In this document: positions 1 to 64,000 of the stretch, piece after piece
How the letters are laid out: the number at the start of each line of letters is the position of its first letter
How positions within the stretch are numbered: position 1 is the stretch's first letter
Source: Acinetobacter phage vB_AbaM_ME3
Sequence record: KU935715.1
Reading direction: 5' to 3' (one strand)
DNA: 64,000 bases
The notes under the pieces: generated by a model
Seen by the model: only the letters and a program-made list of their open reading frames with translations
Told to the model about the DNA's origin: nothing
Database searches by the model: none
Program-made: the position numbers and the translations under genes

Positions 1-534
1 TTCATCTTCAATAAAGGTAGGACAATCAGACCACTGAGCATCGAAAAACCAAACCTTTTCTACAGATTCTTGTTCAGTAACATTACAGCTACTACCAGTT
101 GTAGAAGTGGAGTCATTAAGGCATTTATAGAATGTATCCTTCCCTTCTTCAATTGTTGTATATTTATCTTCAATTGGAGGAGCATCTCGAAGCTCTTCTA
201 ATAAGTGAATATTATCTTTCCAAGATTTAATGTTTTCAATTTCATCTGAAGTAATAAGAATACAATCTATTAAATATTGAACTGCTTCTTTAAATCCTTT
301 ATTAACACATCCTGCTAGTGTCATATGAGCATTAATATGATTAACAGGATAAATCCAAACTAAAGGTTCTACATTTTCAGGTATAATAAATTCAGCATCT
401 TTATACCCTTCGATATAACCTTTAAGATTTAAATGAATGCCATTACCTAGAGTACAAAATAAATAACTAAGAAAAGCTTTCTTTGTTTTAAAAGAAGAAC
501 TAAACATCAGTTTATAATCTAAATAGTCCATCAT
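1..534 (-). CDS. hypothetical protein, partial (N-terminus at 534; ORF runs out of the window at position 1)
   Basis: Minus-strand ATG-ATG at 534-529 (MMDYLDYKLMFSS...). Reading frame stays open to position 1. Missing from the ORF track only because it is truncated. Confidence 0.45.
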   Translation of the reverse strand, partial: MMDYLDYKLMFSSSFKTKKAFLSYLFCTLGNGIHLNLKGYIEGYKDAEFIIPENVEPLVWIYPVNHINAHMTLAGCVNKGFKEAVQYLIDCILITSDEIENIKSWKDNIHLLEELRDAPPIEDKYTTIEEGKDTFYKCLNDSTSTTGSSCNVTEQESVEKVWFFDAQWSDCPTFIEDE

Positions 535-541
535 GAATACC

Positions 542-808
542 TTAAGGGTTATAGTAAGGACTCGTAATAATATGTGCTAAGACTCTATTATGTTGGTCTA
601 CATCTAAGAAAGTATTAAATTTTTGATAATCACTATTACAACGAATTTTAAAATGTTCAAATAATTTTGAACCAAATTCAGTTCCAAAGATTTCATCAAA
701 AATCATAGGAGTTGCTTTATTTTGAAATTGAATAACACGTTTTTGAACTCTTGACCATATTTGAAGATCAAGCACTTCACTGTTTGTTAAACCATAATTA
801 TTTGACAT
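542..808 (-). CDS. hypothetical protein (88 aa)
   Basis: ORF-track ORF in the same orientation as the dense minus-strand gene array. Confidence 0.5.
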   Translation of the reverse strand: MSNNYGLTNSEVLDLQIWSRVQKRVIQFQNKATPMIFDEIFGTEFGSKLFEHFKIRCNSDYQKFNTFLDVDQHNRVLAHIITSPYYNP

Positions 809-918
809 CTGGAATTTCCTTTATATTCAATTTCAAAATAAAACTGAATAACTAACTAAGAGCCACGCTTAAATACAGAGTTAAAGATAACTCAAAAACG
901 GACTACGTGGATTTTATA

Positions 919-990
919 AACTATAAACTATCAACTGTAAACTATATTTAAACTGTGAACTTTGAACTGTAATCTATAAACTGTAAATGC
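919..990. repeat. degenerate tandem heptamer repeat (~10 units, plus-strand consensus NTNAACT)
   Basis: ATAAACT ATAAACT ATCAACT GTAAACT ... GTGAACT TTGAACT GTAATCT ATAAACT read directly. Lies just 3' of the tRNA-like element on the minus strand. Confidence 0.5.
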
Positions 991-994
991 AAGA

Positions 995-1067
995 TTGAGA
1001 AAATCAGATTCGAACTGATCACGGCCAGAAATTATTCTAGTGCTCTACCAACTGAGCTATTTCACAT
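995..1067 (-). ncRNA. tRNA-like element / possible tRNA pseudogene
   Basis: Reverse complement folds with a 7-bp acceptor stem (one mismatch), canonical D arm (TAGCTCAGTTGGTAGAGC) and T arm (ATCAG-TTCGAAT-CTGAT). The anticodon-arm position is a 6-bp stem with a 4-nt loop (CTAGAA-TAAT-TTCTGG) and no 7-nt anticodon loop. Confidence 0.4.
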
Positions 1068-1191
1068 GTGCAATGTTTTATCTATTTAGATACCAATATT
1101 CATTCATCATTTTTAAATACGTTGATGGTCGTATATCTTTATTAAGTATTTGCCTTAGTTAATTATTCAATCATAATGACTACCTAAGTAA

Positions 1192-1797
1192 TCAGTATTC
1201 GATCATTGTACTTAAATTGATTTCACTTAATGTAATATCAATTTCATTTTCTAAAAAGTCGATACGCTCTTGTAAGTTTTTAACAGTTTCTGTGATAGTC
1301 TTGGAGCTACCTGTTACAATACTTACGCCTAAAGTGTCTTGAAGTTGCTTATATACTTCTTCTTTTTGAGTAGCTTCAACATTAGATAGCTGACCTACAA
1401 TTGCTTGTTCTTGACGTTCTACTTCATTTTGAGCAGTAGATTGTTGACTTTTTAGAACACGCACATATTTCTTTTGAAGACTTAATGTTGATTTAATAGC
1501 TAGTAATTCAGTAATACTTACTTTACTTCCATTGAAATCAACTAAAGTTTCTAAATTCTTTTGAGCAATCTTAGTTTTAAGAGTACTAATTAATTTTAAG
1601 TTGCTTTCAACTGTATCAGTATCTGACTGGATATTAGTTAAAAGTTCTTGTTCGGTTTTGAAAGAACGATCTAAAGGACGTTTAGTTAAACCTTGAATAG
1701 TACTAACAAATTTACCATTAGAAAGTTTTTCATTAATAACGTTCTCAGCTTTTTTAATTAAAGTAAGAGCACGATGAATTGAAATTGTTTGAGTCAT
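1192..1797 (-). CDS. hypothetical coiled-coil protein (201 aa)
   Basis: Long ORF. Gln/Leu/Lys-rich heptad-like sequence. Confidence 0.55.
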   Translation of the reverse strand: MTQTISIHRALTLIKKAENVINEKLSNGKFVSTIQGLTKRPLDRSFKTEQELLTNIQSDTDTVESNLKLISTLKTKIAQKNLETLVDFNGSKVSITELLAIKSTLSLQKKYVRVLKSQQSTAQNEVERQEQAIVGQLSNVEATQKEEVYKQLQDTLGVSIVTGSSKTITETVKNLQERIDFLENEIDITLSEINLSTMIEY

Positions 1798-2326
1798 TTT
1801 AATATCTCATTAAAGTGTAATAATTAAAAATAAATCACATAAGGATGCTAATAGAAATCAGGAACGGTACAATCTAAGAACAACATTACATATAAGGACA
1901 AAATAATGAATTTTTTTTTGAAATTCTATTAGCATCCTTATGTGATTTAAAAAGGTTAAAAATATATGGAAGACAGATAGTGTGTTGTTACACCAAATGC
2001 TCTAAGGGTCTGTATATGCGTCTCTAGATACTTTATTTCCACGTTGTTTCTCTAGATTAAGTGTAAGGCTTCGCCCATCATACACGTTGCTCCAGCATAA
2101 CTTCTAGAGGTGTCGGGAGCGCAATCTAACATTCATGCCTTTACCTAACCGCCCATATTACTTTCTGCATTACATATACAACTGTACTGGTCCTTCCCCT
2201 GAGTTTCTACGTTTAGACATCTTTTGGAATTAGATACTTATTACGGATCACTCTTGCAACTCTTTAAAAGATGGCTACCTTCAGGCCAACTTCCTAACTG
2301 CCTTTCATATATTTTCAATCACACTG

Positions 2327-2554
2327 TTATTGAGTTTGTTGCCAAGAAACTACTTTAGGGTAAGTTTTTAAATCATCAAGAGCTTCATCGATAGTATTAA
2401 ATCTACATGGACATATATGACCTTTAGTAAGATTTATATACGAGTAAGTATTATCATTTTTATTTCGTAATATCATTACTTCAACAATACCATCTGTTCG
2501 TGTAATTTCTAATTTCAAAAGAATCCACCTTGATGTAATGTAACTAAGAAACAA
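2327..2554 (-). CDS. hypothetical protein (75 aa)
   Basis: ORF-track ORF, minus strand. Confidence 0.4.
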   Translation of the reverse strand: MFLSYITSRWILLKLEITRTDGIVEVMILRNKNDNTYSYINLTKGHICPCRFNTIDEALDDLKTYPKVVSWQQTQ

Positions 2555-2620
2555 ACTATTGCAACAACAATAAGTATTATGAAGATAACTCCTAATACCA
2601 TTAAAATAGTTGAAATCATA

Positions 2621-2956
2621 TTAAACTATTTCCTTAAAACGGATCCCAATTTCATTGTAGGCTTCTATATACGTTACAGCACCATCAATTTCAAAACCAA
2701 CTGGTTTTTCTACAATTTCAGTAATGAATCGAAGAAGCGTTCTAACATCAGTAATAGTAGTTAAATAAAAACCTTTTAATGGTAAACGAACTATCCATGT
2801 ATCAATAGAAGGGCATTTTTTGATACCTTGAATTAAGGTAACATTAATATCTTCTTCAATCATATTTTTTAAATTTACTAAACTAGCATTCATAGTAAAA
2901 GGTCTAGAAACTAATTGTTCTCTACATTCTTTTAAAACTTCTAAAGCTGTTTTCAT
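2621..2956 (-). CDS. hypothetical protein (111 aa)
   Basis: ORF-track ORF. Tightly followed by the next ORF. Confidence 0.5.
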   Translation of the reverse strand: MKTALEVLKECREQLVSRPFTMNASLVNLKNMIEEDINVTLIQGIKKCPSIDTWIVRLPLKGFYLTTITDVRTLLRFITEIVEKPVGFEIDGAVTYIEAYNEIGIRFKEIV

Positions 2957-2958
2957 AG

Positions 2959-3201
2959 TTACTCTTCAATATCTTGATATGGATGTAATACGTAATCTTC
3001 TAAAAAAGAATCTATTGAGTCCCATTCAAAGAAACAACATTGGTCACCTTCAGGACAAGTTGCAAAGATTTGATTTTTATACATACGAGCAATTAAAGAT
3101 GCATTAGCTACATCAAAATCCTCATCAGGGTATTTTAAAATAATCTCTTTACATTTAGATTTAATTATTTCTTTAGAATCAGATTCTTCATATATTTTCA
3201 T
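2959..3201 (-). CDS. hypothetical protein (80 aa, acidic, Cys-containing)
   Basis: ORF-track ORF separated by 2 nt from the downstream ORF. Confidence 0.5.
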   Translation of the reverse strand: MKIYEESDSKEIIKSKCKEIILKYPDEDFDVANASLIARMYKNQIFATCPEGDQCCFFEWDSIDSFLEDYVLHPYQDIEE

Positions 3202-3455
3202 AATTAAATCTCAATTAATTTATAAAATTACATTTACTGTTGGTTCTTTCGACAACACTTTTCGGATTTTATATGAAGATCGTATCAAAGGTTCTAGCTT
3301 CGATCCTCTGTTGTCATGCACCTCTAAACATTTGTGTGGTAACCCACTCACTGAACCTTATCAGCTTGAACTCAATGTGCCACCCAGAGATTACTCTGAC
3401 CTCATTTATGTTGTAAATGTAATTTTATATTTAAATAATAAGAGCCAAGTCTTCA

Positions 3456-3534
3456 CAAGAGGATGGATTCGAACCACCGACAACAGTAGGGATTTTACTG
3501 CCTACAATACTCTACCGACTGAGCTACTCTGCAA
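3456..3534 (-). ncRNA. tRNA-like element (aberrant cloverleaf)
   Basis: Reverse complement contains a canonical D arm (TAGCTCAGTCGGTAGAGT) and T arm (GGTGG-TTCGAAT-CCATC). Spacing between the D arm and the anticodon region is ~8 nt too long and the acceptor stem is imperfect. A 7-nt loop AAATCCC flanked by CAGTA/TACTG is possible. Confidence 0.4.
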
Positions 3535-4905
3535 TTTCCACTCTCTTATTATTTAGATGGTAAGAATATAAGTTAGTGTTAAGACGTTGATACATTAGGT
3601 ATTACCCTAACGCCAAGAGTTGAACTTGTTAAAAACCTTCTGTAACCCAACAACTATCTTTATTACTGGACAGTAATCATCTGAGATTATTAACCTATAC
3701 CGTATTCTTACCTCTAAATAATAATTAAAAGACATCTAATAACCTAACTTCAGATAAGGGTACTTACTCGATTATCATGAGACTCTACTAAATGTCTTTT
3801 AATTATTATTTAAAAGGTGTGAGGTACAACTCTCACAATGAACCATGTAGCCATTTTGGTTAGCGTCAAGCTGTATACAGCTTAGTTTCTCTAGTCAGCC
3901 CGCTTTAGGTTGTCCCTAATTGTGTGATATCAACACTACCATTTTTCTATCTTACGATAACACCAATGATCAAGTGCTTGTGGTACTAGAAGTCATTAAG
4001 GTGAATATGCCTTTATAGATCATACCAAATCTACAGGCCCATCACTCCCTTCAAATTTTATTACGCCACATCCTGTTTGGACTTACACCGTGTTGGATGT
4101 TATTTATCGGTAGAATTTGAGCCATTAACCAGAGCGCATTTATTAACTTATACTTTCATATAAGATTAGACCTTTTAGAGTGTCCTGATTTCTCAAGCTG
4201 AACTCTATTACCATCTCATATAAGTTGTCAGACTTATACTAACTACTTTTAGAATTACTCCTAATTTCGAGTGTCTCTACTATACAAAGGATAAATCCTT
4301 CTTAGCTATTATAACCATATGAAATAGAACCTCACTTAGAATTATAATATTTAGGTAATTGAGGAAAAACATGAGAATATAAAAGCATACTGCCATAATA
4401 TACGAGCCGTTAAGCCATCAGAATCGAACTGAGTCCTCTTTTATACCTCGATGCCCTTCATTATCGAAAAAGGGCTTTGGCACAATTGTGTTGTGCATCT
4501 CGTATCACTTGAGGTAATAACTCTTGGAATCTAGCAGAGGAGCGACCTCTCTTATTTTATATACCGATTGGATTCTTGTCTCGGTTTGTGGGTCTATTAC
4601 ATGTCATCGTTTCTCAGTTGACAGTGAGGGATCTACAAAAATTGGAATAGACTGACAATGGAGGTAATCATTAATCCCCTATTACAGAGATTAATCCTAT
4701 AGAATGCCTAAGAATTTCAGTTGCAATCTTACATTCAAAAGGACTTATATCAATTAGTATATTGGACAATATGTTCTGGAGACGGATTAGGCGTCTCACT
4801 CTTTTACTAAAAATTAGTAAACGCTTTTAGCCTCGGATTAAGAGACATTCCACTACATTTTAAGCTACAGACCTCAATACTTCCAATCATACTAAATTCT
4901 ATACA

Positions 4906-5346
4906 TTATATAGAAACTGTTTTACAAACTTTTGATAAAATAACATCATCAAAAGAATTCTTTGTTATTTGTTGCCACTTAATAGAAGAGGAATTTGCAT
5001 CTCTTACATATTTAGCATCTTTTGTAAATTGTACATACCTGACTATAGCAGATTTTCTTAAAACACAACTATAAATATTATAGATCAGTAATACATCACC
5101 ATCACTAGCAAAGTCATTAGTTGATGATTGTATATGCACAATAGCAGGAACTGAGTAAACTAAAGGACGAATTTCAACAATAGCTTTAGGATTTACATAG
5201 TACTTATCTGTACTTGTTTCTCCAACTTTATACCATGACTTTTCAGCTGTCATTAATTCGATATCACTTTGTACTAATTCTGCATTAGCTTGGATTGTTG
5301 TAAATAAGGAACAAGCCATTAAAGCTAAAATATAAAAATATTTCAT
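4906..5346 (-). CDS. secreted/periplasmic protein with N-terminal signal peptide (146 aa)
   Basis: MKYFYILALMACSLFTTIQANA: n-region, hydrophobic core and an AXA-like cleavage site. Confidence 0.5.
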   Translation of the reverse strand: MKYFYILALMACSLFTTIQANAELVQSDIELMTAEKSWYKVGETSTDKYYVNPKAIVEIRPLVYSVPAIVHIQSSTNDFASDGDVLLIYNIYSCVLRKSAIVRYVQFTKDAKYVRDANSSSIKWQQITKNSFDDVILSKVCKTVSI

Positions 5347-5882
5347 TATTTTAAATCCTTCTCTTCTATTAAGGTTATTCGTCTACATAATCCTTGAGAT
5401 TTATCTTTAGCATAAGTTTTAACTAATTTAAAATAAGATTTATTAGGAATCTTTGTAACTATAAATTCAAAGATTTTATTAAACCATATAGCTAAATATG
5501 CACATAAGATAAATATAAATATAATAGCTGAAAGAGTACCTACTACAAATTTAAATAAAAAACCCATTAATAAAAATGGATTAAAACTAGTTAATTCTCT
5601 TGTATCAAAGATTGTTATTGTTTTAACAGCATAAACTAAGATTACACTACATAAGAATAAATAAAGAATAGCTTTCAGTAGTGTAGAAAATAATGTACAA
5701 ACTGATCTTAAGCAACAAAGAGGAGACTTTGGGTTTTCTGGATCAAAACGAGTAACAATCCAACTTGTTAAGAAAAAGTTAGAACAAAAACAAAGAAATT
5801 TGTATGTCTTGCTATTAGCACTTAATTCAAAATTATCATTCATTATGGATGACCTCTTCCTACGATAGTTAAGAGAATCCAT
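5346..5882 (-). CDS. integral membrane protein (178 aa)
   Basis: Multiple long hydrophobic segments. ATGA start/stop overlap with the downstream ORF. Confidence 0.5.
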   Translation of the reverse strand: MDSLNYRRKRSSIMNDNFELSANSKTYKFLCFCSNFFLTSWIVTRFDPENPKSPLCCLRSVCTLFSTLLKAILYLFLCSVILVYAVKTITIFDTRELTSFNPFLLMGFLFKFVVGTLSAIIFIFILCAYLAIWFNKIFEFIVTKIPNKSYFKLVKTYAKDKSQGLCRRITLIEEKDLK

Positions 5883-5992
5883 GCAAAGAAGCCTAAAGCA
5901 CCACTTAGTACAAAACTTGCTATAATGATAAATTTGATAACACCTAACACATCTGATTTTGTCATGGAGTTTATCCTTAAAGGGAATATATG

Positions 5993-6042
5993 TTTAAAGG
6001 ATAGAAAGGAAACTGGAGCGAGAATCCTTTCTATCCTTTAAA
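5993..6042. repeat. 18-bp perfect inverted repeat (hairpin with 14-nt loop)
   Basis: tttaaaggatagaaagga ... tcctttctatcctttaaa read directly. Intergenic, downstream of the HD-domain gene on the minus strand. Confidence 0.6.
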
Positions 6043-6049
6043 CATACAC

Positions 6050-6613
6050 TTAAAAATATTTAATAAATTTACTTAAGTGTTTCTTTTTTATTTTAAAAGA
6101 AGTACTTTCAATTCCACCAAACATTTGACAATTAGCTAGTATCTCTGCCCAAGCAGTTAAATACAAACTAAATCCTATCTCTGATTGAATTAGTTCTTGT
6201 GCTTTTTCATCACTTGCTTTTAATATATGGAAATCCATATCATGTTTAACAAGATCATGACCTATTAAGAGATGAGGAAAGAGTTGTTTATATATCTCAT
6301 ATGACACTTGTGCATGATTGGGAAACTGTTGTTTACCTTCTTCATTTACAATTCTACAATAAGGCTTTCCTAAATCATGATAGATTTGATAATGCTTCAT
6401 TGTTTCATAATCTAAGAGAGTAATCCAATTCTTTTTATATACTTCTATAAGGGATTCAGGAACACCTTCAGGTACTACTCCTTTTTCTAAAGAAAGTAAT
6501 AGCTTTAAATATTCATTATTAACCATTAAACCATGTTGATACATATTGACATTTTCAAACTGATAACAGTTCTTCATATCTTTAAGTACCTTATCAAAAG
6601 TTAAGATCTCCAT
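6050..6613 (-). CDS. HD-domain phosphohydrolase
   Basis: Contains the H...HD-type motif (YQIYHDLGKP) and later His/Asp residues typical of the HD superfamily. Confidence 0.5.
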   Translation of the reverse strand: MEILTFDKVLKDMKNCYQFENVNMYQHGLMVNNEYLKLLLSLEKGVVPEGVPESLIEVYKKNWITLLDYETMKHYQIYHDLGKPYCRIVNEEGKQQFPNHAQVSYEIYKQLFPHLLIGHDLVKHDMDFHILKASDEKAQELIQSEIGFSLYLTAWAEILANCQMFGGIESTSFKIKKKHLSKFIKYF

Positions 6614-6900
6614 AACTGATATCTCCTCAATAATATTCTTTGGTCTTGAGTAAGAGGTTCAGTTCCGAACGCTGTGAGACCATAGTCCCAAGAAGGTTCG
6701 AAGAAAGATATAGTTTTGATACCTTTAGTTTCTAAATCTTTTATAGCTTTCTCTAATTGATATTGATTTTTAACACCAATCACTACTAAAGAACTAGGTT
6801 CAGATTGATCTCTGTCACCTAAATATATTCCTGCTTCTAAAGCAGCATGGCCAGCTTGAACTATTTGTTGTTCAACTGGAATATCTCTTCTAACAAACAC
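6601..6900 (-). CDS. peptidyl-tRNA hydrolase, PTH2 family
   Basis: QAGHAAL...VVIGVKNQYQLEKAIKDLETKGIKT...GLTAFGTEP matches the PTH2 pattern (QCSHAAL ... VVLK..SEEEL...LAIGPGP). Confidence 0.55.
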   Translation of the reverse strand: MFVRRDIPVEQQIVQAGHAALEAGIYLGDRDQSEPSSLVVIGVKNQYQLEKAIKDLETKGIKTISFFEPSWDYGLTAFGTEPLTQDQRILLRRYQLWRS

Positions 6901-6978
6901 ATAAGTATGTTTTTTATTTTCATGAATCTAAGTCATTAATTTTTCTCTATAAGTTAATATAAATTTTTGTGAGTTTAA

Positions 6979-7197
6979 TTACTTATTCCAAGTCTTAAAC
7001 AGTTTCAACACTTGAGGTTTAACTGAGTAAACAAAAGTACCATTAACAAACTTAGCATTAGTTAATTCATTCCAAAGCATAGTACTACTAAGATTATTAT
7101 TAACCATAAAATTATATAATTTTAAAACTTCCATATGTTCAGGAAGTTCACCATCTTTTTTAATTTGAGCTTTAATTCTGTTTAATACTTTACTCAT
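6979..7197 (-). CDS. hypothetical protein (72 aa)
   Basis: ORF-track ORF. Confidence 0.4.
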   Translation of the reverse strand: MSKVLNRIKAQIKKDGELPEHMEVLKLYNFMVNNNLSSTMLWNELTNAKFVNGTFVYSVKPQVLKLFKTWNK

Positions 7198-7347
7198 GGT
7201 ACCTCCTGTTTAAGATACTGGCGTTGCCAACTGGGAGTCTAACCCTAATAGAACTTCAATATTATAACCATGTCTAGAATATTATAATATCGTCTACAGC
7301 CTTTCTCCTTCGAATGGAGCTGTGCTACGTACACTATGACAACATTG

Positions 7348-7421
7348 TGGTCCAAAATCTGAGATTCGAACTCAGACGCAGGGTTTTAGGGACCCCTGTG
7401 CTACCATTACACCAATTCTGG
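7348..7421 (-). tRNA. tRNA with encoded 3' CCA; predicted anticodon CUA (amber-reading), with an unusual C at position 33
   Basis: Reverse complement CCAGAAT-TG-GTGT-AATGGTA-GCAC-A-GGGGT-CCCTAAA-ACCCT-GCGT-CTGAG-TTCGAAT-CTCAG-ATTTTGG-ACCA forms a clean cloverleaf in every arm. Confidence 0.6.
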
Positions 7422-7426
7422 AAAGG

Positions 7427-7639
7427 TTACTTCTCAGATGCAGCTAATATACCACAACAAAGAATTAAAGCTACAAACAAACTACCACCAAATTGGTAGA
7501 ATGGTGTAGCATAAGAAGGAGTAAAATAGTTCGTAAAAGCAATAGCAACAATAGCACTAATAACTACTAGTAAAACCATAGCTATGATTATGCCTACACC
7601 TATTAACATACCTTTAAGAAATTTCAATATGATTTTCAT
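7427..7639 (-). CDS. small membrane protein (70 aa, two TM helices)
   Basis: Highly hydrophobic sequence. Confidence 0.5.
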   Translation of the reverse strand: MKIILKFLKGMLIGVGIIIAMVLLVVISAIVAIAFTNYFTPSYATPFYQFGGSLFVALILCCGILAASEK

Positions 7640-7782
7640 TTTGTTTTATCTGATCTAAAGTATCTTCTTCAGCTTGCATGTTTACAAATAATTTAATCTG
7701 TTTTTGAAATATATCTTTCATATCATTTGAAACATTTTTAAAGTTAGGAATTGCTACAGGTTCATCATTCCAAATAGAATTT

Positions 7783-8013
7783 TTATTTGACATAAGCTAA
7801 AGCCTTAGTGATTGTAGATAAATGCATCTCTTCTACTTTTAATTTTAATTGTTTAATATCTTTTATTTCGTTAAAGAATTTAGAACGAATACCAGTAAAA
7901 CTAAAAAGAGTTGTATCTTTAGTTGTTTTATCAATATGTACAAATCCAAAAGATGTTTGAGCTGTAAAACTTAAAGGAGATTCAATCCACTTTATTTTAA
8001 TAACTTGAGCCAT
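7783..8013 (-). CDS. hypothetical protein (76 aa)
   Basis: ORF-track ORF. Confidence 0.45.
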   Translation of the reverse strand: MAQVIKIKWIESPLSFTAQTSFGFVHIDKTTKDTTLFSFTGIRSKFFNEIKDIKQLKLKVEEMHLSTITKALAYVK

Positions 8014-8024
8014 ATAACACCTAA

Positions 8025-8462
8025 TTAACGATAGCTTATCATACCTAAAGATTTTAATTTTGAAATAATTGCACCTGAAGATCTTTTATGTAATCGAGCA
8101 ATTTCTTCGATACTAAGTTTTTTATTAACCCATTCATCTCTTAAGGCTTTAACTTCTATAGTAGTCCATTCTGAGTATCCTCTATAATCAAAGTAATGAT
8201 TATATTGAGTAACTTCTCTATCTCTTTTTCGAGTTTGCTCTGGACTAGAATACATAGTTGGATAGTAATGTATTTCAGTTTTAATTGGATCAGGTAATCT
8301 ATTTACTTTTCTATCTAATTCTTTTTTCAGCTCTTCTTTAAGTCTTTCTTCTGTTTCTAATAAGAGTTTTTTAAAGTTACATATAGTAATACTGAGGACT
8401 AGGAGGAAAATAGCTGTCATACCTACAACAGTAGCTATTAAATCATTCATACTTGATTCCAA
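8025..8462 (-). CDS. membrane-anchored protein with C-terminal helix-turn-helix-like segment
   Basis: N-terminal TM helix (LIATVVGMTAIFLLVLSITI). C-terminal LSIEEIARLHKRSSGAIISKL resembles an HTH. Confidence 0.4.
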   Translation of the reverse strand: MESSMNDLIATVVGMTAIFLLVLSITICNFKKLLLETEERLKEELKKELDRKVNRLPDPIKTEIHYYPTMYSSPEQTRKRDREVTQYNHYFDYRGYSEWTTIEVKALRDEWVNKKLSIEEIARLHKRSSGAIISKLKSLGMISYR

Positions 8463-8900
8463 AACAATAAGAAAGAAATATTAAAAAGACAAGGTAAAAA
8501 CCTATATTACATATAATTAATTGAATTATTAATGAGAAGTTAATCTTAGGAGCAGAATTAATCATACCTAGTGTACAAACACAACAACCTAGTAATGATA
8601 GATAATGAATTACTTCATACATATAAATTCTCTTTAAAGATGGATAGGACAGAAGGAAAGGTAAAACACGAAAAACAACAACACAGGAGATATGTAATCC
8701 TATCCATCTTTAAAGAGAACGTAAAGGAGTTTTAATGAGACTATTAATATTCTTCACCATCATCATTACTCTCCTTTAAATTTTCTTCTAATTCTTGAAT
8801 ACCTTCATTGATATGCTCTTCATCATCTAATTCATAATCTTTCTTAGAATTAGAATGAATCGAAGATTTATTAAAGGTATTCATATGCTTTGCTATAAAG

Positions 8901-9167
8901 TTATTTTTCATAAGGAATAAATTTCCAACGATCTAACTTTCCATAATATTGCAACTGATGATTCTCTAGAATATAGACAAAGCCAGAATCTTCTTTTTCA
9001 CATTTATTTAAAAAAGATTGAATAGTTTTTGAACTTATAACTTTAGAAGGAATCTTACAATAATGAGCATTGTCATAATAACGATAGAAATGTAATTGTG
9101 GTTTTGAATAAATAACTTCATCATAAACACAATCTAACATTTCACTAAATAAGACAAATTTAAACAT
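8901..9167 (-). CDS. hypothetical protein (88 aa)
   Basis: ORF-track ORF overlapping the upstream gene by 8 nt. Confidence 0.5.
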   Translation of the reverse strand: MFKFVLFSEMLDCVYDEVIYSKPQLHFYRYYDNAHYCKIPSKVISSKTIQSFLNKCEKEDSGFVYILENHQLQYYGKLDRWKFIPYEK

Positions 9168-9822
9168 TTACATTACTCAGTTTTTCTATTTCATTCATAA
9201 CTCTACTAGGTGGAAGAGTTAGTACTAATTTAAAGTATTTTCTACAAGCTTTTAAAGTTTTAGGATGAATACTAAAATTCAATCTAGAAGCGAACCTATA
9301 GACTCTAAGAATTCTAAGATGATCTTCCAAAACCCTCTCTTCTGCTTTGCCATTAAAACGTATTACCTTATTGTTAAGATCATTCAACCCTTGTTTAGTT
9401 GGATCAAGTAATGTATTAGAAAATGGATCATAGTAGAGAGAATTAATAGTAATATCACGTCTAATAGAATCTGTTTCAATTGTTCCTATTGAAACAGTTT
9501 CAGGTCTTCTTCCGTCTGTATAAGTACCATCTTTACGGAACAAAGCAACTTCATATTGCTTTCCATGTTTAGAAGCAATTAACACTAAGAAAGACTTTCC
9601 AGCTTCATTAATATCCCAACCATTTTCTAGTAAAGATGATTCAATATTATCCAAGTTTCCATCTGTTACTAAATCAAAATCGTTAGGAATATCACCTAAT
9701 AATAAATCTCTAACACAACCACCAACTAAATATGTATTAGTGGAATGATTATTAATAATGAGAAAAAGTTGAAGAAGAGTTAAATCAGAGACAATAGGAC
9801 GAGTATTCATATTATTGACCAA
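9160..9822 (-). CDS. cca: tRNA nucleotidyltransferase (CCA-adding enzyme) / poly(A) polymerase head-domain protein
   Basis: GGCVRDLLLG...DFDLVT nucleotidyltransferase signature (GGxVRD...DxD). TTG start preceded by AGGAA. Confidence 0.75.
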   Translation of the reverse strand: MVNNMNTRPIVSDLTLLQLFLIINNHSTNTYLVGGCVRDLLLGDIPNDFDLVTDGNLDNIESSLLENGWDINEAGKSFLVLIASKHGKQYEVALFRKDGTYTDGRRPETVSIGTIETDSIRRDITINSLYYDPFSNTLLDPTKQGLNDLNNKVIRFNGKAEERVLEDHLRILRVYRFASRLNFSIHPKTLKACRKYFKLVLTLPPSRVMNEIEKLSNVNV

Positions 9823-9891
9823 AAATTCCTAAGAGGGTATTACAAATACATAGTACTACTACAATAATACAGATATACTTTGCTGGCATTC

Positions 9892-10533
9892 TTAAACCTT
9901 TATGAAAAAACGTATAGTGCTATTACCTTGAGGATCTGGAGTCATCCAAAAATCTGCTTTTATATCAGGAAATAACTTAACAATTGCTTCTAAAATAGAT
10001 TTTGCTTTTTGATTACGAGCTTCAATATTTCTTATTTGAGAATCAGATGAAATACGTACATCCCACATGTTATATACATTATTCCAAACTAATTTAATCA
10101 GTCGTTCCGTATCTAAACCATAAAGATGAAATAGACTTACTAATTGATAACGAGTTACTTTTGCAAATTTATCTTCTTCTTGGTAAGTCCAAGGAGTAAC
10201 TGGAGAGAAAAATTGATAATGTTGTTTCTCACTAATACGATAATTACATTTAGATACATCTTTAACTAAAGTTAGTAGATTTTCAATGTCAATTGTATCG
10301 TAGTTAACTCTTTGTCGTAGTACTATTGGTTTAGACCGAACTTGTTCAATTTCAACAATTTTATAATAATTATCAAACATATGATAAAGTTTACATACAA
10401 ATTCAACATCGCCAATAGTAATAACATTAAGTTCAGATGTATTAATTACATATGAAGCTTTAATAATCCAAGTACCATCTTCACATTTAATTACACTTGA
10501 CATGCATTTAGAAGAGTATGAAAGACTACTCAT
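9892..10533 (-). CDS. hypothetical protein (213 aa)
   Basis: ORF-track ORF. Confidence 0.5.
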   Translation of the reverse strand: MSSLSYSSKCMSSVIKCEDGTWIIKASYVINTSELNVITIGDVEFVCKLYHMFDNYYKIVEIEQVRSKPIVLRQRVNYDTIDIENLLTLVKDVSKCNYRISEKQHYQFFSPVTPWTYQEEDKFAKVTRYQLVSLFHLYGLDTERLIKLVWNNVYNMWDVRISSDSQIRNIEARNQKAKSILEAIVKLFPDIKADFWMTPDPQGNSTIRFFIKV

Positions 10534-10852
10534 AAATTGATCCTGACTCTATTACAGTATAGAAGTTAATATACGTATATAAGTTAAAGTTTGGAGGGAA
10601 AGACTTGTAAGAATCAAAAAATTCAGATCCACCATTCCCCTCTACTTTAACTCTAAATTTATTTAACAAAGTATGTAATCTTTTTTCAATAATTGAAACT
10701 TCTTTACGTTTTGCATAAACCCACCAACCACCTGATATCACTTTTCCATGTATACGAGACAATTGTTTAACCCGTTTATCCAGATTCTTTGTAATACCAA
10801 TCTTAGTTAATTCTGGGTATTTTTCAAACATTAAGAAGTATAAAGTATACAT
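10526..10852 (-). CDS. T5orf172 / GIY-YIG-like domain protein
   Basis: YTLYFLMFEKYPELTKIGITKNLDKRVKQL is the typical T5orf172 N-terminal pattern. Confidence 0.5.
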   Translation of the reverse strand: MYTLYFLMFEKYPELTKIGITKNLDKRVKQLSRIHGKVISGGWWVYAKRKEVSIIEKRLHTLLNKFRVKVEGNGGSEFFDSYKSFPPNFNLYTYINFYTVIESGSIYE

Positions 10853-10853
10853 A

Positions 10854-11273
10854 TTAATAACCTAAGTCTTTAAATATTTTTCCTGAATCATAATCTTGAG
10901 CATCAAAATATTGTTTGCACTCTTTATGAAACTCTTTAAAATTTTGAAGAGTAGTATGTATTGGATTAAGTACAGTAAGAAGAGAAAGAACTGTTTGAAA
11001 TTTAATTGTTTTAAAATTTAAAAGAGAGAGAAGTTGATTCACTTTCTTAAGGTCTTTCTCTTCACCATTCATTAAATCTTCAACAAACAGAATAATTAAA
11101 TATATTACTTGATCAGTTGTATATACTTCTTCTAATTGATTTAAAAGTGATGATCTTTTTCTTACAGATTTATTATCGTAATACAGTGAGTCCATATACA
11201 TAGCTTCACTGTACGTTAACTCTATAGGAATATGAGAAAATTTACTCATACAGTTACTCACTATCTGAAACAA
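10854..11273 (-). CDS. hypothetical protein (139 aa)
   Basis: ORF-track ORF. Confidence 0.5.
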   Translation of the reverse strand: MFQIVSNCMSKFSHIPIELTYSEAMYMDSLYYDNKSVRKRSSLLNQLEEVYTTDQVIYLIILFVEDLMNGEEKDLKKVNQLLSLLNFKTIKFQTVLSLLTVLNPIHTTLQNFKEFHKECKQYFDAQDYDSGKIFKDLGY

Positions 11274-11448
11274 TACCTATTAAAAATTCTATAGGAATTT
11301 GTTCAATGGTTTTTGAACGATTTTTTAAAACTACTAAAGCTTTTTCTTGATTAGCTGTTATAAGCAAACCTTGTAAACCCTTATGTAAGCCATTATAAGG
11401 ACGAACTAAAGCAACTAATTGATGCCCATAAATATCTTTTAATTTCAT
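11254..11448 (-). CDS. hypothetical protein (64 aa)
   Basis: ORF-track ORF. Confidence 0.4.
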   Translation of the reverse strand: MKLKDIYGHQLVALVRPYNGLHKGLQGLLITANQEKALVVLKNRSKTIEQIPIEFLIGIVSDSE

Positions 11449-11663
11449 TTAATAGATTGATACCACTTAGCTATTTTACCAGTGTGCCATAAATAATAAA
11501 TGATTAAAGATAGAATGCCTGCACCACATAAAGTACAAATCATTCCTACAGTAACAACACTATACAATAAATATGTATGTTCTTGAGATACTGGGGCTTT
11601 CTTATCAGCAAGAATAAATCCAATTGAAAGTAAGCTTACAACAAGAAGAAATAATATAAACAT
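11445..11663 (-). CDS. small membrane protein (72 aa)
   Basis: Two hydrophobic segments. Confidence 0.5.
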   Translation of the reverse strand: MFILFLLVVSLLSIGFILADKKAPVSQEHTYLLYSVVTVGMICTLCGAGILSLIIYYLWHTGKIAKWYQSIK

Positions 11664-12010
11664 TATTCAACTCCTTTAAATATTTTAAAACTATCTAGAA
11701 TTAACAAAGATTCTGAAGGAATACTAAATTCAGTAAACTCAATTCGATTTTCTTTGAAATATTCATAAGTGGACATGAAATTGTTTAAGACAATCCAAGC
11801 AGAGTAAAAACTATCTGCACTTCCAAAATGATCAACATAATGCTGAAAGTAATGAAAGAAAAACTTATTATCATCAACAGTTAATGGAAGCTTTAAAGTA
11901 TTTAAAGGTACTTGAAGATTGTTTAAAGATTCGTATAAAGACGTATAGACATCAATAAGTTGTCTATACGTCTTATCTACGACTAATACACTTAAAGTGA
12001 CATTAATCAT
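11663..12010 (-). CDS. hypothetical protein (115 aa)
   Basis: ORF-track ORF. Confidence 0.5.
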   Translation of the reverse strand: MINVTLSVLVVDKTYRQLIDVYTSLYESLNNLQVPLNTLKLPLTVDDNKFFFHYFQHYVDHFGSADSFYSAWIVLNNFMSTYEYFKENRIEFTEFSIPSESLLILDSFKIFKGVE

Positions 12011-12506
12011 CTACAGCCTTTTTCTTTTTACACTTACCTGTAAAGTTATTAAGCTTACTATCATGAACATATTCAAGTGCAACTTCACCACCTTTATGTA
12101 CAAAGGTAGCAACTTTACGGAATGGAGCTACTTTTTCAAACTTCTTGATACGTGCGTAAGCTTTAGCAGCTGAACGAGTAACAGGAATTGGTTGAGAATA
12201 AGTATTAGCTACTTGTGAAAAATGTTCTACAGATTTAATAACAATTACTTGACCTTTACTATTTAAGTAAGGAACAAAAGTCATTGCATTACGTAACGAC
12301 TCTTTAACCCAGCCAAGTTTTGCTACAGGTTTAGTACGAATTTTACGAGAAGCAACACCAGCTAATGCTGTTACTGCTTGTTGATCGTTAGGGTGAGCCT
12401 TAAGATGCTTGGCTAATTTACGCTTAGCATTCTTAGAGAAATTACCTTTCATTGCATATGAAGTAAATTTTGCTTTACGGCCAGCACCAGGCTTAAGTTT
12501 AGACAT
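12003..12506 (-). CDS. highly basic Lys/Ala-rich protein (possible nucleic-acid-binding protein)
   Basis: 167 aa with high Lys/Arg/Ala content (MSKLKPGAGRKAKF...KCKKKKAVDD). Confidence 0.45.
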   Translation of the reverse strand: MSKLKPGAGRKAKFTSYAMKGNFSKNAKRKLAKHLKAHPNDQQAVTALAGVASRKIRTKPVAKLGWVKESLRNAMTFVPYLNSKGQVIVIKSVEHFSQVANTYSQPIPVTRSAAKAYARIKKFEKVAPFRKVATFVHKGGEVALEYVHDSKLNNFTGKCKKKKAVDD

Positions 12507-12667
12507 TTCTTTAATCCTTTTTTGGAAATTAATTGAAATAAAAAGAGAAATACACAGAGAAGTTTTAATTAGTCTTCAGAATTATCAATCACAATTGAAG
12601 CATAGTAATCTAAGCGACTATTGATCTCACTAATACTTTGAGCTAATACAGTTAATTTAAACATTAG

Positions 12668-13069
12668 TTATCCTTTAATAACACTTGTCATTTTTACATT
12701 TAATTCTACTTCAACCACATCATGATTTTCATAATAATGTACTAGTTGACGTAGAACAGGTTCAGGGATTGTTTCAAATACTCGTTCCTTAAATGTAGGA
12801 ACTTGAGGAGTATATGTTTGATCTTTTGTTTTAGGAATTTCTTTAATAGGTGTCTTAGTTTTCTTAGCAAAAACATCTTTTGAAGAAAGCAACTCTTTAG
12901 TCAATGGAACAATTCCATTGATATGATCTTTATAACGTTCCCAGCGACCTTTATTATAAAGTTCATAACTATCTTTTTCTCTTTGACGAAAAATAGTTAC
13001 AGTGTTCTTCTTTTGATTAAAGCGAACATGTGTAGAAGTCTCAGGAATAAATGTGTTACTTAAATTCAT
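12668..13069 (-). CDS. hypothetical protein (133 aa)
   Basis: ORF-track ORF directly downstream of the vWA gene. Confidence 0.5.
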   Translation of the reverse strand: MNLSNTFIPETSTHVRFNQKKNTVTIFRQREKDSYELYNKGRWERYKDHINGIVPLTKELLSSKDVFAKKTKTPIKEIPKTKDQTYTPQVPTFKERVFETIPEPVLRQLVHYYENHDVVEVELNVKMTSVIKG

Positions 13070-13076
13070 TTTAGAA

Positions 13077-14522
13077 TTACTCTTTAACTAATGCATAACG
13101 ATCTACTAATAGCGTTTCTTTCATAATAGCTTCAGGTGAAAACTCATCTAAAGTATTAGAACAAACTGCTTTTAATAGAGAAGGAGAAAAGCTAGATAAT
13201 AAACAAGCACCTGATTCATCATATTTAACAGGAAAGTTATTATTAGAAGGAGTGTTAAGAACCCAAAAGATTAATTTAGGACATTTTAATCCTGCTTCTT
13301 TAAACTTAACTTGAGCATCAACATATGCTGAGCTTTCACGAGAATTAAAATTAAACTGAGTGTCACTGAAGAAAACTAAATATTCAGGTAATTGATCTGA
13401 AGAAATATTATTAGAAACTACTAGATCTAATAGTAGTTTAAAGACACCTTCAACATTTGTACTATAACCAACTTGACTTTGAGCAATAAGATCATAACGC
13501 TCTTTTAAAGTTTTACAATCTTTGAGATCAACAAAAGAAGGATGATCTGCAAATGTAGTTACAAGGTTTTTAAATGGACCTTCAATACGTTCACTGATGT
13601 AAGCACCTAAAGTAATTGCAATATGTTTATATGTTGCATTACCTACAGCAGGAGCTTCCATTGAACCACTTAAATCAACTACAGGAAGAATCGATAAACC
13701 TTCTTTAATTAAATTAGGAAAGCTATTCCACTGAGCTTCTACAACAGGATTAGGTTCGAAATAAGGAGAATAACGAGACCCTAATATTGAATAAACTTCA
13801 GAAATTTCATGAAGAAATAATGTAGACGAATTTAAAGTTGCAGTTCCCTCACTCACTTTATTAATAAAATCATTAAAACGATCTGAGTCTTTAGACAAGA
13901 ATGTATTTTTATAACGATTAAAAGCTTTAGAAGGAACTGTACTATAATCTATTTCAGCGATACGATGCTCACACAATAAACGTTCAGTAACTTTAGCTCG
14001 TAAAGGGACAATTAACTGTCTTAATTCTTTAGGAGTGACCTTAAGATAAGAACGTAACATAGATGCAACATTGCCTTTCAAAGGTAACCACTTTGCAACT
14101 AATATCTGAGTTTCAGGATTTTTCAAATGTTCAGCTAATAGTCGAATAATCTTTTTCTTAATACGAAGATCAACATCACATTCTACTAAATTAAATAAAT
14201 CAGGATAATACCCTAACTCTACAATTTTAGATAAAAGATTAGTTTTTAAAAATACATCAATATCTATATGAGCTAAATGAATCATACAGAGATTAAATGA
14301 ATTACGAATACCTTTACCTTGTCTAATATCACGAGAATTCAAAAGATTACGAATTGCTAAATCTTTGTCTTCTAGATAAGCTTTTCGAAAATCTAAAATA
14401 GCTTCTTGAGAATAGTTAGGATCACCTAATTTAACAAAGAAATCTAAATTATGAGAAGCAGTACTAGAATAAGCTACTGCCCCATTAGTGGTTTGTGTTT
14501 TTAAAGCTGTTGCTGCAAACAT
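13077..14522 (-). CDS. vWA (MIDAS) domain protein with Ro60/TROVE-like architecture (possibly DUF2828-type)
   Basis: C-terminal vWA with MIDAS: VVDLSGSM ... GYSTNVEGVF ... LVFFSDTQ. A ~280-aa helical N-terminal region precedes the vWA domain, as in Ro60/Rsr. The TROVE assignment is inference. Confidence 0.5.
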   Translation of the reverse strand: MFAATALKTQTTNGAVAYSSTASHNLDFFVKLGDPNYSQEAILDFRKAYLEDKDLAIRNLLNSRDIRQGKGIRNSFNLCMIHLAHIDIDVFLKTNLLSKIVELGYYPDLFNLVECDVDLRIKKKIIRLLAEHLKNPETQILVAKWLPLKGNVASMLRSYLKVTPKELRQLIVPLRAKVTERLLCEHRIAEIDYSTVPSKAFNRYKNTFLSKDSDRFNDFINKVSEGTATLNSSTLFLHEISEVYSILGSRYSPYFEPNPVVEAQWNSFPNLIKEGLSILPVVDLSGSMEAPAVGNATYKHIAITLGAYISERIEGPFKNLVTTFADHPSFVDLKDCKTLKERYDLIAQSQVGYSTNVEGVFKLLLDLVVSNNISSDQLPEYLVFFSDTQFNFNSRESSAYVDAQVKFKEAGLKCPKLIFWVLNTPSNNNFPVKYDESGACLLSSFSPSLLKAVCSNTLDEFSPEAIMKETLLVDRYALVKE

Positions 14523-14537
14523 TATGTTATTACCTAA

Positions 14538-14978
14538 TTATCGAATACGTTTATGAAAAGATATAAAATCAGGATCATCTATAAAACGTTTAAACATTTT
14601 TAGATTATATTCTGAAAAAGGAGAAGAGGAAGGGTTGGTTAATTGTTCAGGAGTTACATACTCTACCTTAGCTCCTTCTTTATTCACAAAAGGAAGTTTT
14701 GGTAAGTCTTTAACAACACCATCATATACATAAGTTAATGTATCATACTCACCATCCCAATCTTGGAATAGAAACATTAATTTTGTAGGATCTAACTCAA
14801 TACCTACTTCTTCACGAACTTCACGAACAAGTCCTTGAATTAATGTTTCTTCTTCCTCTGCCTTACCACCTGGAAGTCCTAATAAATTATGATTGTCTTT
14901 ACGTGATACTGATAACACCTTAGAACCAGTTTCTGGATCAGGGTAGAGTAAGAGTATAGCTTGTTTTAAATCTTTCAT
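14538..14978 (-). CDS. Nudix hydrolase
   Basis: Nudix box GLPGGKAEEEETLIQGLVREVREEVGI (Gx5Ex7REUxEExGU). Confidence 0.8.
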   Translation of the reverse strand: MKDLKQAILLLYPDPETGSKVLSVSRKDNHNLLGLPGGKAEEEETLIQGLVREVREEVGIELDPTKLMFLFQDWDGEYDTLTYVYDGVVKDLPKLPFVNKEGAKVEYVTPEQLTNPSSSPFSEYNLKMFKRFIDDPDFISFHKRIR

Positions 14979-14996
14979 TACGAGCTTCCTATAAGC

Positions 14997-16097
14997 TTAG
15001 AGAGCATATGCTGATTGGTTTGTTAAAAAACTTTTATACATTGGTTGAATAAGGAATTTAAGTCCTTGATGAATAATTGTAATTTCACGTGTCATTGGAT
15101 TTTGACTAATTTCACTATTCATGTGAGTAATATATACATCAAATGCTTGATCACCTAATTCTTCATCAGTTGAGTATGGGTTCCATTCATTACGATGTTT
15201 ATTTAAAAACTCTAATAAACATGAAGAATTAGCTACAAAATCAGCAGGATCATATTCAGAATTAGTATTAAGATTAAACGCTCGAATATTAAATTCAATA
15301 GTGTCATTATTCAATTGAGTTTTAATATTAAGAATTTCAGTTAAACTTGCAATTGACTCTTCAGGATACTGATTCATTTCTTTAATTAATACAGATAACA
15401 TATCAATATTAAATTTAGAGAACTTTCCTACAAATTCCAATACTTCACTAGTACGTGATTGATCTTCTAAGTTATCTTTCATGTACTCTTTAAGTAGTTC
15501 AATATCTAATGATTTGAACTCAATATTAAAATAAACACGACCAGGACGATTGCTAAAGTACTCTAAATGGTGACCATATAAAGTTGTATTAGCAGTCATT
15601 AAGAATAAAGTATGTTGAGGCCATGTACCATCTAATAAGCTTAACATAGAATTACGAGGTTCAGCTTCCATGTATACTTTTTCAAATTCATCAATCACTA
15701 CAATTTTATCTTGAGTAATACTTTGAAGGAATTGATTAAATGTAGAACCAGCATAAGGTTGATCAACAATTAAGACAATTCCTTGATGAGATTCTACAAA
15801 GTTAATACAAATACGTTTAAGTAATAAGCTCTTACCACTTCCTTTTTCACCTACAAAGGCAGCAGATGTAGCTTTGTCTTGACGTTCAAAGTATGTATCT
15901 AAGATACGACCAGCCCAACGATCTGATTTTCCATATACTTTATGGTAAATAGTAAAAGGATTTGTAGGGCTTAAGAAGAATTGTTTAACTTGGTCATCCC
16001 ATTGAACAGAATAATAACCAGCTGGAATAACAGGTACAATAAACTTTGCTAGATTTTCAGCAACATAATAACCATTAGGTTTATTTAAATAAGACAT
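14997..16097 (-). CDS. P-loop NTPase (Walker A GEKGSGKS, Walker B IVVIDEFE)
   Basis: Both motifs read directly. Confidence 0.55.
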   Translation of the reverse strand: MSYLNKPNGYYVAENLAKFIVPVIPAGYYSVQWDDQVKQFFLSPTNPFTIYHKVYGKSDRWAGRILDTYFERQDKATSAAFVGEKGSGKSLLLKRICINFVESHQGIVLIVDQPYAGSTFNQFLQSITQDKIVVIDEFEKVYMEAEPRNSMLSLLDGTWPQHTLFLMTANTTLYGHHLEYFSNRPGRVYFNIEFKSLDIELLKEYMKDNLEDQSRTSEVLEFVGKFSKFNIDMLSVLIKEMNQYPEESIASLTEILNIKTQLNNDTIEFNIRAFNLNTNSEYDPADFVANSSCLLEFLNKHRNEWNPYSTDEELGDQAFDVYITHMNSEISQNPMTREITIIHQGLKFLIQPMYKSFLTNQSAYAL

Positions 16098-16597
16098 TAT
16101 AAAAGTCCTTGTCTGATTTCATTTCGAATTTGCATTAATACTTCACCAAGAAGATTACGACCATTCCATTGAGAAGGATCTGTAGCTCTTGGATCATCTT
16201 CTTCTAAACCAACGCCCCAAATCTTATCATTAGGATTACATTCAACTAAGGTTAGTTCTTTAGTTGCTAATAAGTAGTCACGATACTTAGGAATAGTATA
16301 TTTTTGACGATTAATTTCTAGCATATAGTTATAACGAACTTGTTCCCAAGATGCATCATTATAATTAGATACTTTACGACCGAGTTGCTTAGCTTGGATT
16401 GGCTGTAACTGAGTATTTTCTAAAAGCTTCATTGTAGCTTTATCATTAAAATGAAGAGCTTTAGCATACATAAAAGCATTTTCTGTATATAAAAATGTAA
16501 CACCTTTATATTCAAAACCAGCAAAAGCAAAATTACTAAATGGGCCTCTTAAAAAGAGTAAGTAATTATCTTTAATTGTACATTGAGGAATATTCAT
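16097..16597 (-). CDS. NADAR / YbiA-like (DUF1768) domain protein
   Basis: FLRGPFSNFAFAGF...AFMYAKA...DKIWGVGL matches the NADAR family signature. Confidence 0.6.
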   Translation of the reverse strand: MNIPQCTIKDNYLLFLRGPFSNFAFAGFEYKGVTFLYTENAFMYAKALHFNDKATMKLLENTQLQPIQAKQLGRKVSNYNDASWEQVRYNYMLEINRQKYTIPKYRDYLLATKELTLVECNPNDKIWGVGLEEDDPRATDPSQWNGRNLLGEVLMQIRNEIRQGLL

Positions 16598-16971
16598 TAC
16601 ATTATCCTAGGATTAATAATTTGAAGATATACAGCATTTTTATTAGGACCATTACTAAACTTAAAGTAAGAGTCAGAATTGGGTAAGAGCATTATTAAAT
16701 CATTGTAAACTTGCTTAGTGAAAATAAAAGTAATACCTTCATTTTCAATTAAGATGTTTTCAAAGTTACTGGGATCTTTACTCCCAAAAGCTAGTGCAAA
16801 AAGATCAGAATAACCAATTTGAGGAATAAAAGTAACAACTTCTAATTCAGGAGCTTTCCTATAAACTGAGAAGAAATTTTTCCACATTCGAAGTGTATTC
16901 TGATGAATATTTCCAGGATGTATTCGAATCTCAGGTACATAAAATTTATTTAACTTTGGCATGTTAAGCAT
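16597..16971 (-). CDS. hypothetical protein (124 aa)
   Basis: ORF-track ORF. Confidence 0.5.
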   Translation of the reverse strand: MLNMPKLNKFYVPEIRIHPGNIHQNTLRMWKNFFSVYRKAPELEVVTFIPQIGYSDLFALAFGSKDPSNFENILIENEGITFIFTKQVYNDLIMLLPNSDSYFKFSNGPNKNAVYLQIINPRIM

Positions 16972-17242
16972 TAACTGTTAATTCAAATGTAATCACACTT
17001 GGTTCTGATAAAAATATTAAGCCTGTAGCATTTGAAGTTAATATAAAATATGAATCAGCTCTTGATAACTTATTATTTATATTCTCACGCATAGTGGCAC
17101 TGAATCCAAATACTAACCCATTGGACTCAATAAAGAGCATATCTTGAGATGTATAATGTTCTTTATCTCTAGGTAATACTCTTACTATGTATAATCCTTG
17201 TACGAATATGTTCGATATCATATACATAGAGAAAATCAACAT
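16964..17242 (-). CDS. hypothetical protein (92 aa)
   Basis: ORF-track ORF. Confidence 0.45.
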   Translation of the reverse strand: MLIFSMYMISNIFVQGLYIVRVLPRDKEHYTSQDMLFIESNGLVFGFSATMRENINNKLSRADSYFILTSNATGLIFLSEPSVITFELTVNA

Positions 17243-17344
17243 TATCTCTAGAATTTAAAAAAGTTCTATACGAATCTGCTGTTTCCTGAATGATATGTCC
17301 ACCTACAATATTACATGGACTTACATTAAATTTTAAAAGGGGTT

Positions 17345-17686
17345 TCATCTTTCTTTAAACTCAAATCTGGAGTTTTGAGAATTATAATCCAGAACAAAAT
17401 CTAGTCCTCTAAATTTAGAAAATATTGACTGAATTACATAGAATACATTGTTATCAATATAGAAGGACTTCAGATTAGTTTTAAATATAATCTTTAATGA
17501 ATTTTCAGTTGGTATATAAACAGGTGAAACTAATACAGATTGATTTGAAAGCTGAGATATTAAAAATTTAGAAACACCAGCTTCTCTATAAAGGGCTAAA
17601 GCTGCTTTAGCTGAATCAGATATATATAGTGAGTACTGAGATAAGTCAACAAATTGATTAAGTTTATTCATGAGGTTTGCAATCAA
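17345..17686 (-). CDS. paralog family A member (KL-x-KF leader; probable start at internal Met, MNKLNQF, ~17671)
   Basis: Shares the N-terminal leader with neighbouring ORFs. Confidence 0.5.
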   Translation of the reverse strand: MIANLMNKLNQFVDLSQYSLYISDSAKAALALYREAGVSKFLISQLSNQSVLVSPVYIPTENSLKIIFKTNLKSFYIDNNVFYVIQSIFSKFRGLDFVLDYNSQNSRFEFKER

Positions 17687-18011
17687 TAATTTTATAAGGT
17701 TCTTTAAAATCTATTAAAGGTAATAATCCATATCTAATGCTTTTAGGTCCAAATACATAATCTGTTTCAAATGATTTACGCATAACTTGACCATCTATAT
17801 AAATAATGCATTGATTGATTTTAAACCATACAGAATCTTTTAAATCATATTTTGAAGGAGGAACTCGATAGAATCCTAAACAATCCTCAGCGTATGTACT
17901 ATCACTAATATAGACACTTTTATAGATATCCTTTATTTTTAATAATCTACTATACATATCTAAACACATTCGTATAGAATGATTTATCTTAAACCGAGAT
18001 AAAGTGTTCAT
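17664..18011 (-). CDS. paralog family A member (MNTLSRFKINHS...)
   Basis: Leader motif. ~115 aa. Tandem arrangement. Confidence 0.5.
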   Translation of the reverse strand: MNTLSRFKINHSIRMCLDMYSRLLKIKDIYKSVYISDSTYAEDCLGFYRVPPSKYDLKDSVWFKINQCIIYIDGQVMRKSFETDYVFGPKSIRYGLLPLIDFKEPYKIIDCKPHE

Positions 18012-18013
18012 AA

Positions 18014-18355
18014 TTATAAGACCTCAACGTCAATATATGCTGATGATGGGTTATCAATCATACGAAATGAATAACTAGCAAAAGAGTCTCTAAGCATAAC
18101 ATGCCCAGAGATAAAGAAATCAGTTAAGTCCCCACTAATTGAAACAATTTGTTGATTACTCAATCGTATTTTTATCTCATTATATGATTCATATAAGGCA
18201 GGTTTGATTCCACCTAAATGTACCTGATCGATCCCTTTTGAATAACGAGCAATATGTAGATGACCAAATTTTCCTGTATACTTAATAAGCTCCTCTACAC
18301 AACTTGAGTGTACTTTTATAGTAGTTAATTTTTTAAATTTAAGAAGAGTTGCCAT
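18014..18355 (-). CDS. paralog family A member (MATLLKFKKLTTIKV...; internal ISGDLTDFF motif)
   Basis: Leader plus central SGD(I/L)xxLL-like motif. Confidence 0.55.
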   Translation of the reverse strand: MATLLKFKKLTTIKVHSSCVEELIKYTGKFGHLHIARYSKGIDQVHLGGIKPALYESYNEIKIRLSNQQIVSISGDLTDFFISGHVMLRDSFASYSFRMIDNPSSAYIDVEVL

Positions 18356-18702
18356 TAAATCACATCCACTGGTAAATACTCATTATTTATATTAAAAGGA
18401 ACAGCACAATAAGACAACAATGAACTTCCAAGTTGTTTCTCTAAACAAAAACCATTTGATAGTAAATGAGCTATATCACCACTTATATAAATAGGACAAT
18501 TAATACCTATTCTAATTGCAAAAGAGCCTTCATCAATAAACTGTTTTGGTTTTATTGTCTGCAACAGATTTGCTGAAATATGTTCACTAATTTTGCTAAT
18601 ATATAATCTCATTTGGTATTTAGAATAAATTCGTAAATCATTAAAACAATCTTGACTTAATTTTATAGTTGTTGGAAGTTTAAATTTATTCAATTTTTGC
18701 AT
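18355..18702 (-). CDS. paralog family A member (MQKLNKFKLPTTIKL...; YISGDIAHLLSNG)
   Basis: Leader plus SGD motif. Confidence 0.55.
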   Translation of the reverse strand: MQKLNKFKLPTTIKLSQDCFNDLRIYSKYQMRLYISKISEHISANLLQTIKPKQFIDEGSFAIRIGINCPIYISGDIAHLLSNGFCLEKQLGSSLLSYCAVPFNINNEYLPVDVI

Positions 18703-18718
18703 ATTAATCCTTTATATA

Positions 18719-19042
18719 TTAAGTAATCACTTCATCTAATGTTTTATAAAGGATATTTGATTCTTCTTTTTTACAAAATAATCCTTCTCCAGGAATTCGA
18801 TAAATTACCTTTTGAAGATCATAGTCTTTCTCAACTAAAATAGTAAGATAACCGTCACTATATATATTCATATTATTAATAACAGATTGAGCACAATGAC
18901 GTTTATAATAAACATGAAGTCGTGATCTACGTGTAGTATCTAAAGTTAATACAATAGAATCATTAACTCCTGATAATAATTCATATAGTTCATATTCTAA
19001 TTTTAAACCTTGAAAAGACTTAAACTTTTGTAAACTATTCAT
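18719..19042 (-). CDS. paralog family A member (MNSLQKFKSFQGLKL...)
   Basis: Leader motif. Confidence 0.5.
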   Translation of the reverse strand: MNSLQKFKSFQGLKLEYELYELLSGVNDSIVLTLDTTRRSRLHVYYKRHCAQSVINNMNIYSDGYLTILVEKDYDLQKVIYRIPGEGLFCKKEESNILYKTLDEVIT

Positions 19043-19406
19043 ATACTTCTATAAACTCTTCTTCTCGTATATCTCTAATAATACATCCTCTACCTGGATA
19101 TTCATCATATTTACGAGACATAACTTTGCTATCATTTTGAAGTAATTTAACTATGTCACCTGACATATGTAAGGTACAATTATTTTTAAAAGGAATTTTT
19201 AAAGAATCTTCTTCACAGTAATTCCTGTTGGTTTGAGTATAAAAACTAATAGCTTCTTTAAACTCAGGAACATCTTCTCTAGACATGTATTGTATATAGA
19301 TATTTTTATAAGTTCTTGAATGTTCTAATACACTGTTATAGACATCTTTAGTAAATTTAATAGAAGGTGGTAATTTGAATTTAGATAGTTTCATATTGAT
19401 CCTCAA
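19035..19406 (-). CDS. paralog family A member (MKLSKFKLPPSIKF...; HMSGDIVKLLQND); start probably internal Met at ~19394
   Basis: Leader plus SGD motif. Confidence 0.55.
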   Translation of the reverse strand: MRINMKLSKFKLPPSIKFTKDVYNSVLEHSRTYKNIYIQYMSREDVPEFKEAISFYTQTNRNYCEEDSLKIPFKNNCTLHMSGDIVKLLQNDSKVMSRKYDEYPGRGCIIRDIREEEFIEVYE

Positions 19407-19740
19407 GATTTATTTCAATTACTTCATCTAAGTCACTTAAGTCATCAATTGAACTAATTATATAATCACCTGTAACTCCTCTAGCCATACATGCATTAGA
19501 GTTCAATTTATCTATAATGCTTCCGCATATAACTAAAGTATTATTTTGAAAAAGTTTAATTATACCTTTTGTATCTAATTGCATTCGTTTCCGAGGTATG
19601 GAATACAAAGAAAATTCATCTCGATCAAACCAGCAAGCATACATAATATTATGAGCTTTAGAATAGTTTATAAAGGTATCATAGAGGTCTTTAGTTATTT
19701 TTATAGATTTTGTATCTATAAATTTTTGTAATTTATTCAT
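19381..19740 (-). CDS. paralog family A member (MNKLQKFIDTKSIKI...; VICGSIIDKLNSN)
   Basis: Leader plus (I/C)(S/C)G motif. Confidence 0.55.
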   Translation of the reverse strand: MNKLQKFIDTKSIKITKDLYDTFINYSKAHNIMYACWFDRDEFSLYSIPRKRMQLDTKGIIKLFQNNTLVICGSIIDKLNSNACMARGVTGDYIISSIDDLSDLDEVIEINLEDQYETI

Positions 19741-20071
19741 AATATATTTCTATTAATTCATCTTGAGATACTAATTCTTTATCAATTATTTCATACACAT
19801 TTTTAGATATTCTAGATAAACATACAGACTCATTTAATTGTTGAGCAACTGTACCACATATAAATAATAAAAAGTTATTTTCAAATCTTAAACATATATC
19901 ATTTACAGCTTGATAATTTGGAAGAGCTTTACTATACAGCACAATAGTACTACTACCTTGCTGTTGTATAACTAGTACCTTCTGCATAGCAAAATTATGA
20001 GAGAGATCAAGTGCTACTCTATGTGTTATGAATACACTTTTACGAATTTTAAATTTACTCAATTGCATCAT
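19733..20071 (-). CDS. paralog family A member (MMQLSKFKIRKSV...; FICGTVAQQLNES)
   Basis: Leader plus ICG motif. Confidence 0.55.
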   Translation of the reverse strand: MMQLSKFKIRKSVFITHRVALDLSHNFAMQKVLVIQQQGSSTIVLYSKALPNYQAVNDICLRFENNFLLFICGTVAQQLNESVCLSRISKNVYEIIDKELVSQDELIEIYYE

Positions 20072-20375
20072 AACAGTCTATTTCTATAACTTCTTCAAAA
20101 GTACTATTAAGAAAAACATAAACCCCTGGTTCTTTTCTATATAAATATTTTCCTTCTTCTATATCTAAACTATTTAAATAGAAGCGGGTTTGATCTATAT
20201 AGAAAATTACATATCTATCTAAAGAAAATTTTTTTGGACGACGAGTTCCTAAATATAATCCTTCATCATTAGAATAAAAATAAAAATCTCTTGAATTAAA
20301 TTTAGTCAAAAATTGGTAAAAAGAATGTGTAATTAATAGGGTAGTTTTAATTTTAAAAGACTTAAGAAAAGCCAT
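20055..20375 (-). CDS. paralog family A member (MAFLKSFKIKTTLLI...)
   Basis: Leader motif. Confidence 0.5.
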   Translation of the reverse strand: MAFLKSFKIKTTLLITHSFYQFLTKFNSRDFYFYSNDEGLYLGTRRPKKFSLDRYVIFYIDQTRFYLNSLDIEEGKYLYRKEPGVYVFLNSTFEEVIEIDCYDAIE

Positions 20376-20685
20376 AAATTTCTATCTCCATAATTTCTTC
20401 GTCTACATTATGAAGAAATTGATAATCAGCAGCACCTAATCTATGTAAAATTTTTCCTTGAAGAATACTTTCAAAATGTTCGGGATTTAATAACATATTA
20501 GAAGTTCCAATTCTAAATCTAATATAATTTATTCTTGAAACAGGTCGAATCATTTGAAGTCGCATACCACTATCACGATTGTTAACAAAAGTTAAAGGAC
20601 TTAACTCTATATCATTTATAAATTTATATGTTGACTTCGATATACGTATTACAGAAATTGTTTTGAATTTATTAAGCTTCTTCAT
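20362..20685 (-). CDS. paralog family A member (MKKLNKFKTISVIRI...); the ORF-track 5' extension to 20772 is probably spurious
   Basis: The family-consistent start MKKLNKF at 20685 avoids a 100-nt overlap with the upstream ORF. Confidence 0.5.
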   Translation of the reverse strand: MKKLNKFKTISVIRISKSTYKFINDIELSPLTFVNNRDSGMRLQMIRPVSRINYIRFRIGTSNMLLNPEHFESILQGKILHRLGAADYQFLHNVDEEIMEIEIYGFS

Positions 20686-21013
20686 CAATGATTTCAAAAC
20701 TCCTAAAAGGTATATCAGTTTTAATAAACTTAGATACAATTCCATCCTTAACCAAAGCAGTACCTTCTTCAATACTATTTAAATGCCTTCTTGTTATATA
20801 GCATTTAATATTATCAATATAAAAATGTACATAAGGTCCTAAATCATAATGCCTTGCTAGATACATAACCCAACGATCAGCATCCATATGATAATATGTA
20901 AGGACAATCTCAGTTTCTTCATATCCTTCAAGATGATGTTTTAGTTCAGTAATCAAACTATCTGTTATGTTAATAACTTTAGAAAAAGTTTTAAACTTAT
21001 TAAATTTTTTCAT
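20672..21013 (-). CDS. paralog family A member (MKKFNKFKTFSKVINI...)
   Basis: Leader motif. First gene of array 1. Confidence 0.5.
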   Translation of the reverse strand: MKKFNKFKTFSKVINITDSLITELKHHLEGYEETEIVLTYYHMDADRWVMYLARHYDLGPYVHFYIDNIKCYITRRHLNSIEEGTALVKDGIVSKFIKTDIPFRSFEIIDEEA

Positions 21014-21575
21014 CTTCTATATCCTGATGATATTTTTCGATAATGTCATCTAAAGAAAATACTTTGTGTTCTACGTCAAGACCAACATCATATTGGAACT
21101 TCTTACGATCTTTATAAGTACCGTGACAATGACCAAATAAATTAATTGATCCTCGATGAGACTGATCCCAAGAACCTAATGGATAATGACTCATAGTAAT
21201 ACGAGTAGTTAAAGAATCTGAAATTTTAACATCTCTTAAACAGAAGTAATGATTTATATATTTATGAGGATTTAGTTTATAGACTTGTTGAAAAGCTTGC
21301 ATAATCATATTAGCAAATTTTTCATCATGATTACCTAAAGCGATATAAACCAAAACACCCTTATCTTTAAAATATGTAAAGAACTTAATAAACTCTTGCA
21401 ACTTAATCCTAAAATTACAAGAGATATCTCCTAATAAGTAGAGAATATCTCCTGATTTTAAATGATCAAATTTAGACATGATCCATTGATTATGCTCTTC
21501 TTCAGTACATGGACGATTACAATATTTAATGATATTTTTGTGCGACAGGTGCAAATCCGATGAGAAATGGATCAT
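21000..21575 (-). CDS. calcineurin-like metallophosphoesterase (Ser/Thr phosphatase-type)
   Basis: Motifs SDLHL, LLGDI, GNHD, GHCH in canonical order. Confidence 0.75.
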   Translation of the reverse strand: MIHFSSDLHLSHKNIIKYCNRPCTEEEHNQWIMSKFDHLKSGDILYLLGDISCNFRIKLQEFIKFFTYFKDKGVLVYIALGNHDEKFANMIMQAFQQVYKLNPHKYINHYFCLRDVKISDSLTTRITMSHYPLGSWDQSHRGSINLFGHCHGTYKDRKKFQYDVGLDVEHKVFSLDDIIEKYHQDIEDEKI

Positions 21576-21584
21576 TTTTTTAAA

Positions 21585-21899
21585 TCACTCTTCTTCAATT
21601 TCTAAATCTAGGGATGGAGTATCTCCACGAGAATCACTTCCAAATAATGATTCAATAGTTTTAGCTTCTTCGTCTGTTAATTCTTTAATTTTGAGAGTAC
21701 TGAATACATCATCATAATTACGATAATAGATTTCTTCATTAGTACCAACCCAATGAATAAGGGGCTCACCACCATTTTTAAAATATTTTTCAATATCTTT
21801 TAAATAATTGTCAAGCCAATCTTTATCACAAATAGTCCATCCGTAGATGTCCATTTCATCAGCCCAGTTATCATTAACTTGTACTAACACTTGGGTCAT
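21585..21899 (-). CDS. hypothetical acidic protein (104 aa)
   Basis: ORF-track ORF. Confidence 0.5.
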   Translation of the reverse strand: MTQVLVQVNDNWADEMDIYGWTICDKDWLDNYLKDIEKYFKNGGEPLIHWVGTNEEIYYRNYDDVFSTLKIKELTDEEAKTIESLFGSDSRGDTPSLDLEIEEE

Positions 21900-21902
21900 T
21901 TA

Positions 21903-22223
21903 TTACACTCCTAAACGTTCTTTAAGAACAGCTAAAGGAGCCATACCACGAACAGTATTAGTAACTACACCATTTTCATAAACTAACATAGTAGGTACGG
22001 TAGTAATATTTAATTCTTTAGCTAAATTTTGTAAATCGTCTGTTTCAGGAGTCAAAGAAAAGAAAGACACACCTTCTGTTTCTTGTGAAAGTTTATTAAA
22101 TAAAGGAGCTAAAGCTTTACATGGAGCACAAGTACTTGTACTAATTTTAACAATACTTTTTTGTGTATTTGTAAGCACATCAGATTTATATTGTTCTGAT
22201 GATTGAATTTCAATAATTGACAT
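21903..22223 (-). CDS. thioredoxin-like protein
   Basis: CAPC active-site motif in a ~106-aa protein with a thioredoxin-like layout. Confidence 0.6.
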   Translation of the reverse strand: MSIIEIQSSEQYKSDVLTNTQKSIVKISTSTCAPCKALAPLFNKLSQETEGVSFFSLTPETDDLQNLAKELNITTVPTMLVYENGVVTNTVRGMAPLAVLKERLGV

Positions 22224-22232
22224 ATATTCTTC

Positions 22233-22646
22233 TTATTTTTTATTAACTAATTGTGAAATTGTTTTAGCATCGTATTGAGATACATGGTAATTAGCTTTAA
22301 ACCAGTTCATAACAAATGCAGTTTTATTACCTTTATCTTCAGACCAATTTCCACACACTCTTTCAACAATTTCAATTGTTTTTTCAGGAGATAATGGTTG
22401 AGGTAATAAACTATTTAAAATTTCTAATTCTTCACGTGCAACTTCATTTAAAGGAGAGACACTTAATACTTGTAAAGCTGAATCACGAAACTTTTTTAAA
22501 GTATCTAAAGTAATAGTATTTCTATCTGCTTTTACTTTCTTTTCGGCTTGTTGAACTTCACCTAAAATAGTTGTAAACAGATTTGTATGAACTTTATTCT
22601 TATTTTTACGAGCTTCTAATGATTTTTCAGTAATTGTTTGAAACAT
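22233..22646 (-). CDS. hypothetical protein (137 aa; weak GatB/YqeY-like resemblance)
   Basis: ORF-track ORF. Domain assignment is weak. Confidence 0.45.
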   Translation of the reverse strand: MFQTITEKSLEARKNKNKVHTNLFTTILGEVQQAEKKVKADRNTITLDTLKKFRDSALQVLSVSPLNEVAREELEILNSLLPQPLSPEKTIEIVERVCGNWSEDKGNKTAFVMNWFKANYHVSQYDAKTISQLVNKK

Positions 22647-22660
22647 TTTATATCCAATAA

Positions 22661-22693
22661 AAAAGCCTCTACTATAATTTAGTAGAGGCTTTT
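22661..22693 (-). terminator. rho-independent terminator (also a hairpin on the plus strand)
   Basis: aaagcctctact-ataattt-agtagaggcttt followed on the minus strand by TTTTTTATTGG. Confidence 0.6.
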
Positions 22694-22696
22694 ATT

Positions 22697-23320
22697 TTAA
22701 GTTAAAGGAAGTATAACTGATCTTACAACATCATCTGATCCACGTACAGAGATCTTTAAATTGAAATCATCTATAACACTTAAAGATATATTAGAAGGTA
22801 ATCTAGCAGAATCTACTTTAGTACTCAAACCACTTGTTATTGTGGAATTTAAAGTAGATTCAAGAGTAGATACCTTAGAATCAACATATGGCTTAATAGA
22901 ATGAGGATCTTCTGAAGTTGTATGTTCTTCAATCTTTCTATCTAGTTCCATATCAACATAGTCGACATTATTATTAGAGATTTTGTTTAACATCTCATTT
23001 TGAATATCAACCATATTAACAGTAATAGAGTGGGGATCTAACATAGTAATAGGTAATTGACTAAGAGAGATCATCCCATTAACTAAATCTGCTTTAGTGT
23101 TATTAAGATTTTGAATAGCAGGATTGAATGTATCTCTCACTGCTTGTTCTCTCAAATCTATATACTGTTTTTGACTAATAGATAATGGTTTATCTATATC
23201 ACTAGTATTATCTACTTTATCGAGATCTAAAATTTGAGGAACATCAAGTAGTACCCAATTCTTTAATTTCTGAGTAGTTAGATGATATTTACCACGTCCG
23301 AGCAATAGGTATTTGTTCAA
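22697..23320 (-). CDS. hypothetical protein (207 aa, Ser/Thr/Asn-rich; possibly structural)
   Basis: ORF-track ORF. Confidence 0.5.
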   Translation of the reverse strand: MNKYLLLGRGKYHLTTQKLKNWVLLDVPQILDLDKVDNTSDIDKPLSISQKQYIDLREQAVRDTFNPAIQNLNNTKADLVNGMISLSQLPITMLDPHSITVNMVDIQNEMLNKISNNNVDYVDMELDRKIEEHTTSEDPHSIKPYVDSKVSTLESTLNSTITSGLSTKVDSARLPSNISLSVIDDFNLKISVRGSDDVVRSVILPLT

Positions 23321-23399
23321 TACCTACTAACTCATGAGGAAATTCTGGTACTTGACTTATTGTTTGCCCAAGATAAGCATCAGCCATTATAATTCTTCC

Positions 23400-24845
23400 T
23401 TATGTTCTTTGTTGAAAACCAAAACCAGTATTTACTAATTCTGTGCTTTCATTTTCACGTCTACCTGCTAATAAAGCAAATAGATTAGCTAAAGTAATAC
23501 GATCTGGAAGACTTTCTTCTAAGTCTAAACGATCACAACGATTTAGTACTTTAACTGCTTGTTCTTTATGCAATGCATCTACATGAATAGCTTTATAGCA
23601 ACGGCCTTCACGTAATAGAGCTTCATCAACATCTGCTAAATTATTTAAGTTAGAAGTAAAGATAACTTTCTTTTCTTTCTTAGCTGTTAATCCATCAGTG
23701 ATGTTAAGAAGTTTTTTCATCACTTCATTACCATCTTTCTGACGACTATTAATATAAGTATCAGCATCTTCAATAATTAAGAATCGTTCATCACTATCAT
23801 AGAAATGAGAGAATAACGAATCCATATTAGCAATATCTTTATTGTATGTGATTAAACAAGATTCATTAGCATAATGTAAAATTTGCTTTAATAAACTTGT
23901 TTTACCAGTACCTGGAGCTCCATACAATAATAACACAGCTGAATCAGATTCTAAATAGCCATTAATAAAATCTTGAAGATTAATATCATTTAAGAAAGGA
24001 TAAGCTTCTTCAATAAAAGTCTTATTACGAGGAATTGGAATAGTTTTAATATTCAAATCACCTGACTGTGTAATACGATCAACCCATTGAACTTCAACTG
24101 TCTTAGGTTTTAATTCTAATAAAGGGTGAAGTTCTTCAGCTAATGTAGTAGGCATGATTGCATTATTAATAAAGTAATCAGCAGGAACCTTATGAGTATG
24201 TTCAATAGATATAAAACCACCATCCATTAAAATCTCATAATGCTTTTGAAGCTTTTCACCATAATGAGTAAATACTGTTAAAGCTTTTGATTTAGCAAAT
24301 TCTAAAATAGCTTCAAATGATGCTTTTGTAATTTCAGTATATGTATAAGTAGATAAAGGAATTCCTTTATCTAAAGAATTTTGTTGAATATTAACTAGGT
24401 ACTGCATACCGAATGAAGCAGTAACAATACTAGGACTTAAATTATTTTGAGAAGTCATTGGAGGGCTCATAGGAATATTATATACAGGTACTTTAGTATA
24501 AGCTGGATTTACATCTGGTGAATGATAATAGTTAGGACCACTTACTGCGTAGACATGCTTGCCTGTATAAGATACTTGAAGATCATATGAATCTCTGGGG
24601 TTAGCATTGTACTGTGGACCAACCCCTGTAAGAGTATTATAAATAGACTTATTAAAACTTGAAGCAGTAATTTGTCTTAAAAAAGTTCTATAATACATAG
24701 ATACGTAACTAATACGATCATATGAATTTAACTCTCCAAACTCATTATTAACAGTTGGAGAAACACCTTCAACAATTTTAAAAGCGTTTCTAAATATAGA
24801 CATTATTTGAAATGGTCTATGTCTTCGAAGAGTTACTCTTGCCAT
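23400..24845 (-). CDS. AAA+ ATPase domain protein (481 aa)
   Basis: Walker A LLLYGAPGTGKTSL and Walker B-like FLIIEDAD in the C-terminal half. Confidence 0.6.
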   Translation of the reverse strand: MARVTLRRHRPFQIMSIFRNAFKIVEGVSPTVNNEFGELNSYDRISYVSMYYRTFLRQITASSFNKSIYNTLTGVGPQYNANPRDSYDLQVSYTGKHVYAVSGPNYYHSPDVNPAYTKVPVYNIPMSPPMTSQNNLSPSIVTASFGMQYLVNIQQNSLDKGIPLSTYTYTEITKASFEAILEFAKSKALTVFTHYGEKLQKHYEILMDGGFISIEHTHKVPADYFINNAIMPTTLAEELHPLLELKPKTVEVQWVDRITQSGDLNIKTIPIPRNKTFIEEAYPFLNDINLQDFINGYLESDSAVLLLYGAPGTGKTSLLKQILHYANESCLITYNKDIANMDSLFSHFYDSDERFLIIEDADTYINSRQKDGNEVMKKLLNITDGLTAKKEKKVIFTSNLNNLADVDEALLREGRCYKAIHVDALHKEQAVKVLNRCDRLDLEESLPDRITLANLFALLAGRRENESTELVNTGFGFQQRT

Positions 24846-24851
24846 ATTATA

Positions 24852-25040
24852 CTATTCACTTTTAAATTGCTTAATCATGTATGTGTTATGTTCATTCAAG
24901 AAATCATTCATAATTTGTAGTGTTTCTACATCTTGAGTTAACTTTTGATTTTCTTTAGTTAACTCGTCACATTTTTGATTAAGAACATAAATCGCTGCTA
25001 ATAATAAAAGAATAACAGAGATAACAAGACTAACCAGCAT
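24852..25040 (-). CDS. small membrane protein (62 aa)
   Basis: N-terminal TM helix. Confidence 0.45.
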   Translation of the reverse strand: MLVSLVISVILLLLAAIYVLNQKCDELTKENQKLTQDVETLQIMNDFLNEHNTYMIKQFKSE

Positions 25041-25041
25041 A

Positions 25042-25731
25042 TTAATTCTCTTCTACAGAAGGCGCTACTGTAGCGCCTTTAAGAGCAGCTAAACGTTCTT
25101 GAGCTGATTTTTGAGTAGTATTGTATTTCTTAACTACTTCTTGACCAACTGGTTTAGTCTTCTCTTTTACACGTTTAATACCCTTATAACGAGAAGACAT
25201 TTCATCAGCATCGCGACGAACTTGTTCAATTTGGGCACGTAATCCATTAGGAATACTATCAGAGTGAAGTTCAATTAATGCTTTAGCAGCATCATAACGT
25301 ACTTCAGCTAATGTAAGCGTTTGCTGTGCTTGAACAATGTCTTCATCAATTGTTTTAAGCTCTTCTTCTAGATCTTTAGAATGTTCTACAAAAAGATCTA
25401 AAGTAGATTGTAATACTTCTAGTTCTCTTTCAGCAGCATCTAATTCACTTGCAATTATTTCTACATCTGAAGTATTACCTTCAGCATCAGCTTGTAATAA
25501 AGCTGAATTTAAAGCTTCAATTTGTTTTTGAGCTTCTACTACTTTACCTTCATATAAAGCCGCTTTACCTTCTGTAGTTTCAAAAGTTTTAACTACAGCA
25601 CAACGAGCTTCATTATATTGCTTTAAAATACGATGACTACGATTTTTAATTGAATCTAATTCATCTAATGTACGATCTAATTTAGATCCAAAAATTAAGA
25701 AGAATTTTTTGAGTAACTTAAAAAAGTTCAT
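25042..25731 (-). CDS. PspA/IM30-like coiled-coil protein
   Basis: N-terminal MNFFKLLKKFFLIFGSKLDRTLDELDS resembles the PspA/Vipp1 N-terminal amphipathic pattern, followed by a long coiled coil. Confidence 0.4.
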   Translation of the reverse strand: MNFFKLLKKFFLIFGSKLDRTLDELDSIKNRSHRILKQYNEARCAVVKTFETTEGKAALYEGKVVEAQKQIEALNSALLQADAEGNTSDVEIIASELDAAERELEVLQSTLDLFVEHSKDLEEELKTIDEDIVQAQQTLTLAEVRYDAAKALIELHSDSIPNGLRAQIEQVRRDADEMSSRYKGIKRVKEKTKPVGQEVVKKYNTTQKSAQERLAALKGATVAPSVEEN

Positions 25732-25733
25732 GA

Positions 25734-26144
25734 TTATTCCTTTGTATATCTACGAATTAGTTGTTCACGTCTTGAACCAGTAGTTGACGTATTTAAGAGA
25801 GAAGCTAAAGTTTCAGGATTAAATATCACAGCTGTCTTTTCTCCTCCCATTATCTTATTACGATTAATAGTATCGAATAGAACATGAACTGCTTTAGGAC
25901 AAGTTTTTGGATAATTACTCTTTTGTTTTTCAAGCTTATTATACAACTTAGTAATAGTTGGAAATTCATAAGGATTGAAACCTAACAAACGAGTAACTGT
26001 ATCTGTATATGATTCAATTGTCTCTTCTACTGGTGCAGGAATTCTTTTTAATTTTTTATAACGTTTAAATAAAAATACAATTACAAAAAATAGACATTGT
26101 GCTAGAAGAAGTCCTAGACAAAATGCAGCAATTTTCTCACCCAT
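25734..26144 (-). CDS. membrane-anchored protein (136 aa)
   Basis: N-terminal TM helix. ATGA/TGA overlap with DHFR. Confidence 0.5.
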   Translation of the reverse strand: MGEKIAAFCLGLLLAQCLFFVIVFLFKRYKKLKRIPAPVEETIESYTDTVTRLLGFNPYEFPTITKLYNKLEKQKSNYPKTCPKAVHVLFDTINRNKIMGGEKTAVIFNPETLASLLNTSTTGSRREQLIRRYTKE

Positions 26145-26676
26145 GTAAATTTACCTTTTTATATTTCTTAATTGAAAAAGAGACCCCAGAAGAAGAGACT
26201 TTATCTTCTTGTTCTACTAACTGGAATTCAGAAGTATCTAAGTTATGATTATAGAACTTATTACCATTTTCAATTTCAATACCTACTACTGTAGCTATTA
26301 CTTCATCTGGCGGGTAAGACTCATATACTTTTTCACCACCTACTATAAGAATCTCTTCATTAGGATTAGCTTTAATATAATGATCCAATATTGGTTTAGT
26401 CCAATAAGAAATATTATTAGAATCTAATCCATAATCATCAATTAATTGTTGGGCTTTAATTGGATTTTGAGTAATAACTACAATATTACGCCCAGGAAGA
26501 ACTTCATGACTTTTTGCATAACCCACTACACTACGAAAAGTATTACTTCCCATATAAATAGTTTTTCCTAAAGTTAATTCTTTAAAGAGTTTTAAGTCTT
26601 CAGGTAAATGCCAAGGAAGACCATTGTCAATTCCAATTACATCATTTAAAGATTTAGCTACAATATGTTTAATCAT
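26137..26676 (-). CDS. frd: dihydrofolate reductase
   Basis: IGIDNGLPWHLPEDLKLFKELTLGKTIYMGSNTF...LPGRNIVVIT and GGEKVYES: canonical DHFR motifs. Confidence 0.85.
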   Translation of the reverse strand: MIKHIVAKSLNDVIGIDNGLPWHLPEDLKLFKELTLGKTIYMGSNTFRSVVGYAKSHEVLPGRNIVVITQNPIKAQQLIDDYGLDSNNISYWTKPILDHYIKANPNEEILIVGGEKVYESYPPDEVIATVVGIEIENGNKFYNHNLDTSEFQLVEQEDKVSSSGVSFSIKKYKKVNLHG

Positions 26677-26678
26677 GG

Positions 26679-27017
26679 TTAATCCTCTAGAAGATCTCTA
26701 AAAATTTGTTCTCTTGTTCGTCCTGTCGTTAAATTAGGAACACGTCCATATTCAGAAAAATCAGAAGGTATTACCCTTGAATTCCTAAGTCTTGTACGAC
26801 TTTCTTCTCGGACATAATACTCATTAAATAGACGAGCATCAGTAGGAGGTAGACAACTAACAGAGCCTATTTCAGTCATAGTTGCCAGTAGTTCTTGAAT
26901 TTCTTTTGCCCATAAAGGATCATCTCTAACAATTTTCTTAAATTTAAGAAATGTTCCTTTTTTCTTCGATGGAGGATAGAAAAAAGGAAACCCTATAGTT
27001 GTAATATCATCCATCAT
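26679..27017 (-). CDS. hypothetical protein (112 aa)
   Basis: ORF-track ORF. Confidence 0.5.
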   Translation of the reverse strand: MMDDITTIGFPFFYPPSKKKGTFLKFKKIVRDDPLWAKEIQELLATMTEIGSVSCLPPTDARLFNEYYVREESRTRLRNSRVIPSDFSEYGRVPNLTTGRTREQIFRDLLED

Positions 27018-27417
27018 TTAGATAAGTCTCCAAGCAAGGATTAATACCTTCAGTAGTACCTGTAATTAACGTAGGTTGTCTTATAGGATAAGATGCTGAA
27101 GTTAATGTAAACATTGGAGGACTATAAGCTGTATTTAATTCAGCTCTTTGTGGTCTATACCTATCAGATAACATATATCCATAAAGTTGATCAAGTAAAA
27201 GATCATTTATTAATTTGGAAGTTTCATTCCAAGAACCTTCATACACACCATCTAGCCAACATTTAGAATCTTCTTCTATTAAAGGATTAGTATGAACAGT
27301 AGTCTTAAATTTATTAAGTTTTTGACCTTTATCTTTTTGTTCTTCAGGCTTGGTATATTTATAATATTTAATTTGAATAGGAGTTTCTAGTCTCCAATTT
27401 GAATAATCTCTTCTCAT
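27007..27417 (-). CDS. hypothetical protein (136 aa; contains an internal QKLNKFKT leader-like motif)
   Basis: ORF-track ORF. Confidence 0.45.
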   Translation of the reverse strand: MRRDYSNWRLETPIQIKYYKYTKPEEQKDKGQKLNKFKTTVHTNPLIEEDSKCWLDGVYEGSWNETSKLINDLLLDQLYGYMLSDRYRPQRAELNTAYSPPMFTLTSASYPIRQPTLITGTTEGINPCLETYLNDG

Positions 27418-27425
27418 GAATTCCT

Positions 27426-27638
27426 TTAATATGTAATTGTTTTATGTTTTATATTACCACATTTTTTACATTGTTTAATAAAGGAAACACCATAAGGAAT
27501 AGATTCATCTTTTTCGACTAAACTAATTTCTTTAACAACAACGTATTCATGTTTACAACTTAAAAATCTTGAGTACACTATAAACATACATAACGAGAAA
27601 AAGAAGCCAATAAATAATCCAATTATTTCATTAATCAT
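27426..27638 (-). CDS. small membrane protein with C-terminal CxxC pair (70 aa)
   Basis: Hydrophobic N-terminus. CKHEY...CKKCGN. Confidence 0.45.
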   Translation of the reverse strand: MINEIIGLFIGFFFSLCMFIVYSRFLSCKHEYVVVKEISLVEKDESIPYGVSFIKQCKKCGNIKHKTITY

Positions 27639-27647
27639 ATTAACTCC

Positions 27648-28139
27648 TTAATAAGAGTTAAACACATCTACACTACCATCTGGCTTAATGTGGTATGTCT
27701 CTTTTTTATTTTTTATTGAGTAATTTAATGTATACCATGTCCCACTTAATTTAGGAGATGGGTCTTCGTTTTCTAAAGTAATAGCAATCATAATAGAAGA
27801 TTCATTAACAATATCTCTATTACGAGCAAAGTAAGTTTTATCTTCTCTTACTTGATCACTTTTAAAATCACCTACCAATTTCTTACTGACTGGTGGATGA
27901 GCAACAACAGTAAAGTCATAAAGATCTTTTACTAGTTTTGCAGCTTGAGTATCAACTCCAATACAATCTCCTTGATGAAAGGTATCAAGCATTGGATATC
28001 GTTCTAGTAGTTTAGCTACAACAGAGAGGAAAGCCTTCTGTTGTAGCTTATTCATACCTTGACGAGTACCTGTGATACCTAAATCAGTAATCTTCACCTT
28101 GGATACCATAAGTAACTCCATTGATATTTGAAACACCAT
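27648..28139 (-). CDS. hypothetical protein, possible SLOG/DprA-like Rossmann-fold protein
   Basis: GITGTRQG...HQGDCIGVDTQAA pattern. The start may be an internal Met (~28109). Confidence 0.35.
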   Translation of the reverse strand: MVFQISMELLMVSKVKITDLGITGTRQGMNKLQQKAFLSVVAKLLERYPMLDTFHQGDCIGVDTQAAKLVKDLYDFTVVAHPPVSKKLVGDFKSDQVREDKTYFARNRDIVNESSIMIAITLENEDPSPKLSGTWYTLNYSIKNKKETYHIKPDGSVDVFNSY

Positions 28140-28737
28140 ACATTTTAAGTTCTTTTTTATTTAACTGACGATCATAGTGTTGGACTACAGGATAATATTC
28201 GTAATTATAACAACGAAGTTCTGGATTCCAAATTCTTTTAGATGCAGTAAACCAATAAAACATATATGGTGAAGGTTTATAAAAATACCCATCTTTTAAA
28301 ATTAATTTAACACCTTTTACATTTATTTCAAAGCGACCTTTCTCTTTCAATTTAGAAGGAGACCAACGACAAGAAGGATAACGAGATCGTACTAAGATTC
28401 CATTTTCAATTTTAAAATCAAATGGTCGATAACTAATAACACCTTTTTCAAGATCTTTTAAGTAATGTAATGACCAATTCTTGAAAAATTTATTATGTTT
28501 AAACTTAGAATTATTAATAACCTTATATCTAACTTCAGAGAAAGGTTTATTCTCATATTTAGCTAAAAGTCTTTCAAAGTAGTTTCTAACTTGATCAAAA
28601 TTATTGTGTTCAATACGAGCTACTTTGAAATCAATATAATCCCAATAGTTTTGTTTCTTGTGTTGTAATGTAAAACTTTCTTTTGTATAGATAGGTAGTT
28701 TAGATAGCTTTTCAGCTTTTTGATAGCAATTATTCAT
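28084..28737 (-). CDS. hypothetical protein (217 aa)
   Basis: ORF-track ORF. Confidence 0.5.
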   Translation of the reverse strand: MNNCYQKAEKLSKLPIYTKESFTLQHKKQNYWDYIDFKVARIEHNNFDQVRNYFERLLAKYENKPFSEVRYKVINNSKFKHNKFFKNWSLHYLKDLEKGVISYRPFDFKIENGILVRSRYPSCRWSPSKLKEKGRFEINVKGVKLILKDGYFYKPSPYMFYWFTASKRIWNPELRCYNYEYYPVVQHYDRQLNKKELKMYGVSNINGVTYGIQGEDY

Positions 28738-28801
28738 TTACACCTCCGTTAGTAATTGCACTAATGAGGGTGTAAACTCCTATGATTAAATAAAATCATA
28801 A

Positions 28802-29395
28802 TTAACGACGAGAGGAACGACTACTACTTCGAGTACTATATGACTTAGTTTTTGATAAGGTTGTATAAGACTTTTTAGTAGTAATATTAATAGGTTTCCT
28901 ACTAACTGTTTGAGGAGCTTTTTTAAGACTCACAGTCGAGGGAATAGAGCTAATAGTGGAAGGTTTATTAGCGGGCAAAGAAGTTTTAGATGGACTATCA
29001 GTAGAAGTAGTCTTTACTGGTTGACTATTGTAATTGTTAACTACAACAGTCTTTTTAACCACAGTTTGTTTAGGTTGTCTAACATAATTCTTACGATCAT
29101 AATCATTAGAATTATTAGCAATCATATGACCAGCTACAGCACCTGCAATACCAGAAAGTAAAACATCACTACCAGTATAACCACTCTGAGAAGCTACAGC
29201 TTGAGCTTGCTGAGGGTTTTGTTGGTATTGGGTAGTAAGAGCAACCCATTCATCTAACGTGCCTGTATATCCATCTGATTGAGCTTGCTTGTACGTAGTA
29301 ACAATTTTACTACTTTCATAACTCTCTGGAGCTTTTGTACAACCAACAAAAGACATAGATATAGCAATTACAGAACAAAGAAAAAACTTTTTCAT
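28802..29395 (-). CDS. lipoprotein with glycine-zipper motif and Ser/Thr/Arg-rich C-terminus
   Basis: Signal peptide plus lipobox (SFVGC). GIAGAVAGHMIAN glycine zipper. Confidence 0.6.
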   Translation of the reverse strand: MKKFFLCSVIAISMSFVGCTKAPESYESSKIVTTYKQAQSDGYTGTLDEWVALTTQYQQNPQQAQAVASQSGYTGSDVLLSGIAGAVAGHMIANNSNDYDRKNYVRQPKQTVVKKTVVVNNYNSQPVKTTSTDSPSKTSLPANKPSTISSIPSTVSLKKAPQTVSRKPINITTKKSYTTLSKTKSYSTRSSSRSSRR

Positions 29396-29438
29396 TTCAA
29401 TTTCCTTAAAAAATAAAATTTAATACAACAGTAAGTAT

Positions 29439-29750
29439 TCATTTAATAACAACTATATCTATTTCAGTTGTAATTTGAATTGTTAAAGGGGTAAAAGAAT
29501 TAATAATAGAATCTATTCCAATATTAGAATATTCTTTAAAATCTAATTTGTGATTTAAAGGAAAACGAGTAGCATGATTAATACTATCTGTATAAGTAAT
29601 GTAGTGATGTAGCTGATTAAAAGCTTCTCGAAATTCAATTACTTTTAAATAACGACCTTTTAAATCTTTATATATTTGGTGTTGAACTACTTCTTTAGTT
29701 TTTAAACCATTAGGAAGTTCACCACTACCATACCCATCCCACATTTCCAT
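29439..29750 (-). CDS. hypothetical protein (103 aa)
   Basis: ORF-track ORF. Confidence 0.5.
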   Translation of the reverse strand: MEMWDGYGSGELPNGLKTKEVVQHQIYKDLKGRYLKVIEFREAFNQLHHYITYTDSINHATRFPLNHKLDFKEYSNIGIDSIINSFTPLTIQITTEIDIVVIK

Positions 29751-29762
29751 GCTATACCTCGT

Positions 29763-30254
29763 TTAACGAACATAAAAGAAAGCTATAAGAAGACAAATAC
29801 AAATAACTAATATAACTGCTAGAATATTTGTATAGTCTTTAGGCTTATCTTTTTCCATTTTAAGTTTAGCTTTAGCCTGACACTTATTCCAAATTTCTTG
29901 ATCTCTCACATGACAATCATATACATAATCAAAGAAATTACGGTTGTTTGTAAAAGCTTGAGAAAGATTTCTAAAAAGGTTTTCTTCTGTGTATCCCGTT
30001 TGAACTGTTGTAGTTAAAGCTTGATTAACAGATACTACAAGAGAATCAGGAATTTTATGGTCATTATAATATGAAGCAAATCCATATTTATAACGTAACC
30101 ACCAATATCCCATATGTCTAACTTGTAAAGCATTTAATTGTTTAAAAACTTTTGTATGACATGCAACTATAGTTTTAGCTGAAGGATTTGTTTTGCAGTA
30201 ATGTAAATACTGTTCATGCCAGCTATCTCTTAATTCTTCTTCAGTTAGCATCAT
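29763..30254 (-). CDS. C-terminally membrane-anchored protein (163 aa)
   Basis: C-terminal TM helix LAVILVICICLLIAFFYV. Confidence 0.5.
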   Translation of the reverse strand: MMLTEEELRDSWHEQYLHYCKTNPSAKTIVACHTKVFKQLNALQVRHMGYWWLRYKYGFASYYNDHKIPDSLVVSVNQALTTTVQTGYTEENLFRNLSQAFTNNRNFFDYVYDCHVRDQEIWNKCQAKAKLKMEKDKPKDYTNILAVILVICICLLIAFFYVR

Positions 30255-30453
30255 CTTCTAATATCTCAATAAAAGGGTGTTGATTTCCAGAGGAATCAAT
30301 AAGCGTAACACCTACATGATTCCCATCATCCCCTTTAAAACCAACATATACAGCTGTAAAGCTAATAACTTTATTAACTACAGTGTAAGGCTTATTGATA
30401 GAAACTTTTCCACCAAATGTAAGATAAGGTTGTTCAGTAAATTGAATAATCAT
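30241..30453 (-). CDS. hypothetical protein (70 aa)
   Basis: ORF-track ORF. Confidence 0.4.
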   Translation of the reverse strand: MIIQFTEQPYLTFGGKVSINKPYTVVNKVISFTAVYVGFKGDDGNHVGVTLIDSSGNQHPFIEILEDDAN

Positions 30454-30851
30454 GTATAAATTCCAACTCGTAATTTCTCTGAAAGTTTTAAATCATAGTC
30501 ATTGAAAGCACCAGCTCCATAAAGAACATGAGTTCTTTCTTCTAAACTTTGAAGAATTTTATAACGAAGAGTAGAAGCGTATTCAATATCTTGATGAATT
30601 CCAGGTCGAACAAAGTTACACCAATTAATGTACATTGTAAAAAACTCTGAATTATCAATTGGCTCTTTTATTCTTAAGAACTGTTCTACTTCTTCAACTT
30701 TAAATATTTGCTCAGTCTTAGAGTAAGTATTAAAGAATGTATAAGAAACAATTTCACCTTTTTCATTCTTTGTTATCTTACGACATACAAATCGAATCCA
30801 ATGCTTAGCTTCTACTTGAATTATGTATTCACGTTCTTTTCTGAAATTCAT
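30450..30851 (-). CDS. hypothetical protein (133 aa)
   Basis: ORF-track ORF. Confidence 0.5.
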   Translation of the reverse strand: MNFRKEREYIIQVEAKHWIRFVCRKITKNEKGEIVSYTFFNTYSKTEQIFKVEEVEQFLRIKEPIDNSEFFTMYINWCNFVRPGIHQDIEYASTLRYKILQSLEERTHVLYGAGAFNDYDLKLSEKLRVGIYT

Positions 30852-30854
30852 AAC

Positions 30855-31112
30855 TTAACCTTTATAGTTTTTTAAAACTACTAAACATTTATCCCAATTC
30901 TCTTGAGCACCATTCCAAAAGCCAACTGATGTATCAAATATTTTACTTAACTTCTTACAATCTTTGTCAGTTAATTTTCTTCCACTTGTAACTAATGTTA
31001 CAAGATAATTGATGTGCTTTTTACGAATATTGCCAACTTGTAATTGCATACAAAGCATTTTTAAAATTGCTTCATAAGGATTATCAGGTTTAAGTGGAGT
31101 AATAAGACTCAC
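30855..31112 (-). CDS. hypothetical protein (85 aa)
   Basis: ORF-track ORF. Confidence 0.45.
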   Translation of the reverse strand: MSLITPLKPDNPYEAILKMLCMQLQVGNIRKKHINYLVTLVTSGRKLTDKDCKKLSKIFDTSVGFWNGAQENWDKCLVVLKNYKG

Positions 31113-31525
31113 GAGATTTCCTTAAAACTTAAGTCGTTATTAAATAAAACAACTCGGATAGCGACAATATGAGGAACTGCACCCATTGAATTTGAATTGC
31201 AAAGGTCTGTATCAACATCCCACAATCCTGTTAATCCTTTCGTATCAAGGATCTCTTGATAACGATTAATTAAACTACGATCAATTAGATTACATTCTTC
31301 ATCAATAGTAGGATGATACTCAATTGTAATTTCTTCTAAAATCTTAGAGTACACATCTGAAGGTTGCCAAGTTCCATCTATATAGACATGCTGTTGTTCA
31401 TTTTCCTTGGCAATGAAGATTGTTCCATACTTATCAGCACATAAACAATGAGTTGCATATTTCCAAGGCTTTTTATTCATGTCATCAGTGATAAGCATAA
31501 TGCACCTATTGAGATTTAGGAACAT
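31109..31525 (-). CDS. hypothetical protein (138 aa)
   Basis: ORF-track ORF. Confidence 0.5.
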   Translation of the reverse strand: MFLNLNRCIMLITDDMNKKPWKYATHCLCADKYGTIFIAKENEQQHVYIDGTWQPSDVYSKILEEITIEYHPTIDEECNLIDRSLINRYQEILDTKGLTGLWDVDTDLCNSNSMGAVPHIVAIRVVLFNNDLSFKEIS

Positions 31526-31937
31526 CCGTTAAGTCGACTTTTACATCAACATCAGGAATAATTGATTGAGGTTTAAAGATAACGCGATAATGGTATGCAC
31601 TTACATTAGCACTATTCAATTGTTCACTAAAGTAAGTAACATTATCAGATAAGCCTAATGAATGTTTTTTATATTCATTAGGCCCAGTCTTACACATTAC
31701 ATCAACTTTACGTCCATTTTCATTAGGAGTAAAAGAACACTTACCTTCAATACTGAGAATGTAATCACTCGTAATCCCATTATAGAACACAATACGACGA
31801 TCAATTTCAAAGTTATCAGCAGCTGTAGCTATATTTTGTGATACTGTTTGAGCATCATTTTGTCCACAAGCTGTTAACGCTAAAGCGGACATAGCAATGC
31901 CAAGTCCAAGAGTTAATTTTTTCATTATACCATCCAA
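31506..31937 (-). CDS. lipoprotein (143 aa)
   Basis: Signal peptide with lipobox LTAC (MKKLTLGLGIAMSALALTACGQ). Confidence 0.6.
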   Translation of the reverse strand: MDGIMKKLTLGLGIAMSALALTACGQNDAQTVSQNIATAADNFEIDRRIVFYNGITSDYILSIEGKCSFTPNENGRKVDVMCKTGPNEYKKHSLGLSDNVTYFSEQLNSANVSAYHYRVIFKPQSIIPDVDVKVDLTDVPKSQ

Positions 31938-32101
31938 GGTTTAAACCAATGTAAAGAAATTAAATACATAATAAAAAGTATTAACCAAATGCTTAAAGTA
32001 TTTCTTAATATTTTAACTGGTTTAATTAAAATAGAACTTAATACAACTACTAATATATAAACTAGTAAACCAATTGAAGACCATACAACTAAGTTGTCCA
32101 T
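31935..32101 (-). CDS. small hydrophobic membrane peptide (~55 aa), translationally coupled (TAATG) to the lipoprotein gene
   Basis: Minus-strand ORF MDNLVVWSSIGLLVYILVVVLSSILIKPV... Not in the ORF track (<60 aa). Confidence 0.35.
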
Positions 32102-32946
32102 ACATTACTCTCTATATAAGACTGAAGTTGTTGAGAAATGTTGTCAAATTCATCATCATTTGTATAAAAGAATGGATTAGTATGATGACCAACTTGATAC
32201 CAACCTTCAGCTTCTTTTACTTTACGAATAACACCTAAAGAGCGACCTTCCTTGTCTTCCATTTCCCAACCAAAACGTTCTTCATATAATGCAATACCAC
32301 AAGGAGAAACGTAAACTAATGGTTTTCGAACAATTTTACAAACGGAATAGACATAGATTAAATCAATATCAGGTTCATTATAAAGATAGTCAGCTTGGGA
32401 TTTTTGATTTCCAATATAACTTCCCCACTTTTCCCAACGCCAGCCACCACTTGGAGGTTGATGTTCTTTAAAAATAGGAGTTAAGAAAATACAATATTCA
32501 TCATCTTGTTGTTCAAGCCATTTATACATTCGATAAACTTGATCTTCATTATCACAAACACCATAACCTTTAAAATAATATTGATCTGTATAGGTCTTTT
32601 GAAGCTTTTGTAATTCAGCTCTAGAAAGATCTTTAACAGCATCCCAATGTTTTAAATGAAATTCAGTCTGACGGAAACCTAGCGCTTTACGAAACTTACG
32701 ATTTCGTTGATCAATTGGTTTACTTAATTTAATACGAGTTAAATGAGTTTCAATTTCGTATGAAGGGGGAGTACAAATATGTGGGTTTAAACTACCACAG
32801 ATCATGATACCTTTATATTTTGTTGCATAGAATCTTTCTCCATTTTGATAATCAATATACTTATGCATTGATTCTTCTGGAAAAGCTTCTTTAGCTTTTA
32901 GAGCATATACAGGATGATAGTGTTCAGAAGTAACATTACTTAACAT
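32089..32946 (-). CDS. hypothetical protein (285 aa)
   Basis: ORF-track ORF with a TAG stop. Confidence 0.55.
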   Translation of the reverse strand: MLSNVTSEHYHPVYALKAKEAFPEESMHKYIDYQNGERFYATKYKGIMICGSLNPHICTPPSYEIETHLTRIKLSKPIDQRNRKFRKALGFRQTEFHLKHWDAVKDLSRAELQKLQKTYTDQYYFKGYGVCDNEDQVYRMYKWLEQQDDEYCIFLTPIFKEHQPPSGGWRWEKWGSYIGNQKSQADYLYNEPDIDLIYVYSVCKIVRKPLVYVSPCGIALYEERFGWEMEDKEGRSLGVIRKVKEAEGWYQVGHHTNPFFYTNDDEFDNISQQLQSYIESNVWTT

Positions 32947-33319
32947 TTTCAGATATCCAAGTTTGAATAGCAGATGGAGAAGTTAAATTTACAACAACAT
33001 TTAACTCATATTTATTATTAGAAATTTCATAAATAACTAAACGAGAAGCTTCTGATAAAATTGAATCAGGTAACAATGATGTAAAATTATCATGAACAGA
33101 AGCCATAAGAGTAAAACCAGGTCGAGATGGAGCTGTGTCTTTCCAACTATTACTATACAAATGTAGATCAACTGTACTTAATCTATTCCTTCTATTAAAT
33201 CCACTCCCAAATCTCCAAGTTTCAAAAAGACTACTATAAAAGGCTACAACGTATCTTTTATCTCCTTTCACAACTTCTGAAAACTTCATTAAAGGTTTAA
33301 GAATATTCATCGTAGACAA
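32936..33319 (-). CDS. paralog family B member (ASVHDNFTSLL motif)
   Basis: Shares the (A/G/T)S(V/I)H.(N/D)L..LL motif with ORFs at 34028, 37016, 37362, 37711 and 38094. Confidence 0.5.
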   Translation of the reverse strand: MSTMNILKPLMKFSEVVKGDKRYVVAFYSSLFETWRFGSGFNRRNRLSTVDLHLYSNSWKDTAPSRPGFTLMASVHDNFTSLLPDSILSEASRLVIYEISNNKYELNVVVNLTSPSAIQTWISENVK

Positions 33320-33669
33320 ATTCCTAGAGTCTTTTCTAGAGATTCTATTGTTGGTTGATGAATATCATATATAAGTTTTAATTCATCTTTAGAAATGAAA
33401 GTCTTTTCTGTATCAAAAAATGAATATACTTTAAAAGATGTAATAGCGGATGCAGGAACTTGCATAATATTTAAAATTGCAGCACCTTTTAACTTATCTA
33501 AGCTATCAATTGGATAAGCATGTCCAGAGACATTTTCAATCCTGATAATCCTAGAAGGTAACTCTGAAATTCCACTATTTAAATATACTTCATGTAGAAT
33601 TCCAGCGTTCGAAACCATTACAGAACAGATATACTGTTGAGGGTTAGAAAATCTGCTTAATCGTCGCAT
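33307..33669 (-). CDS. paralog family C member (C-terminal ESLEKTLGI motif; MRRLSRFSNPQQY leader)
   Basis: Leader plus a C-terminal motif shared with ORFs at 33657 and 38467. Confidence 0.5.
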   Translation of the reverse strand: MRRLSRFSNPQQYICSVMVSNAGILHEVYLNSGISELPSRIIRIENVSGHAYPIDSLDKLKGAAILNIMQVPASAITSFKVYSFFDTEKTFISKDELKLIYDIHQPTIESLEKTLGICLR

Positions 33670-34049
33670 TCAATCTCCAAGGCTTCAAATAAAGATTTAA
33701 TAGTTGGATTAGTAAGCCTATGAAGAAGTGACAATTCATTTTTTGCATACACTTTATTCTCATAAGGAGGTAAAGCATATATTTTAATTAGATAAACACT
33801 TCTTCTTGGGTCTGAAAGTATTTGTAAAAGATTAGATTGTTTTAATACATTAGGATCTGTAATAACAAAAGCTAATTGAAGATAAACAGGCATATCACTT
33901 GTTACTGAATGATTAATTGTAACTCGACGTACAGGATTTTCAGTTAAAGAGTGATATAAAAATACTTCATTAGAATCAACTAAAGATTGAATAGAGATAA
34001 CATATTCCACATGAGATTTAAATTTCTTTAAATATTTTGTCTGATCCAT
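33657..34049 (-). CDS. paralog family C member (MDQTKYLKKFKS...; C-terminal KSLFEALEI)
   Basis: Leader and C-terminal motif. Confidence 0.5.
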   Translation of the reverse strand: MDQTKYLKKFKSHVEYVISIQSLVDSNEVFLYHSLTENPVRRVTINHSVTSDMPVYLQLAFVITDPNVLKQSNLLQILSDPRRSVYLIKIYALPPYENKVYAKNELSLLHRLTNPTIKSLFEALEIECDD

Positions 34050-34396
34050 TCTTCTATCTCTTCTTGGGATTTCAGATTTGCAATAAGAGAAGGGTATTCA
34101 TAATACTCTTCAAAACCATAGATTTGAATTGATGTTGATCTTTCAATAAGAGACTTACTAAGTAAAGCTATAAAATTTGTATGAACTGAAGTTGTTAAAT
34201 TTGCAGAGCAAATGTTCTCATGAAACTCAGGAAACATTCTACGAACATTAATACAAGCAATTCGATTCTTGGAATTAATTGCGGATGCATAAATCCAGTC
34301 CGAATCCAAACTATCTTCATAGAGTTTGGATTTAAAAAGAGCAAAAAACTTAGAAGGAAATCTTACAGAAGGCTTAAATATAGATAATATTCTCAT
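34028..34396 (-). CDS. paralog family B member (MRILSIFKPSV...; TSVHTNFIALL)
   Basis: Leader plus SVH motif. Confidence 0.5.
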   Translation of the reverse strand: MRILSIFKPSVRFPSKFFALFKSKLYEDSLDSDWIYASAINSKNRIACINVRRMFPEFHENICSANLTTSVHTNFIALLSKSLIERSTSIQIYGFEEYYEYPSLIANLKSQEEIEEWIRQNI

Positions 34397-34528
34397 ATAT
34401 AGCCTAGGTGTTTTAAAAACATATATGTAATAACAAAACCTAAACCAACAGCAGATAGATTAGTCTTAGGTTTTTCTACAAATAAACTAATTAAAATAAA
34501 AAGAGAACCTAAAACTAAAAAGGGCATA

Positions 34529-35608
34529 CTATTTCCTTAATTCGTTAGGAACAATTCTTTTAAATCGCCAATGGTTACTTCCATCAGCAATATGATTTGC
34601 TCTAACTAATTTACAAAGTTTATTTCGAAATTCAGAATAATGAAAAGATTTAGTTGTACGAACTACTATACCTTCATGTCCTGCTTTAACAACTTGTTTA
34701 AATAAATCATTAATTACAACTTCATCGTATGGTCCTCGATATATTTCTTGAACCATTGTCATACCTAACAATTCAAACCATTCTTTTGTATCATCCCAAG
34801 ATAGACATATGTCCTTATCCCACACTTGGAATCCGTACAAATATGAATCTAAATCTTGATAATGAATTGCATGTTTAGCATATAAATTCTCTGCATAGTA
34901 ACGCATACCTTCAGGAATATTATAAGCAATATGTTGATAATGGAAGTTCTTTGCCCAAGCACGAGATTCATGATCTAAAGAATCGATAGAACGAGCATGA
35001 CAATAATCGGGGTATCCCGCAAAGTTCTCTCCATCCATTTTAATAGTTATTACAATTTCATCAGATACTAAATGATGTGATATATTGTAATTAGTTTTAT
35101 CATCTTCAGTTTTATGAGCACTTAAAGGATGATGATACGAACGAGGATACTTGTAATAATGAGTAAATTCATCTAGTACTCCGCCATCAGATAAAACTTT
35201 CTGAACTGATTCATCATAGAATAATGGACCAGGCATTCTCTTACCATTAAGAAGAATGATGTTACCCCATTTATCATATTGATGATCAGGGTACATATAT
35301 TCAGGAAGAACAACTTTTTGAGCTCCTACCTTCTCTCTTACTTCATCACAACTAATAACTGTTTGTTCGCACTTTAAATGACAAGAATCACAGACGGTAC
35401 CAGCGTTTTCGATATGATAGCCAAAACAATCCGAAAATAAACGTCTTTCGACAATGTGATGCACAGATAATTTCTCTGTACTACCACAGAAGATACACTT
35501 GTGGTTGTCTCTTATTAAACCTTGTTCTCTAAATTCATCTCTAGATAAAGGTTTCCCATCTGTTCCATGACAACCACAAATTGTTGAGTGAGGTTTACTA
35601 GATTTCAT
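34529..35608 (-). CDS. HNH-type zinc-finger fused to an ATP-dependent RNA/DNA ligase-like nucleotidyltransferase domain
   Basis: N-terminal CxxC...HH...CxxC (CIFCGSTEKLSVHHIVERRLF...CDSCH) HNH-like motif. Central TIKMDGENF resembles the ligase adenylation motif I (KxDGxN/R). Confidence 0.45.
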   Translation of the reverse strand: MKSSKPHSTICGCHGTDGKPLSRDEFREQGLIRDNHKCIFCGSTEKLSVHHIVERRLFSDCFGYHIENAGTVCDSCHLKCEQTVISCDEVREKVGAQKVVLPEYMYPDHQYDKWGNIILLNGKRMPGPLFYDESVQKVLSDGGVLDEFTHYYKYPRSYHHPLSAHKTEDDKTNYNISHHLVSDEIVITIKMDGENFAGYPDYCHARSIDSLDHESRAWAKNFHYQHIAYNIPEGMRYYAENLYAKHAIHYQDLDSYLYGFQVWDKDICLSWDDTKEWFELLGMTMVQEIYRGPYDEVVINDLFKQVVKAGHEGIVVRTTKSFHYSEFRNKLCKLVRANHIADGSNHWRFKRIVPNELRK

Positions 35609-35991
35609 ATTGGATTACCTTTTATTACTTTAATAATATCCCATCTAGAGACACCTTGATCAAATATAGTAACTTTAAAAGAAGAGAAGTTAACAGAGTT
35701 ATTATCATCGACTTCATATTCACATATTGCAATCTGATTGACACTACTAAAGTATGGTGAAAAATCATCAACAATTGTTTCTAATGAGGATGTTAATGTT
35801 ATTGAACCAGTATGATTAAAATTATGTTTTTCTATTTGAACCCTATTAGTTCTGAAATATTTTAAGCCTTGACATGACTTTAATGCCATACCATGCCAAT
35901 TTTCAAAGTAATCAGGAACAAATGAATTTAAACGATAGAAAAGTCCATAGTACTTTTGAGTACATAATTTATATTTTTCTAAGTATTTCAT
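35605..35991 (-). CDS. hypothetical protein (128 aa)
   Basis: ORF-track ORF with ATGA overlap to the ligase-like gene. Confidence 0.5.
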   Translation of the reverse strand: MKYLEKYKLCTQKYYGLFYRLNSFVPDYFENWHGMALKSCQGLKYFRTNRVQIEKHNFNHTGSITLTSSLETIVDDFSPYFSSVNQIAICEYEVDDNNSVNFSSFKVTIFDQGVSRWDIIKVIKGNPI

Positions 35992-36006
35992 TTTGTTCCT
36001 GTCTAA

Positions 36007-36225
36007 TTAAATTTCTGTAGAATCTAATTGAAGAACAATAGTTTTAATGATAGATTCTTCGTCTACCATACGAAAAACAAGATGCTTAGTTACAACTAAT
36101 TCTTCAATTTGTTTTTCAGTTAAATTATAAAAATAATTTAGTTTAGAAGTTAATTCTTCCCGACCATTTGCAATTAGAGGTAGGTTATCTCCAACTTGGA
36201 CAGATACTAAATATAAAGTAGCCAT
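36007..36225 (-). CDS. hypothetical protein (72 aa)
   Basis: ORF-track ORF. Confidence 0.45.
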   Translation of the reverse strand: MATLYLVSVQVGDNLPLIANGREELTSKLNYFYNLTEKQIEELVVTKHLVFRMVDEESIIKTIVLQLDSTEI

Positions 36226-36234
36226 AATTATTCC

Positions 36235-36648
36235 TTAAATAATTAATTTAAAATGCTCTGGATTACTATCCAAATTTAAAGTTTCACTACGACCATAACA
36301 AGCTAGCCCATTAGTGAATCCAGCACTTAACTTTTTACGAAAATTTTCATCTACATACTGGACGGCATCAAACATAAAATCATGGTTAATACTTTTACTA
36401 AATAGTACTATTTCCTGAACACCATTTTCATTTTCCATACAAATATATTTCAATTCATCACGGAACATTGGTTTGTAGTCTTCAATAACTTCAAGAATTT
36501 TACGTTCTGGTCTAATCCAAATCCCACGAGTTCCATGTTTAATATATTGAAGATTCTCTCTAAAAGCTTGAAGACCAATAGATGAAGAAACAATAAAAAC
36601 TTCTTCTTGTTCAGTGTGGAGATTTAAAGTTTTAATCTTGATCATCAA
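36235..36648 (-). CDS. hypothetical protein (137 aa)
   Basis: ORF-track ORF. Confidence 0.5.
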   Translation of the reverse strand: MMIKIKTLNLHTEQEEVFIVSSSIGLQAFRENLQYIKHGTRGIWIRPERKILEVIEDYKPMFRDELKYICMENENGVQEIVLFSKSINHDFMFDAVQYVDENFRKKLSAGFTNGLACYGRSETLNLDSNPEHFKLII

Positions 36649-36970
36649 AAGTTATCTCTTGTTCAATAGATAATAATTTAGCTTTAATTGCTTTCGTTGC
36701 CTCTTCTAAGAAGAAACCACGTTCATCGTCTTCAAAGTAACCATCACCTTTTGTATTAGCAGAATATATAGTTTCTCCACCACAATCAGGATAATCAACA
36801 CGAAAGTGACCATGACGAAGTCTTAAATAACCAACTTGAATACCATTGGAAAAGACTTCATATTGTTCAGGACAAGCTGTACATGTTTGTACAAATGTAA
36901 ACTCAGTCATATTATTTCTTCTTAAAAAAGAAACGAGTAATGAGTCCACCAATAATAGTTTTGACAACAA
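36632..36970 (-). CDS. hypothetical protein (112 aa; N-terminal hydrophobic segment, Cys-rich)
   Basis: ORF-track ORF. Confidence 0.5.
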   Translation of the reverse strand: MLSKLLLVDSLLVSFLRRNNMTEFTFVQTCTACPEQYEVFSNGIQVGYLRLRHGHFRVDYPDCGGETIYSANTKGDGYFEDDERGFFLEEATKAIKAKLLSIEQEITFDDQD

Positions 36971-37015
36971 ATAAAGTGACTGTTTTAAATATAGACCACA
37001 TATAAATTCCTAAAA

Positions 37016-37357
37016 TTATTGAAGAGATTGATAATATTCATTTACCTCTTGTCTGGTTTTTAAATGAATAATAGGTGTTAAAGTTTTATCTGAATGGTAG
37101 TAACAGATAACAGCTTGTTGAGCAAAGCGTTGAACTCCTTTAGACATTAAATCTTTTAAATTTTCATGAATAGAAGCTGAATGATTTATAGGAGAATATT
37201 TTTTAGCTACATCACATTTTTGTGAAATAATACTAGATCCTACCCTATTCGCTGCATTGTATCCTAAAGCATATTGCCAACGAGATTCTGTTAATTCTGT
37301 AAAAAGTACAACATATCTAGGAATAAATTGCGTTTTAAAATTAGATAATTTTTCCAT
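37016..37357 (-). CDS. paralog family B member (MEKLSNFKTQF...; ASIHENLKDLM)
   Basis: Leader plus SIH motif. Confidence 0.5.
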   Translation of the reverse strand: MEKLSNFKTQFIPRYVVLFTELTESRWQYALGYNAANRVGSSIISQKCDVAKKYSPINHSASIHENLKDLMSKGVQRFAQQAVICYYHSDKTLTPIIHLKTRQEVNEYYQSLQ

Positions 37358-37361
37358 ATTA

Positions 37362-37727
37362 TTAAGAACCTAGAGATTGTTTAAACTCTCGAATTTGCTC
37401 TTTAGTTTCAAGTTTTTTATATTCGTGAAGATTATAAATATCATCAACTTTAGTTACAGAACAAATAATGATTTCTTGAGAAACTAACATTATATTCGAA
37501 CTTAATAAGTTATTAAGATTCTTATGTAAAGAACCTCGATTATTAATAACTTTATAAGTTTGCATTACTTGATCTTCAGGATCAATATAACATCGTCCTG
37601 TAGAATGTGATGCATTAAACCCTAAGCCTACTTGCCAACGAGGATATCTTTCTTCTCTAAAGAGTACAACATATTCTCCAGTATCAATTTGATTTAAACT
37701 TTTTGTAAAACTATTTAACTTTTTCAT
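37362..37727 (-). CDS. paralog family B member (MKKLNSFTKSL...; GSLHKNLNNLL)
   Basis: Leader plus SLH motif. Confidence 0.5.
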   Translation of the reverse strand: MKKLNSFTKSLNQIDTGEYVVLFREERYPRWQVGLGFNASHSTGRCYIDPEDQVMQTYKVINNRGSLHKNLNNLLSSNIMLVSQEIIICSVTKVDDIYNLHEYKKLETKEQIREFKQSLGS

Positions 37728-38115
37728 AATAGTCTATCCAAGGCTGAAGATGTTCTAAGTCATGTTGTCGAATAAATGCAACGATATTATGAGAAGTTAA
37801 ACTAGTTAGTGATCTAATTTCTGATAAATCAGGAGATAATTCAATAATAGTTTTTGACCAAGATATAGGAAGACTAGTAGGTAAAAGAGTTTTCAAATCT
37901 TTATGAACAGAAACTGTATTATTTATCAAGTCATGCATAATTCTATAATCATTTAACACTTCACTTTCTGTATAAACTTTAACGTGTCTACTTCGTTCAG
38001 TTGCGTTTAATCCACTAGCAAACATATCACTAATGACTAATGCAAATACAGAATCAAATTGAAATCGATTTTGTACATAACTTTTAAATTTAATTAGCTG
38101 TTGTTGACTCGCCAC
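37711..38115 (-). CDS. paralog family B member (QQLIKFKSYV...; VSVHKDLKTLL)
   Basis: Leader plus SVH motif. Confidence 0.5.
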   Translation of the reverse strand: MASQQQLIKFKSYVQNRFQFDSVFALVISDMFASGLNATERSRHVKVYTESEVLNDYRIMHDLINNTVSVHKDLKTLLPTSLPISWSKTIIELSPDLSEIRSLTSLTSHNIVAFIRQHDLEHLQPWIDYYEKVK

Positions 38116-38483
38116 TCTTCAGCCTCTTGTATATTTTTGAAATGAAGAATTTCATGTACTACAGGTTCACCTTTATAATAACGATATACTTTAATTTCTT
38201 TAAAATAGTTATCTTCTACAATTTCTTCAGAAATTAAAGTTAGAAGATTATCATGAACAGAAGCTTGAGTATTTTGACTATCACATGCTTTATGTAATTC
38301 TGGGAACATGTCTTCAACATCTATATATGTAAGTCGATTATCAGATGTTACACCATCTCCATATTCCCAATAGCAAACTTCATAATCTGTTTCATCGTCA
38401 TAATGATTTTCATCAAATCTGAACAGCATGAAATAAAGAGGATCACCTTTTAAGGCAGGGTTAAAATTATCTAATCGTTTCAC
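38094..38483 (-). CDS. paralog family B member (MKRLDNFNPAL...; ASVHDNLLTLI)
   Basis: Leader plus SVH motif. Confidence 0.5.
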   Translation of the reverse strand: MKRLDNFNPALKGDPLYFMLFRFDENHYDDETDYEVCYWEYGDGVTSDNRLTYIDVEDMFPELHKACDSQNTQASVHDNLLTLISEEIVEDNYFKEIKVYRYYKGEPVVHEILHFKNIQEAEEWRVNNS

Positions 38484-38853
38484 GTTTAATCTTAATTCCT
38501 AAATTTTTTTCAAGATCTTCTAATTTAGGATTGGTAAAAGACCAATACAATTTTAAATCAGAAGGAGTTAACTCAGTATCAGATGTAGTCTCAATAAGAA
38601 CTTCATATATTTTAATACTTTGAACATTTCCTTGATTAAATACTTCTTGAGTTACAGCATTAAATTGAAAAGCAGTTTGAAAATCTTCAAATACAGTTAC
38701 AGATGAAGATATTTGTCTGCTAAACATTCCTTCTATATAAGCTTCAAAACCTTCTTTAAGAGAGCTACGTAGAAATACATCTAGAATGTTATGAGAATCT
38801 AAAGAAACAACATATTGACTTCTTTTAGAAAATTTATTTAATTTAGCCATCAT
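38467..38853 (-). CDS. paralog family C member (MMAKLNKFSKRS...; C-terminal EDLEKNLGI)
   Basis: Leader plus C-terminal motif. Confidence 0.5.
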   Translation of the reverse strand: MMAKLNKFSKRSQYVVSLDSHNILDVFLRSSLKEGFEAYIEGMFSRQISSSVTVFEDFQTAFQFNAVTQEVFNQGNVQSIKIYEVLIETTSDTELTPSDLKLYWSFTNPKLEDLEKNLGIKIKRETIR

Positions 38854-39742
38854 GTTCTCTTTGATAATTATCCAAAGTTTTTGTCAAACTATTGAATATA
38901 ACTCGAAGAGAAAATTCATGATCTGTATTTTCTACAATATGTTTAATCTGATCTAAAAGGTTAATGCAACCTTTCTTACGTTTTTCTACTTTACAAGGTT
39001 GTTGCTGTGATAAGTAATCAATCAATCGTTCTAAACTTCGTTTAACACAAGATACATTGTTTGTATAGATGTAATCACCTTCAATCATTGTATCGTTATA
39101 AGAAGTTGGTAATCGAATTTCTCCTATACAACCATTTTTAATATGTTCTTCAGTAATATATTTAAAATAATTAGATGGAAGAGGAATACGGAAAAGATGC
39201 TGTTTAACTTCAGAAGAACAGATCATATCTTGAGAATGTTCATTGAAATAACGTCTATAAGTTGAAAAATCATCAGCTTTATATGTTGGAAAATTTGCAT
39301 CAACTAAAGCGTCATCTTTAGGTAAGTCTACATAACAACTTGCATATGAATAAGCTGCTGCTTTACTAACAGCATTCTTACTACATTTAATTGATTTAAT
39401 CTCTTCTTTAGAGAAAACAAATCTACTAGAAGTTTTAATTACCTTTCCATTTACTAATGTAATTTCAATTTCTTTTCGATTACGATTATGAACAATAGAA
39501 AAAGTAGTATTTAAATATGGAATAACTACTACATAATCTTTATTACTCTTCTCGTCTGGAATAAGAGTGCTATTCATATTTACAAAATTAATAGCAAATA
39601 TTTTTTCAATCATAACTACCACCTGATGATCCACTGTCACATGAACTTGATCCTGAATCTCCACCAGAACAAGATGAGTACCCACCACTATAATCATAAT
39701 GACTAGAAGTTGATGGACTACTATGTGAAGGAGAAGTTTCAC
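38843..39742 (-). CDS. hypothetical protein (299 aa, N-terminal hydrophobic segment)
   Basis: ORF-track ORF. Confidence 0.5.
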   Translation of the reverse strand: MKLLLHIVVHQLLVIMIIVVGTHLVLVEIQDQVHVTVDHQVVVMIEKIFAINFVNMNSTLIPDEKSNKDYVVVIPYLNTTFSIVHNRNRKEIEITLVNGKVIKTSSRFVFSKEEIKSIKCSKNAVSKAAAYSYASCYVDLPKDDALVDANFPTYKADDFSTYRRYFNEHSQDMICSSEVKQHLFRIPLPSNYFKYITEEHIKNGCIGEIRLPTSYNDTMIEGDYIYTNNVSCVKRSLERLIDYLSQQQPCKVEKRKKGCINLLDQIKHIVENTDHEFSLRVIFNSLTKTLDNYQREHDG

Positions 39743-39983
39743 TTTTAGTAGTCTTTTTATTATTTCTGGTCTTTAGTAATTTATCAACAATTGTGGGAGG
39801 GGAGGAAGTTTTTGAAAGAGATCGAGACAATTTATTATATTTAGAAATAAGATTTTCATAGCTCTCTTTCAAAAGTAAATTTGCAGAATTAGCTTGAGCA
39901 AGTTTTCCATTTAAAGATAAAGCTTTAAAAATTAAAATAATATTAGAGACTAATAAAACTATTAAACAAAAAGTACTAAACAT
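39606..39983 (-). CDS. membrane-anchored protein with Ser/Gly/Cys-rich low-complexity C-terminus
   Basis: N-terminal TM helix. C-terminus SSCSGGDSGSSSCDSGSSGGSYD. Overlaps the upstream ORF by ~137 nt, so the start is uncertain. Confidence 0.4.
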   Translation of the reverse strand: MFSTFCLIVLLVSNIILIFKALSLNGKLAQANSANLLLKESYENLISKYNKLSRSLSKTSSPPTIVDKLLKTRNNKKTTKSETSPSHSSPSTSSHYDYSGGYSSCSGGDSGSSSCDSGSSGGSYD

Positions 39984-40016
39984 AACAGGATTTTTCCATA
40001 ATTGCTACTAACATAA

Positions 40017-40592
40017 TCATTCGAAATTAATTCCTAAACCTACTGCACGTAACATTTCAAATGTGAGTTGAGGATGGGTATGATGAATTGCATGACCACC
40101 AGCTTCAAGCCATTGTTTAATAGTTCGATCATAATCATCAATTAGTAAAGAGCCAGATTCAGCAAATACTTGTTTCTCCGCACTACCTTTAGCAAAGTTA
40201 ACTTTCAACTTACAATCGTAAGCTTTTAACCAACTAAGTTTTTGTCTTTCTAATTCTTCACGATGACTATTATACTTCATAGTTGAAGTTAAGATTTCAA
40301 CTTCTATACCTTGTTTTAACCAATGAGGTACATAAACTAAAAACATTTGTAATCCAAAATTAGTAATTGGAGCAGTTTCAAATAATTTTTGTTCAATACA
40401 TTTATTAATTAAAGGAAAAACAACTTTATTTTTATAACCTAAAACTTTAGCTTTTAAGATTTCAGTTGTTGTTCCTTTACCTAATTGTTCAAACATGCCT
40501 AGATCATTTACTAGAACACCATCCATATCTAAATAAATTTTTTTAATACTTGACATAAATATTCCTAATACAAAAAGAAAAGGAGAAGTCAA
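40017..40592 (-). CDS. HAD-superfamily 5'(3')-deoxyribonucleotidase-like hydrolase
   Basis: HAD motif I IYLDMDGVLV (DxDGV) near the N-terminus. Size and layout match phage 5'-nucleotidases. Confidence 0.6.
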   Translation of the reverse strand: MTSPFLFVLGIFMSSIKKIYLDMDGVLVNDLGMFEQLGKGTTTEILKAKVLGYKNKVVFPLINKCIEQKLFETAPITNFGLQMFLVYVPHWLKQGIEVEILTSTMKYNSHREELERQKLSWLKAYDCKLKVNFAKGSAEKQVFAESGSLLIDDYDRTIKQWLEAGGHAIHHTHPQLTFEMLRAVGLGINFE

Positions 40593-40608
40593 TTTTGACT
40601 TCTCCTTT
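40578..40608 (-). terminator. rho-independent terminator after the tail-fibre gene
   Basis: aaaggagaagtc-aatttt-gacttctccttt perfect 12-bp hairpin followed on the minus strand by TTCTTTTTG. Confidence 0.7.
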
Positions 40609-40617
40609 TGTAAAACG

Positions 40618-43600
40618 TTAAGCTATTTTAGCAATAGCTGTAGGGTTAATATAAATCCAATCTGTATAAGATCCATCCCAAGCTGAATTGATTACTAAAT
40701 CATGATCAGTAGGAGATAAGTAACTTACTAGTCTAACATTAGATTCTAAACCACTTCCATAATTTAATTCTACACTACCTAATTTAGCAGGAGTATAATC
40801 AGAAGTACCTTTATAAATAGGTGAAAGGATTCTAAAAACTGATTGCCCAGCTGTTAATGAGACAGGGAGTTTTAATTTTCCTCTAACCCATAAGTACCCA
40901 TCAAGATTAGCAAACTCTAGTAAGCAATTTTCATAAGTGACTCCTGATTGAGGATCACCGATGTTTACCATACTAATCCACTTTTGAATAGGTTTATTAA
41001 GAAGAGAATATTTGTAATTCAGATTATTTTGATCCGAAGTTAAAACTTCAACTACATCTCCAGTATTATAAATAGAACCATCTATTTCTAATCCGTCTAC
41101 AGTAACATTAATCATGTCACCTGACTTAGCTAACCAAGGTTTAAATGAAGTATCTGTATGCCTAATTTTAGAATAACTATTAAAATTAGATGTATCAAAA
41201 CTTACATTTAAAGTATCTTGTAAACTTAGTTTAGTTTCTGACTGCATATTAGGAGTAAAAGTAAAGAAAATAGATCCATCCCAAGATCCAGTCTTAGTGA
41301 CGTTTAATCCATCTGGATATCTATTACTTGTTACAGTAAAAGTATATTCACTTTCAGATATTTTTCTAACAAGGAAACCTAATTGAAGATCAAATGAATA
41401 AGTGACTCCTGGAATTTCAGAAATTCTAAATTGATTTCTACCATCTACTGAAACAGTTGTACCTCCAATAACAATAGCAAAGCTACCCTGAATAGCATTA
41501 ACTGTAAAAGTTGTATAATCTTCTGAAATAGTTAACTTCCTACCATATCGATATGTAGCAGGAGGAGCATATCCATAAATAATTGGTACAGTAATATTTC
41601 CAATATCTGATGTTGGTACTAATTTCCATGCATTAGTATTATCATCACTATGGAGTGATGGTAAATAATTGTTATAAGGTTTAAATCCAACATATGCTTT
41701 AGAATCTAAAGAATTTGATAAAGCTTCTACCTTATTAGTAACAAAAGAAGAAACAGCATTAGAATTAACTGGGTTATATCTAGAAGTATCTAAATCGTTT
41801 AATGTATAATTGGCTACATTATAGTCTTTATCTCTGTATACAACAAAATCAGATGTATCTTCATCAACAAAAACTATTAAATCATTATCTTCTAAAATTA
41901 TCGGATTATTTAATTCAAATTTAGACCAATTAGGAAAACTTCCAATAATCTTATAGTAAGTTTTAAAATTGGCTCCTACTGGTTTCTTAATTCTCATAGC
42001 TGGTTTAACAGCATATTTAAATGAAGTTGCAGAAATATAAGAATTATTTACTGAGAGATCTTGTAAATTAACATAAAGATTAGCTGGTTTTAAATATCCT
42101 AGATAATCTGATAAATCTAAAAATCCTAAAACTTCATTATTAAAATCATAATCAGGAAGGAAGTAAACTTTTCCAACATCTTTATCAAAATAAAGAGTAA
42201 CTGTTGGATCAGTGTTTGTTCCTTGATACCAGTTAAACTGAGCAACATCTATTATGTTGTAAAGATTATTAAAAGCAAATTGGATTTTAATCTTTTTACC
42301 ACCAAAGTCACCTTCTTCATGTGTAAAAATTAACACTGGACTAGGAAGAGAACTTGGATTATTGATATATATAGTATCTAACGAAGCATCATTTGATAAA
42401 CTTAACACTAAAGGCTTTGTTTCAAGTAATCCTATATTAAGTACTGATTTATTACTAATTGGTTGAGAAGCACATAACCCTTGCATTGGAAGTATATTTG
42501 GATTATCCAGAACAGTAGTCGTATCCGTTCCTGAATCATAAGTAGCAGTTGTATAACTTGATACTTGAAATGCATTACCAGTTGTAAAAGACTCTTGTAA
42601 ATCACTACTATTAATAGGAATTACTTGTGAAACAACATCAGGAATTTCTGGGTTAGTTGTTGACTGTTCTGGAACTCTATCGATATAAATAAATTTAGTA
42701 CCATTATCATAAAATGATATTACACTATTAGCTTTAACTGTTTGAGATAGAATAGTTAAATCAACAGGAACAGTATAGAATACACCATCAACAGAATTAA
42801 TAGTTATTGTACTAGTATTTCTTTTACTCAAATCGAAAGGAATTGTTTGCGCATATAAATTTGCTCCATTCATTACAGCACCAACAGATACAAAATATGT
42901 ATTGTCTGTAAACTGATATTCGAATGTATATGCGTCTGTTGCAACAATTGTATCTTCTAAATAAATAGATAACTTATTATTTTTAATTTCTAAATAAATA
43001 AATTCATTTGCATAGTTAGGTCGAGAAAAACTATAAACTGGGGCACCAGTAGATAGTTTAACAACACTGACATCAACTGTACCAGTACCTTTACTTACTG
43101 TAATAATCTCATCATAATTAGATGTTGTACCAATTAAAGGAACAATATCAATAGGACTTGTAACTTGAGTCTCACTAAAAACTACTGAAACAGCCTTTGA
43201 AGAAGCTACAAATCCAAATTTAGATGTAAAAGGAATATTAACATTTGGAATATATGTTGCTTCTGGAACACCACCAGTGAGTGTTTTAGAAGTTATTACA
43301 CCTTTATTAAGAGTCCCTTCAAGTAACTGATCATTAGTTCCTAGTATTAAATTTGTTGATTTACCATCTACTGTATATGGTAAAGGTTCTACACCTACTG
43401 AACCACTTCCACCACCAGTTGGAATTTTACTAATTTCCGTAGTTACATAATCGCTAACTGCTTTAACTGTAGGATACTTAGTAGTATCAGCAATGCTTGT
43501 AGAATCAATTATAGTAGCTTTAGAAGCAATCTTTTCTAAAGATGATGTATCTATAGTAACAGAATTTAAATCTTCTTTAGTAGCGTAATCAGAAAGAACT

Positions 43601-44169
43601 GAAGCATCTGCTTTAGTACTAACAATATTCGTCAAGTTTGTAACTTGAGATTGAGTTGTAGTAATAGCTGAAGAATTAGCTGCAATGCTACTATTTGTTT
43701 CTGTTTTAAACTGGTCTAATTCAGAATTTAAAGTATCTAAACTGCTAGTTGTAGAAGTTTTGTGATTAGCTAAATCTGCTTGTACAGTAGACATAGTTAA
43801 ATCATTAGAACTTTTATAACTATCTATTTTTCCATTAACAGCAGTTATACTATCTTGTAAAGCACTTAAATTTGTCGTAGTATCATTTTTAAAATTATTA
43901 AAACTAGAATTAGTAGTTATAATTCTACCTTCAATCGCAGTTACTGAAATAGTAAGATTTTCTATAAGTGCTGTAGAAGATGTTGCTTTTGTATCAACTG
44001 CGGCTACAGAATCTGCAATTACAGAAAGTTCAGTTTCTGTATTAGTTTTAAGTTCATCTAATTCTAATGATACGTCTGTTAATCTATCTCTTGTTGTTGT
44101 AGCAATTGTATTAGTAGAAGTGAGACTACCTTCAGCAATTGTTAATCTATCATCTAAAGCCTCAATCAA
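40618..44169 (-). CDS. large tail fibre protein (1183 aa as an intact frame; true N-terminus probably at 44425, see frameshift)
   Basis: Very long Ser/Thr/Asn-rich ORF with an N-terminal repetitive coiled segment and a KYPTVKAVSDYV motif typical of phage fibres. Confidence 0.7.
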   Translation of the reverse strand: MIEALDDRLTIAEGSLTSTNTIATTTRDRLTDVSLELDELKTNTETELSVIADSVAAVDTKATSSTALIENLTISVTAIEGRIITTNSSFNNFKNDTTTNLSALQDSITAVNGKIDSYKSSNDLTMSTVQADLANHKTSTTSSLDTLNSELDQFKTETNSSIAANSSAITTTQSQVTNLTNIVSTKADASVLSDYATKEDLNSVTIDTSSLEKIASKATIIDSTSIADTTKYPTVKAVSDYVTTEISKIPTGGGSGSVGVEPLPYTVDGKSTNLILGTNDQLLEGTLNKGVITSKTLTGGVPEATYIPNVNIPFTSKFGFVASSKAVSVVFSETQVTSPIDIVPLIGTTSNYDEIITVSKGTGTVDVSVVKLSTGAPVYSFSRPNYANEFIYLEIKNNKLSIYLEDTIVATDAYTFEYQFTDNTYFVSVGAVMNGANLYAQTIPFDLSKRNTSTITINSVDGVFYTVPVDLTILSQTVKANSVISFYDNGTKFIYIDRVPEQSTTNPEIPDVVSQVIPINSSDLQESFTTGNAFQVSSYTTATYDSGTDTTTVLDNPNILPMQGLCASQPISNKSVLNIGLLETKPLVLSLSNDASLDTIYINNPSSLPSPVLIFTHEEGDFGGKKIKIQFAFNNLYNIIDVAQFNWYQGTNTDPTVTLYFDKDVGKVYFLPDYDFNNEVLGFLDLSDYLGYLKPANLYVNLQDLSVNNSYISATSFKYAVKPAMRIKKPVGANFKTYYKIIGSFPNWSKFELNNPIILEDNDLIVFVDEDTSDFVVYRDKDYNVANYTLNDLDTSRYNPVNSNAVSSFVTNKVEALSNSLDSKAYVGFKPYNNYLPSLHSDDNTNAWKLVPTSDIGNITVPIIYGYAPPATYRYGRKLTISEDYTTFTVNAIQGSFAIVIGGTTVSVDGRNQFRISEIPGVTYSFDLQLGFLVRKISESEYTFTVTSNRYPDGLNVTKTGSWDGSIFFTFTPNMQSETKLSLQDTLNVSFDTSNFNSYSKIRHTDTSFKPWLAKSGDMINVTVDGLEIDGSIYNTGDVVEVLTSDQNNLNYKYSLLNKPIQKWISMVNIGDPQSGVTYENCLLEFANLDGYLWVRGKLKLPVSLTAGQSVFRILSPIYKGTSDYTPAKLGSVELNYGSGLESNVRLVSYLSPTDHDLVINSAWDGSYTDWIYINPTAIAKIA

Positions 44170-44284
44170 CGCTTTATTAGTGTCTCCAGTAATAATACCT
44201 TCAATATCTTCTTTATTCTTTTTAGATTGATAAGCTAATTTAGCAATAGAAGAAATAATAGTATCTTGATCTGTTACAGGAATA

Positions 44285-44425
44285 CTAGTTCCAGGTATAA
44301 CTAATCCGTTTTAATTGAGTATTACGAATTTCTTCTCTTGTATATCCAGATGTACTACCAGTAATAGTTACTTCTTGATCAACAGATTCTACTGCTTGAT
44401 TAATAATTGAAATTGTATTACTCAT
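44285..44425 (-). pseudogene. N-terminal 46-codon segment of the tail fibre gene in a different frame (apparent 1-nt indel in an A4/T4 run near 44305-44310)
   Basis: ATG at 44425 overlaps the upstream stop (TAATG). MSNTISIINQAVESVDQ...TQLKRISYTWN*. The fibre frame is open upstream to a stop lying inside this segment. Confidence 0.5.
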
Positions 44426-44782
44426 TAACGTGTTACCTCTAAGTCTAATGCTAGTGAACCTTGTACTACTCTATATCGATCTCCATTAGGAAATTCTACT
44501 TCTAAGTCATAAACAGCTTGGCAAAAATGAAATGCAGCTGTTTCACTAGCAGTCATTTTTAATTCAATTCGATTATCATCTAAATTAAAATTAATTTTTC
44601 CATTTTCTGTAGATAACTCTAATAGAATATCTGGATCCCCGATAGATTCACGAATTTGCATAGAAGCTTTACAATCTTGAGTTAAAGGATAATCCTCTTC
44701 AACTCCGCCAATTAAAAGCAGCTTTAAATGTTGAACCTTGGTAAATTACAAAGTTTTTTATTAATGGTTTAATACCTATCAT
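44425..44782 (-). CDS. small structural-module protein (~118 aa) with apparent internal frameshift
   Basis: Strong RBS AAGGAGAAATTG-ATG at 44782. Frame A stops at 44699-44701; frame B (ORF-track 44425..44661 plus open upstream sequence) has no RBS-linked start. Confidence 0.45.
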
Positions 44783-44848
44783 CAATTTCTCCTTGATTAA
44801 GATATTTTTGGTTGTATGTGAAGGAGATCCAACCAAAGTCTCCTTCAC

Positions 44849-45208
44849 TTATAATTTCATATAACGGTCTCTAGTACCCTTAAATGTTTCTAATTCTTTT
44901 TGTAAATCTTCTTCAACAAGTTTAGCATGTTCAGTTACTTTTTGTAAATAATGATCAATTGCTTCTTGCTCTGTTGCAAAAGCATATATTTCTGCATAAG
45001 GTGAATAACTGTATAAGTTATTATACCAATTTACTTCCCCATTCTTAGAAACAGGTGAAATAAATTTATCCTTATGGTGTGCAGAAACTGCTATAGGTTT
45101 CCTAACTGTTGTAGCTCTCTTATTTCCTGGTAACCAATTAAAACCAGAGATATAGAAGACATCAGGTAAAAAATTTCTAATAGATGCAATATCACTAATT
45201 TTAATCAT
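44849..45208 (-). CDS. hypothetical protein (119 aa)
   Basis: ORF-track ORF. Confidence 0.5.
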   Translation of the reverse strand: MIKISDIASIRNFLPDVFYISGFNWLPGNKRATTVRKPIAVSAHHKDKFISPVSKNGEVNWYNNLYSYSPYAEIYAFATEQEAIDHYLQKVTEHAKLVEEDLQKELETFKGTRDRYMKL

Positions 45209-45483
45209 TTAGTTACTAATTCAGCTAAAGACTTAGTAGTATGAGTTATAGAAAACTCTTGTACAATTCCTGTACTTCCAATAAAAGTAAACTTGAGTCT
45301 ACCTTTTTTGTTACAAACTTCTAAAGTAGTGGCCTGAACACCTTTAGTAACACTACTTAAGAGGGAAGAATATTTTAATTTATATTCTTTGTCATCAATA
45401 ATAATACTATTTGTATTAGGTTTAGGCGTAATCTCTAAACCATCTATAATTAATTCTTTTAATTTTGTAATTGTGATAAACAT
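45205..45483 (-). CDS. hypothetical protein (92 aa)
   Basis: ORF-track ORF. Confidence 0.5.
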   Translation of the reverse strand: MFITITKLKELIIDGLEITPKPNTNSIIIDDKEYKLKYSSLLSSVTKGVQATTLEVCNKKGRLKFTFIGSTGIVQEFSITHTTKSLAELVTK

Positions 45484-45854
45484 TAAGATCTCATAAATTT
45501 AATAAAATTTTCAATATAACAATTAATATTTTCTTTTCCAATAGGATTCATACTATGAACATACCATGTTAAATCATTAGGTTCTAAACTCATATCAACA
45601 ATAGTATCACATAAATATTTAGCAGCATGATACCCTGTATATTCATTATGAGTATTATCAAAACAAGCTAAATCATGATCAAAAGAAAATACATAATCTT
45701 TCAAGTCTACAGAAAGATGGCATAACGAATCACACCAATCTTTAAATTCATCATATGTTCGTAGAATAGTAATAGAAGAAAATAACTGATTATAATTCAA
45801 CCATGTTACATCTTCAACAACTCGTTCATCATCTAAAAAAATTAATTTTTTCAC
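45483..45854 (-). CDS. hypothetical protein (123 aa)
   Basis: ORF-track ORF. Confidence 0.5.
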   Translation of the reverse strand: MKKLIFLDDERVVEDVTWLNYNQLFSSITILRTYDEFKDWCDSLCHLSVDLKDYVFSFDHDLACFDNTHNEYTGYHAAKYLCDTIVDMSLEPNDLTWYVHSMNPIGKENINCYIENFIKFMRS

Positions 45855-46318
45855 TTAGAATTTCTTTTTAAATAGTCTTCAAAAGTTTCATTATTAGAAT
45901 GATTACAACCCCAATAAAAGAAATCTCTACATAATCCACAAAAGATAAAAATATTAAAAACTAAATATGAAGCTGCAATTACTGCTGCGATATTAACAGC
46001 AAATGTAATTAAACCTCTAATTTCAGCATCTGTTTCATTTGGACGATAGAGAGTAACTTCTTCTCCAACTTCATATTTATAATATGTTTCTTTTGTTACT
46101 GAGATAGGAGCTTGTCTAGGAAATTTAACAGTATATTTAACTCCATAAAGATCCTTAGTCATTTCTTCAATAACACCAGAACCAACTAACTCTTGTTTGA
46201 TAGGATGTTCTTTTCCTAAGTATGTATAACAATATGAACAAATACCAATAGAAATAAGAATTAAACAAGATCTTACAAAATAAAGAAAAATCGATTGAGA
46301 TTTAAACTTTCTTATCAT
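45851..46318 (-). CDS. membrane protein (155 aa, two TM segments)
   Basis: Hydrophobic segments at the N-terminus and near residue 100. Confidence 0.5.
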   Translation of the reverse strand: MIRKFKSQSIFLYFVRSCLILISIGICSYCYTYLGKEHPIKQELVGSGVIEEMTKDLYGVKYTVKFPRQAPISVTKETYYKYEVGEEVTLYRPNETDAEIRGLITFAVNIAAVIAASYLVFNIFIFCGLCRDFFYWGCNHSNNETFEDYLKRNSK

Positions 46319-46520
46319 ACTGGAATATTCCTAATGAAGATTTCTTAATAATTTCAGTATATCCATAAGGGATAGTTGCTGCTAATTGGCCACCATTATA
46401 AATCTTAAATGGTTCAATACATACTATTCTACAATAGTCTTGTTTAATGTTATGAAGCACCTCTACTTTATACCCGATAGGGTGCTTCATAACTTTAACT
46501 TTAAGAAGCTGCCTTGGCAT
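46302..46520 (-). CDS. hypothetical protein (72 aa)
   Basis: ORF-track ORF. Confidence 0.45.
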   Translation of the reverse strand: MPRQLLKVKVMKHPIGYKVEVLHNIKQDYCRIVCIEPFKIYNGGQLAATIPYGYTEIIKKSSLGIFQYDKKV

Positions 46521-46917
46521 CTAAGATAGCAAGTTGAGCTTGAAGATCTTCTAAAGATCCTGAAGTTAATGCTTCTTTTTGTTTAGCTTCAATAGCTTCA
46601 CGAATAGCAGCACGTTGCTCATCAAGACGTTGACGATCTAATTTAGTTTTGTTTTCAGCCATACGTGTATCAATGATATGTTTTACAATATCAAAACGTA
46701 ATTGATTTAATTTATCTGCTTCAGATTGAACTGAATTATCAACAAAACTAATTTGAGTAGATGCACGTAATTCGCTGTGAAGGTCTACTGCAATACTGTT
46801 TAAACTAGATCCAGTCTTAGCTGTAAGAGCTAAATCCCACAGTTGTTCAACTGTTAATTCTCCACGAGTAGAAGGGAAACGTAGTTTAAGACGGCTTGCT
46901 TTTTCAAATAAAGACAT
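46501..46917 (-). CDS. hypothetical coiled-coil protein (138 aa)
   Basis: ORF-track ORF. Confidence 0.5.
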   Translation of the reverse strand: MSLFEKASRLKLRFPSTRGELTVEQLWDLALTAKTGSSLNSIAVDLHSELRASTQISFVDNSVQSEADKLNQLRFDIVKHIIDTRMAENKTKLDRQRLDEQRAAIREAIEAKQKEALTSGSLEDLQAQLAILDAKAAS

Positions 46918-46927
46918 AGCTTATCCT

Positions 46928-48955
46928 TTAAATAGATACTTGATATACACGTTGGGTTTTACCTGATACACGTACTACAAATTCATTGTTAGTACTGTCA
47001 TTAAATCCAACACCACTTAATTGTTCTTCTGAAGGAGCAACACGTAGTTTACTTCCTAAGACTTCGAAGACTTTACGATGTTTCGTTAATTCTGGACGTA
47101 AGAATTCGTTAAAGAAACTACGAGGTGTTTCTGGATTCTTACAACCTTCTAACATAAACATATAATGCTTATTACCTTCAGCTTGATCGCCCCAATGATT
47201 TGGAGAATTCATGACTAAGCTTACAGGAACAAACGTATTTGTATTAATACCCCAAATCTCTTGACCTGGACCATCAGAGCTTTCTAATAATTGACAAACT
47301 TTTTTAACAGTAAAACCAGTACCATCAAATTCAATATCAAGCATTGTTTCATTTTGATTGAAAGCTTTTTCATATGTGAAGTTTTGTACTACACCATCAG
47401 CTTCAACTTGTAAAACAAAACCAACATTAGTATTAGAACGTTTAGAGTAATTATTTACAATTACACGATAAACCCCTTTAGTCATACGACGACGATCAGG
47501 GTAGATAATATTTTCAACTGGCTCTGTATCTGAATGTTTATCCAAACCATTCATATCTAAATCTAATGTACCACCATTACTAGAATGCTTATTTCGATAC
47601 CAGATACGTTGACCTGTTGGCTCCTGAATAGATAGATCTAAATCATCAGCATTAAACCAACTCAATGATACTCGAAGATCACCTTCAACTGAGCCACCAA
47701 ATTTCTTAACAGTTTCACGAATTGAATCTGTAATGTCTCCATTGTAAGCCCATGAAAAACCATTATCCCAACGTAATAATGAAGTACGTGGTTGAACAGG
47801 GGCAATTAAAGAAACAAAGTTTGGTTTCAATTTGTTAGTGACTAACAATTCAACTTTATTAGATGTAGGTAATACATTTGCTAAAAAGTCTTTAATTCCA
47901 ATAGCAATAGCTTTGGTTAAGATTTTAGGATCAAATTTTGAAGAAGCTTCTTGTGTAAGATCATCAAATACATTTAAAGCTTTTTTAGCATTTGCAGAGA
48001 ATAATACTTCAGATACATTAATATCTGTTTCTTTAGCAAATCGACGTTGGAGATCATCTTCGAGTCCTAAACTTTTAACTACTTCTTGTGCTTCTGAAAT
48101 CATACGAGGTGTGATTACAGCTGAAGTACGTTTGTAGTTAGTAGGAGCAACTTTAGATTCAAATTTAGAAACAGCAGTATCTAAATCAATACCTGAACTA
48201 ATATCTTCTACTAATGTTCCAATAACTGTATTACGGAAACGAGCATTAAAATGTTCTGTAGCAACTGTATGCCAAATAAATGCTTCTTTATTAGCTTCAG
48301 GAACAGCTTCATATTTCTTTTTAAGATCTACAAAAGCTTTAACTTGAGAACGGAATTCATTTCCACGATAAATAGAATTACCATCAATTAGCTCAAGAAC
48401 TGTCTCAGCAGCATCTAAAGAAAATTCCTTTAATCCACGTTGAATTACTTGATAAGAATTATTGTATTCACCAACAACAGAAGAAAAATCATTTACCGAA
48501 ACAACTAAAGACTTAGGAACTTCAGCGTAAAAATGATTCCAGCTTACATTACGAACTAAGTCTTTAGTTGTAGCTGAACCAATAATAGCTGTTTCAGAGC
48601 GATATACAGCTGCAATAGGAGTATCAAGAACAAATTTATTTAAAGCATTTGCTACAGCTTGATAGTATCCCTCTACTTCTACATTCCAGATAGATGTTTT
48701 CTTAAATGTACGAGGATCAATTGCAACAACACCACCCATACGACGAATAAAAGACTTACAATTATTACAATCGTATTCACGTCGTTCTTTTAACATTGGG
48801 TTAGTGCCTTCAGGGAATGCAGATAAATAAGTTTCCCAAAGAACATCTGGATTAATATCAACACGAACAAGCACTAATCCAGCAGCAGTTAAAGTACGAA
48901 TTTGTTGATAGATAGCTTTTTGAAAATTAATAAAGTTACTCATCTTCTTCTCCAA
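46928..48955 (-). CDS. large protein (675 aa) with TerD-like C-terminal domain
   Basis: C-terminal SLSWFNADDLDLSIQEPTGQRIWYRNKHSSNGGTLDLDMNG...VYRVIVNNY...FVLQVEADG mirrors the TerD pattern (GLGWD / DLDLSA / GD..G). Confidence 0.4.
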   Translation of the reverse strand: MEKKMSNFINFQKAIYQQIRTLTAAGLVLVRVDINPDVLWETYLSAFPEGTNPMLKERREYDCNNCKSFIRRMGGVVAIDPRTFKKTSIWNVEVEGYYQAVANALNKFVLDTPIAAVYRSETAIIGSATTKDLVRNVSWNHFYAEVPKSLVVSVNDFSSVVGEYNNSYQVIQRGLKEFSLDAAETVLELIDGNSIYRGNEFRSQVKAFVDLKKKYEAVPEANKEAFIWHTVATEHFNARFRNTVIGTLVEDISSGIDLDTAVSKFESKVAPTNYKRTSAVITPRMISEAQEVVKSLGLEDDLQRRFAKETDINVSEVLFSANAKKALNVFDDLTQEASSKFDPKILTKAIAIGIKDFLANVLPTSNKVELLVTNKLKPNFVSLIAPVQPRTSLLRWDNGFSWAYNGDITDSIRETVKKFGGSVEGDLRVSLSWFNADDLDLSIQEPTGQRIWYRNKHSSNGGTLDLDMNGLDKHSDTEPVENIIYPDRRRMTKGVYRVIVNNYSKRSNTNVGFVLQVEADGVVQNFTYEKAFNQNETMLDIEFDGTGFTVKKVCQLLESSDGPGQEIWGINTNTFVPVSLVMNSPNHWGDQAEGNKHYMFMLEGCKNPETPRSFFNEFLRPELTKHRKVFEVLGSKLRVAPSEEQLSGVGFNDSTNNEFVVRVSGKTQRVYQVSI

Positions 48956-49139
48956 AGATTTCTTTTTGTGATTCTTCAGTTAAACCTGTTTTAATGAATT
49001 CACGTTCAGTAGGTGTTAAATGAGGGAAAGCATTTTGAATTAATGTACCACTAGCATAAGAATCTAGTTGAGCTTGAGTTACATTTAAATCAAGAGTATT
49101 CAATTTCCCTGTATAAGGATCAACTCGTTGAATTTGCAT
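48936..49139 (-). CDS. hypothetical protein (67 aa)
   Basis: ORF-track ORF. Confidence 0.45.
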   Translation of the reverse strand: MQIQRVDPYTGKLNTLDLNVTQAQLDSYASGTLIQNAFPHLTPTEREFIKTGLTEESQKEIFGEEDE

Positions 49140-49141
49140 AA

Positions 49142-50209
49142 TTATCTCAAAATAGCTATAGCTTGATAAGGTGAAATATTTGAATCAATCTCTATTTCAA
49201 CTTCTAATGGATCTGCAAGAGATTTCATAAAATGATAAACAGAAGCTGAAGAACCTGAACAAATAATTAATCGAGGTTTTCGACGAAGTAATGCACGAGT
49301 GCATTCACTAATCGTTGGCTTGATCTTTAGTTCATCTTGAACATTATAAGTTTCAGTAACATGATCAATAACAAAATTTGTACGCCGATCACATTGCTGC
49401 TTCAGATAAGAAGTAACCTTAGCAGGAATACTATCAAATTTATCTAATACTTCAGTAATTTGATCAAGAAAGTAGTTAGTTACATCATACTCTTGAAGAT
49501 TCTGATATATTGCACATGTGTGATATTTACCTTTATCTGAAATTACAGAACGAGATAATAACCCACTAATTACACTATTAAGAATTCCAAAAGGAATAAT
49601 TTCATCAGTGTCTGTAGCATAGATATCAGAGATATGATTAATGTCATTTAAGACTACTAAACGAAAAGGTTTCATACCTAAAGGTAAACCTAACTGTCTC
49701 CAACTTTCACGCAACTGATTGAAAATTGTTCCTTTACCAGTCCAACCATCTACAAAGAATAGATCACATTCTGCACTATGTTTTTCGATAATATGATTAA
49801 ATGCTAATTCATCTAATCCAAAATCTCGAATAATAGATAGTGCATAATGGTGTACTTTAATCTTATAACGTAGTTCTAGAGAACGTTTAATTAATACACC
49901 TAAAGGTAGTCCAGCTCGAATTAAACTAGCTAATACAATATTGTTTTTATCTTTTGATTGTTCAAAAATTGCATCAGCTAATCCATTAATCCATTTACCT
50001 AAACTAATACGATATGAGTAAGAACTCATTAAACGATTAAATTCAGATAATTGTTCACGAGATGGAGCATCTTCAGATAACAGAAAAGATGAATAATGTT
50101 CACCAGAAGCAATACGAGCTTCTTTTTCATCTTTAGTGATAAATGTATGATCTGTAGAAATATTTAATAAAAGGGTAACATCTTCTGGTTTAAATGTACT
50201 AAAAGTCAT
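49142..50209 (-). CDS. phosphoribosyltransferase-like protein (Ter-linked PRTase type)
   Basis: DLFFVDGWTGKGTI resembles the type I PRTase PRPP-binding loop (hhhhDDhhTTGxT). Confidence 0.45.
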   Translation of the reverse strand: MTFSTFKPEDVTLLLNISTDHTFITKDEKEARIASGEHYSSFLLSEDAPSREQLSEFNRLMSSYSYRISLGKWINGLADAIFEQSKDKNNIVLASLIRAGLPLGVLIKRSLELRYKIKVHHYALSIIRDFGLDELAFNHIIEKHSAECDLFFVDGWTGKGTIFNQLRESWRQLGLPLGMKPFRLVVLNDINHISDIYATDTDEIIPFGILNSVISGLLSRSVISDKGKYHTCAIYQNLQEYDVTNYFLDQITEVLDKFDSIPAKVTSYLKQQCDRRTNFVIDHVTETYNVQDELKIKPTISECTRALLRRKPRLIICSGSSASVYHFMKSLADPLEVEIEIDSNISPYQAIAILR

Positions 50210-50925
50210 GATAATAACTCTTTAATAATTTGAACATTATCTTTAGTAGGAGTCATTAAGAAATCACATTCTAACATAAAGAACAGATCAGATTTTGAAT
50301 CACCTATACCAATAGTAACTACACCTGGATGTAGCTCTAACATCTTTTTCTTAATGAAACGAACAGCATCTGTTTTAGGTTTTAATGTTTTAGGGAATAT
50401 AGAAAAACCAGTACCATTAATATACAACTCAAGCCCTTTGTGTTGCTTTAGAATAGAATTTAATTTTAATAAATCCGTAGACTTGTTGTTAATGTTCCCT
50501 TCAATATAAAACCCATAAGTTTTATGAGTAATTAATTTTGAATGAACATTATACAAATGAAGGTACTTAATACTTTCTCTTAATTCATTCTGACTACTAG
50601 ATACTTTACCAATAAGGGTGTCAGTAAATTCTGGAATCAATTTATTATCATAGGTATAAATAAATACACCATAATTACAAACTTTAAATGAGTTAAAGTT
50701 AAAAGTTGATTCAACACGTTTTAAACTTTCAATAGATCTAGCAGTTACAGGAATAACACCACTAGAGCCTGAGTTAAATTCATTAAATAAAGAAATTTGT
50801 TTAGGGGTAGTGCAAATATTACTACCAGAATCTGATGTATAAACAACGTGACGTGGTTCATCAGACTCTAGATGGCGTTCAGTTTGAATGAAAGTTAAAT
50901 CGAGATCACAAAAGCTTAAAAACAT
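50206..50925 (-). CDS. HAD-superfamily hydrolase
   Basis: Motif I FCDLDLTF (DxDxT). Motif IV GIGDSKSD (GDxxxD). Confidence 0.55.
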   Translation of the reverse strand: MFLSFCDLDLTFIQTERHLESDEPRHVVYTSDSGSNICTTPKQISLFNEFNSGSSGVIPVTARSIESLKRVESTFNFNSFKVCNYGVFIYTYDNKLIPEFTDTLIGKVSSSQNELRESIKYLHLYNVHSKLITHKTYGFYIEGNINNKSTDLLKLNSILKQHKGLELYINGTGFSIFPKTLKPKTDAVRFIKKKMLELHPGVVTIGIGDSKSDLFFMLECDFLMTPTKDNVQIIKELLS

Positions 50926-52033
50926 TTACATTATTCCATGCAACCAATGATTCTATTAATGAACTTTGAGGAGCATCTTCGATAGATAAACACACAGAAT
51001 CAAGTCCTTTATTTAATAGGTCATCGAAATTATATAGATATGATTCCATTGTGGAATCATAAAGATTAGGAAGTACAAGTTTAGTCTTAATAATAGTATT
51101 AAGCTTTAACGGAGAAGATGAAATAGACAACAATACTGAATCTTTTCCAGTATTATTAAATTTATTTATACAATTTAGAAGAGAAGCAAAGATTAATTCA
51201 TCATAATAAATCTGAATATCAGAACTATTGAAGTACTTAGGATCTTTACATTTAGAGACAATGTCTGACAAAGAGTCAAACGAAGGTAATCTGAAATGAT
51301 CATTAGTTACATTTGTTAATGATACATTATCAGATTTTTTATAAGGAAGATGTGGTACTGGAACATTCGAATCTTGTTCCCAAGTATAAGTACCTTTAAC
51401 TAACGAATAAGTCTTTAGTTCAACATCATCTACTGTTAAATTTGAAGACCAATCTGTTAAAGAGAGAACAATAACTTTTCTTAAACAAGGTAATTTTTCT
51501 TTAAGAGATTCAACTAAATTCTTAATAGTATTACCTGTAGTGACTTCATCATCTACAATAATTAAAGTATTTGTTTGTTCTAAATGCTCATTAACAGATT
51601 TGTCAAAAGACTTATAGATATAATGATTAGGGAAATGACTATGAGGTTCTACAAATTCAGCAAGAACAGGAGCAGATAATGTTCTTCGTGTAGTTTGTAG
51701 ACGTAGAATATTAACCCAATCTTTAGATAATTGGTTATGAACTAAATAACCTAACCCTAAACCAGTTTCTGCTAAAGAGAGCAGAGAAATTTTATTATTT
51801 TCACCTTCTAAGTCTTTAGACTCAATTTGTTCACTAAGAGACTTAGCTATAGAGTTTAATATACTAAAAGGTGTAGGGGTATAACGACCAATTACTTTAG
51901 ATACGAACATGAACTGACGTTTAGGATTTAAACGTTCAGCTAAAGAGCAAATACTATCAAAACGATAATGTTCAGTTTCGAAATTCAGAGATAATTTTCC
52001 AGTATTTAAATTATACTCTTTAAAATTTGACAT
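50906..52033 (-). CDS. phosphoribosyltransferase (type I PRTase fold)
   Basis: LIIVDDEVTTGNT is a canonical PRPP-binding motif. Confidence 0.6.
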   Translation of the reverse strand: MSNFKEYNLNTGKLSLNFETEHYRFDSICSLAERLNPKRQFMFVSKVIGRYTPTPFSILNSIAKSLSEQIESKDLEGENNKISLLSLAETGLGLGYLVHNQLSKDWVNILRLQTTRRTLSAPVLAEFVEPHSHFPNHYIYKSFDKSVNEHLEQTNTLIIVDDEVTTGNTIKNLVESLKEKLPCLRKVIVLSLTDWSSNLTVDDVELKTYSLVKGTYTWEQDSNVPVPHLPYKKSDNVSLTNVTNDHFRLPSFDSLSDIVSKCKDPKYFNSSDIQIYYDELIFASLLNCINKFNNTGKDSVLLSISSSPLKLNTIIKTKLVLPNLYDSTMESYLYNFDDLLNKGLDSVCLSIEDAPQSSLIESLVAWNNVNVFKLL

Positions 52034-52036
52034 GTC

Positions 52037-52336
52037 TTAATCCTTTTTAGGATAGATATATTGTTGGTATTGAGCAATTGCAGCAGCTGAAGAGAAACCT
52101 TTATCAAGAAGAATACATCGAACAGTATCTTCAATATTCTCCAGACTAACCATAACATCTTGTAAAGATAAAGGTGGTTTTGGTTCTTCATCGAAGTCTT
52201 GATAATCTAATTGAGATTCTATCTTTTCAGCAGATCCTTTCTTTTCTTTTTCAGAAATATCTAATAAGGACTCTTCAATATGATGCAGGCTCATTAAGAT
52301 GTCTAAAATGAGTTTTGTATTATCTTGGTGTGACAC
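52037..52336 (-). CDS. hypothetical acidic protein (99 aa)
   Basis: ORF-track ORF. Confidence 0.45.
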   Translation of the reverse strand: MSHQDNTKLILDILMSLHHIEESLLDISEKEKKGSAEKIESQLDYQDFDEEPKPPLSLQDVMVSLENIEDTVRCILLDKGFSSAAAIAQYQQYIYPKKD

Positions 52337-52420
52337 TTTAAATCCTTCTGAAAAAGAAAAGGACAGAATATTTCATCTGTCCATCTCTTTGTTATTTATT
52401 CAATTTAGAAATTTTAAATC

Positions 52421-53032
52421 TTATTCGGTTTTAGCACCATAAGATTGTAATACTTCTTCTAAGCCGTTATCAAATCCAAGATCGATTTTCTTAACTCGCC
52501 AACCACCATCATGACGATAGATTTCAGCAACATTAACAGCTTTAGATGCAGCATGATCTTCAGTCAAATCAATTTTGAGTGAATCCATACCATCAACATT
52601 TACATCAACGTAAGCATTTTCAACTTGACCAAATGTGATACCAAGATTCTTTTCATCATGGATACTCATAAGTACCATGATACATCCAATTTCGGGTGGT
52701 AGGGTTTCTAAATTTAGATTACCATTTTCATCATAACCGTCACCAGAACCATCACGATTGTCTTTATCAAGAACAATACTACCACAAGCCGATTTTAACA
52801 AGTTATAGAAAACAATTCCTGGATTTCCATCAGACTGTGTTACAAGATTTTTAGATTTTGAATCTGCTAATAAAATAAAACTTAAATCTAAGTCATGTTT
52901 AACATTAGATTGACGAGCAGAATCCCAACCACAGCCTACATGTACACTTTTTAAAGATACAGCAGAACCATCAGGTTTAGCTAAACGAATAGGTACACCT
53001 TTAGTTAAAGGGATAACATGTTGAGTAGTCAT
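52421..53032 (-). CDS. terD: TerD-family stress protein
   Basis: VHVGCGWD ... DLDLSFILL ... DNRDGSGDGYDENG: canonical TerD motifs in a ~200-aa protein. Confidence 0.75.
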   Translation of the reverse strand: MTTQHVIPLTKGVPIRLAKPDGSAVSLKSVHVGCGWDSARQSNVKHDLDLSFILLADSKSKNLVTQSDGNPGIVFYNLLKSACGSIVLDKDNRDGSGDGYDENGNLNLETLPPEIGCIMVLMSIHDEKNLGITFGQVENAYVDVNVDGMDSLKIDLTEDHAASKAVNVAEIYRHDGGWRVKKIDLGFDNGLEEVLQSYGAKTE

Positions 53033-53042
53033 AATAAAATCC

Positions 53043-53393
53043 TTATGAAATTGTAAAACGAATAACAGGAGGAAGACCTGTTACTGAATAATTTATAATT
53101 GGTTCACGTTGGTTAGTTTTAATGTGTCTATAAGATGTAAGCTTTTTAACTAACCTTTCATGTTCCCATTTTTTAAACTTAGTCTCAGACTGCTCTAACA
53201 TCTGAGAAATATAAGGCGCCAAAAAACTTCCTGTATCTTTTAAGCTAAGGAGTTCTTTTCTGTACTCTTGAAGAGTTGACGCATATACTAAAATGAGCCT
53301 ACCTGACTGAGTACGAATTAAAGTTCCTTTATCAGTAATAAATAATTCGTACTCAAGTTGAGGTAGTTGTTTATTATGCTGCAAGTGTTCCAT
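53043..53393 (-). CDS. hypothetical protein (116 aa)
   Basis: ORF-track ORF. Confidence 0.5.
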   Translation of the reverse strand: MEHLQHNKQLPQLEYELFITDKGTLIRTQSGRLILVYASTLQEYRKELLSLKDTGSFLAPYISQMLEQSETKFKKWEHERLVKKLTSYRHIKTNQREPIINYSVTGLPPVIRFTIS

Positions 53394-54486
53394 TATCAGA
53401 ACTACTTTCTTTTTTGTTTTCTCGAATAGATGAGAAAACAGCTAAGATGATGAAGGCAATACTAATAAGGCCTACAGCAACTTCTGGTAGATGAATAAAC
53501 GGAGAAGAAAGCATAATCAATGCTAATGCTGCAATTGCATACATAGCACCATGTTCAAGATAACGATATGTATCAAGAGTTCCTTTCTTAACTAAATAAA
53601 CAGTTAAGCAACGAACAACCATAGCACCAATAGCTAAACCAAGCATGATAACAATAATGTCAGTAGTAACAGCAAAAGCTCCAGCTACACCATCAACGCT
53701 AAATGAAGCATCAACTAATTCTAGATAAAGGAAACCACCAATACCTGCTTTAACTGTACCAGTTGCTACTTGACCATTCGCTTCAGATTCTTCTTCAGTA
53801 TCACCAGTAAACATTTCAATAATGGAGCCTAAAGCTTGCACACCAAAATAAGAAGCGATACCTACGAGACCACCTTTAAAAATCTGACTACTTAAAATAG
53901 CATCTGACATTGTAATTACAATTAAGGCTGCAAGAACAATAAATGCAAACATATAAGGAGTAAACCAACCAAAGGTTTTACCTAATACTTCACCAACCTT
54001 CTCTAAAGGTCCTAACCAGTTAACATCTTTTTCATCATCAAAGAAGAAGTTTAAGAACACCAACAATAAGAACATACCACCAAAAGAAGCAACTAATGTA
54101 TGGCTTGCTAAAAGATGTTTAGAGTATTCGGTAGGACTATTAAGTGCTAATGTAAAAGATTCAATAAACGACATTTCTGTTGTGGATGAAACAATTACAA
54201 TAGGAAATACGAGTCGCATACCAAATACAGCAACAAGAATACCAACTGTTAAAAATAACTTTTGCCAGAATGGATTCCAATGTTTTAAAACTGTGGCATT
54301 ATATACAGCATTATCAATTGATAATGAAATTTCCAGTACAGCTAAAATAACTGTAATGAATAAGATATTGAATGCTTGACTTAATCCTGCATCTACACCG
54401 TGATTTAAACCCCAGAAGAAAGCTAAGGTTAAACACACCAGACCAAAGATGATAGAAAGTTTGAAGTTATCCCAAATATTTTTCAT
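53374..54486 (-). CDS. terC: TerC-family integral membrane protein
   Basis: Multi-pass membrane protein with duplicated S(I/V)DNA-type motifs (LSIDNAVYN ... FSVDGVAGAF). Confidence 0.6.
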   Translation of the reverse strand: MKNIWDNFKLSIIFGLVCLTLAFFWGLNHGVDAGLSQAFNILFITVILAVLEISLSIDNAVYNATVLKHWNPFWQKLFLTVGILVAVFGMRLVFPIVIVSSTTEMSFIESFTLALNSPTEYSKHLLASHTLVASFGGMFLLLVFLNFFFDDEKDVNWLGPLEKVGEVLGKTFGWFTPYMFAFIVLAALIVITMSDAILSSQIFKGGLVGIASYFGVQALGSIIEMFTGDTEEESEANGQVATGTVKAGIGGFLYLELVDASFSVDGVAGAFAVTTDIIVIMLGLAIGAMVVRCLTVYLVKKGTLDTYRYLEHGAMYAIAALALIMLSSPFIHLPEVAVGLISIAFIILAVFSSIRENKKESSSDNGTLAA

Positions 54487-54498
54487 GATTAATCCTTA

Positions 54499-55188
54499 TT
54501 AACCAAATTTTGCAATAACTTCAGGATTGACTACAGCATCAATTAATTCTGCATCAGTCTTACTGAAATCAGCAATACTAGAGTAACCAACTGAATCGTA
54601 ACGATCACCTAAGCTACTTAAGAAGTTTGAATGGAAGCCTACACAAATAAGTTGAACATATACATTATTTGATGATTCGATTTGTTTGATTTTAGCTTCA
54701 AACTCACGTTCGTCAGATGAAGAGGTTTCACCATCTGTAATAAAGGTAATAAGTTGTTTACCTTTAATGGAAGCCAATGGGTTACCAAATAACCCACCAA
54801 GGAATCCACCGCCACCAAGTTTCTTAAGAATAGCATCGATAGCTGGTGTATAAGCTGTACCGCCAAAACCATACTTACGAATGCTTTCACCTAAGATATG
54901 TTCTACTTGGTCATATTGGCTTACATTTAATGTCCCAGCATCAAATGCTTGGCTATGATAAACAACAAATGGTAAGTTACCATCATCATCAATTACATTA
55001 CTAATACCAAGAAGATGACGAAGAATATTAGCTACAGTACCATTACCAAAGTAGTTAGACATACTTCCTGATTGATCTAATACTAAAGAGACATTAATGT
55101 CTTTAGGAATATTTGTAACACCTTTCTTTTGAAGAGAAATTACTACATCTTCAGAAACTTTTTTCAGAGAGATTACTTGAGAAGTCAT
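54499..55188 (-). CDS. vWA-domain protein (TerY-like)
   Basis: MIDAS LVLDQSGSM, GGTAYTPAI, ITFITDGETS. Confidence 0.6.
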   Translation of the reverse strand: MTSQVISLKKVSEDVVISLQKKGVTNIPKDINVSLVLDQSGSMSNYFGNGTVANILRHLLGISNVIDDDGNLPFVVYHSQAFDAGTLNVSQYDQVEHILGESIRKYGFGGTAYTPAIDAILKKLGGGGFLGGLFGNPLASIKGKQLITFITDGETSSSDEREFEAKIKQIESSNNVYVQLICVGFHSNFLSSLGDRYDSVGYSSIADFSKTDAELIDAVVNPEVIAKFG

Positions 55189-56150
55189 TATACTTCACCT
55201 ACATAATGGTTAGCGGTAACTTGGTATTGATCACCAAATAATTTAATAAGTTCTTTCTTGAGAACATCCATAGGATAATCATCAATGTTAGAGATTTTAA
55301 CAATTTCATAACGTTCTTGATTATGGAAATTTTGATAAATAATCTTACGACCAATAGCTTTATCAAAATGATCATTTACATGACATAATGCAGAACTTAC
55401 TGCCATATATGTCATTCCATTATGAACGAATAATAAAGCTAATCCAGTAATACCACCAGTAGAATTTAAATCTACTTCTTCGTTAGGATTTTTAACTTGC
55501 TGTTCGCAAATGTATTCAAATGTTCCATACATATTTTCGTAGAACTTATTATTATAACGACGAATATAAATTGGAATTGTTTGAATATTACGTGCAAGTA
55601 ATCCTTCAAATTGGGCAGTAATAGTAGACTTAGCTAAAATCTCTAACTCTGCTTCTTTGGCAAAAGTAAGAGGATGTACACCAGTATCTGGTTTTTCTTG
55701 TTTAGGTAAAGGAGCTTTTTCAAGAACTACTTTATTAATGAAACGATAGAATTGGCTCAATACTTTAGGATATTGGCGATCTTCAGTTTCTAAGATAATT
55801 TGATTATTAATTAATTGAGATTTTAAACGATCTTTTGCTTCTACACGACCGATTAAGCGAGAATAAGTATCTTCTTTACTACAAATAGCATAAGAATACT
55901 GAGGAAGAGAAAGTGAAGGGGAAACTAAAATAGCAACACATACACCGTTAATACGATTTGTGTTATAACGACGAGCGTTATTAATTTTAGTGGCTAATAA
56001 GTGACTGTGGTGAAAGATATATACTTTCGAGTCTGGATAGTTTTCTTTAAACCAACTATTTAGTTGGATGTCAGATTCATGATAAGCAACATTGAAATTG
56101 ACTTGACGATTTTTCTTAGCAGATGGATTTCCAATCTGAGCAACTGTCAT
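55188..56150 (-). CDS. hypothetical protein (320 aa)
   Basis: ORF-track ORF. ATGA overlap with the vWA gene. Confidence 0.5.
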   Translation of the reverse strand: MTVAQIGNPSAKKNRQVNFNVAYHESDIQLNSWFKENYPDSKVYIFHHSHLLATKINNARRYNTNRINGVCVAILVSPSLSLPQYSYAICSKEDTYSRLIGRVEAKDRLKSQLINNQIILETEDRQYPKVLSQFYRFINKVVLEKAPLPKQEKPDTGVHPLTFAKEAELEILAKSTITAQFEGLLARNIQTIPIYIRRYNNKFYENMYGTFEYICEQQVKNPNEEVDLNSTGGITGLALLFVHNGMTYMAVSSALCHVNDHFDKAIGRKIIYQNFHNQERYEIVKISNIDDYPMDVLKKELIKLFGDQYQVTANHYVGEV

Positions 56151-56245
56151 TTTTACTATATCCTTAAAAGGTAAAGTGTGTGGAAAGAAGTTTTAGTTGC
56201 ACATTAAGGCAACTATTCTTCAGTAATAAATAAAAAATAAAAAGA

Positions 56246-56842
56246 CTATAAGCCTAAGTTCTTTAACAGAGTCTTAGATAAGTTCTGTTTAGCCCAAGTG
56301 ATATAAGCTGGATCAACATGTTGAACTTCTTTTACAGTTCTTCCTTTATATCGACCCATAGTAAATGTAGGTTCAGAATAAGTATAGAAGTGCATAGGAT
56401 GTACTTTAATCTTATTAAATACTGAATCAAAGTATTCATTCATTGATTGAATAGCTAAAGGATCTGTTACTACTAAAGCCATATCATCATAGCTACTTCC
56501 TGTAAGATTTATACCACCTATGATAGCTTTATTACCACGAGATATATACTTTAAATGAAGATTTTTAGCTACATGAATATTATAATTTTTAGACAATCCT
56601 AATAAATTATTAGATCGTTTTTGATTATTCACATCACAAGCTTTACAACCTACAGTACAAGAACTATATGAAGTTCCAATCATTATCGATGAGGGTGCAG
56701 CTAAAGTTAAATCTAAAAAACGTTCAGTATCTTCATTACGAACAGATAAATTAAAAGAGGATATACGAACTTGACCTCTTTCTCTTTGCAGTATATTAGT
56801 AGCTTCACTAATAAACTCTGCATAAGTTTTTAATACTTTCAT
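56246..56842 (-). CDS. hypothetical protein (198 aa)
   Basis: ORF-track ORF. Confidence 0.5.
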   Translation of the reverse strand: MKVLKTYAEFISEATNILQRERGQVRISSFNLSVRNEDTERFLDLTLAAPSSIMIGTSYSSCTVGCKACDVNNQKRSNNLLGLSKNYNIHVAKNLHLKYISRGNKAIIGGINLTGSSYDDMALVVTDPLAIQSMNEYFDSVFNKIKVHPMHFYTYSEPTFTMGRYKGRTVKEVQHVDPAYITWAKQNLSKTLLKNLGL

Positions 56843-57474
56843 TAAGGAGTGTACTCAACTATGTAGAGATCTACTAAACCATCTTCAAAGACAGAAGTTA
56901 ACAAAGGAAAAACTTCATCTTCCCAACTCATTCCACCACGATCACTAGCAAGTTTATATGGTACATAAACTGGAATTTTTGCATTCTTAGCTAAGGTTTT
57001 AACTTGTTGTAAACCTTGTTCTAAAGAACTTAAACAAGTATTACGAGATGGAATACGACTAATACGAAATTGAGAAAAGATATTAGCAATAAATAAATCA
57101 GAATTAATTGAATTAAAAGAAACTTTACCTAATAAGTCATCTTTATTATCTTCAATAAAAGCTAAATACTCTTCTTCCCAACCTTGATACATCTTTTTAA
57201 TTGGTACTACAACACCTGAACCACTACGTCCTAGTGTATTAACTTGATGGGTAATAACACCTTTATCTGTATGTGTTATATCTCCCTTAATCCAATGAAT
57301 GTTATTCAAAATAGTAACATCTCCAATAGCAATGTTACCTAACACTGAAGGATTATTCTTGTACTGAGAATAGTTTAAACGTATGTTTCCTTTTACATCA
57401 TCTACTGAATGAATATGAAATGTATGAGAAAGACTAGAATCTTTTAACTTAAAGCACTTACCTAACATAGGCAA
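56842..57474 (-). CDS. macro-domain-like protein (possible ADP-ribose binding/hydrolase)
   Basis: IKGDITHTDKGVITHQVNTLGRSGSGVVVPI parallels the macro domain core (GDIT...DAIVNAAN..L.GGGGV..AI). Confidence 0.45.
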   Translation of the reverse strand: MPMLGKCFKLKDSSLSHTFHIHSVDDVKGNIRLNYSQYKNNPSVLGNIAIGDVTILNNIHWIKGDITHTDKGVITHQVNTLGRSGSGVVVPIKKMYQGWEEEYLAFIEDNKDDLLGKVSFNSINSDLFIANIFSQFRISRIPSRNTCLSSLEQGLQQVKTLAKNAKIPVYVPYKLASDRGGMSWEDEVFPLLTSVFEDGLVDLYIVEYTP

Positions 57475-57720
57475 CTATTCTCCAGTTGTATTAAAAAATT
57501 AAACAATGTAAATACATAGACTTTAAAAGATAACACTTAATAAATATAAGTCTATGTATTTACATTACTACATATTATTTAAGTTTAAAATGTTCATAAA
57601 AGAGTTTTAAAATTCTTTTAGAAAATTAATATTTTTACATTAAAGAGTTTTAAAATGACTAGTAATAATACCTGTTTATATACTACAGATTAAGGTCTAC
57701 TCAGAATGGAAATAAAAGAA

Positions 57721-57746
57721 AAAAGAGACTTGTTAAAGTCTCTTTT
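57721..57746 (-). terminator. rho-independent terminator
   Basis: aaagagact-tgtta-aagtctcttt hairpin followed on the minus strand by TTCTTTTATTTCC. Confidence 0.6.
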
Positions 57747-57750
57747 AATA

Positions 57751-58392
57751 TTAGTCTGGAAAATTAGTAACATCAAATAATTGTCCAGCATAACCTAATT
57801 GAACTGCTAGTTGTTCTAGATCTAAAAGTGAATAACGAGTACATCCAATAGATATATGATTATCTCCTCGATTTAATCGAACACGATAATAATCTTGGTA
57901 AGCTATTTGATGTGAATCATCATATACTTCAATTACTTTCGAAATGTTAACACTATAATGAATATTAAATAAACGTTTAACTGTTAAAATACTAGTACAA
58001 CGTTGCATACCATTACGTTCTTTAATTTTAGAATGCAATATTTCATAATGATCTAAAATATTAAATGAATCCAAAGGTACTATAGTAAGATTATTAAAAT
58101 TAAAATCTTTTATAGACAAACCATCTTTAAGCTCATGAAAAGCATTAATAACTTTTTTAGCATTCTCTTCAGATAAATTATGAGGAGAAGATACTAAAGC
58201 TATTCGTAATAGTTTAGGATTTATTTTAAATTGGTTAAACATATGTCCAATATTATCTAAATTTAATTTAGGGATAACATGAACTTCTAGTTCAACCTTT
58301 TCAAATGTACATTGTTTAATTAAAGCTATTTGATCTTCAGGTTCCATTTTAGACCAAATATCTCTATCTACATATTTAACAGACTTTGTCAT
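57751..58392 (-). CDS. hypothetical protein (213 aa)
   Basis: ORF-track ORF. Confidence 0.5.
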   Translation of the reverse strand: MTKSVKYVDRDIWSKMEPEDQIALIKQCTFEKVELEVHVIPKLNLDNIGHMFNQFKINPKLLRIALVSSPHNLSEENAKKVINAFHELKDGLSIKDFNFNNLTIVPLDSFNILDHYEILHSKIKERNGMQRCTSILTVKRLFNIHYSVNISKVIEVYDDSHQIAYQDYYRVRLNRGDNHISIGCTRYSLLDLEQLAVQLGYAGQLFDVTNFPD

Positions 58393-58402
58393 AAATTATC
58401 TA

Positions 58403-59173
58403 CTATAATTCTGTTCGAAAGATAAAATCAGTATTAAATCTAAATCGTTTAAATTCAGAAGAATTAATTCGATCTTGAATTCGATTAGCTACTGAATGAG
58501 GTACTGTTATTCCTAATTCATAATCTTCAAATTGTTGGTAAGTAAATCCAAGTTCTTGTTCATCTGTTCGTCCTGAAGCTAAACCTCCTTTAGGTGGAGT
58601 ATTTAATATTTCTTCAGGTATATTAAAATATTTAGCAATTGCTATTACTTCACTTTTATAAAATTCAATAATAGGATGAATACCAAGAATATCTAAATAC
58701 TGACTAAACCAACCTAAAGACCATTCAGAATAATTAGTAGTACTTACAAGAATACTATTTTCATTTCGTGTAGCTTCGGCATAAAAAGCCATTGGACGCA
58801 ACCAATAGTCATTTTGTTGTTGAAGATAAGGAGAAGTTAAACTTAAAGCATTTACACAAGCTTTAGCTACTTCTCGTAAACTTATAAATTTTTCTTCATA
58901 TTCGAAATGAGTACAAACAGCTTTACCTAAATTATAAGCTTCTTCTTGTTCTGTAGTTCCATCACTTTCTGAAATAGGAGCAAGAATAGGAATTACTGTA
59001 TATGTATTAGGATACATAGTATCTAAAGCTTTTAGAAATCCTAAAACTACAGCAGAATCAACACCACCTGATACACCAACAATTAAAGTTTTACGACTTT
59101 CTTTTTGTAAAACATTATGAAGAAGATTTACTTTCTTTGTAATCAATTCATGAGTAATTGTTTTATAGATCAT
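58403..59173 (-). CDS. nadE: NH3-dependent NAD+ synthetase (PP-loop ATPase)
   Basis: PP-loop LIVGVSGGVDSAVV (SGGxDS) ~35 aa from the N-terminus. 256 aa, typical NadE size. Confidence 0.65.
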   Translation of the reverse strand: MIYKTITHELITKKVNLLHNVLQKESRKTLIVGVSGGVDSAVVLGFLKALDTMYPNTYTVIPILAPISESDGTTEQEEAYNLGKAVCTHFEYEEKFISLREVAKACVNALSLTSPYLQQQNDYWLRPMAFYAEATRNENSILVSTTNYSEWSLGWFSQYLDILGIHPIIEFYKSEVIAIAKYFNIPEEILNTPPKGGLASGRTDEQELGFTYQQFEDYELGITVPHSVANRIQDRINSSEFKRFRFNTDFIFRTEL

Positions 59174-59808
59174 TTATGAGTAACTCCTATAGAATTTAGG
59201 TCTAATAAAGATTTAAATTCTAAACAAAATCTTCGATAATCATCAAAATAAATACTAGCTTTCTTATATAAGATTTCTTTATTTTGATGATATTTAAAAC
59301 GAGATAAGTAATAAATGTTTGGTAAAAAATCAGCAATTTGAACTACTAGACCTGATGTAAGAAAATCATCAAAATCTAATATTTCATTTTCATTCATTTC
59401 ATCAGGAGAAATATTTAAAAATGAAAATGTTTCAACTGTACAGCCTTGAGATTCCAATAAAGTTTTAACTAAATTGAAACCAATGCCATTTACAATATCA
59501 TGATCATATAAAACAATATTATTGTTATTGTATTTACGACCATCATATTTAATAACATGATGAAGATAATTACCTTCTATATCATGTACACGACTAACAT
59601 CAATGTTATGATCCAGAGTAATGAATTTATCTATAGATACAAATGTTTTTTCAGGAAAGTCTTTAACTAATCCTAATAAAACTTCTTTCTGTTCATGAAT
59701 ATTATAAATAAAAACTTCTTTATAAAATTTCAAAAAGAAATCTTTAATATTTTCTAAAACAGTTTTAGAATATTTAGAACAGTCTATTCGTAAATACAAT
59801 GATTTCAT
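59170..59808 (-). CDS. hypothetical protein, possible degenerate PRTase-like fold
   Basis: IVLYDHDIVNGIGF weakly resembles a PRPP loop. ATGA overlap with nadE. Confidence 0.35.
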   Translation of the reverse strand: MKSLYLRIDCSKYSKTVLENIKDFFLKFYKEVFIYNIHEQKEVLLGLVKDFPEKTFVSIDKFITLDHNIDVSRVHDIEGNYLHHVIKYDGRKYNNNNIVLYDHDIVNGIGFNLVKTLLESQGCTVETFSFLNISPDEMNENEILDFDDFLTSGLVVQIADFLPNIYYLSRFKYHQNKEILYKKASIYFDDYRRFCLEFKSLLDLNSIGVTHK

Positions 59809-59818
59809 GTATTATTAC

Positions 59819-60016
59819 CTATTTTAAATAATGTAAATAAATATAAACCCAACTCATAAGGACATAGGGAAAACAGATGAGAGAAACTAAATATGTCCAT
59901 GAAATTTCTTTTGGAATATTTACACGAATCATCTTTTCATCTGTTTCTCTATATTCATCTATTTCTTCCCCTAATCCATAATATTCAGTCATTCTATGTT
60001 GGCTCCAAATCATCAT
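59819..60016 (-). CDS. small C-terminally membrane-anchored protein (65 aa)
   Basis: ORF-track ORF. Confidence 0.4.
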   Translation of the reverse strand: MMIWSQHRMTEYYGLGEEIDEYRETDEKMIRVNIPKEISWTYLVSLICFPYVLMSWVYIYLHYLK

Positions 60017-60302
60017 CTAATTTTTGAGTAATTAATTCAATTGTATCAAATTTTCCTAAATATGAAAGATCTACAGATTTACCAATTAAACTAGAAAGTT
60101 CTTTATTTAATTTATCACATATTTTGATAAAATCAGCTTCTTGATTATCTGTAAATCTAGAATCATATTTAGGATATTTTGGTTGAAATTCTAAAAATAA
60201 TTTAAGAACTTCTTCTGCTTTCTGTCTATTCAATGTTTTGTAATTAGGACTTGATATGCCTTCAACAGAATGAATAACAGTTACAATATAGATATTTTTC
60301 AT
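59994..60302 (-). CDS. hypothetical protein (102 aa)
   Basis: ORF-track ORF. Confidence 0.5.
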   Translation of the reverse strand: MKNIYIVTVIHSVEGISSPNYKTLNRQKAEEVLKLFLEFQPKYPKYDSRFTDNQEADFIKICDKLNKELSSLIGKSVDLSYLGKFDTIELITQKLDDDLEPT

Positions 60303-60311
60303 AAAATGTGT

Positions 60312-60704
60312 CTAAATTTGAAGATTAATAGCTATTCCATATGTTATTAAAAGACAAGTATAATGCAAAGTTTGATCTAAACCTATAATACTAAAGAATC
60401 CAAAATTAGGAACTGTAGGACTACCAAGTTTACCAGCTGCATATTTTTTGCTAGCTACTCGGCTAGTAACATAGTCAATACCAAAATGTAAATAACCATT
60501 AACTGCACAAAATAGAAAAGTTACTATAAGATTTTTAAAAATAAATAAAGATGGCAAAGTAAAAATCAAACCATAAACCCAGCAATGAAATACTAATGGT
60601 TTATTATCTTTTGATTTATTACGAGCCATCCAATCAGTTTGACAGACAAAGTCTGCAATATAGTGTAACCACACAATGATTAACACATGAGATAAATGTA
60701 ACAT
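60312..60704 (-). CDS. integral membrane protein (130 aa)
   Basis: Three or four hydrophobic helices. Confidence 0.5.
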   Translation of the reverse strand: MLHLSHVLIIVWLHYIADFVCQTDWMARNKSKDNKPLVFHCWVYGLIFTLPSLFIFKNLIVTFLFCAVNGYLHFGIDYVTSRVASKKYAAGKLGSPTVPNFGFFSIIGLDQTLHYTCLLITYGIAINLQI

Positions 60705-60711
60705 TAAATCC

Positions 60712-60897
60712 TTATTTCTTTATACAAAATGCATGATAAATTTTAGGTTGTTGTTTAGTAAACTGTGCAGCTTGTATACAACGTTCACGAGATGAAAGTT
60801 CGACAGCTAACATTTGAGGAGCCAATCTTTCAGAATTATTTGGATTTGTATTAGATCCACTAGGAAAATAACTACTTAATACAATCATAATCCACAT
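60712..60897 (-). CDS. small secreted/membrane peptide (61 aa), paralog of the ORF at 60909..61070
   Basis: MWIMIVLSSYF... hydrophobic N-terminus. C-terminal R..C..AAQF.K......C pattern shared with its neighbour. Confidence 0.45.
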   Translation of the reverse strand: MWIMIVLSSYFPSGSNTNPNNSERLAPQMLAVELSSRERCIQAAQFTKQQPKIYHAFCIKK

Positions 60898-60908
60898 AAA
60901 TTATTTCC

Positions 60909-61070
60909 TTATCCTTTAGGTACACAATAAGCATCTTGAATTAATTGACGCTTTTTACTAAATTCAACTGCCTTTACACAACTTTCTTTAGTTTTAAAGT
61001 TGTCTACAGAAGTAATAATATATGAAGAACTAGTACCATATGTTACAGTAATTAAAATTAAAGCCCACAT
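60909..61070 (-). CDS. small secreted/membrane peptide (53 aa), not in the ORF track
   Basis: MWALILITVTYGTSSSYII...ESCVKAVEFSKKRQLIQDAYCVPKG. Followed by a strong RBS for the next gene. Confidence 0.4.
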   Translation of the reverse strand: MWALILITVTYGTSSSYIITSVDNFKTKESCVKAVEFSKKRQLIQDAYCVPKG

Positions 61071-61071
61071 A

Positions 61072-61851
61072 TTATACTTTACCTATAGCTTGATAGAATA
61101 CATCAAAACGAATAATAATACGTTCTTTGCCTTCTAAATTTTGAGATACATCATGTGGAAGATAATGAGGAAAAAGCAAAACTTTACCTTGTTCACTTTT
61201 GACTGTTCGTAAAACATCAGATTCTTGAGCATCTTCTGTCCAGTCTTCATGATCTCGATTATGAAAAGGTAAATTACCTTGATAGTCTTCAATAAATCGA
61301 GTATAGACTTCATTGTCAGTAAGATATAAAACACCTGAAAGAACAGTTCGAACTAAAGGATTATCTTTAACTTTATAAGTTGCATCATAATGAACTGCAT
61401 GTTTACCACCTTCTTGATATTTCATATAACGAAACACAGGTGACACATGAAGAGGAACCCAATAATTTAAGTTATTAGGATTATCAGATTTCCAATCTAC
61501 AGGTGACTGATCATTAAATACAACAGGTGTTAAACGACCTTGTAATGAGTTCCATATAATTTGTGTTAAATATTTTGAAAAGTTTTCATCATGTACTGTT
61601 ACACGATAACTACCAATCTGTTCATCTTGAGATACATCTGACTTACCTTGAATACCTACAGGATGAAATCGACTATTATTTTCAAAATGTTCAATAATAG
61701 AACTACAATCAGTGTCATTAAATAAAAGCATTTCTTTAATAGGAATATGTGTATTCAATTCTGAAGTACAATCAAACTCTTTAAGAGTTAAACCTTTAGA
61801 TAAAGCTTCTTTTTGATTACTAAGAAAAGACATACTAAACACCTTCTTCAA
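61072..61851 (-). CDS. 2OG-Fe(II) oxygenase superfamily protein
   Basis: HxD...H triad candidates (KHAVHYDAT and a downstream FPHYLPH). Prolyl-hydroxylase-like spacing. Confidence 0.5.
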   Translation of the reverse strand: MKKVFSMSFLSNQKEALSKGLTLKEFDCTSELNTHIPIKEMLLFNDTDCSSIIEHFENNSRFHPVGIQGKSDVSQDEQIGSYRVTVHDENFSKYLTQIIWNSLQGRLTPVVFNDQSPVDWKSDNPNNLNYWVPLHVSPVFRYMKYQEGGKHAVHYDATYKVKDNPLVRTVLSGVLYLTDNEVYTRFIEDYQGNLPFHNRDHEDWTEDAQESDVLRTVKSEQGKVLLFPHYLPHDVSQNLEGKERIIIRFDVFYQAIGKV

Positions 61852-62053
61852 AAGTATTTTCTGTTAATCGTACTGTACTTAAAATAGGTTCTGGTTTTCC
61901 ATGATGATTTACATTAACATTATGTAAATCTCTAATAGTTACAAACTGAGAACTTGTAGCAGGAAAATTCCAAAGCTCTGTTATAACTACCTCACATCCA
62001 TCTTGAATTACAGGACAATTCGCTTTTAATAAAACTTTAGTTTCACCAATCAT
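61835..62053 (-). CDS. hypothetical protein (72 aa)
   Basis: ORF-track ORF. Confidence 0.45.
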   Translation of the reverse strand: MIGETKVLLKANCPVIQDGCEVVITELWNFPATSSQFVTIRDLHNVNVNHHGKPEPILSTVRLTENTFEEGV

Positions 62054-62071
62054 ATAAAAACCTTATAAATA

Positions 62072-62103
62072 AAAAGCGATGCCTGTTTTAGACATCGCTT
62101 TTT
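62072..62103 (-). terminator. putative rho-independent terminator
   Basis: aaagcgatg-cctgttttaga-catcgcttt hairpin followed on the minus strand by TTTTTATTTAT. Confidence 0.5.
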
Positions 62104-62113
62104 AAATTACGTA

Positions 62114-63190
62114 TTAAGACATTAAAGAAATCTCTTTCATAAGATCTTCAAAGCTTTGTTTATTCTGTTCACGTGCAACTTCAGTTTGATGTTCATGCTG
62201 ATAGATTACATTATAAATTGGTTCTAACAACATACCAAAATAAGTATCTTTCTGAATGAACTTCTGATGTTCTTCTAGCTTTTCTTTTACTTTATCTTTA
62301 GGTTGAGTACCTTTATTATAAAGTTTAAGAAAAGCTGCACATGCTTCATACATACCTGTAATTTCAGCCCAAGATGTAATACGAACAATATCACTTACAG
62401 ACTTATCATCTAATTCTAATGGACCTAACAATAATTCACGAACCTTTTTAGAGTTCGCTTCTTTTGCAATATTCTTAAGGAATAACATTTCAAAGTTGGC
62501 ACTGCCACCTTCATTATGTTTAATCCCAGTAACAACGAAATCCTGTAAACCTCGAATATAAGCAAAATGATACTTAAAGAACTTAGCACGAGATAAAGAA
62601 ATCATTGGAATCTTTTTGTTAGGTTCATTAGGTGGTGAATATTCATAATTATTTCGTTTAGCATAACTTTCATATGCTTCAAGAATCATTGCAAATATCC
62701 AACCATCATTAGTTGCGAGTCCTACCGCCCCTTTAGCCTGAACAGCTTGAAATAGGTATGTGCTATAAGATGGAATTACTTCACGACCTTTCTTAGAGTC
62801 TTCCAAAGCAACGTCATAGAGTTTATATGGTTCATCTACTAATTTCTTAGTAACTGGATCAATTAATGCATCATTAGCATCATATTCACCTTTAATGTAT
62901 GTTTGAGTCCATTCAAGTTCTTCTTTACATACATCAGTTAACACAAACTCACGAAGAAGCTTTTGACACTCTGGTGAATTACCTGTAAACACAGGTGAAT
63001 GATCGCCATCAACATCGGAGTGTTCCGCCCCTAATACGTTTTTACTAAATAACAGAATTGATTTATTCTGCTCTTTAAGTAAATACTTTTCAATAGAAAT
63101 ACCATATTGATTCATAAGATAAATACGATAATCATCATAAGACCAGATTTTTACTCGGACGAGCTGGGTTCTCCATAACGAAATCTTCAA
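62114..63190 (-). CDS. hypothetical protein (358 aa; TTG start in the ORF track, an ATG at ~63115 is also possible)
   Basis: Long ORF with no recognisable motif. Confidence 0.5.
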   Translation of the reverse strand: MKISLWRTQLVRVKIWSYDDYRIYLMNQYGISIEKYLLKEQNKSILLFSKNVLGAEHSDVDGDHSPVFTGNSPECQKLLREFVLTDVCKEELEWTQTYIKGEYDANDALIDPVTKKLVDEPYKLYDVALEDSKKGREVIPSYSTYLFQAVQAKGAVGLATNDGWIFAMILEAYESYAKRNNYEYSPPNEPNKKIPMISLSRAKFFKYHFAYIRGLQDFVVTGIKHNEGGSANFEMLFLKNIAKEANSKKVRELLLGPLELDDKSVSDIVRITSWAEITGMYEACAAFLKLYNKGTQPKDKVKEKLEEHQKFIQKDTYFGMLLEPIYNVIYQHEHQTEVAREQNKQSFEDLMKEISLMS

Positions 63191-63573
63191 TACAAGCCGA
63201 AAACTTGTACCAGCAGCATTATCTGCATCTATAGTTATTAACTATACGTCGAGACTATATCTTAATTTATACATATACTTATAGAATGATTATGTTATCT
63301 TTATCATTCAATATATGTATAAACCACAAGCACTTCGGAAACTCTTGTTCCCTACTCCTTCCTACAGGATAGTCGTTGAACCTTACTCTTAGGTAAAACC
63401 CTTAGAGTCTTGGCTGCTGATATTGCATTTACTCAGCGTAATTATAATAACTAATAGATAATTACACATGAATCTTCACACTTTTTAAACATTCACGCTT
63501 GCTATTTCTAGCTACGTTGTAGTGTATGAAGCTTTAGCCTTTCCCAGCAATTCACTTGTGTTACGACAGATGT

Positions 63574-64000
63574 CTATTCATCTGAAGAGCTTTTAATCTT
63601 TTCTTCAATAAAAGATTTAATTTCATTTAAAGCTTTAAATTTAAATAATTCAGTACAGCCTTTAAATGCATTACCATCTGAAATGTAATAACGATCAGAG
63701 TCAAAAGTACTAAGTACTAATTTTTCTATATTAACTACATCTCTAGCTTTAGCTTCTAAGTCTAGTATTACTTCTTTTTCGAATTGTTTATAAACAACAG
63801 GTTTAAACCTATCTTCAACAGTTCGTGAAGTTACACCAACTTTTATAAATTCATACTGTTTTGATTTAAATTTAACTAAATAAATACGAGCAGGTTCTAA
63901 TCCAGATTCATCAAGATTAGTCATTCCACCAAAACGAGAAAGTTTTAATCTTCCACATTTTGGACAACCATTGCCTTGTAAGTGACTATTAGGTTCTTGC
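63574..64000 (-). CDS. T5orf172/GIY-YIG-like domain protein with upstream zinc-ribbon, partial (N-terminus beyond window end)
   Basis: Frame stays open from 63924 to 64000 (…QGNGCPKCGRLKLSRFGG-MTNLDE…). YLVKFKSKQYEFIKVGVTSRTVEDRF is a T5orf172-type core. Confidence 0.5.
   Translation of the reverse strand, partial: QEPNSHLQGNGCPKCGRLKLSRFGGMTNLDESGLEPARIYLVKFKSKQYEFIKVGVTSRTVEDRFKPVVYKQFEKEVILDLEAKARDVVNIEKLVLSTFDSDRYYISDGNAFKGCTELFKFKALNEIKSFIEEKIKSSSDE

What the first reader, a model, noticed from the sequence alone, without database searches (positions are those of the whole stretch)
995..1067. tRNA-like elements with intact acceptor/D/T arms but no anticodon loop (Y-RNA-like tRNA mimics?)
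At 995-1067 the minus strand folds into a cloverleaf with textbook D arm and T arm (GTTCGAATC) and a 7-bp acceptor stem. Where the anticodon arm should be there is a 6-bp stem capped by a tetraloop (CTAGAA-TAAT-TTCTGG), so the element cannot decode. A second element at 3456-3534 also has perfect D and T arms but ~8 extra nucleotides before the anticodon region and a poor acceptor stem. A third T-arm-like motif (CAG-TTCGATT-CTG) lies at about 4428-4447. tRNA mimics without anticodons are the hallmark of bacterial YrlA-type Y RNAs that partner with Ro60. They could alternatively be decayed tRNA genes.
Basis: seen in the sequence. Interest (0 to 1): 0.6.

Follow-up and report, generated by a model that had tools for sequence, protein, structure and literature searches.

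The report
Phage tRNA mimics beside a Ro60-like gene
A large phage carries three conserved RNAs that fold like tRNA but cannot read codons, and it also encodes a hidden relative of the Ro60 RNA-surveillance protein, so this is probably a viral Ro60/Y-RNA-type system and not a set of dead tRNA genes.

Summary
Element 1 (995-1066, minus strand) is a full cloverleaf whose anticodon arm is one base short: 5 bp plus a 6-nt loop. ARAGORN calls it 'tRNA-???' and Rfam tRNA scores it 45 bits. Element 2 (3454-3532) has canonical D and T arms, a bulged acceptor stem and an oversized anticodon arm that differs between relatives. It sits on a 13-bp stem formed by its flanks. None of the three is decaying, because related phage contigs keep their helices through compensatory substitutions.

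The third motif (4428-4447) is the most informative. It is the T arm of a circularly permuted tRNA-like domain (4376-4447), with the order stem, T arm, small hairpin, D arm, stem. That is the YrlA topology. A covariance model finds 24 such elements (91.7% of cells paired against 64.7% when shuffled; 13 of 14 pairs covary).

The window also encodes a DUF2828/DUF7788 protein (13077-14522) whose predicted fold matches Ro60. This protein family lies in phage tRNA arrays, and permuted tRNA mimics are enriched next to it.

It does not fit the topology of elements 1 and 2, but it is plausible for the third element. No binding to the Ro60-like protein has been shown.

The parts
995..1066 (-). Element 1: a tRNA-shaped RNA of normal topology. 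It has 7 acceptor positions (U3.U70 mismatch, A73, no CCA), canonical D and T arms, and an anticodon arm of 5 bp plus a 6-nt loop (AUAAUU).
   Evidence: ARAGORN 'tRNA-???'; Rfam tRNA 45 bits; fold. Orthologues in L012, L017, L290, L292 and L019 give 94% paired cells and 5 pairs changed on both sides.
3432..3555 (-). Element 2 with its flanking stem. The tRNA-like core is 3454-3532: canonical D and T arms, an acceptor stem with a 1-nt bulge at position 69, and an enlarged anticodon arm. A 13-bp helix formed by the leader (AAAUAAUAAGAG) and the trailer (CUCUUAUUAUUU) encloses the core.
   Evidence: Rfam tRNA 30 bits; fold with flanks. In L017 the anticodon arm is replaced by 5 bp plus a 6-nt loop, GAUCCA. 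L290 and L292 carry pair-preserving changes in the acceptor stem, a G-C to A-U change in the T stem, and a G-C, A.C, A-U series at the inner flank pair.
4376..4447 (-). Circularly permuted tRNA-like domain (pTL).
   Evidence: Descriptor hits with zero control hits; model R1 gives 41.4 bits, E 7e-10. Compensatory changes occur in all three helices in L012, L015, L016, L017, L019, L290 and L292.
3556..4905 (-). A 1.35-kb stretch without ORFs that contains the pTL. It is richer in G+C than its surroundings, holds many hairpins, and is conserved with modular insertions in relatives. It is either one large structured RNA or a string of smaller ones.
   Evidence: ORF list and gaps; composition. Alignments to L012, L015, L016, L017, L290 and L292 show compensatory hairpin changes. 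No Rfam match.
13077..14522 (-). Ro60-like protein: a helical-repeat ring followed by a vWA domain with a DxSxS MIDAS motif. Pfam assigns it DUF2828 and DUF7788.
   Evidence: Pfam. AlphaFold2 model with pLDDT 86 and pTM 0.81. Foldseek top hits are Ro60 1yvr (E 3e-9, TM 0.62), Thermus phage Ro60 9kop/9l5y and Deinococcus Rsr 2nvo. D283, S285 and S287 are invariant.
9160..9822 (-). Short homologue of the CCA-adding enzyme / poly(A) polymerase head domain. It could add CCA to the tRNA mimics, which encode none.
   Evidence: Pfam PolyA_pol 4e-31 and PolyA_pol_RNAbd; conserved in L015, L016, L290, L291 and L292.
7351..7421 (-). An ordinary-looking tRNA with anticodon CUA (an amber suppressor type). 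It is the only canonical tRNA in this region.
   Evidence: ARAGORN; Rfam 54.7 bits; conserved in L015, L016, L290 and L292.

Best explanation
The window is the dispersed tRNA and RNA-repair region of a large, AT-rich phage, probably of Acinetobacter. It contains three tRNA-derived structured RNAs that keep the L-shaped tRNA body but have lost a readable anticodon. Each lost it in a different way.

1. Element 1 has a 6-nt anticodon loop.
2. Element 2 has a free-evolving, oversized anticodon arm, a bulged acceptor stem and an outer helix made by its flanks.
3. The third is circularly permuted: the acceptor end is closed by a hairpin and the anticodon stem is replaced by a 10-bp closing helix. 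This is the architecture of bacterial YrlA Y RNAs.

The same phage encodes a divergent Ro60-like ring protein.

The mechanism I commit to is as follows. These RNAs are non-decoding tRNA mimics. At least the permuted one acts as a Y-RNA-type partner of the Ro60-like protein, presenting a tRNA-shaped module to tRNA-binding enzymes or nucleases while the protein handles damaged or misfolded RNA during infection. This would be part of the phage's response to host attack on tRNAs.

Shown here: the structures, their conservation and covariation, the Ro60-like fold, and the genomic association of the protein family with tRNA arrays and with permuted tRNA mimics.

Inferred: that the RNAs are expressed as discrete species, that they bind the Ro60-like protein, and what the complex does.
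For: Structure and selection.
- Element 1: two fully compensatory T-stem changes in L012 and further ones in L017 and L019; 94% of cells paired; 5 pairs changed on both sides among 4 sequences.
- Element 2: pair-preserving changes in the acceptor stem, T stem and flank stem.
- Permuted domain: 24 sequences, 91.7% paired against 64.7% in shuffles, 13 of 14 pairs changed on both sides, covariation score 0.765 against 0.258, slid controls at most 0.20. The MFE fold of the L290 copy gives the four-way junction unaided.

No decoding.
- The 6-nt loop is conserved in five contigs.
- The loop sequence differs between orthologues: AUAAUU against CUAAGU.
- The anticodon arm of element 2 is wholly replaced between the window and L017.

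Ro60 link.
- The predicted fold matches Ro60.
- At least 587 viral loci carry the family. Of the 80 fetched, 61 carry tRNAs, and all 585 of those tRNAs are on the gene's strand.
- Relatives place Pnkp, Hen1, Tpt1, a 2H phosphoesterase and PTH2 next to the gene.
- Permuted tRNA mimics lie 0.3-6 kb upstream of the gene on the same strand in 10 viral loci, and 6.7 kb downstream in L288. That is 11 of 82 loci, against 3 of 120 control tRNA loci, Fisher p = 0.004.
- Those RNAs share a covarying basal stem and a conserved ACAGCAA bulge, which gives them a Y-RNA-like shape.

Precedent.
- YrlA has the T, AS, D order. Yrn1 has a 5-bp 'anticodon' stem with a 6-nt loop (PMC4201824).
- Phage Ro60 binds phage-encoded Y-like RNAs (PMC12135203).
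Against: - There is no expression or binding data.
- In the window the Ro60-like gene is 8.6 kb from the permuted domain and 12 kb from element 1, with many genes between them.
- The window's permuted domain lacks the ACAGCAA and basal-stem module seen next to Ro60-like genes elsewhere. It scores only 41 bits with the family model, below some tandem-tRNA junctions.
- No GNCGAAN0-1G motif lies at any of the three elements.
- Permuted mimics also occur in tRNA arrays where no Ro60-like gene was seen in the fetched flank, for example in the slot after the 200-aa gene family. The enrichment could therefore reflect shared residence in tRNA arrays.
- The compared loci are not independent: several are near-identical.
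- Elements 1 and 2 have normal tRNA topology, and simpler roles such as processing signals or decoys fit them equally well.
Confidence: 0.55

Rival explanations
1. Processing punctuation. The tRNA-shaped elements are kept only as RNase P and RNase Z cleavage sites. These sites would cut the long early transcript into separate mRNAs and release the neighbouring structured RNAs, as mascRNA does for MALAT1. Decoding and Ro60 play no part.
For: All three lie between genes or next to large non-coding RNAs on one strand. Element 2 abuts the 1.35-kb non-coding stretch on its 5' side and a 200-nt structured RNA on its 3' side. The conserved RNA family at 1980-2294 is followed by tRNA-like elements in other phages. 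M. smegmatis YrlA is cut by RNase P (PMC4201824).
Against: RNase P needs the acceptor and T arms and the elbow, yet the anticodon stem of element 1 and the 10-bp closing stem of the permuted domain are also maintained by compensatory changes. The window's permuted domain has only a 3-bp acceptor-like hairpin, which makes a poor RNase P substrate. This role does not exclude the Y-RNA role.
Confidence: 0.25
2. Nuclease decoys. The mimics soak up host anticodon nucleases of the PrrC, RloC or PARIS type. They offer the tRNA body with a loop that cannot be cut productively, and so protect real tRNAs.
For: The loops are truncated or fast-evolving on a conserved body. tRNAs in the same genomic slot of other phages have unusual loops, with A34 or C33/A33. 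6-nt-loop tRNA-likes recur in other phage arrays, with a compensatory stem change between L034 and L058. RNA-repair genes cluster nearby.
Against: No host nuclease has been identified. A decoy would have to compete with abundant host tRNA. The idea does not explain the permuted form or the flank stems. No precedent for an RNA decoy of this kind turned up in the literature searches.
Confidence: 0.2
3. Element 1 is still a working tRNA. Its 6-nt loop either decodes unconventionally (frameshifting or two-base reading) or is repaired or edited to 7 nt after transcription.
For: The tRNA body is perfect and the phage encodes a CCA-adding enzyme homologue. The syntenic slot holds real or near-real tRNAs in other phages. 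The phage encodes an RNA ligase.
Against: The loop sequence changes between close orthologues in a way that would change the amino acid (AAU-like against AAG-like). The distant orthologue in L019 is also irregular, with a 5-nt loop or a 3-bp stem. No natural decoding by 6-nt loops was found in the literature searched.
Confidence: 0.08
4. These are decaying tRNA pseudogenes with no function.
For: The anticodon arms are defective. The acceptor stem of element 2 is poor. Rfam scores are below those of normal tRNAs.
Against: There are compensatory double substitutions in the T, acceptor, anticodon and closing stems. The elements are conserved across contigs whose neighbouring genes differ by 10-50%. 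The non-coding stretch is more conserved than the adjacent coding sequence.
Confidence: 0.03

Closest known systems
YrlA (bacterial and phage Y RNA-like A; Chen et al. 2014, PMC4201824)
   Same: The permuted domain at 4376-4447 has the same order (V region, T arm, acceptor-like stem-loop, D arm) closed by a helix. It keeps the tRNA tertiary nucleotides U8, A14, G18G19, G53 and the UUCGAUU loop. It is on the same strand as a Ro60 homologue.
   Different: There is no GNCGAAN0-1G motif. It lies 8.6 kb from the Ro60-like gene, not within 4 kb. It is embedded in a 1.35-kb non-coding stretch. The partner protein is a DUF2828-type Ro60-like protein that Pfam's TROVE model does not detect. Elements 1 and 2 are not permuted at all.
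Deinococcus radiodurans Yrn1
   Same: A tRNA-like part in the normal order, with a 5-bp 'anticodon' stem and a 6-nt loop, carried on a long helix made by the RNA ends. Element 1 shares the 6-nt loop. Element 2 shares the long outer helix.
   Different: Yrn1 lacks a full D arm and has a defined Ro-binding bulged helix. Element 1 has no outer helix, and neither element shows the Ro-binding motif.
Thermus phage phiLo Ro60 with Yrl1/Yrl2 (PMC12135203)
   Same: A phage-encoded Ro60 homologue together with phage-encoded structured RNAs. The structure of that protein is among the best fold matches (9kop, 9l5y).
   Different: The phiLo RNAs lie directly upstream of the gene and are defined by a 5'-3' stem with a CGAA-bearing bulge. 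tRNA mimicry was not the criterion there. Sequence identity to the window protein is about 14-15%.
Circularly permuted tRNA genes of red and green algae (from memory: Soma et al. 2007)
   Same: The 3' half of the tRNA is encoded before the 5' half, with the acceptor ends joined by an intervening sequence.
   Different: Those genes are processed into normal decoding tRNAs with an intact anticodon loop. Here the helix that replaces the anticodon arm is 10 bp and has no anticodon loop.
Non-decoding pseudo-tRNAs such as Bacillus cereus tRNA-Other (PMC3399842) and the tRNA-like domain of tmRNA
   Same: A tRNA-derived body that cellular tRNA enzymes recognise but that is not used for ordinary decoding.
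   Different: tRNA-Other keeps a 7-nt loop. tmRNA carries an mRNA module and a G3.U70 alanine identity, whereas element 1 has U3.U70.

Membership tests
Canonical decoding tRNA | Cloverleaf that reaches the Rfam tRNA gathering score | tested here: met
   Element 1 scores 45.0 bits and element 2 scores 30.0 bits; the gathering score is 29.
Canonical decoding tRNA | 5-bp anticodon stem with a 7-nt loop (U33, purine 37) carrying a stable anticodon | tested here: not met
   Element 1 has a 6-nt loop in all five contigs, and the loop sequence varies. Element 2 has 20 nt where the model expects 13, and its arm is replaced in L017.
YrlA-type Y RNA | Permuted order: T arm, acceptor-like stem-loop, D arm, closed by a helix formed by the flanks | tested here: met
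   Met for 4376-4447 only. Elements 1 and 2 have the normal tRNA order and fail this test.
YrlA-type Y RNA | GNCGAAN0-1G motif near the 5' end (the putative Ro60 contact) | tested here: not met
   A regex scan of both strands found the motif only at 3246-3253 and 2069-2075, which lie in other non-coding RNAs and not at the three elements.
YrlA-type Y RNA | Encoded within about 4 kb of the Ro60 gene on the same strand | tested here: inconclusive
   The strand is the same, but the distance is 8.6 kb for the permuted domain and 12 kb for element 1. In 5 viral loci related permuted mimics lie 0.3-1.4 kb upstream of the Ro60-like gene.
YrlA-type Y RNA | Physically bound by Ro60; carries tRNA modifications | not testable with these tools
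   This needs immunoprecipitation and modification mapping.
Ro60 / TROVE protein (for ORF 13077-14522) | Ring of helical repeats followed by a vWA domain with a MIDAS motif | tested here: met
   The AF2 model (pLDDT 86) aligns over its full length to 1yvr, 9kop, 9l5y, 1yvp, 2nvo and 9nf8. DxSxS (D283, S285, S287) is invariant.
Ro60 / TROVE protein (for ORF 13077-14522) | Sequence match to the Pfam TROVE domain or to solved Ro60 chains | tested here: not met
   Pfam at E up to 1 returns only DUF2828 and DUF7788. phmmer against PDB sequences finds nothing at E up to 10.
GOLLD / ROOL large phage RNAs (for 3556-4905) | Match to the Rfam GOLLD or ROOL models | tested here: not met
   No hit at E up to 5 in 800-8000. 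The same search method does find GOLLD in locus L004.

The most novel reading that the evidence does not exclude
Large phages carry a widespread, unrecognised Ro60-like protein family (DUF2828/DUF7788) that works with anticodon-less tRNA mimics. The mimics come in three forms: permuted, loop-truncated and stem-capped. Together they form a viral RNP that counters host tRNA-cleaving defences, either by sequestering the nucleases or by channelling cut tRNAs to the phage's repair enzymes. The different architectures in one genome would be alternative solutions to the same requirement: a tRNA body with no cleavable anticodon.
Probability: 0.2. Interest if true: 0.8.

Novelty: new variant of a known kind. 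Interest (0 to 1): 0.62.

Why it matters
Y RNAs and Ro60 are well studied in animals and a few bacteria, but what the tRNA-like module is for remains open. This window offers a compact viral case. It has a Ro60-like protein from a very large phage family that sequence annotation does not label as Ro60. That family sits inside tRNA arrays and beside RNA-repair enzymes, and comes with several kinds of anticodon-less tRNA mimic.

If the link holds, it ties Ro60/Y-RNA biology to the phage-host conflict over tRNA integrity. It also gives testable RNA-protein pairs and adds a structured RNA family, with strong covariation, that matched no Rfam model here. Finally, it shows that 'odd tRNA' calls in phage genomes should not be dismissed as pseudogenes.

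Tried and rejected
- Rfam at gathering and permissive thresholds. No Y RNA, YrlA, GOLLD, ROOL, RNase P or tmRNA model matched any window element. Only tRNA and one group I intron matched.
- Decayed pseudogenes: rejected on covariation.
- Searches of annotated phage genomes with 8 kb of DNA, with the 1183-aa ORF and with the 111-aa ORF. There is no close annotated relative. The only strong match is an unverified Acinetobacter phage record that covers another part of the window.
- The search for related loci with the single 201-aa protein found nothing. An alignment was needed. The 48-sequence Ro60-like alignment was too diverse to seed a scan and had to be reduced.
- The pattern GTTCGATTC-N-ATATTATGG in viral contigs. 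It returned only ordinary tRNA 3' ends followed by ATG start codons, so the scan was wasted. I reused those loci as a control set.
- I checked by eye whether the conserved RNA at 1980-2294 is RNase P RNA, tmRNA or a group I intron. There was no convincing match and no Rfam support, so I left it unexplained.
- The GNCGAA motif as a Ro60 site is absent from the three elements.
- The ACAGCAA bulge of the canonical permuted RNAs is absent from the window's non-coding region.
- The promoter and terminator scan did not help to delimit transcripts.

Full report
**Context**

The window is AT-rich (about 28% G+C). Nearly all of its ORFs are small and lie on the minus strand. It has no close annotated relative. 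One gene matches Rak2/GAP32-like jumbo phages, where it sits in a dispersed tRNA region. Positions 51.2-60.9 kb are 99% identical to an unverified Acinetobacter phage record.

Non-coding gaps of 150 nt or more are concentrated in the first 7.4 kb. That stretch holds all three elements of the finding, one normal tRNA with anticodon CUA (7351-7421), and several further structured non-coding regions.

**Checking the observation**

- Element 1: ARAGORN-1066(-) a 72-nt 'tRNA-???' with a two-base anticodon. Rfam's tRNA model gives 45 bits.
- Element 2: Rfam gives 30 bits at 3454-3532(-), with 20 nt where 13 are expected. ARAGORN misses it.
- The third hairpin, CUCAG-UUCGAUU-CUGAU, is at 4428-4447(-).

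All three descriptions are accurate, to within 2 nt for element 2.

**Related sequences**

Exact-protein look-ups and homologue searches recovered contigs at graded distances.

- L012, L013, L014, L017, L290 and L292: 82-99% DNA identity across the region.
- L015 and L016: cover the Ro60-like gene and the start of the large non-coding stretch.
- L019-L022 and L288-L289: neighbouring proteins 38-55% identical.

**Element 1**

The 16-nt anticodon arm is present in all five close contigs.

- Between the window and L012 the T stem changes AUCAG/CUGAU to ACAAG/CUUGU. In L017 it is AUAAG/CUUAU. All pairs are kept.
- In L017 the anticodon stem changes U.G to C-G and A-U to G.U.
The conserved form is therefore 5 bp plus a 6-nt loop.
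- In the more distant L019-L022 the same slot, about 150 nt after the homologous 205-aa gene, holds an element with an identical T arm, covarying acceptor pairs, G3.U70 and an anticodon region that is again irregular.
- On the four-sequence alignment 94% of cells pair, and 5 pairs have changes on both sides. Slid controls pair 37-50%.

The roughly 200-aa neighbour gene belongs to a family that sits inside tRNA arrays in 65 viral loci, usually with a tRNA just downstream. Several of those slot tRNAs have odd loops, with A34 or C33/A33. Other phage arrays contain further 6-nt-loop tRNA-likes, one pair of which shows a compensatory stem change.

**Element 2**

- The anticodon arm is entirely different between the window (28 nt between the D and T arms) and L017 (GUCCC-GAUCCA-GGGAC, again with a 6-nt loop).
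- The variable base at position 69 (U or G) is the predicted bulge.
- In L290 and L292 the 5' acceptor strand changes GCAGAG to AUAGAG. This turns C-G into U.G and G.U into A-U.
- L292 changes T-stem pair 49:65 from G-C to A-U.
- With its flanks the element folds as a 13-bp outer helix (3555 to 3432), an internal loop and the cloverleaf.
- The innermost outer pair runs G-C, A.C, A-U across the window, L290 and L292.

**The third motif**

Reading on from the T arm, the sequence gives a short hairpin, then UC/UA and a D arm (GUAU-AUUAUGGCAGU-AUGC). A 10-bp helix (GGUAUAAAAG/CUUUUAUAUU) closes the whole. This is a circularly permuted tRNA-like domain.

A simple descriptor for this architecture found it in the window, L012, L015, L016, L017 (twice), L019 and L288. 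It gave no hit in reversed-sequence controls. A relaxed version and a covariance model (R1) added two groups of elements:

- elements next to Ro60-like genes in viral contigs;
- elements in the slot just after the 200-aa gene in L035, L065, L077, L079, L085 and L087. This is the same slot that holds element 1 in the window.

On 24 sequences 91.7% of cells pair, against 64.7% in shuffles. Thirteen of 14 pairs have double changes, and the covariation score is 0.765 against 0.258. The alignment was fitted to the model, which flatters it.

Independent support comes from L290. There the closing stem changes AA/UU to GG/CC, two T-stem pairs swap, and an unguided MFE fold returns the four-way junction.

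The order V, T, acceptor-like hairpin, D is the one that defines YrlA (PMC4201824).

**The protein**

ORF 13077-14522 carries DUF2828 and DUF7788. It has no sequence match to TROVE or to PDB chains. An AlphaFold2 model built on 48 homologues (pLDDT 86) matches Ro60 structures over its full length: 1yvr at E 3e-9 and TM 0.62, then Thermus phage phiLo Ro60 and Deinococcus Rsr. The vWA MIDAS residues are invariant.

- The family has at least 587 loci in IMG/VR.
- In the 80 loci fetched, 61 contain tRNAs, and all 585 tRNAs are on the gene's strand.
- Relatives place Pnkp, Hen1, Tpt1, a 2H phosphoesterase, PTH2, NADAR and NUDIX beside it.
- The window adds a CCA-adding enzyme homologue and an RNA ligase.
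- No paper in the searchable library connects DUF2828 with Ro60. One jumbo-phage survey mentions TROVE proteins in a few phages.

**Linking RNA and protein**

Permuted mimics scoring at least 50 bits occur in 11 of 82 Ro60-like loci. Ten lie 0.3-6 kb upstream of the gene on the same strand, and the L288 copy lies 6.7 kb downstream.

- Among control tRNA loci of similar tRNA density, 1 of 100 reaches that score. By any criterion the control count is 3 of 120, Fisher p = 0.004.
- Seven of the eleven were in the model's training set, and some loci are near-duplicates. The statistic is therefore only indicative.
- Those RNAs share a larger design: a 6-bp covarying basal stem, a conserved ACAGCAA on the 5' strand, an A-rich internal loop and a 5-bp closing stem. 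This is Y-RNA-like in outline.
- The window's copy lacks that module and sits in a 1.35-kb non-coding stretch.

**Interpretation**

The pseudogene reading is excluded. Ordinary decoding is very unlikely. The YrlA label fits the third element by topology but fails the motif and distance criteria. Elements 1 and 2 resemble Yrn1 only loosely.

Three observations point to a Ro60/Y-RNA-type system serving tRNA surveillance or repair during infection:

- a Ro60-like gene is present in the same phage;
- RNA-repair genes cluster around that gene family;
- three different ways of removing the anticodon occur in one genome, and permuted mimics occupy the same genomic slot in other phages.

Processing-signal and nuclease-decoy roles remain live alternatives, and they are not mutually exclusive with this one. 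Expression and binding are untested.

Noticed in passing
window 1980-2294 (-): A conserved structured RNA of about 315 nt. Its 5' end reads GGAAGUUGGCCUGAAGGUAGCCAUCUUUUAAAGAGUU and its 3' end reads UUUGGUGUAACAACACAC. Ralstonia phage RSP15 (in an unannotated gap beside its tRNA genes) and 7 IMG/VR contigs share the two ends, with a middle of variable length. In other phages tRNA-like elements often follow it. No Rfam match.
   Followed up: partly
window 3222-3428 (-): A discrete RNA of about 200 nt closed by a perfect 16-bp terminal stem, with MFE z-score -3.8. It contains GUCGAAAG, which matches the YrlA GNCGAAN0-1G motif, plus two further CGAA sites. It is absent, together with the adjacent 80-aa ORF, from relative L017.
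   Followed up: partly
window 1830-1960 (-): A long hairpin with 26-nt perfectly complementary arms (1831-1856 and 1924-1949), lying directly after the conserved RNA and before the 201-aa gene. It may be a terminator or a processing site. It is conserved in all relatives.
   Followed up: no
window 900-985 (-): A run of ACAGUU/AAAGUU repeats immediately 3' of element 1. Similar AAAGUU-rich repeats follow the permuted tRNA mimics that occupy the same slot in L035, L065, L079 and L087.
   Followed up: no
window 7351-7421 (-): A normal tRNA with anticodon CUA (amber suppressor type), conserved in relatives. ORFs appear intact under the standard code, so its role is unclear.
   Followed up: no
window 63229-63620 (-): A group I intron (Rfam 51 bits; gathering score 50) next to ORF 62114-63190.
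   Followed up: no
window 49142-54486 (-): A tellurite-resistance-type gene set: StiP protease with a PELOTA domain, a PRTase, and a DUF475/TerC membrane protein. The region 51.2-60.9 kb is 99% identical to the unverified record 'Acinetobacter phage PBAB25'.
   Followed up: no
window 1192-1797 (-) and loci L023-L087: The 201-aa protein (PHROG 1491, labelled 'tail fiber protein') belongs to a family found inside tRNA arrays in 65 viral loci, with a tRNA or tRNA mimic just downstream. That placement makes the label look doubtful.
   Followed up: partly
L289 9821-9929, 19706-19825, 21101-21219; L019 5780-5945: Related phages carry further aberrant tRNA-like genes. Some are 109-120 nt long with large insertions or giant variable arms, and one lies directly upstream of the Ro60-like gene. 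Others are D-arm-less or otherwise distorted but encode CCA.
   Followed up: partly
L004 4799-5223; L166 9364-9687: A GOLLD RNA lies inside a 26-tRNA phage array that also carries the 1980-2294-type RNA. A phage-encoded tmRNA lies 2 kb downstream of a Ro60-like gene.
   Followed up: no
L015 2837-7911 and L016 2018-7917 (about window 16.6-21.7 kb): A tandem array of about 15-17 paralogous ORFs of 104-127 aa, with no Pfam match, upstream of the Ro60-like gene.
   Followed up: no

What the first reader, a model, noticed from the sequence alone, without database searches (positions are those of the whole stretch)
6050..14522. RNA-repair / tRNA-maintenance gene set including a Ro60-like vWA protein
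Within ~9 kb the window encodes an HD-domain hydrolase, a PTH2-type peptidyl-tRNA hydrolase, a CCA-adding tRNA nucleotidyltransferase and a 481-aa protein with a C-terminal MIDAS vWA domain preceded by a long helical region. That last layout is the one seen in Ro60/Rsr (TROVE + vWA). An HNH/RNA-ligase-like fusion lies at 34.5 kb. Bacterial Rsr loci typically sit next to tRNA-like Y RNAs and RNA ligases. Here several tRNA-like elements with defective anticodon arms lie just upstream. This suggests a phage-borne RNA quality-control or repair system directed against host anticodon-nuclease defences.
Basis: partly seen in the sequence, partly recalled or inferred. Interest (0 to 1): 0.7.

Follow-up and report, generated by a model that had tools for sequence, protein, structure and literature searches.

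The report
Phage Ro60-like protein beside tRNA genes
A phage gene encodes a slimmed-down relative of the Ro60 RNA-binding ring protein and sits in an island of tRNA-end-repair genes, odd tRNA look-alikes and a long folded RNA; the protein family is already annotated in hundreds of phages but nobody knows what RNA it binds.

Summary

The protein belongs to a known phage family (PHROG 850, "Ro-like RNA-binding protein", 702 phage records), so it is a new member of a known kind.

- The Ro60 fold is supported, but no member matches the TROVE sequence model.
- No Y RNA or YrlA was found.
- The neighbouring genes are not conserved partners.

What is conserved is position. In 80 viral contigs the gene lies at the downstream end of same-strand tRNA arrays.

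In this window the tRNA island is unusual. It has one amber-suppressor tRNA, two conserved tRNA look-alikes with 6- and 10-nt anticodon loops, and a roughly 1.35-kb ORF-free RNA with compensatory base-pair changes and no Rfam family.

The function is inferred, not shown: binding or quality control of tRNA-type transcripts.

The parts
13077..14522 (-). Ro60-like RNA-binding protein, 481 aa: compact helical solenoid (DUF2828) plus MIDAS vWA domain (DUF7788)
14538..14978 (-). NUDIX hydrolase, 15 nt upstream of the Ro-like gene in the same gene string
   Evidence: PF00293 at 3.8e-13, with a weak Nudt16-like match. The same order is seen in relative L004.
14997..16097 (-). P-loop/AAA-type ATPase (PHROG 2376)
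   Evidence: A homolog lies directly after the Ro-like gene in L031/L032 and within 1.7 kb in Aeromonas phage LAh_9. This is not general.
16097..16597 (-). NADAR-domain protein (ADP-ribose-derivative hydrolase family)
   Evidence: PF08719 at 6.5e-39. A DUF1768/NADAR gene also lies near the Ro-like gene in Listeria phage LP-083-2.
9160..9822 (-). Head-only class II tRNA nucleotidyltransferase (CCA-adding-type), 220 aa
   Evidence: PolyA_pol head at 4.3e-31; PHROG 24229 'tRNA nucleotidyltransferase' at 4e-92. The short form is conserved in L004 and L006.
7348..7421 (-). Canonical tRNA with anticodon CUA (amber suppressor) and genome-encoded CCA
   Evidence: ARAGORN call and Rfam match at 54.7 bits. 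Conserved in L004, L006 and L007, and present in L010, L020 and L060.
6601..6900 (-). PTH2-like (peptidyl-tRNA-hydrolase-fold) protein, 99 aa, overlapping the HD gene by 13 nt
   Evidence: Own Pfam E 0.048. 32 of 40 homologs hit PTH2, and the family profile hits solved Pth2 structures at E 9.3e-5.
6050..6613 (-). HD-superfamily phosphohydrolase, 187 aa, closest to the HD region of class II CCA/A-adding enzymes
   Evidence: Invariant H..HD..H..D pattern. 14 of 23 homologs hit Pfam HD, and one is fused to PTH2. The best PDB profile hit is 3wfo-3wfs at E 0.03 over the HDxGKP motif.
3533..4890 (-). Roughly 1.35-kb ORF-free, GC-enriched structured RNA candidate with T-arm-like hairpins, ending at tRNA-like element tl2
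   Evidence: No ORF under any stop-codon reading. GC is 33-39%. Conserved blocks with variable hairpins. Compensatory pairs. No Rfam family.
3454..3532 (-). tRNA-like element tl2: normal D and T arms, bulged acceptor stem, 10-nt anticodon loop. The whole anticodon arm is replaced in relative L096.
   Evidence: Rfam tRNA at 30 bits; sequence; alignment A3.
995..1066 (-). tRNA-like element tl1: cloverleaf with a 6-nt anticodon loop and no encoded CCA
   Evidence: ARAGORN 'tRNA-???' and Rfam at 45 bits. The 6-nt loop is kept in L094 and L096, with compensatory T-stem and anticodon-stem changes.
34529..35608 (-). HNH-RNA ligase fusion (Rnl2-type nucleotidyltransferase), 20 kb from the Ro-like gene
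   Evidence: PF09414 at 1.8e-23. PHROG 24030 'RNA ligase' at 9e-193 plus HNH PHROGs. KMDG motif.

Best explanation
ORF 13077-14522 encodes a compact homolog of the Ro60/Rsr RNA-binding protein. It belongs to the widespread phage DUF2828/DUF7788 family, annotated 'Ro-like RNA-binding protein'.

Shown:
- The family assignment and the intact metal-binding MIDAS site.
- A predicted fold that superposes on Ro60 across both the helical and the vWA domains.
- A strong positional link of the family to phage tRNA gene arrays on the same strand.

Inferred:
- Like Ro60, the protein binds structured or misfolded small RNAs, here phage tRNA precursors or the non-decoding tRNA look-alikes.
- It does so to chaperone them, protect them or hand them to nucleases.
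- It works alongside a loose island of enzymes that all act on the tRNA 3' end. These are a PTH2-like esterase that removes an acyl or peptidyl group, an HD phosphohydrolase related to the repair domain of CCA enzymes that clears 2',3'-cyclic or 3'-phosphate ends, and a head-only nucleotidyltransferase that rebuilds CCA.
- NUDIX, NADAR and an HNH-RNA ligase act as further RNA-end or anti-defence functions.

The set is best read as a translation-maintenance island, not a fixed operon.
For: - Weak Ro60 sequence signals: the family profile hits four Ro60/TROVE chains at E 0.37-0.96 at the solenoid-vWA junction. Three of 42 members hit Pfam vWA_Ro60.
- MIDAS residues are invariant.
- tRNA linkage in 80 IMG/VR loci: a tRNA lies within 1 kb in 43 loci and within 2 kb in 54. 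All 710 tRNAs are on the gene's strand. Density is 0.9-1.7 per kb for 10 kb upstream, against 0.3 per kb in the first kb downstream and 0-0.22 per kb beyond it.
- The same adjacency holds in Felixounavirus HY02, where a 23-tRNA array starts 166 nt after the gene, and in Listeria LP-083-2, Enterococcus 21C1 and Cronobacter S13.
- In Listeria phage LP-083-2 the gene is followed by an HD phosphohydrolase, RtcB, DUF1768/NADAR and an RNA ligase. This echoes the bacterial rsr-Y RNA-rtcB arrangement (established knowledge; PMC4201824 for Y RNAs next to rsr).
- The 3'-end theme.
- The tRNA look-alikes are conserved with compensatory changes, so they are functional RNAs and not decayed genes.
Against: - No RNA-binding experiment exists for any DUF2828 protein. 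The structure is a prediction.
- No member matches TROVE PF05731 at E up to 1. About 130 Ro60 residues have no counterpart, so a closed ring is not established.
- No Y RNA or YrlA family was found in this window or in seven related loci.
- In this window the Ro-like gene is flanked by coding sequence. The tRNA-type RNAs are 5.6-13.5 kb away.
- The other island genes are not conserved neighbours.
- Some family members have no tRNA nearby: LeBron and 17 of 80 IMG/VR loci, although several of those are cut short on the upstream side.
- The 80 IMG/VR loci are the best-scoring ones and may be phylogenetically clustered.
Confidence: 0.55

Rival explanations
1. Host-factor capture. The Ro-like protein, with or without a phage RNA, binds a host exoribonuclease such as PNPase and damps or redirects it. 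This would protect phage transcripts or blunt RNA-dependent defences. It would not repair tRNA.
For: - The TROVE-type Ro60 of Thermus phage phiLo binds two phage Y-like RNAs and host PNPase and attenuates its activity (PMC12135203). That protein is among the closest structural matches here.
- Overexpression of family member LeBron gp53 is toxic to the host (PMC13148394; gp53 is a tblastn hit).
Against: - phiLo Ro60 belongs to the TROVE family, which this protein does not match by sequence.
- No Y-like RNA was found next to the gene.
- This reading does not explain the strict same-strand placement at tRNA arrays.
Confidence: 0.2
2. Protein-directed vWA/MIDAS factor. The protein is a co-chaperone or adaptor that works on proteins, possibly with the AAA-type ATPase two genes upstream, as in MoxR-vWA pairs. 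The similarity to Ro60 would then reflect only shared ancestry of the fold.
For: - MIDAS vWA domains usually mediate protein contacts (established knowledge).
- An ATPase (PHROG 2376) lies at 14997-16097.
- ATPase homologs sit directly after the Ro-like gene in L031/L032 and 1.7 kb away in Aeromonas phage LAh_9.
- MoxR-vWA pairs are known in jumbo phages (PMC7824862).
Against: - The ATPase is adjacent in only 2 of 80 loci.
- It matches several P-loop/AAA-type Pfam models only weakly, most below their curated cut-offs. MoxR-type models are not among the hits.
- The structural match to Ro60 includes about 200 residues of the helical RNA-binding domain, not only the vWA domain.
- The tRNA-array linkage is unexplained by this reading.
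Confidence: 0.1
3. No system. The genes between 6 and 16.6 kb are independent accessory genes that merely share the early or accessory region of a large phage genome. Their common RNA theme is coincidental or only loosely functional.
For: - About 20 small ORFs of unknown function separate the named genes.
- tblastn of 20 window proteins against the 80 DUF2828 loci finds essentially no conserved partners.
- The RNA ligase is 20 kb away.
- A T5orf172 homing-endonuclease-like gene at 10526-10852 points to mosaic gene flux.
Against: - PTH2-like and HD genes overlap and are fused in other phages.
- NADAR, ATPase, NUDIX, Ro-like and the next ORF are spaced by 0-18 nt.
- The same functional classes recur next to the family in an unrelated Listeria phage.
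- Three of the enzymes act on the tRNA 3' end.
Confidence: 0.3

Closest known systems
Phage DUF2828/DUF7788 family (PHROG 850; 'Ro-like RNA-binding protein', e.g. mycobacteriophage LeBron gp53, Listeria phage A511 gp57, a Felix O1 ORF)
   Same: Full-length match to both Pfam domains and to PHROG 850. Size is 460-520 aa. The MIDAS site is invariant. There are 702 phage records with hits covering 97-99% of the query at 26-34% identity.
   Different: It is only 34% or less identical to any deposited phage. Its nearest relatives (79-99%) are unnamed metagenome contigs. Here the gene lies upstream of, and several kb from, a degenerate tRNA island. It does not sit at the end of a normal tRNA array.
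Ro60 / Rsr (TROVE + vWA_Ro60), including Thermus phage phiLo Ro60 with Yrl1/Yrl2
   Different: No TROVE sequence match. The protein is about 50-60 residues shorter overall, and about 130 Ro60 residues are unmatched. No Y RNA or YrlA was detected. RNA binding, ring closure and PNPase tethering are untested.
Bacterial YrlA Y RNAs (tRNA mimics bound by Rsr)
   Same: tl1, tl2 and the 113-121-nt RNAs of phages S13 and phiAS5 keep the tRNA D and T arms but lack a decoding anticodon arm. YrlA also lacks a decoding anticodon (PMC4201824).
   Different: The ends of the phage elements form an ordinary acceptor stem, with encoded CCA in S13. YrlA ends form the Rsr-binding stem and its acceptor-like arm is capped. 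No covariance-model match. The elements lie 5.6-13.5 kb from the gene rather than within 4 kb.
GOLLD and ROOL large ornate RNAs of phages
   Same: A large (over 1 kb) structured non-coding RNA candidate inside a phage tRNA island, with conserved cores and variable peripheral hairpins. The context resemblance rests on my own knowledge of those families.
   Different: No match to any of 4227 Rfam models at E up to 10, even with relaxed filters. Only four closely related copies are known.
Class II CCA-adding enzymes with C-terminal HD domain (e.g. E. coli Cca; Aquifex 3wfo-3wfs)
   Same: The head domain is clearly homologous. The separate HD protein shares the HDxGKP...F.H motif region.
   Different: The two activities sit on separate small proteins 2.5 kb apart. 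The nucleotidyltransferase lacks the body and tail domains that hold the tRNA.

Membership tests
Phage DUF2828/DUF7788 'Ro-like RNA-binding protein' (PHROG 850) | Matches to PF11443 and PF25043 above their curated cut-offs, and a full-length PHROG 850 match | tested here: met
   116.6 bits against a cut-off of 27.1, and 99.3 bits against 29. PHROG 850 at E 1.4e-123 over residues 3-477. All 42 aligned homologs carry both domains.
Phage DUF2828/DUF7788 'Ro-like RNA-binding protein' (PHROG 850) | Conserved MIDAS motif (DxSxS...T...D) in the C-terminal domain | tested here: met
   D283, S285, S287, T355 and D387 are invariant in alignment A1.
Ro60/Rsr (TROVE family) | Sequence match to the TROVE domain model PF05731 | tested here: not met
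   None of the 42 family members hits PF05731 at E up to 1. The PDB profile search gives only E 0.37-0.96 to Ro60 chains, confined to the start of the vWA domain.
Ro60/Rsr (TROVE family) | Helical (HEAT-like) solenoid followed by a vWA domain, superposable on solved Ro60 | tested here: met
Ro60/Rsr (TROVE family) | Closed ring with a basic central cavity that takes RNA 3' ends, and an outer Y-RNA-binding surface | not testable with these tools
   Model coordinates cannot be inspected here. About 130 Ro60 residues are unmatched, so ring closure is open.
Ro60/Rsr (TROVE family) | A Y RNA or YrlA gene within a few kb on the same strand | tested here: not met
   No Y RNA-type Rfam match in the window or in seven related loci. 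Both flanks of the gene are coding.
YrlA-type Y RNA (for tl1 and tl2) | tRNA-like D/T module whose 5' and 3' ends form the Ro-binding stem, with a capped acceptor-like arm | tested here: not met
   tl1 and tl2 have open acceptor stems at their ends and score as tRNA at 45 and 30 bits.
Class II CCA-adding tRNA nucleotidyltransferase | PolyA_pol head (catalytic) domain | tested here: met
   PF01743 at E 4.3e-31, covering model positions 1-126 of 126.
Class II CCA-adding tRNA nucleotidyltransferase | Neck, body and tail domains that position the tRNA | tested here: not met
   The protein is 220 aa, with only 34 of 64 positions of PolyA_pol_RNAbd. The short form is conserved in relatives.
PTH2 peptidyl-tRNA hydrolase | Match to PF01981 above its cut-off | tested here: inconclusive
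   The window protein scores 14.3 bits against a cut-off of 23. However, 32 of 40 homologs hit PTH2 (best 6.2e-8), and the family profile hits solved Pth2 chains at E 9.3e-5 to 0.005. Catalytic residues were not checked.
HD-superfamily phosphohydrolase | H...HD...D metal-ligand pattern and a match to PF01966 | tested here: inconclusive
   The H27/H79-D80/H100/D125 pattern is invariant. The window protein scores 16 bits against a cut-off of 22. 14 of 23 homologs hit HD (best 6.9e-6).
Rnl2-type RNA ligase (PF09414) | Nucleotidyltransferase domain with a KxDG motif | tested here: met
   84 bits against a cut-off of 27. The KMDG motif is seen in the translation.
GOLLD / ROOL large RNAs (for 3533-4890) | Match to the Rfam covariance model | tested here: not met
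   No such hit at E up to 10 in 1.75-kb and 13-kb searches with relaxed filters.

The most novel reading that the evidence does not exclude
DUF2828 Ro-like proteins form ribonucleoprotein particles with phage-encoded tRNA mimics that cannot decode. Candidate mimics are tl1 and tl2 here, and the 113-121-nt RNAs next to the gene in Cronobacter phage S13 and Aeromonas phage phiAS5. These RNAs would be an independently evolved counterpart of Ro60-Y RNA particles. In this phage lineage the partner may include, or be released from, a previously undescribed 1.35-kb structured RNA that ends in tl2. Such particles would guard or repair the phage's translation apparatus against host tRNA-targeting defences.
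Probability: 0.2. Interest if true: 0.8.

Novelty: new member of a known kind. Interest (0 to 1): 0.5.

Why it matters
The family occurs in at least 702 sequenced phages, including workhorses such as Felix O1, A511/P100-type Listeria phages, Staphylococcus and Enterococcus Herelleviridae and Campylobacter phages. Yet it has no known ligand or phenotype beyond toxicity on overexpression.

Three results turn 'RNA-binding protein' into a concrete, testable hypothesis:
- The family is a true structural Ro60 relative.
- It is positioned at the end of tRNA arrays.
- Non-decoding tRNA mimics recur nearby.

The questions that follow are which RNAs thread into a phage Ro ring, and whether this protects tRNAs from host nucleases. 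The accompanying 1.35-kb structured RNA, if transcribed, would add a new large non-coding RNA to the few known from phages.

Tried and rejected
1. Second 481-aa ORF at 23400-24845 as a paralog of the Ro-like gene. Rejected: there is no similarity and it is an AAA ATPase.
2. Stop-codon recoding to explain the ORF-free 3.2-4.9 kb region, given the suppressor tRNA. Rejected: all six frames carry many stops of all three kinds, and treating TAG as sense adds no more coverage than treating TAA as sense.
3. The ORF-free region as decayed tRNA genes or homing-endonuclease remnants from the normal tRNA array seen in relatives L007/L008. Rejected: tblastx and sensitive blastn find no significant similarity, and the region shows compensatory changes.
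4. More copies of the large RNA. nhmmer against all held loci found only tRNA parts. Exact-pattern scans of IMG/VR and JGI metagenomes gave only chance hits in unrelated GC-rich or coding DNA.
5. Relaxed ARAGORN settings to find further tRNA-like elements gave only noise spread across coding sequence. Intron mode missed the S13 and phiAS5 RNAs.
6. Conserved protein partners of the Ro-like gene. Essentially none were found by tblastn of 20 window proteins.
7. Promoter and terminator scans were uninformative: fewer promoter-like sites than in shuffled sequence.
8. Megablast of the region against deposited phages found no match. Single-sequence phmmer against the PDB found no match.
9. Burroughs & Aravind 2016 on RNA repair systems could not be read because it is not held.

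Full report
**Layout.** The window has 30% G+C, and every gene from 0.5 to 64 kb is on the minus strand. The finding covers 6050-14522. Read in the direction of transcription, the string runs as follows:
- NADAR (16597-16097)
- a P-loop ATPase (16097-14997)
- NUDIX (14978-14538)
- the 481-aa protein (14522-13077)
- about fifteen small ORFs, which include a DUF7022 protein and a T5orf172 homing-endonuclease-like gene
- a 220-aa nucleotidyltransferase (9822-9160)
- more small ORFs
- a tRNA (7421-7348)
- a PTH2-like ORF (6900-6601) that overlaps an HD-like ORF (6613-6050)

After these comes a gene-poor stretch from 4.9 kb down to 0.5 kb.

**The 481-aa protein.**
- Pfam places it in DUF2828 plus DUF7788, well above the cut-offs. 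PHROGs places it in family 850, 'RNA-binding protein', at E 1.4e-123.
- The large protein database search listed 225 significant relatives among the 8000 candidates it scored. All 120 shown carry both domains.
- Among deposited phages, tblastn finds 702 records, nearly all full length at 26-34% identity. They include Felixounavirus, Listeria A511-type, Staphylococcus, Enterococcus and Bacillus phages, Campylobacter phages, Vibrio and Aeromonas T4-like phages, and cluster L mycobacteriophages. In the mycobacteriophages the gene is annotated 'Ro-like RNA binding protein'.
- An alignment of 42 diverse members has an invariant DxSxS...T...D MIDAS motif and a conserved N-terminal RDxRGGxGER-type motif.
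- AlphaFold2 on that alignment gives a confident model, with pLDDT 85.9 and pTM 0.85. It has about 260 residues of stacked helices followed by an alpha/beta domain.
- By Foldseek, the nine best PDB matches are all Ro60/TROVE proteins: human, Xenopus, Deinococcus Rsr and Thermus phage phiLo.

**Limits of the Ro60 match.** Sequence evidence is much weaker. No member hits the TROVE model, three of 42 hit vWA_Ro60 weakly, and the family profile touches Ro60 chains only at E 0.4-1. I file the protein as a member of the phage DUF2828 family and as a structural, probably distant evolutionary, relative of Ro60. I do not file it as a TROVE-family member.

**The other genes.**
- The nucleotidyltransferase has a complete class II head domain (E 4e-31) but ends after 220 residues. 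It lacks the body and tail that hold tRNA. The short form is conserved in relatives.
- The PTH2-like and HD-like proteins fall below the Pfam cut-offs on their own. Their families do not. 32 of 40 homologs of the first hit PTH2, and its profile finds solved peptidyl-tRNA hydrolases at E 9e-5.
- 14 of 23 homologs of the second hit HD. The H...HD...H...D ligands are invariant. The best solved match is the HDxGKP region of Aquifex CCA/A-adding enzymes. One homolog is a PTH2-HD fusion. PHROG 14850 fits this picture: its profile has 77 extra N-terminal positions before the part that matches the HD protein.
- Three enzymes that act on the tRNA 3' end are therefore encoded within 4 kb.
- The HNH-RNA ligase at 34.5 kb is real, but it is 20 kb away.

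**RNA elements.**
- Covariance models and ARAGORN find three tRNA-type genes.
- The one at 7348-7421 is a normal tRNA with anticodon CUA and an encoded CCA. It is conserved in relatives, and similar suppressor tRNAs lie near DUF2828 genes in three unrelated contigs. The window shows no sign of TAG recoding.
- tl1 (995-1066) has a 6-nt anticodon loop. Relatives at 90-98% protein identity keep the 6-nt loop while changing both strands of the T stem and the anticodon stem.
- tl2 (3454-3532) has a bulged acceptor stem and a 10-nt loop. One relative carries a completely different anticodon arm on the same frame.
- These are conserved RNAs that cannot decode normally.
- They are not Y RNAs by any available model, and their ends form an ordinary acceptor stem.

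**A long structured RNA candidate.**
- Between tl2 and the 146-aa ORF lies 1.35 kb with no ORF in any frame or stop-codon reading. Its G+C is 33-39% against about 28% around it.
- In three close relatives the same stretch consists of invariant blocks separated by hairpins that differ in sequence and length.
- In one 326-column block, eight predicted pairs change on both sides. Shuffles give 3.3 +/- 1.4 and none of 500 reaches eight. Slid-partner controls give 0-2.
- Other blocks add four and six such pairs.
- The 3' block is 97-99% identical even to the relative whose flanking genes are about 80% identical.
- The region contains several T-arm-like hairpins and matches no Rfam family.
- With only four close copies this is a good candidate, not a proven RNA class.

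**Context in other phages.**
- I fetched 80 IMG/VR contigs that encode the family.
- 63 of them carry tRNAs. The nearest tRNA is within 1 kb in 43 and within 2 kb in 54. All 710 tRNAs are on the strand of the gene.
- Density is 0.9-1.7 tRNAs per kb throughout the 10 kb upstream. Downstream it is 0.3 per kb in the first kb and 0-0.22 per kb beyond. In these phages the gene closes the tRNA array.
- In Felixounavirus HY02 a 23-tRNA array starts 166 nt after the gene instead.
- In Listeria LP-083-2 and Enterococcus 21C1 the gene follows the array. The LP-083-2 gene is followed by an HD phosphohydrolase, RtcB, DUF1768/NADAR and an RNA ligase.
- In Cronobacter S13 and Aeromonas phiAS5, 113-121-nt RNAs lie 0.5-2.6 kb downstream. 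They have normal acceptor, D and T arms, but the anticodon arm is replaced by an insert of about 55 nt.
- LeBron has no tRNA nearby.
- None of the other window genes is a conserved neighbour.
- More distant relatives of this phage carry an ordinary tRNA array where the window has the tRNA mimics and the long RNA.

**What is known.**
- Ro60/Rsr binds Y RNAs and misfolded RNAs. Bacterial Y RNAs mimic tRNA and are encoded next to rsr, including in 22 phages with TROVE proteins (PMC4201824).
- A TROVE-type phage Ro60 binds two Y-like RNAs and host PNPase (PMC12135203).
- TROVE proteins were noted among the RNA-repair genes of jumbo phages (PMC7824862).
- LeBron gp53, a member of the present family, is toxic when overexpressed (PMC13148394).
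- I found no paper that discusses DUF2828 in phages.

**Verdict.** The Ro60-like reading is right at the level of fold and already exists as a database annotation. The 'repair system against anticodon nucleases' remains an inference.
- It gains support from the tRNA-array linkage and from the 3'-end theme of the neighbouring enzymes.
- It is weakened by the lack of conserved partners, the absence of a detectable Y RNA, and the distance to the RNA elements.
- The most interesting leads are the family-wide position at tRNA arrays, the conserved non-decoding tRNA mimics, and the unclassified 1.35-kb structured RNA.

Noticed in passing
window 3533-4890 (-): A roughly 1.35-kb ORF-free, GC-enriched stretch. 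It is conserved in three close relatives as invariant blocks separated by variable hairpins, with compensatory base-pair changes and several T-arm-like hairpins. It matches no Rfam family and runs straight into tRNA-like element tl2.
   Followed up: partly
window 7348-7421 (-); also L004, L006, L007, L010, L020, L060: An amber-suppressor tRNA (anticodon CUA) with encoded CCA. It is conserved in relatives, and similar tRNAs lie near DUF2828 genes in unrelated viral contigs. There is no evidence of TAG recoding in this window's ORFs.
   Followed up: partly
window 3716-3808: An 89-nt near-perfect AT-rich hairpin is present only in the window. It is absent at the same point in L094 and L096, so it looks like a small inserted palindromic element.
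   Followed up: partly
window 2119-2574: A 455-nt segment is missing from the 98%-identical relatives L094 and L095. It holds a 75-aa TTG-start ORF and a stretch of 38-39% G+C. A 26-nt inverted repeat lies nearby at 1831-1856 and 1924-1949.
   Followed up: no
L003 8886-9006 and 9016-9128; L090 8748-8865 and 9016-9133: Cronobacter phage S13 and Aeromonas phage phiAS5 carry pairs of 113-121-nt tRNA-like RNAs. They have normal acceptor, D and T arms, and the S13 pair has encoded CCA. The anticodon arm is replaced by an insert of about 55 nt, which in three of the four RNAs holds a similar small hairpin. They lie 0.5-2.6 kb downstream of the Ro-like gene.
   Followed up: partly
window 5985-6048 (-): A long, nearly perfect hairpin lies immediately after the HD gene and is conserved in L094. 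It is probably a terminator or processing site. It scored as spurious plant microRNA families.
   Followed up: no
window 17664-20772 and 32936-38853: Runs of tandem small ORFs (104-136 aa) fall into paralog families of 6, 5, 3 and 2 members by all-against-all BLASTP. None has a known domain.
   Followed up: partly
window 49142-56150: A Ter-stress-type cluster: a StiP cysteine protease fused to a PELOTA RNA-binding domain, a PRTase_2 phosphoribosyltransferase, and a TerC/DUF475 membrane protein. NAD synthetase (58403-59173) and a 2OG-Fe(II) oxygenase (61072-61851) lie nearby.
   Followed up: no
window 63229-63620 (-): A group I intron (Rfam 51 bits, just above the gathering score) lies between ORF 62114-63190 and an endonuclease-like ORF at 63574-63924. 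The interrupted host gene was not identified.
   Followed up: no
window 46928-48955 (-): This 675-aa protein (PHROG 1735) is 47% identical to proteins of Klebsiella KB57-type myophages. It is widespread in Ackermannviridae-like phages and is variously annotated as RNA polymerase or hypothetical. It is the best clue found to the phage's wider kinship.
   Followed up: no
L007 and L008 (relatives at 58% HD-protein identity): Downstream of the PTH2-like/HD pair these relatives have an ordinary 9-13-gene tRNA array interspersed with HNH endonuclease genes. It sits at the place where the window has tRNA mimics and the long RNA.
   Followed up: partly

Follow-up and report, generated by a model that had tools for sequence, protein, structure and literature searches.

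A conserved N-terminal leader on hypervariable arrays of small proteins in Acinetobacter phage ME3

Introduction

Why should a row of small phage proteins with widely differing bodies keep the same few residues at the N-terminus? This question is raised by a tandem array at positions 17345-21013 of a 64,000-nucleotide stretch of the Acinetobacter phage vB_AbaM_ME3 genome (KU935715.1), which we analysed in full and refer to as the window. The eleven genes of the array have a leader with the consensus M-x-K-L-x-K-F-K. The simplest reading of this leader, by analogy, is that of a common "address label" by which the proteins might be loaded into the virus head in the manner of phage T4.

Organization of the array

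The ORF listing confirmed that the array consists of eleven consecutive, co-oriented small genes on the minus strand, m1 to m11, which from their ATG-defined coordinates encode proteins of 106-119 aa. Nine of these belong to one sequence family that we term family A, namely m1 (20672-21013, 113 aa, MKKFNKFK), m2 (20362-20685, 107 aa from an internal ATG, MKKLNKFK), m3 (20055-20375, 106 aa, MAFLKSFK), m4 (19733-20068, 111 aa, MQLSKFK), m5 (19381-19740, 119 aa, MNKLQKFI), m6 (19035-19394, 119 aa from an internal ATG, MKLSKFK), m8 (18355-18702, 115 aa), m9 (18014-18355, 113 aa, MATLLKFK) and m10 (17664-18011, 115 aa, MNTLSRFK). The modelled protein m8 is ME3 gp239, identical to P0001 "FDH01_gp239". 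The remaining two, m7 (18719-19042, 107 aa, MNSLQKFK) and m11 (17345-17671, 108 aa, MNKLNQFV; ME3 gp242, identical to P0009), carry the leader on bodies that are not demonstrably family A. The genes are tightly packed, with 14-nt overlaps at m1/m2, m2/m3, m3/m4 and m5/m6 as well as between the upstream phosphatase gene and m1, 8-nt overlaps at m4/m5, m6/m7 and m10/m11, a 1-nt overlap at m8/m9, a 2-nt gap at m9/m10 and a 16-nt gap at m7/m8.

Furthermore, the array runs on past m11 with two more leader-bearing genes, both of family D and on the minus strand. The gene at 16964-17348 is split by a 1-nt insertion into ORFs 17169-17348 (MKPLLKFN) and 16964-17242, which both match, also in the nucleotide alignment, a single intact 127-aa gene of the relative L001 (L001:12694-13077). 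The last array gene (16597-16962, 121 aa, MPKLNKFY) has residues 1-11 alone in common with family A.

The boundaries are formed by two recognizable genes, likewise on the minus strand. Upstream lies a metallophosphatase gene (21000-21575, Pfam Metallophos), a boundary conserved in all relatives: the protein is 65-95% identical in L001, L003, L004 and L006, and each time the array begins at its 3′ end. Downstream lies a NADAR-domain gene (16097-16597, Pfam NADAR E 6.5e-39) that is ~90% identical in L001, L004 and L007 and absent in L006. Besides NADAR, the neighbours include an RNA ligase, a TROVE-like RNA-binding protein, a NUDIX protein and a thioredoxin, and relatives additionally encode Hen1/Pnkp. 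By sequence, this neighbourhood looks like an RNA-repair and counter-defence region.

Relationship among the bodies

A sequence-only reading of this DNA took all eleven genes for one multigene family, which holds for nine of them as full-length paralogues, whereas m7 and m11 clearly share the leader alone. The similarity extends past the leader, with BLASTP pairs of 22-35% identity over 80-116 residues and E values down to 1e-12, such as m2 and m3 (32%, 106 aa, E 6e-11), m6 and m8 (35%, 86 aa, E 1e-12) and m9 and m8 (30%, 116 aa, E 2e-9). In a leave-one-out HMM test, for which the first 10 residues were removed and the orthologue was left out, nine of the eleven members rank first with E values from 3e-3 to 1e-13 (m1, rank 1, 2.6e-3; m2, 1.7e-3; m3, 3e-7; m4, 6e-8; m5, 3e-12; m6, 1e-13; m9, 4e-11; m10, 3e-10). 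The corresponding values are 0.61 for m7 and 0.27 for m11. When profiles are compared with that of the family A core, m7 gives P 0.0011 (probability 20%, 37 collinear columns) and m11 P 0.022.

The m8 AlphaFold2 model (pLDDT 88, pTM 0.82) has a fold that begins at residue 12, preceded by residues 1-10 with a mean pLDDT of 57. Where the sequence-only reading placed a hydrophobic stretch after the leader, the model instead shows an amphipathic beta-strand, the first of the fold. The central motif that the same reading had noted is found as I(S/C)G(D/S/T), and it looks structural because it sits at a strand-to-helix turn, residues 72-75 of the model. A family B protein (37016-37357) was modelled with pLDDT 92 and a mean of 50 for residues 1-10; the predicted topologies of the two families differ, and in both models the leader is a disordered tail.

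Structurally, the family A body is best matched by the IscA/SufA/HesB-like fold of A-type iron-sulfur carriers, which has the same order of secondary-structure elements. Nevertheless, the match scores are weak, Cys is conserved in no column and two members are Cys-free, no Pfam Fe-S_biosyn match was found up to E 1, and 11-17 fast-diverging copies would be unexpected for a housekeeping carrier. With the cysteine ligands absent, the possibility that family A proteins are iron-sulfur cluster carriers is very unlikely, and we give it almost no weight. Searches of Pfam and PHROGs linked these proteins to no known anti-defence protein by homology, and families A-D are uncharacterised and restricted to ME3-like phages.

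Variability across related phages

In five related metagenomic phages the position of the array is kept while its gene number ranges from ~4 to 17. Between the window and L001, array orthologues are 50-80% identical and most flanking genes 84-99%, with a pooled dN of 0.229 for the array against 0.083 for the flanks and a pooled dN/dS of 0.36 against 0.20. The m1 orthologue is 66% identical and that of m3 just 50% (dN/dS 0.60); m7 has an orthologue in L001 and two copies in L004. In L003 the two adjoining flank genes are 83-91% identical and the wider flank 69-91%, and no array member is orthologous to those of the window (best matches 21-38%); the turnover of the array is essentially complete. 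These contrasts with the flanks in identity, dN and copy number support the description of the family as rapidly diversifying. The dN/dS of individual genes is below 1 throughout (0.22-0.71), which argues for functional proteins that evolve rapidly under continuing constraint; positive selection is not demonstrated.

The leader is found on at least 24 small genes within the window, spread over families A-D and lying partly in further leader-bearing arrays at 32.9-38.9 kb, all on the minus strand. A second block at 32936-34396 comprises genes of families B (32936-33310), C (33307-33669), C (33657-34049) and B (34028-34396), and its orthologues in L002 are 66-83% identical compared with 91-94% for the non-leader neighbours. 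A family B-like gene, ME3 gp199, lies at 35605-35991 (128 aa, MKYLEKYK). The third block at 37016-38850 comprises four family B genes (37016-37357, the one modelled; 37362-37727; 37711-38115; 38094-38483) and one of family C (38467-38850), with L002 orthologues 56-73% identical. Overall, families B and C are 56-83% identical to their L002 orthologues, compared with 88-95% for the genes without a leader that lie among them.

Conservation of the leader

In the array alignment M1 and F7 never vary, and the conservation of L4 is 90% or more. Across the window, 22 of the 134 minus-strand ORFs have L-x-[KRNQS]-F within 7 residues of the N-terminal Met, where ~2.6 would be expected from the frequency of the motif elsewhere. 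Of 68 distinct proteins from five phages, 64 have the Leu, 62 the Phe, with Tyr in its place in the remaining 6, and 50 the Lys between them. The distance of the Leu from the initiator Met is variable: it is residue 4 in 44 of the 68, and lies between about residues 3 and 10 in the rest. The leader is selected at the protein level. Its codons vary synonymously (CTT, TTA, TTG or CTA for Leu4, AAA or AAG for Lys, TTT or TTC for Phe), and in the comparison with L001 its dN is 0.124 compared with 0.238 for the body. At the nucleotide level the DNA that encodes the leader is not conserved, and hence provides no evidence of recombinational shuffling through the tag.

Once the first 12 residues are removed, families A-D show no profile-profile similarity to one another (P ≥0.12). 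With the leader retained, it is the sole aligned segment (from residues 1-9 to residues 1-23) in the pairs A-B, A-C, A-D, B-C and C-D. Collectively, sequence comparison and structure prediction characterize the leader as a modular and disordered tag attached to unrelated bodies. The net charge of the first 10 residues is between +0.5 and +3.5 in 21 of 22 proteins, and -0.5 in m11. A hydrophobic pair at i and i+3 is a generic motif.

Possible functions of the leader

The tag occurs in four or more sequence families with two or more predicted folds, which suggests that it most likely brings all of these proteins to one common partner, and we consider a docking function of the leader probable. 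Under our preferred reading, the locus would belong to a set of hypervariable arrays that encode small, soluble, single-domain phage proteins, candidate host-takeover or counter-defence effectors, each having a disordered, positively charged docking peptide, in which Leu4 and Phe7 would be critical, followed by a compact variable body. The most likely partner would be the assembling prohead core, a tentative choice; in that case the proteins would be packaged and would enter the host together with the DNA, the tag apparently not being removed by proteolysis. The arrays would expand and contract through tandem and segmental duplication and deletion, and the bodies, which we infer to be anti-host effectors, would diverge fast, presumably following variable host targets, while a single partner would hold the tag constant. 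For the whole reading, hypervariable small effectors with a common N-terminal docking tag that are loaded into the prohead like T4 internal proteins, we estimate a probability of roughly 0.4.

One feature of T4, a protease site after the leader, is absent: neither a conserved (L/I)-x-E nor another cleavage motif precedes the fold, residues 9-11 being variable in the alignment and the fold of the m8 model starting at about residue 12. Nor are the proteins basic throughout, as the T4 internal proteins are: isoelectric points range from 4.5 to 9.6, and the majority of the bodies are acidic or neutral. The variable offset of the Leu and the generic nature of the i, i+3 pair also count against this reading. 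Neither cleavage nor charge thus speaks for packaging, which we infer; the isolate of ME3 is reported to have been lost (PMC8878043).

Any peptide-docking model would accommodate a leader that is modular, disordered and constrained at the protein level, and the tag could serve another shared machine, which we regard as doubtful. A speculative candidate for its reader is the classical-clade AAA ATPase encoded ~2.4 kb upstream (23400-24845, minus strand, 481 aa, Pfam AAA), with best PDB matches to Cdc48/p97, AFG2 and Bcs1 (E ~1e-11 to 1e-7). ATPases of this clade act on substrates via terminal peptides, and this one could act at a set time to unfold, thread or translocate the small proteins, or to remove them. 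Its gene is syntenic upstream of the array in L001, L003, L004 and L006, but the entire region is collinear in these phages, so that the synteny carries no information. Another candidate is a host hub that all effectors must reach, such as an unfoldase adaptor, the sliding clamp or RNA polymerase, although the leader does not appear to fit the clamp-binding consensus QL[SD]LF or the ClpX N-terminal motifs. It is decidedly unlikely that the leader is a short amphipathic helix targeting the proteins to the inner side of the cytoplasmic membrane. The usual net positive charge and the two hydrophobics at i and i+3 would fit it, and the N-terminal helix with which E. coli MreB binds the membrane, MLKKFRGMF, is similar to the leader; however, two hydrophobic residues predict only a weak membrane affinity, such helices usually conserve amphipathicity rather than the exact Leu and Phe kept here (64/68 and 62/68), and transmembrane or lipobox features are absent.

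It is also rather unlikely that the leader has no addressing function at all. It would then be the most conserved part of duplicated gene starts, kept for expression through A-rich early codons and translational coupling to overlapping upstream stop codons, or the last recognizable part of one ancient superfamily whose members diverged beyond recognition except at the N-terminus. The tight packing is in keeping with a role in expression, as the upstream stop (TAA/TAG) falls within leader codons 2-5 at 7-8 of the 10 array junctions and likewise at the phosphatase/m1 junction, which gives the 8- or 14-nt overlaps, and a genome of ~30% GC favours AAR (Lys) and AAY (Asn) codons. Yet Phe7, the most conserved residue, lies outside all overlaps, Leu4 and Phe7 are preserved despite the synonymous codon changes, and the motif is kept in m8, m9 and m10, which follow a 16-nt gap, a 1-nt overlap and a 2-nt gap. 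The weak, collinear matches of the m7 and m11 types to the family A profile make some such divergence plausible, but the differing predicted topologies of families A and B argue against a single superfamily, and a functionless relic should not persist at 20-30% body identity across five phages.

Comparison with known systems

As the closest analogue, the internal proteins of T4 and the T-even phages (IPI, IPII, IPIII and the polymorphic IP-locus genes) are likewise ~100 aa long with highly diverse bodies, have only a ~10-residue N-terminal tag with key positions 4 and 7 in common, and form a repertoire that is not conserved among related phages; a counter-defence role has been proposed or shown, as for IPI* against GmrSD (PMC9026906, PMC3012670, PMC8442874). 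The T4 capsid-targeting sequence (CTS) is MKTYQEFIAE (PMC8442874); targeting rests mainly on residues 4 and 7, and Asp at position 10 blocks processing while still allowing targeting (PMC9026906). The likeness to this sequence that had been proposed for the leader is strengthened, as an analogy, by our results, namely a modular tag with L4 and F7 at the T4 determinant positions. Unlike the T4 proteins, those of ME3 are without sequence homology to them, without an (L/I)-x-E site and not uniformly basic, and whereas T4 has few such genes, ME3 has at least 24 in tandem arrays. The T4 lineage is unrelated to ME3, and the ME3 head module is reported to be related to that of phage 0305phi8-36, not T4 (PMC5000817), so that a resemblance to the CTS would have arisen by convergence.

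The paralog family B of SPN3US and the inner-body families of phiKZ also are large families of numerically consecutive genes in giant phages, with copy numbers that differ greatly among related phages (PMC5694885). The 20-member SPN3US family (gps 83, 138-154, 161, 237) consists entirely of expected head proteins (PMC5694885). These families were identified by virion mass spectrometry, whereas the ME3 arrays are known from their genes, and many of the head proteins have propeptides of >100 aa cut at A/S-x-E. A PHROGs search found no homology of the ME3 leader-bearing proteins to giant-phage head paralogue families.

Finally, the ME3 arrays are similar to phage hypervariable accessory or anti-defence islands in occupying a fixed syntenic slot with gene turnover between conserved flanks, and in placing small proteins beside counter-defence-type genes (NADAR, RNA-repair enzymes). 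To our knowledge, such islands usually contain unrelated genes without a common N-terminal tag. The ME3 arrays differ in that the same leader is found on every member, unrelated bodies included.

Organization and paralogy of the array

We found that the interval 17345-21013 is filled by eleven consecutive minus-strand genes (m1 at 20672-21013 down to m11 at 17345-17671) encoding proteins of 106-119 aa each, which confirms the proposal of eleven small, co-oriented genes bearing a common N-terminal leader, M-x-K-L-x-K-F-K. Two of the products, m8 and m11, are identical to GenBank gp239 and gp242, respectively, of Acinetobacter phage vB_AbaM_ME3. Nearly every gene in the window lies on the minus strand, and the GC content of 0.26-0.33 (26-33% throughout) compares with 40% overall in the ME3 genome announcement (PMC5000817).

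With ATG starts chosen, eight junctions overlap, by 14, 8 or 1 nt, and the remaining two leave 2 and 16 nt between the genes, so that the claim that all junctions overlap by 1-20 nt holds for the former and fails for the latter. The recurrent 8- and 14-nt overlaps arise where the upstream stop codon (TAA or TAG) sits within the leader of the following gene, in codons 2-3 or 4-5. They lie at the phosphatase/m1 junction (21000-21013) and, within the array, at 20672-20685, 20362-20375, 20055-20068, 19733-19740, 19381-19394, 19035-19042 and 17664-17671. Because stop codons are embedded in the leaders, the same nucleotides encode both the C-terminal end of a protein and the M-K-K-L of its downstream neighbour. 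A promoter and terminator scan found promoter-like sites to be rarer than in shuffled sequences. Upstream of the array, a perfect 14-bp palindromic hairpin (AAAAGCCTCTACTA...TAGTAGAGGCTTTT) is present at 22661-22693, in a 50-nt intergenic gap upstream of a YqeY-like gene, and may be a terminator or regulatory element at a transcription-unit boundary.

Pairwise BLASTP between members gave identities of 22-35% across 80-116 residues, with a best E value of 1e-12. When each member was searched with a leave-one-out HMM, with the first 10 residues cut off and the orthologue left out, nine of the eleven ranked first among all ORFs of the window (E values 3e-3 to 1e-13). The exceptions, m7 and m11, had E values of 0.6 and 0.3, and weak collinear matches in profile-profile comparison (P = 0.001 and 0.02). 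The predicted similarity past the leader is therefore established for nine demonstrable paralogues, and m7 and m11 share with them only leader, size and position.

The leader is found on several unrelated families

In the array alignment, M1 and F7 of the leader are invariant and L4 is nearly so. The motif is found at the N-terminus of 22 of the 134 minus-strand ORFs, where about 2.6 would be expected. Furthermore, the leader heads two genes directly downstream of the array, one of them at 16597-16962, and twelve further genes at 32.9-38.9 kb (minus strand; 32936-34396, 35605-35991 and 37016-38850). BLAST clustering separates these from the array family (family A) as family B, with 6-7 members, and family C, with 3 members, both at 32.9-38.9 kb, and family D, the two downstream genes. 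When family A was aligned with families B, C and D using hhalign, the sole aligned segment was the N-terminal one, covering residues 1-9 to 1-23 depending on the comparison, and no pair of families A-D aligned after 12 residues were trimmed (P >= 0.12).

The leader codons vary synonymously (CTT, TTA, TTG or CTA for Leu4, AAA or AAG for Lys, and TTT or TTC for Phe7), and we found no conserved sequence in the DNA upstream of the leader genes. On these two observations we rejected a DNA or RNA motif; they indicate that the constraint acts on the peptide. In a set of 68 distinct proteins that carry the leader, drawn from five phages, 64 retain the Leu, 62 the Phe (the other six have Tyr) and 50 the Lys between them; the Leu occupies position 4 in 44 of the set. 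Collectively, these alignments argue that the leader is a module rather than a family signature.

Several features of individual leader genes were also observed. Family B carries an S-V-H-x-N-L motif and family C a C-terminal P-T-I-E-S-L-E-K-x-L-G-I motif. At 16964-17348 (minus strand), the ORFs 17169-17348 and 16964-17242 together make up a single family D gene with the leader, which is intact (127 aa) in the related metagenomic contig L001, at 12694-13077. A 1-nt insertion in the window (ATTCGTACAAGG compared with GTTCG-ACAAGG), outside any homopolymer run, separates the two ORFs, so that the deposited ME3 sequence has one frameshifted array gene. The gene may be a true pseudogene, or the insertion may be a mistake in the ME3 genome, which was sequenced by 454. 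Elsewhere, a conserved 229-aa protein (25042-25731, minus strand) starts MNFFKLLKKFFLIF; L-x-K-F is matched there at offset 6, and hydrophobic residues come next. The L001 orthologue is about 90% identical to this protein, whose N-terminus recurs in L001, L003 and L004; the match is either a leader variant or due to chance.

Predicted structures of the leader proteins

An AlphaFold2 model of family A (m8, from an 18-sequence alignment; pLDDT 88, pTM 0.82) has a beta-alpha-beta4-alpha-beta3 fold that begins at residue 12, preceded by residues 1-10 with an average pLDDT of 57 and no secondary structure. The family B model (37016-37357; pLDDT 92, pTM 0.83) has a beta3-alpha-beta-alpha2-beta2-alpha topology, unlike that of family A, and its leader is likewise disordered (pLDDT 50). 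In these models the I(S/C)G(D/S/T) motif noted in the sequence-only reading is a strand-to-helix turn at residues 72-75 of m8. The hydrophobic stretch that the same reading placed after the leader is not borne out, as residues 9-20 belong to a soluble fold, in which they make up a beta-strand and helix of amphipathic character. The leader proteins have GRAVY values of -0.77 to 0.12 and pI values of 4.5-9.6, and most bodies are acidic or neutral, with the positive charge concentrated in the leader.

The fold of family A may weakly resemble that of IscA/HesB, and one reading would make the family an Fe-S carrier. The family alignment has no conserved Cys column, with 0-4 Cys per member and none in m2 and m11, and the Pfam Fe-S biosynthesis profile gave no match at E up to 1, so we take the likeness as fold resemblance only. 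With the three cysteine ligands of the IscA type not conserved, we rejected a carrier function, which is very unlikely.

Leader-bearing families are confined to ME3-like phages

Pfam and PHROGs gave nothing for ten array members, and m5 had one marginal match to a PHROG family of unknown function. Only 10 relatives, all with the leader, came out of a word-indexed search of 5.8 billion proteins, and when 1.84 billion representatives were searched exhaustively with HMMER there were just 22, all with the ME3-type leader. Every relative that we could trace to a contig lies in an ME3-like syntenic locus. Apart from the marginal m5 match, the array matched no Pfam or PHROG family; its relatives are confined to leader-bearing proteins, and family B is restricted to the same degree; on these searches, families A and B are lineage-specific.

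ME3 is a 234.9-kb jumbo myovirus that has been described as a genomic orphan, with a head module reported to be distantly related to Bacillus phage 0305phi8-36 (PMC5000817, PMC8878043), and the isolate is reported lost (PMC8878043). We found no close relatives by megablast or tblastn in a collection of GenBank phages that does not include ME3. In IMG/VR, a single-leader DNA pattern scan gave isolated background only among the matches listed, and a paired-leader DNA scan gave no further ME3-like arrays. Eleven protein groups consisting solely of ME3 proteins, "perhaps" from duplication, have been noted (PMC5795418); our literature searches turned up no account of the leader or of the families, their structures and the way they change.

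The array turns over rapidly at a fixed position

For comparison we used contigs of five Logan assemblies (SRR27674915, SRR28003059, SRR34434921, SRR33452761 and SRR29668569) that share the neighbourhood of the window, namely genes for DHFR, an AAA ATPase, thioredoxin, the phosphatase, the array, NADAR, an NTPase, NUDIX and TROVE. The 3' end of the gene for the phosphatase marks the start of the array in every relative contig. The slot between this gene (21000-21575) and the NADAR gene (16097-16597) holds 13 genes in the window (eleven plus two of family D), 15 in L001, 17 in L004/L005, and 4 full-length genes plus 2 fragments in L006; the slots of L003 and L007 are partial, at contig ends. 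L001 has two extra members at the only sizeable intergenic gap of the window, between m7 and m8, and genes like m5, m6 and m7 form a duplicated block in L004.

Array orthologues of the window and L001 have identities of 50-80%, compared with 84-99% for most flanking genes, and between the window and L004 the array is 29-54% identical and the flanks 59-94%. The seven complete array genes of L003 match the family HMM and bear the leader, and none has an orthologue in the window (best matches 21-38%); identity is 83-91% for the two genes adjoining the array and 69-91% for the wider flank. Across comparisons, array members are 21-80% identical versus 55-99% for flanking genes, with about 4-17 genes in the slot. 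Families B and C also outpace the non-leader genes interleaved with them (56-83% versus 88-95% identity).

Nei-Gojobori estimates for the window and L001 gave dN 0.229, dS 0.632 and omega 0.36 for the array, versus dN 0.083, dS 0.421 and omega 0.20 for the flanks, and dN was 0.124 in the leader versus 0.238 in the body. Per-gene omega in this comparison (0.22-0.71) gives no support for gene-wide positive selection. Together, the identities, slot sizes and dN/dS values indicate that the array consists of functional genes that evolve fast and are duplicated, lost and replaced. Rapid diversification of a multigene family had been anticipated from the window and is borne out by these comparisons, which show copy-number change and hypervariability across relatives. 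Such fast turnover at a fixed slot makes it likely that these genes take part in a phage-host arms race of a priority pathogen.

The array is surrounded by genes of RNA-repair or counter-defence type, encoding NADAR, an RNA ligase, a TROVE-like protein and NUDIX. A Hen1 and Pnkp RNA-repair pair is found in L006 (8864-12524) and L007 (4713-8373) and is absent from ME3 and L001, and L006 is without the NADAR and TROVE genes; judged by gene content, this complement of the region is itself variable. The NTPase gene adjoining NADAR (14997-16097, minus strand; nSTAND5/RNA-helicase-like) is 55% identical between the window and L001, with dN/dS of 0.40, versus 88-99% for its neighbours, and by this measure is another fast-evolving gene of the region. 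Farther away on the minus strand are a Ter-stress or "nucleoside-like metabolite" cluster at 49142-55188 (StiP-PELOTA, PRTase_2, TerD, a TerC-like membrane protein and vWA-TerF), previously reported in the ME3 announcement (PMC5000817), and two tiny adjacent paralogues of 61 and 53 aa (60712-60897 and 60909-61070), with hydrophobic N-termini and a common C-terminal Cys-containing motif, that are unrelated to the leader families.

A docking tag as the probable role of the leader

We consider it probable, at roughly 0.65-0.7, that the leader is a modular docking tag. The N-terminal peptide is disordered in the models, cationic and strictly conserved, and it heads compact bodies that fall into four or more sequence families and have two or more predicted folds. 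On the simplest reading, it would be a short linear docking motif, and one tag would bring many different cargo proteins to a single common partner. We propose that the constant partner would account for the constant tag, and variable host targets for the variable bodies.

The leader might instead be a relic of expression or gene overlap, as in most junctions the upstream stop codon falls within leader codons 2-5; however, Phe7 lies beyond every overlap, and the motif is kept where the start codon is not embedded in an upstream gene. Another, improbable explanation holds that the leader is a membrane-binding amphipathic helix. We rejected a Sec/Tat signal peptide or membrane protein given the soluble folds and the lack of any hydrophobic or transmembrane segment. 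A further alternative concerns the partner of the docking tag, whose reader could be the syntenic AAA ATPase of the Cdc48/Bcs1 clade (23400-24845) or a host hub. We regard it as a tentative idea that an independently evolved, uncleaved and portable tag routes several dozen effectors of unrelated folds to the prohead or to a Cdc48/Bcs1-like AAA+ translocase; if true, this would be a second cargo-tagging system beside the T4 capsid-targeting sequence (CTS), and a mechanistically distinct one.

If the leader is an address tag, an eight-residue peptide would define a whole class of phage effectors, with at least 24 genes in this 64-kb window. The members of the class could be recognized from their sequence only and assayed as a group. 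Hypervariable accessory arrays would then be tied to a delivery mechanism, and the tag would be a candidate means of loading foreign proteins into the particles of Acinetobacter phages. Function aside, the annotation is corrected, as "hypothetical proteins" become defined families with confident structural models.

Comparison with known systems

The paired-leader scan of IMG/VR uncovered a different type of array in contigs (L196, L202, L150, L140, L138, L197 and L199) that are very AT-rich (17-25% GC), several of them from large genomes of up to 330 kb. In the 330-kb contig L196 (24% GC) it spans 5158-8486 on the minus strand. These arrays consist of overlapping small genes whose bodies look dissimilar, one being a leucine-rich-repeat protein. 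Their N-termini, MKYL(K/R)(K/Y)FE (e.g. MKYLKKFE), alternate with MITKF, the C-terminus (N/K)KFNI abuts the next ATG, and the leader codons vary synonymously. As the search pattern imposed L4, K6 and F7, their likeness to the ME3 leader is in part a product of the search; these arrays may represent a parallel tag-plus-array system in very AT-rich giant viruses.

The closest documented system is that of the T4 internal proteins, where the CTS directs small proteins that are not related to one another into the core of the prohead. The 10-residue CTS of the internal proteins, MKTYQEFIAE (PMC8442874), acts in targeting mainly via residues 4 and 7 and in processing via residues 8 and 10, and targeting survives a block of processing (PMC9026906). 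We found no homology to T4 IPI, IPII or IPIII in Pfam and PHROGs, and the HMMER relatives were all of ME3 type; for the giant-phage head paralogues (SPN3US family B and phiKZ inner-body proteins) there was no PHROG match at E up to 0.01 except that of m5. One protein of the window, the PLD-like/ExoX-C protein at 56246-56842 (minus strand), begins MKVLKTYAEFISEA, matching 7 of 9 positions of the T4 CTS and cleavage site. We rejected this candidate: its homologues (43-49% identity) read YLKTF or YIEQA, with the Glu unconserved, and in them the segment forms part of the conserved domain, which makes a chance match probable.

The ME3 proteins differ from the T4 system in several respects. No protease site was found after the leader: there is no conserved (L/I)-x-E, and neither a conserved Glu nor another motif occurs in the variable positions 8-12, ahead of the fold at about residue 12. 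Unlike the highly basic T4 internal proteins, the leader proteins span the pI range of 4.5-9.6, and the ME3 head module is not T4-like. Because of these three differences we put forward only tentatively that the docking partner is the prohead, as the T4 analogy suggests; in this version the cargo would consist of fast-evolving effectors that would be co-injected.

On the other hand, like the CTS, the ME3 leader is a short N-terminal tag on otherwise unrelated small proteins, shared by families A-D, and its conserved hydrophobic residues stand at positions 4 and 7, as do the CTS determinants. The suggested resemblance to the CTS is thus upheld, as a likeness of pattern and not of sequence homology. 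T-even internal proteins have been described as diverse defence proteins with the CTS alone in common (PMC3012670), and, as with the T4 internal proteins, the ME3 repertoire differs between related phages. Taken together, the architecture of the array is real and unusual, a variant of the principle "constant tag, variable cargo" known from T4, with a function that we infer by analogy; if the leader is an address tag, a jumbo-phage lineage unrelated to T4 would provide a second case of this principle.
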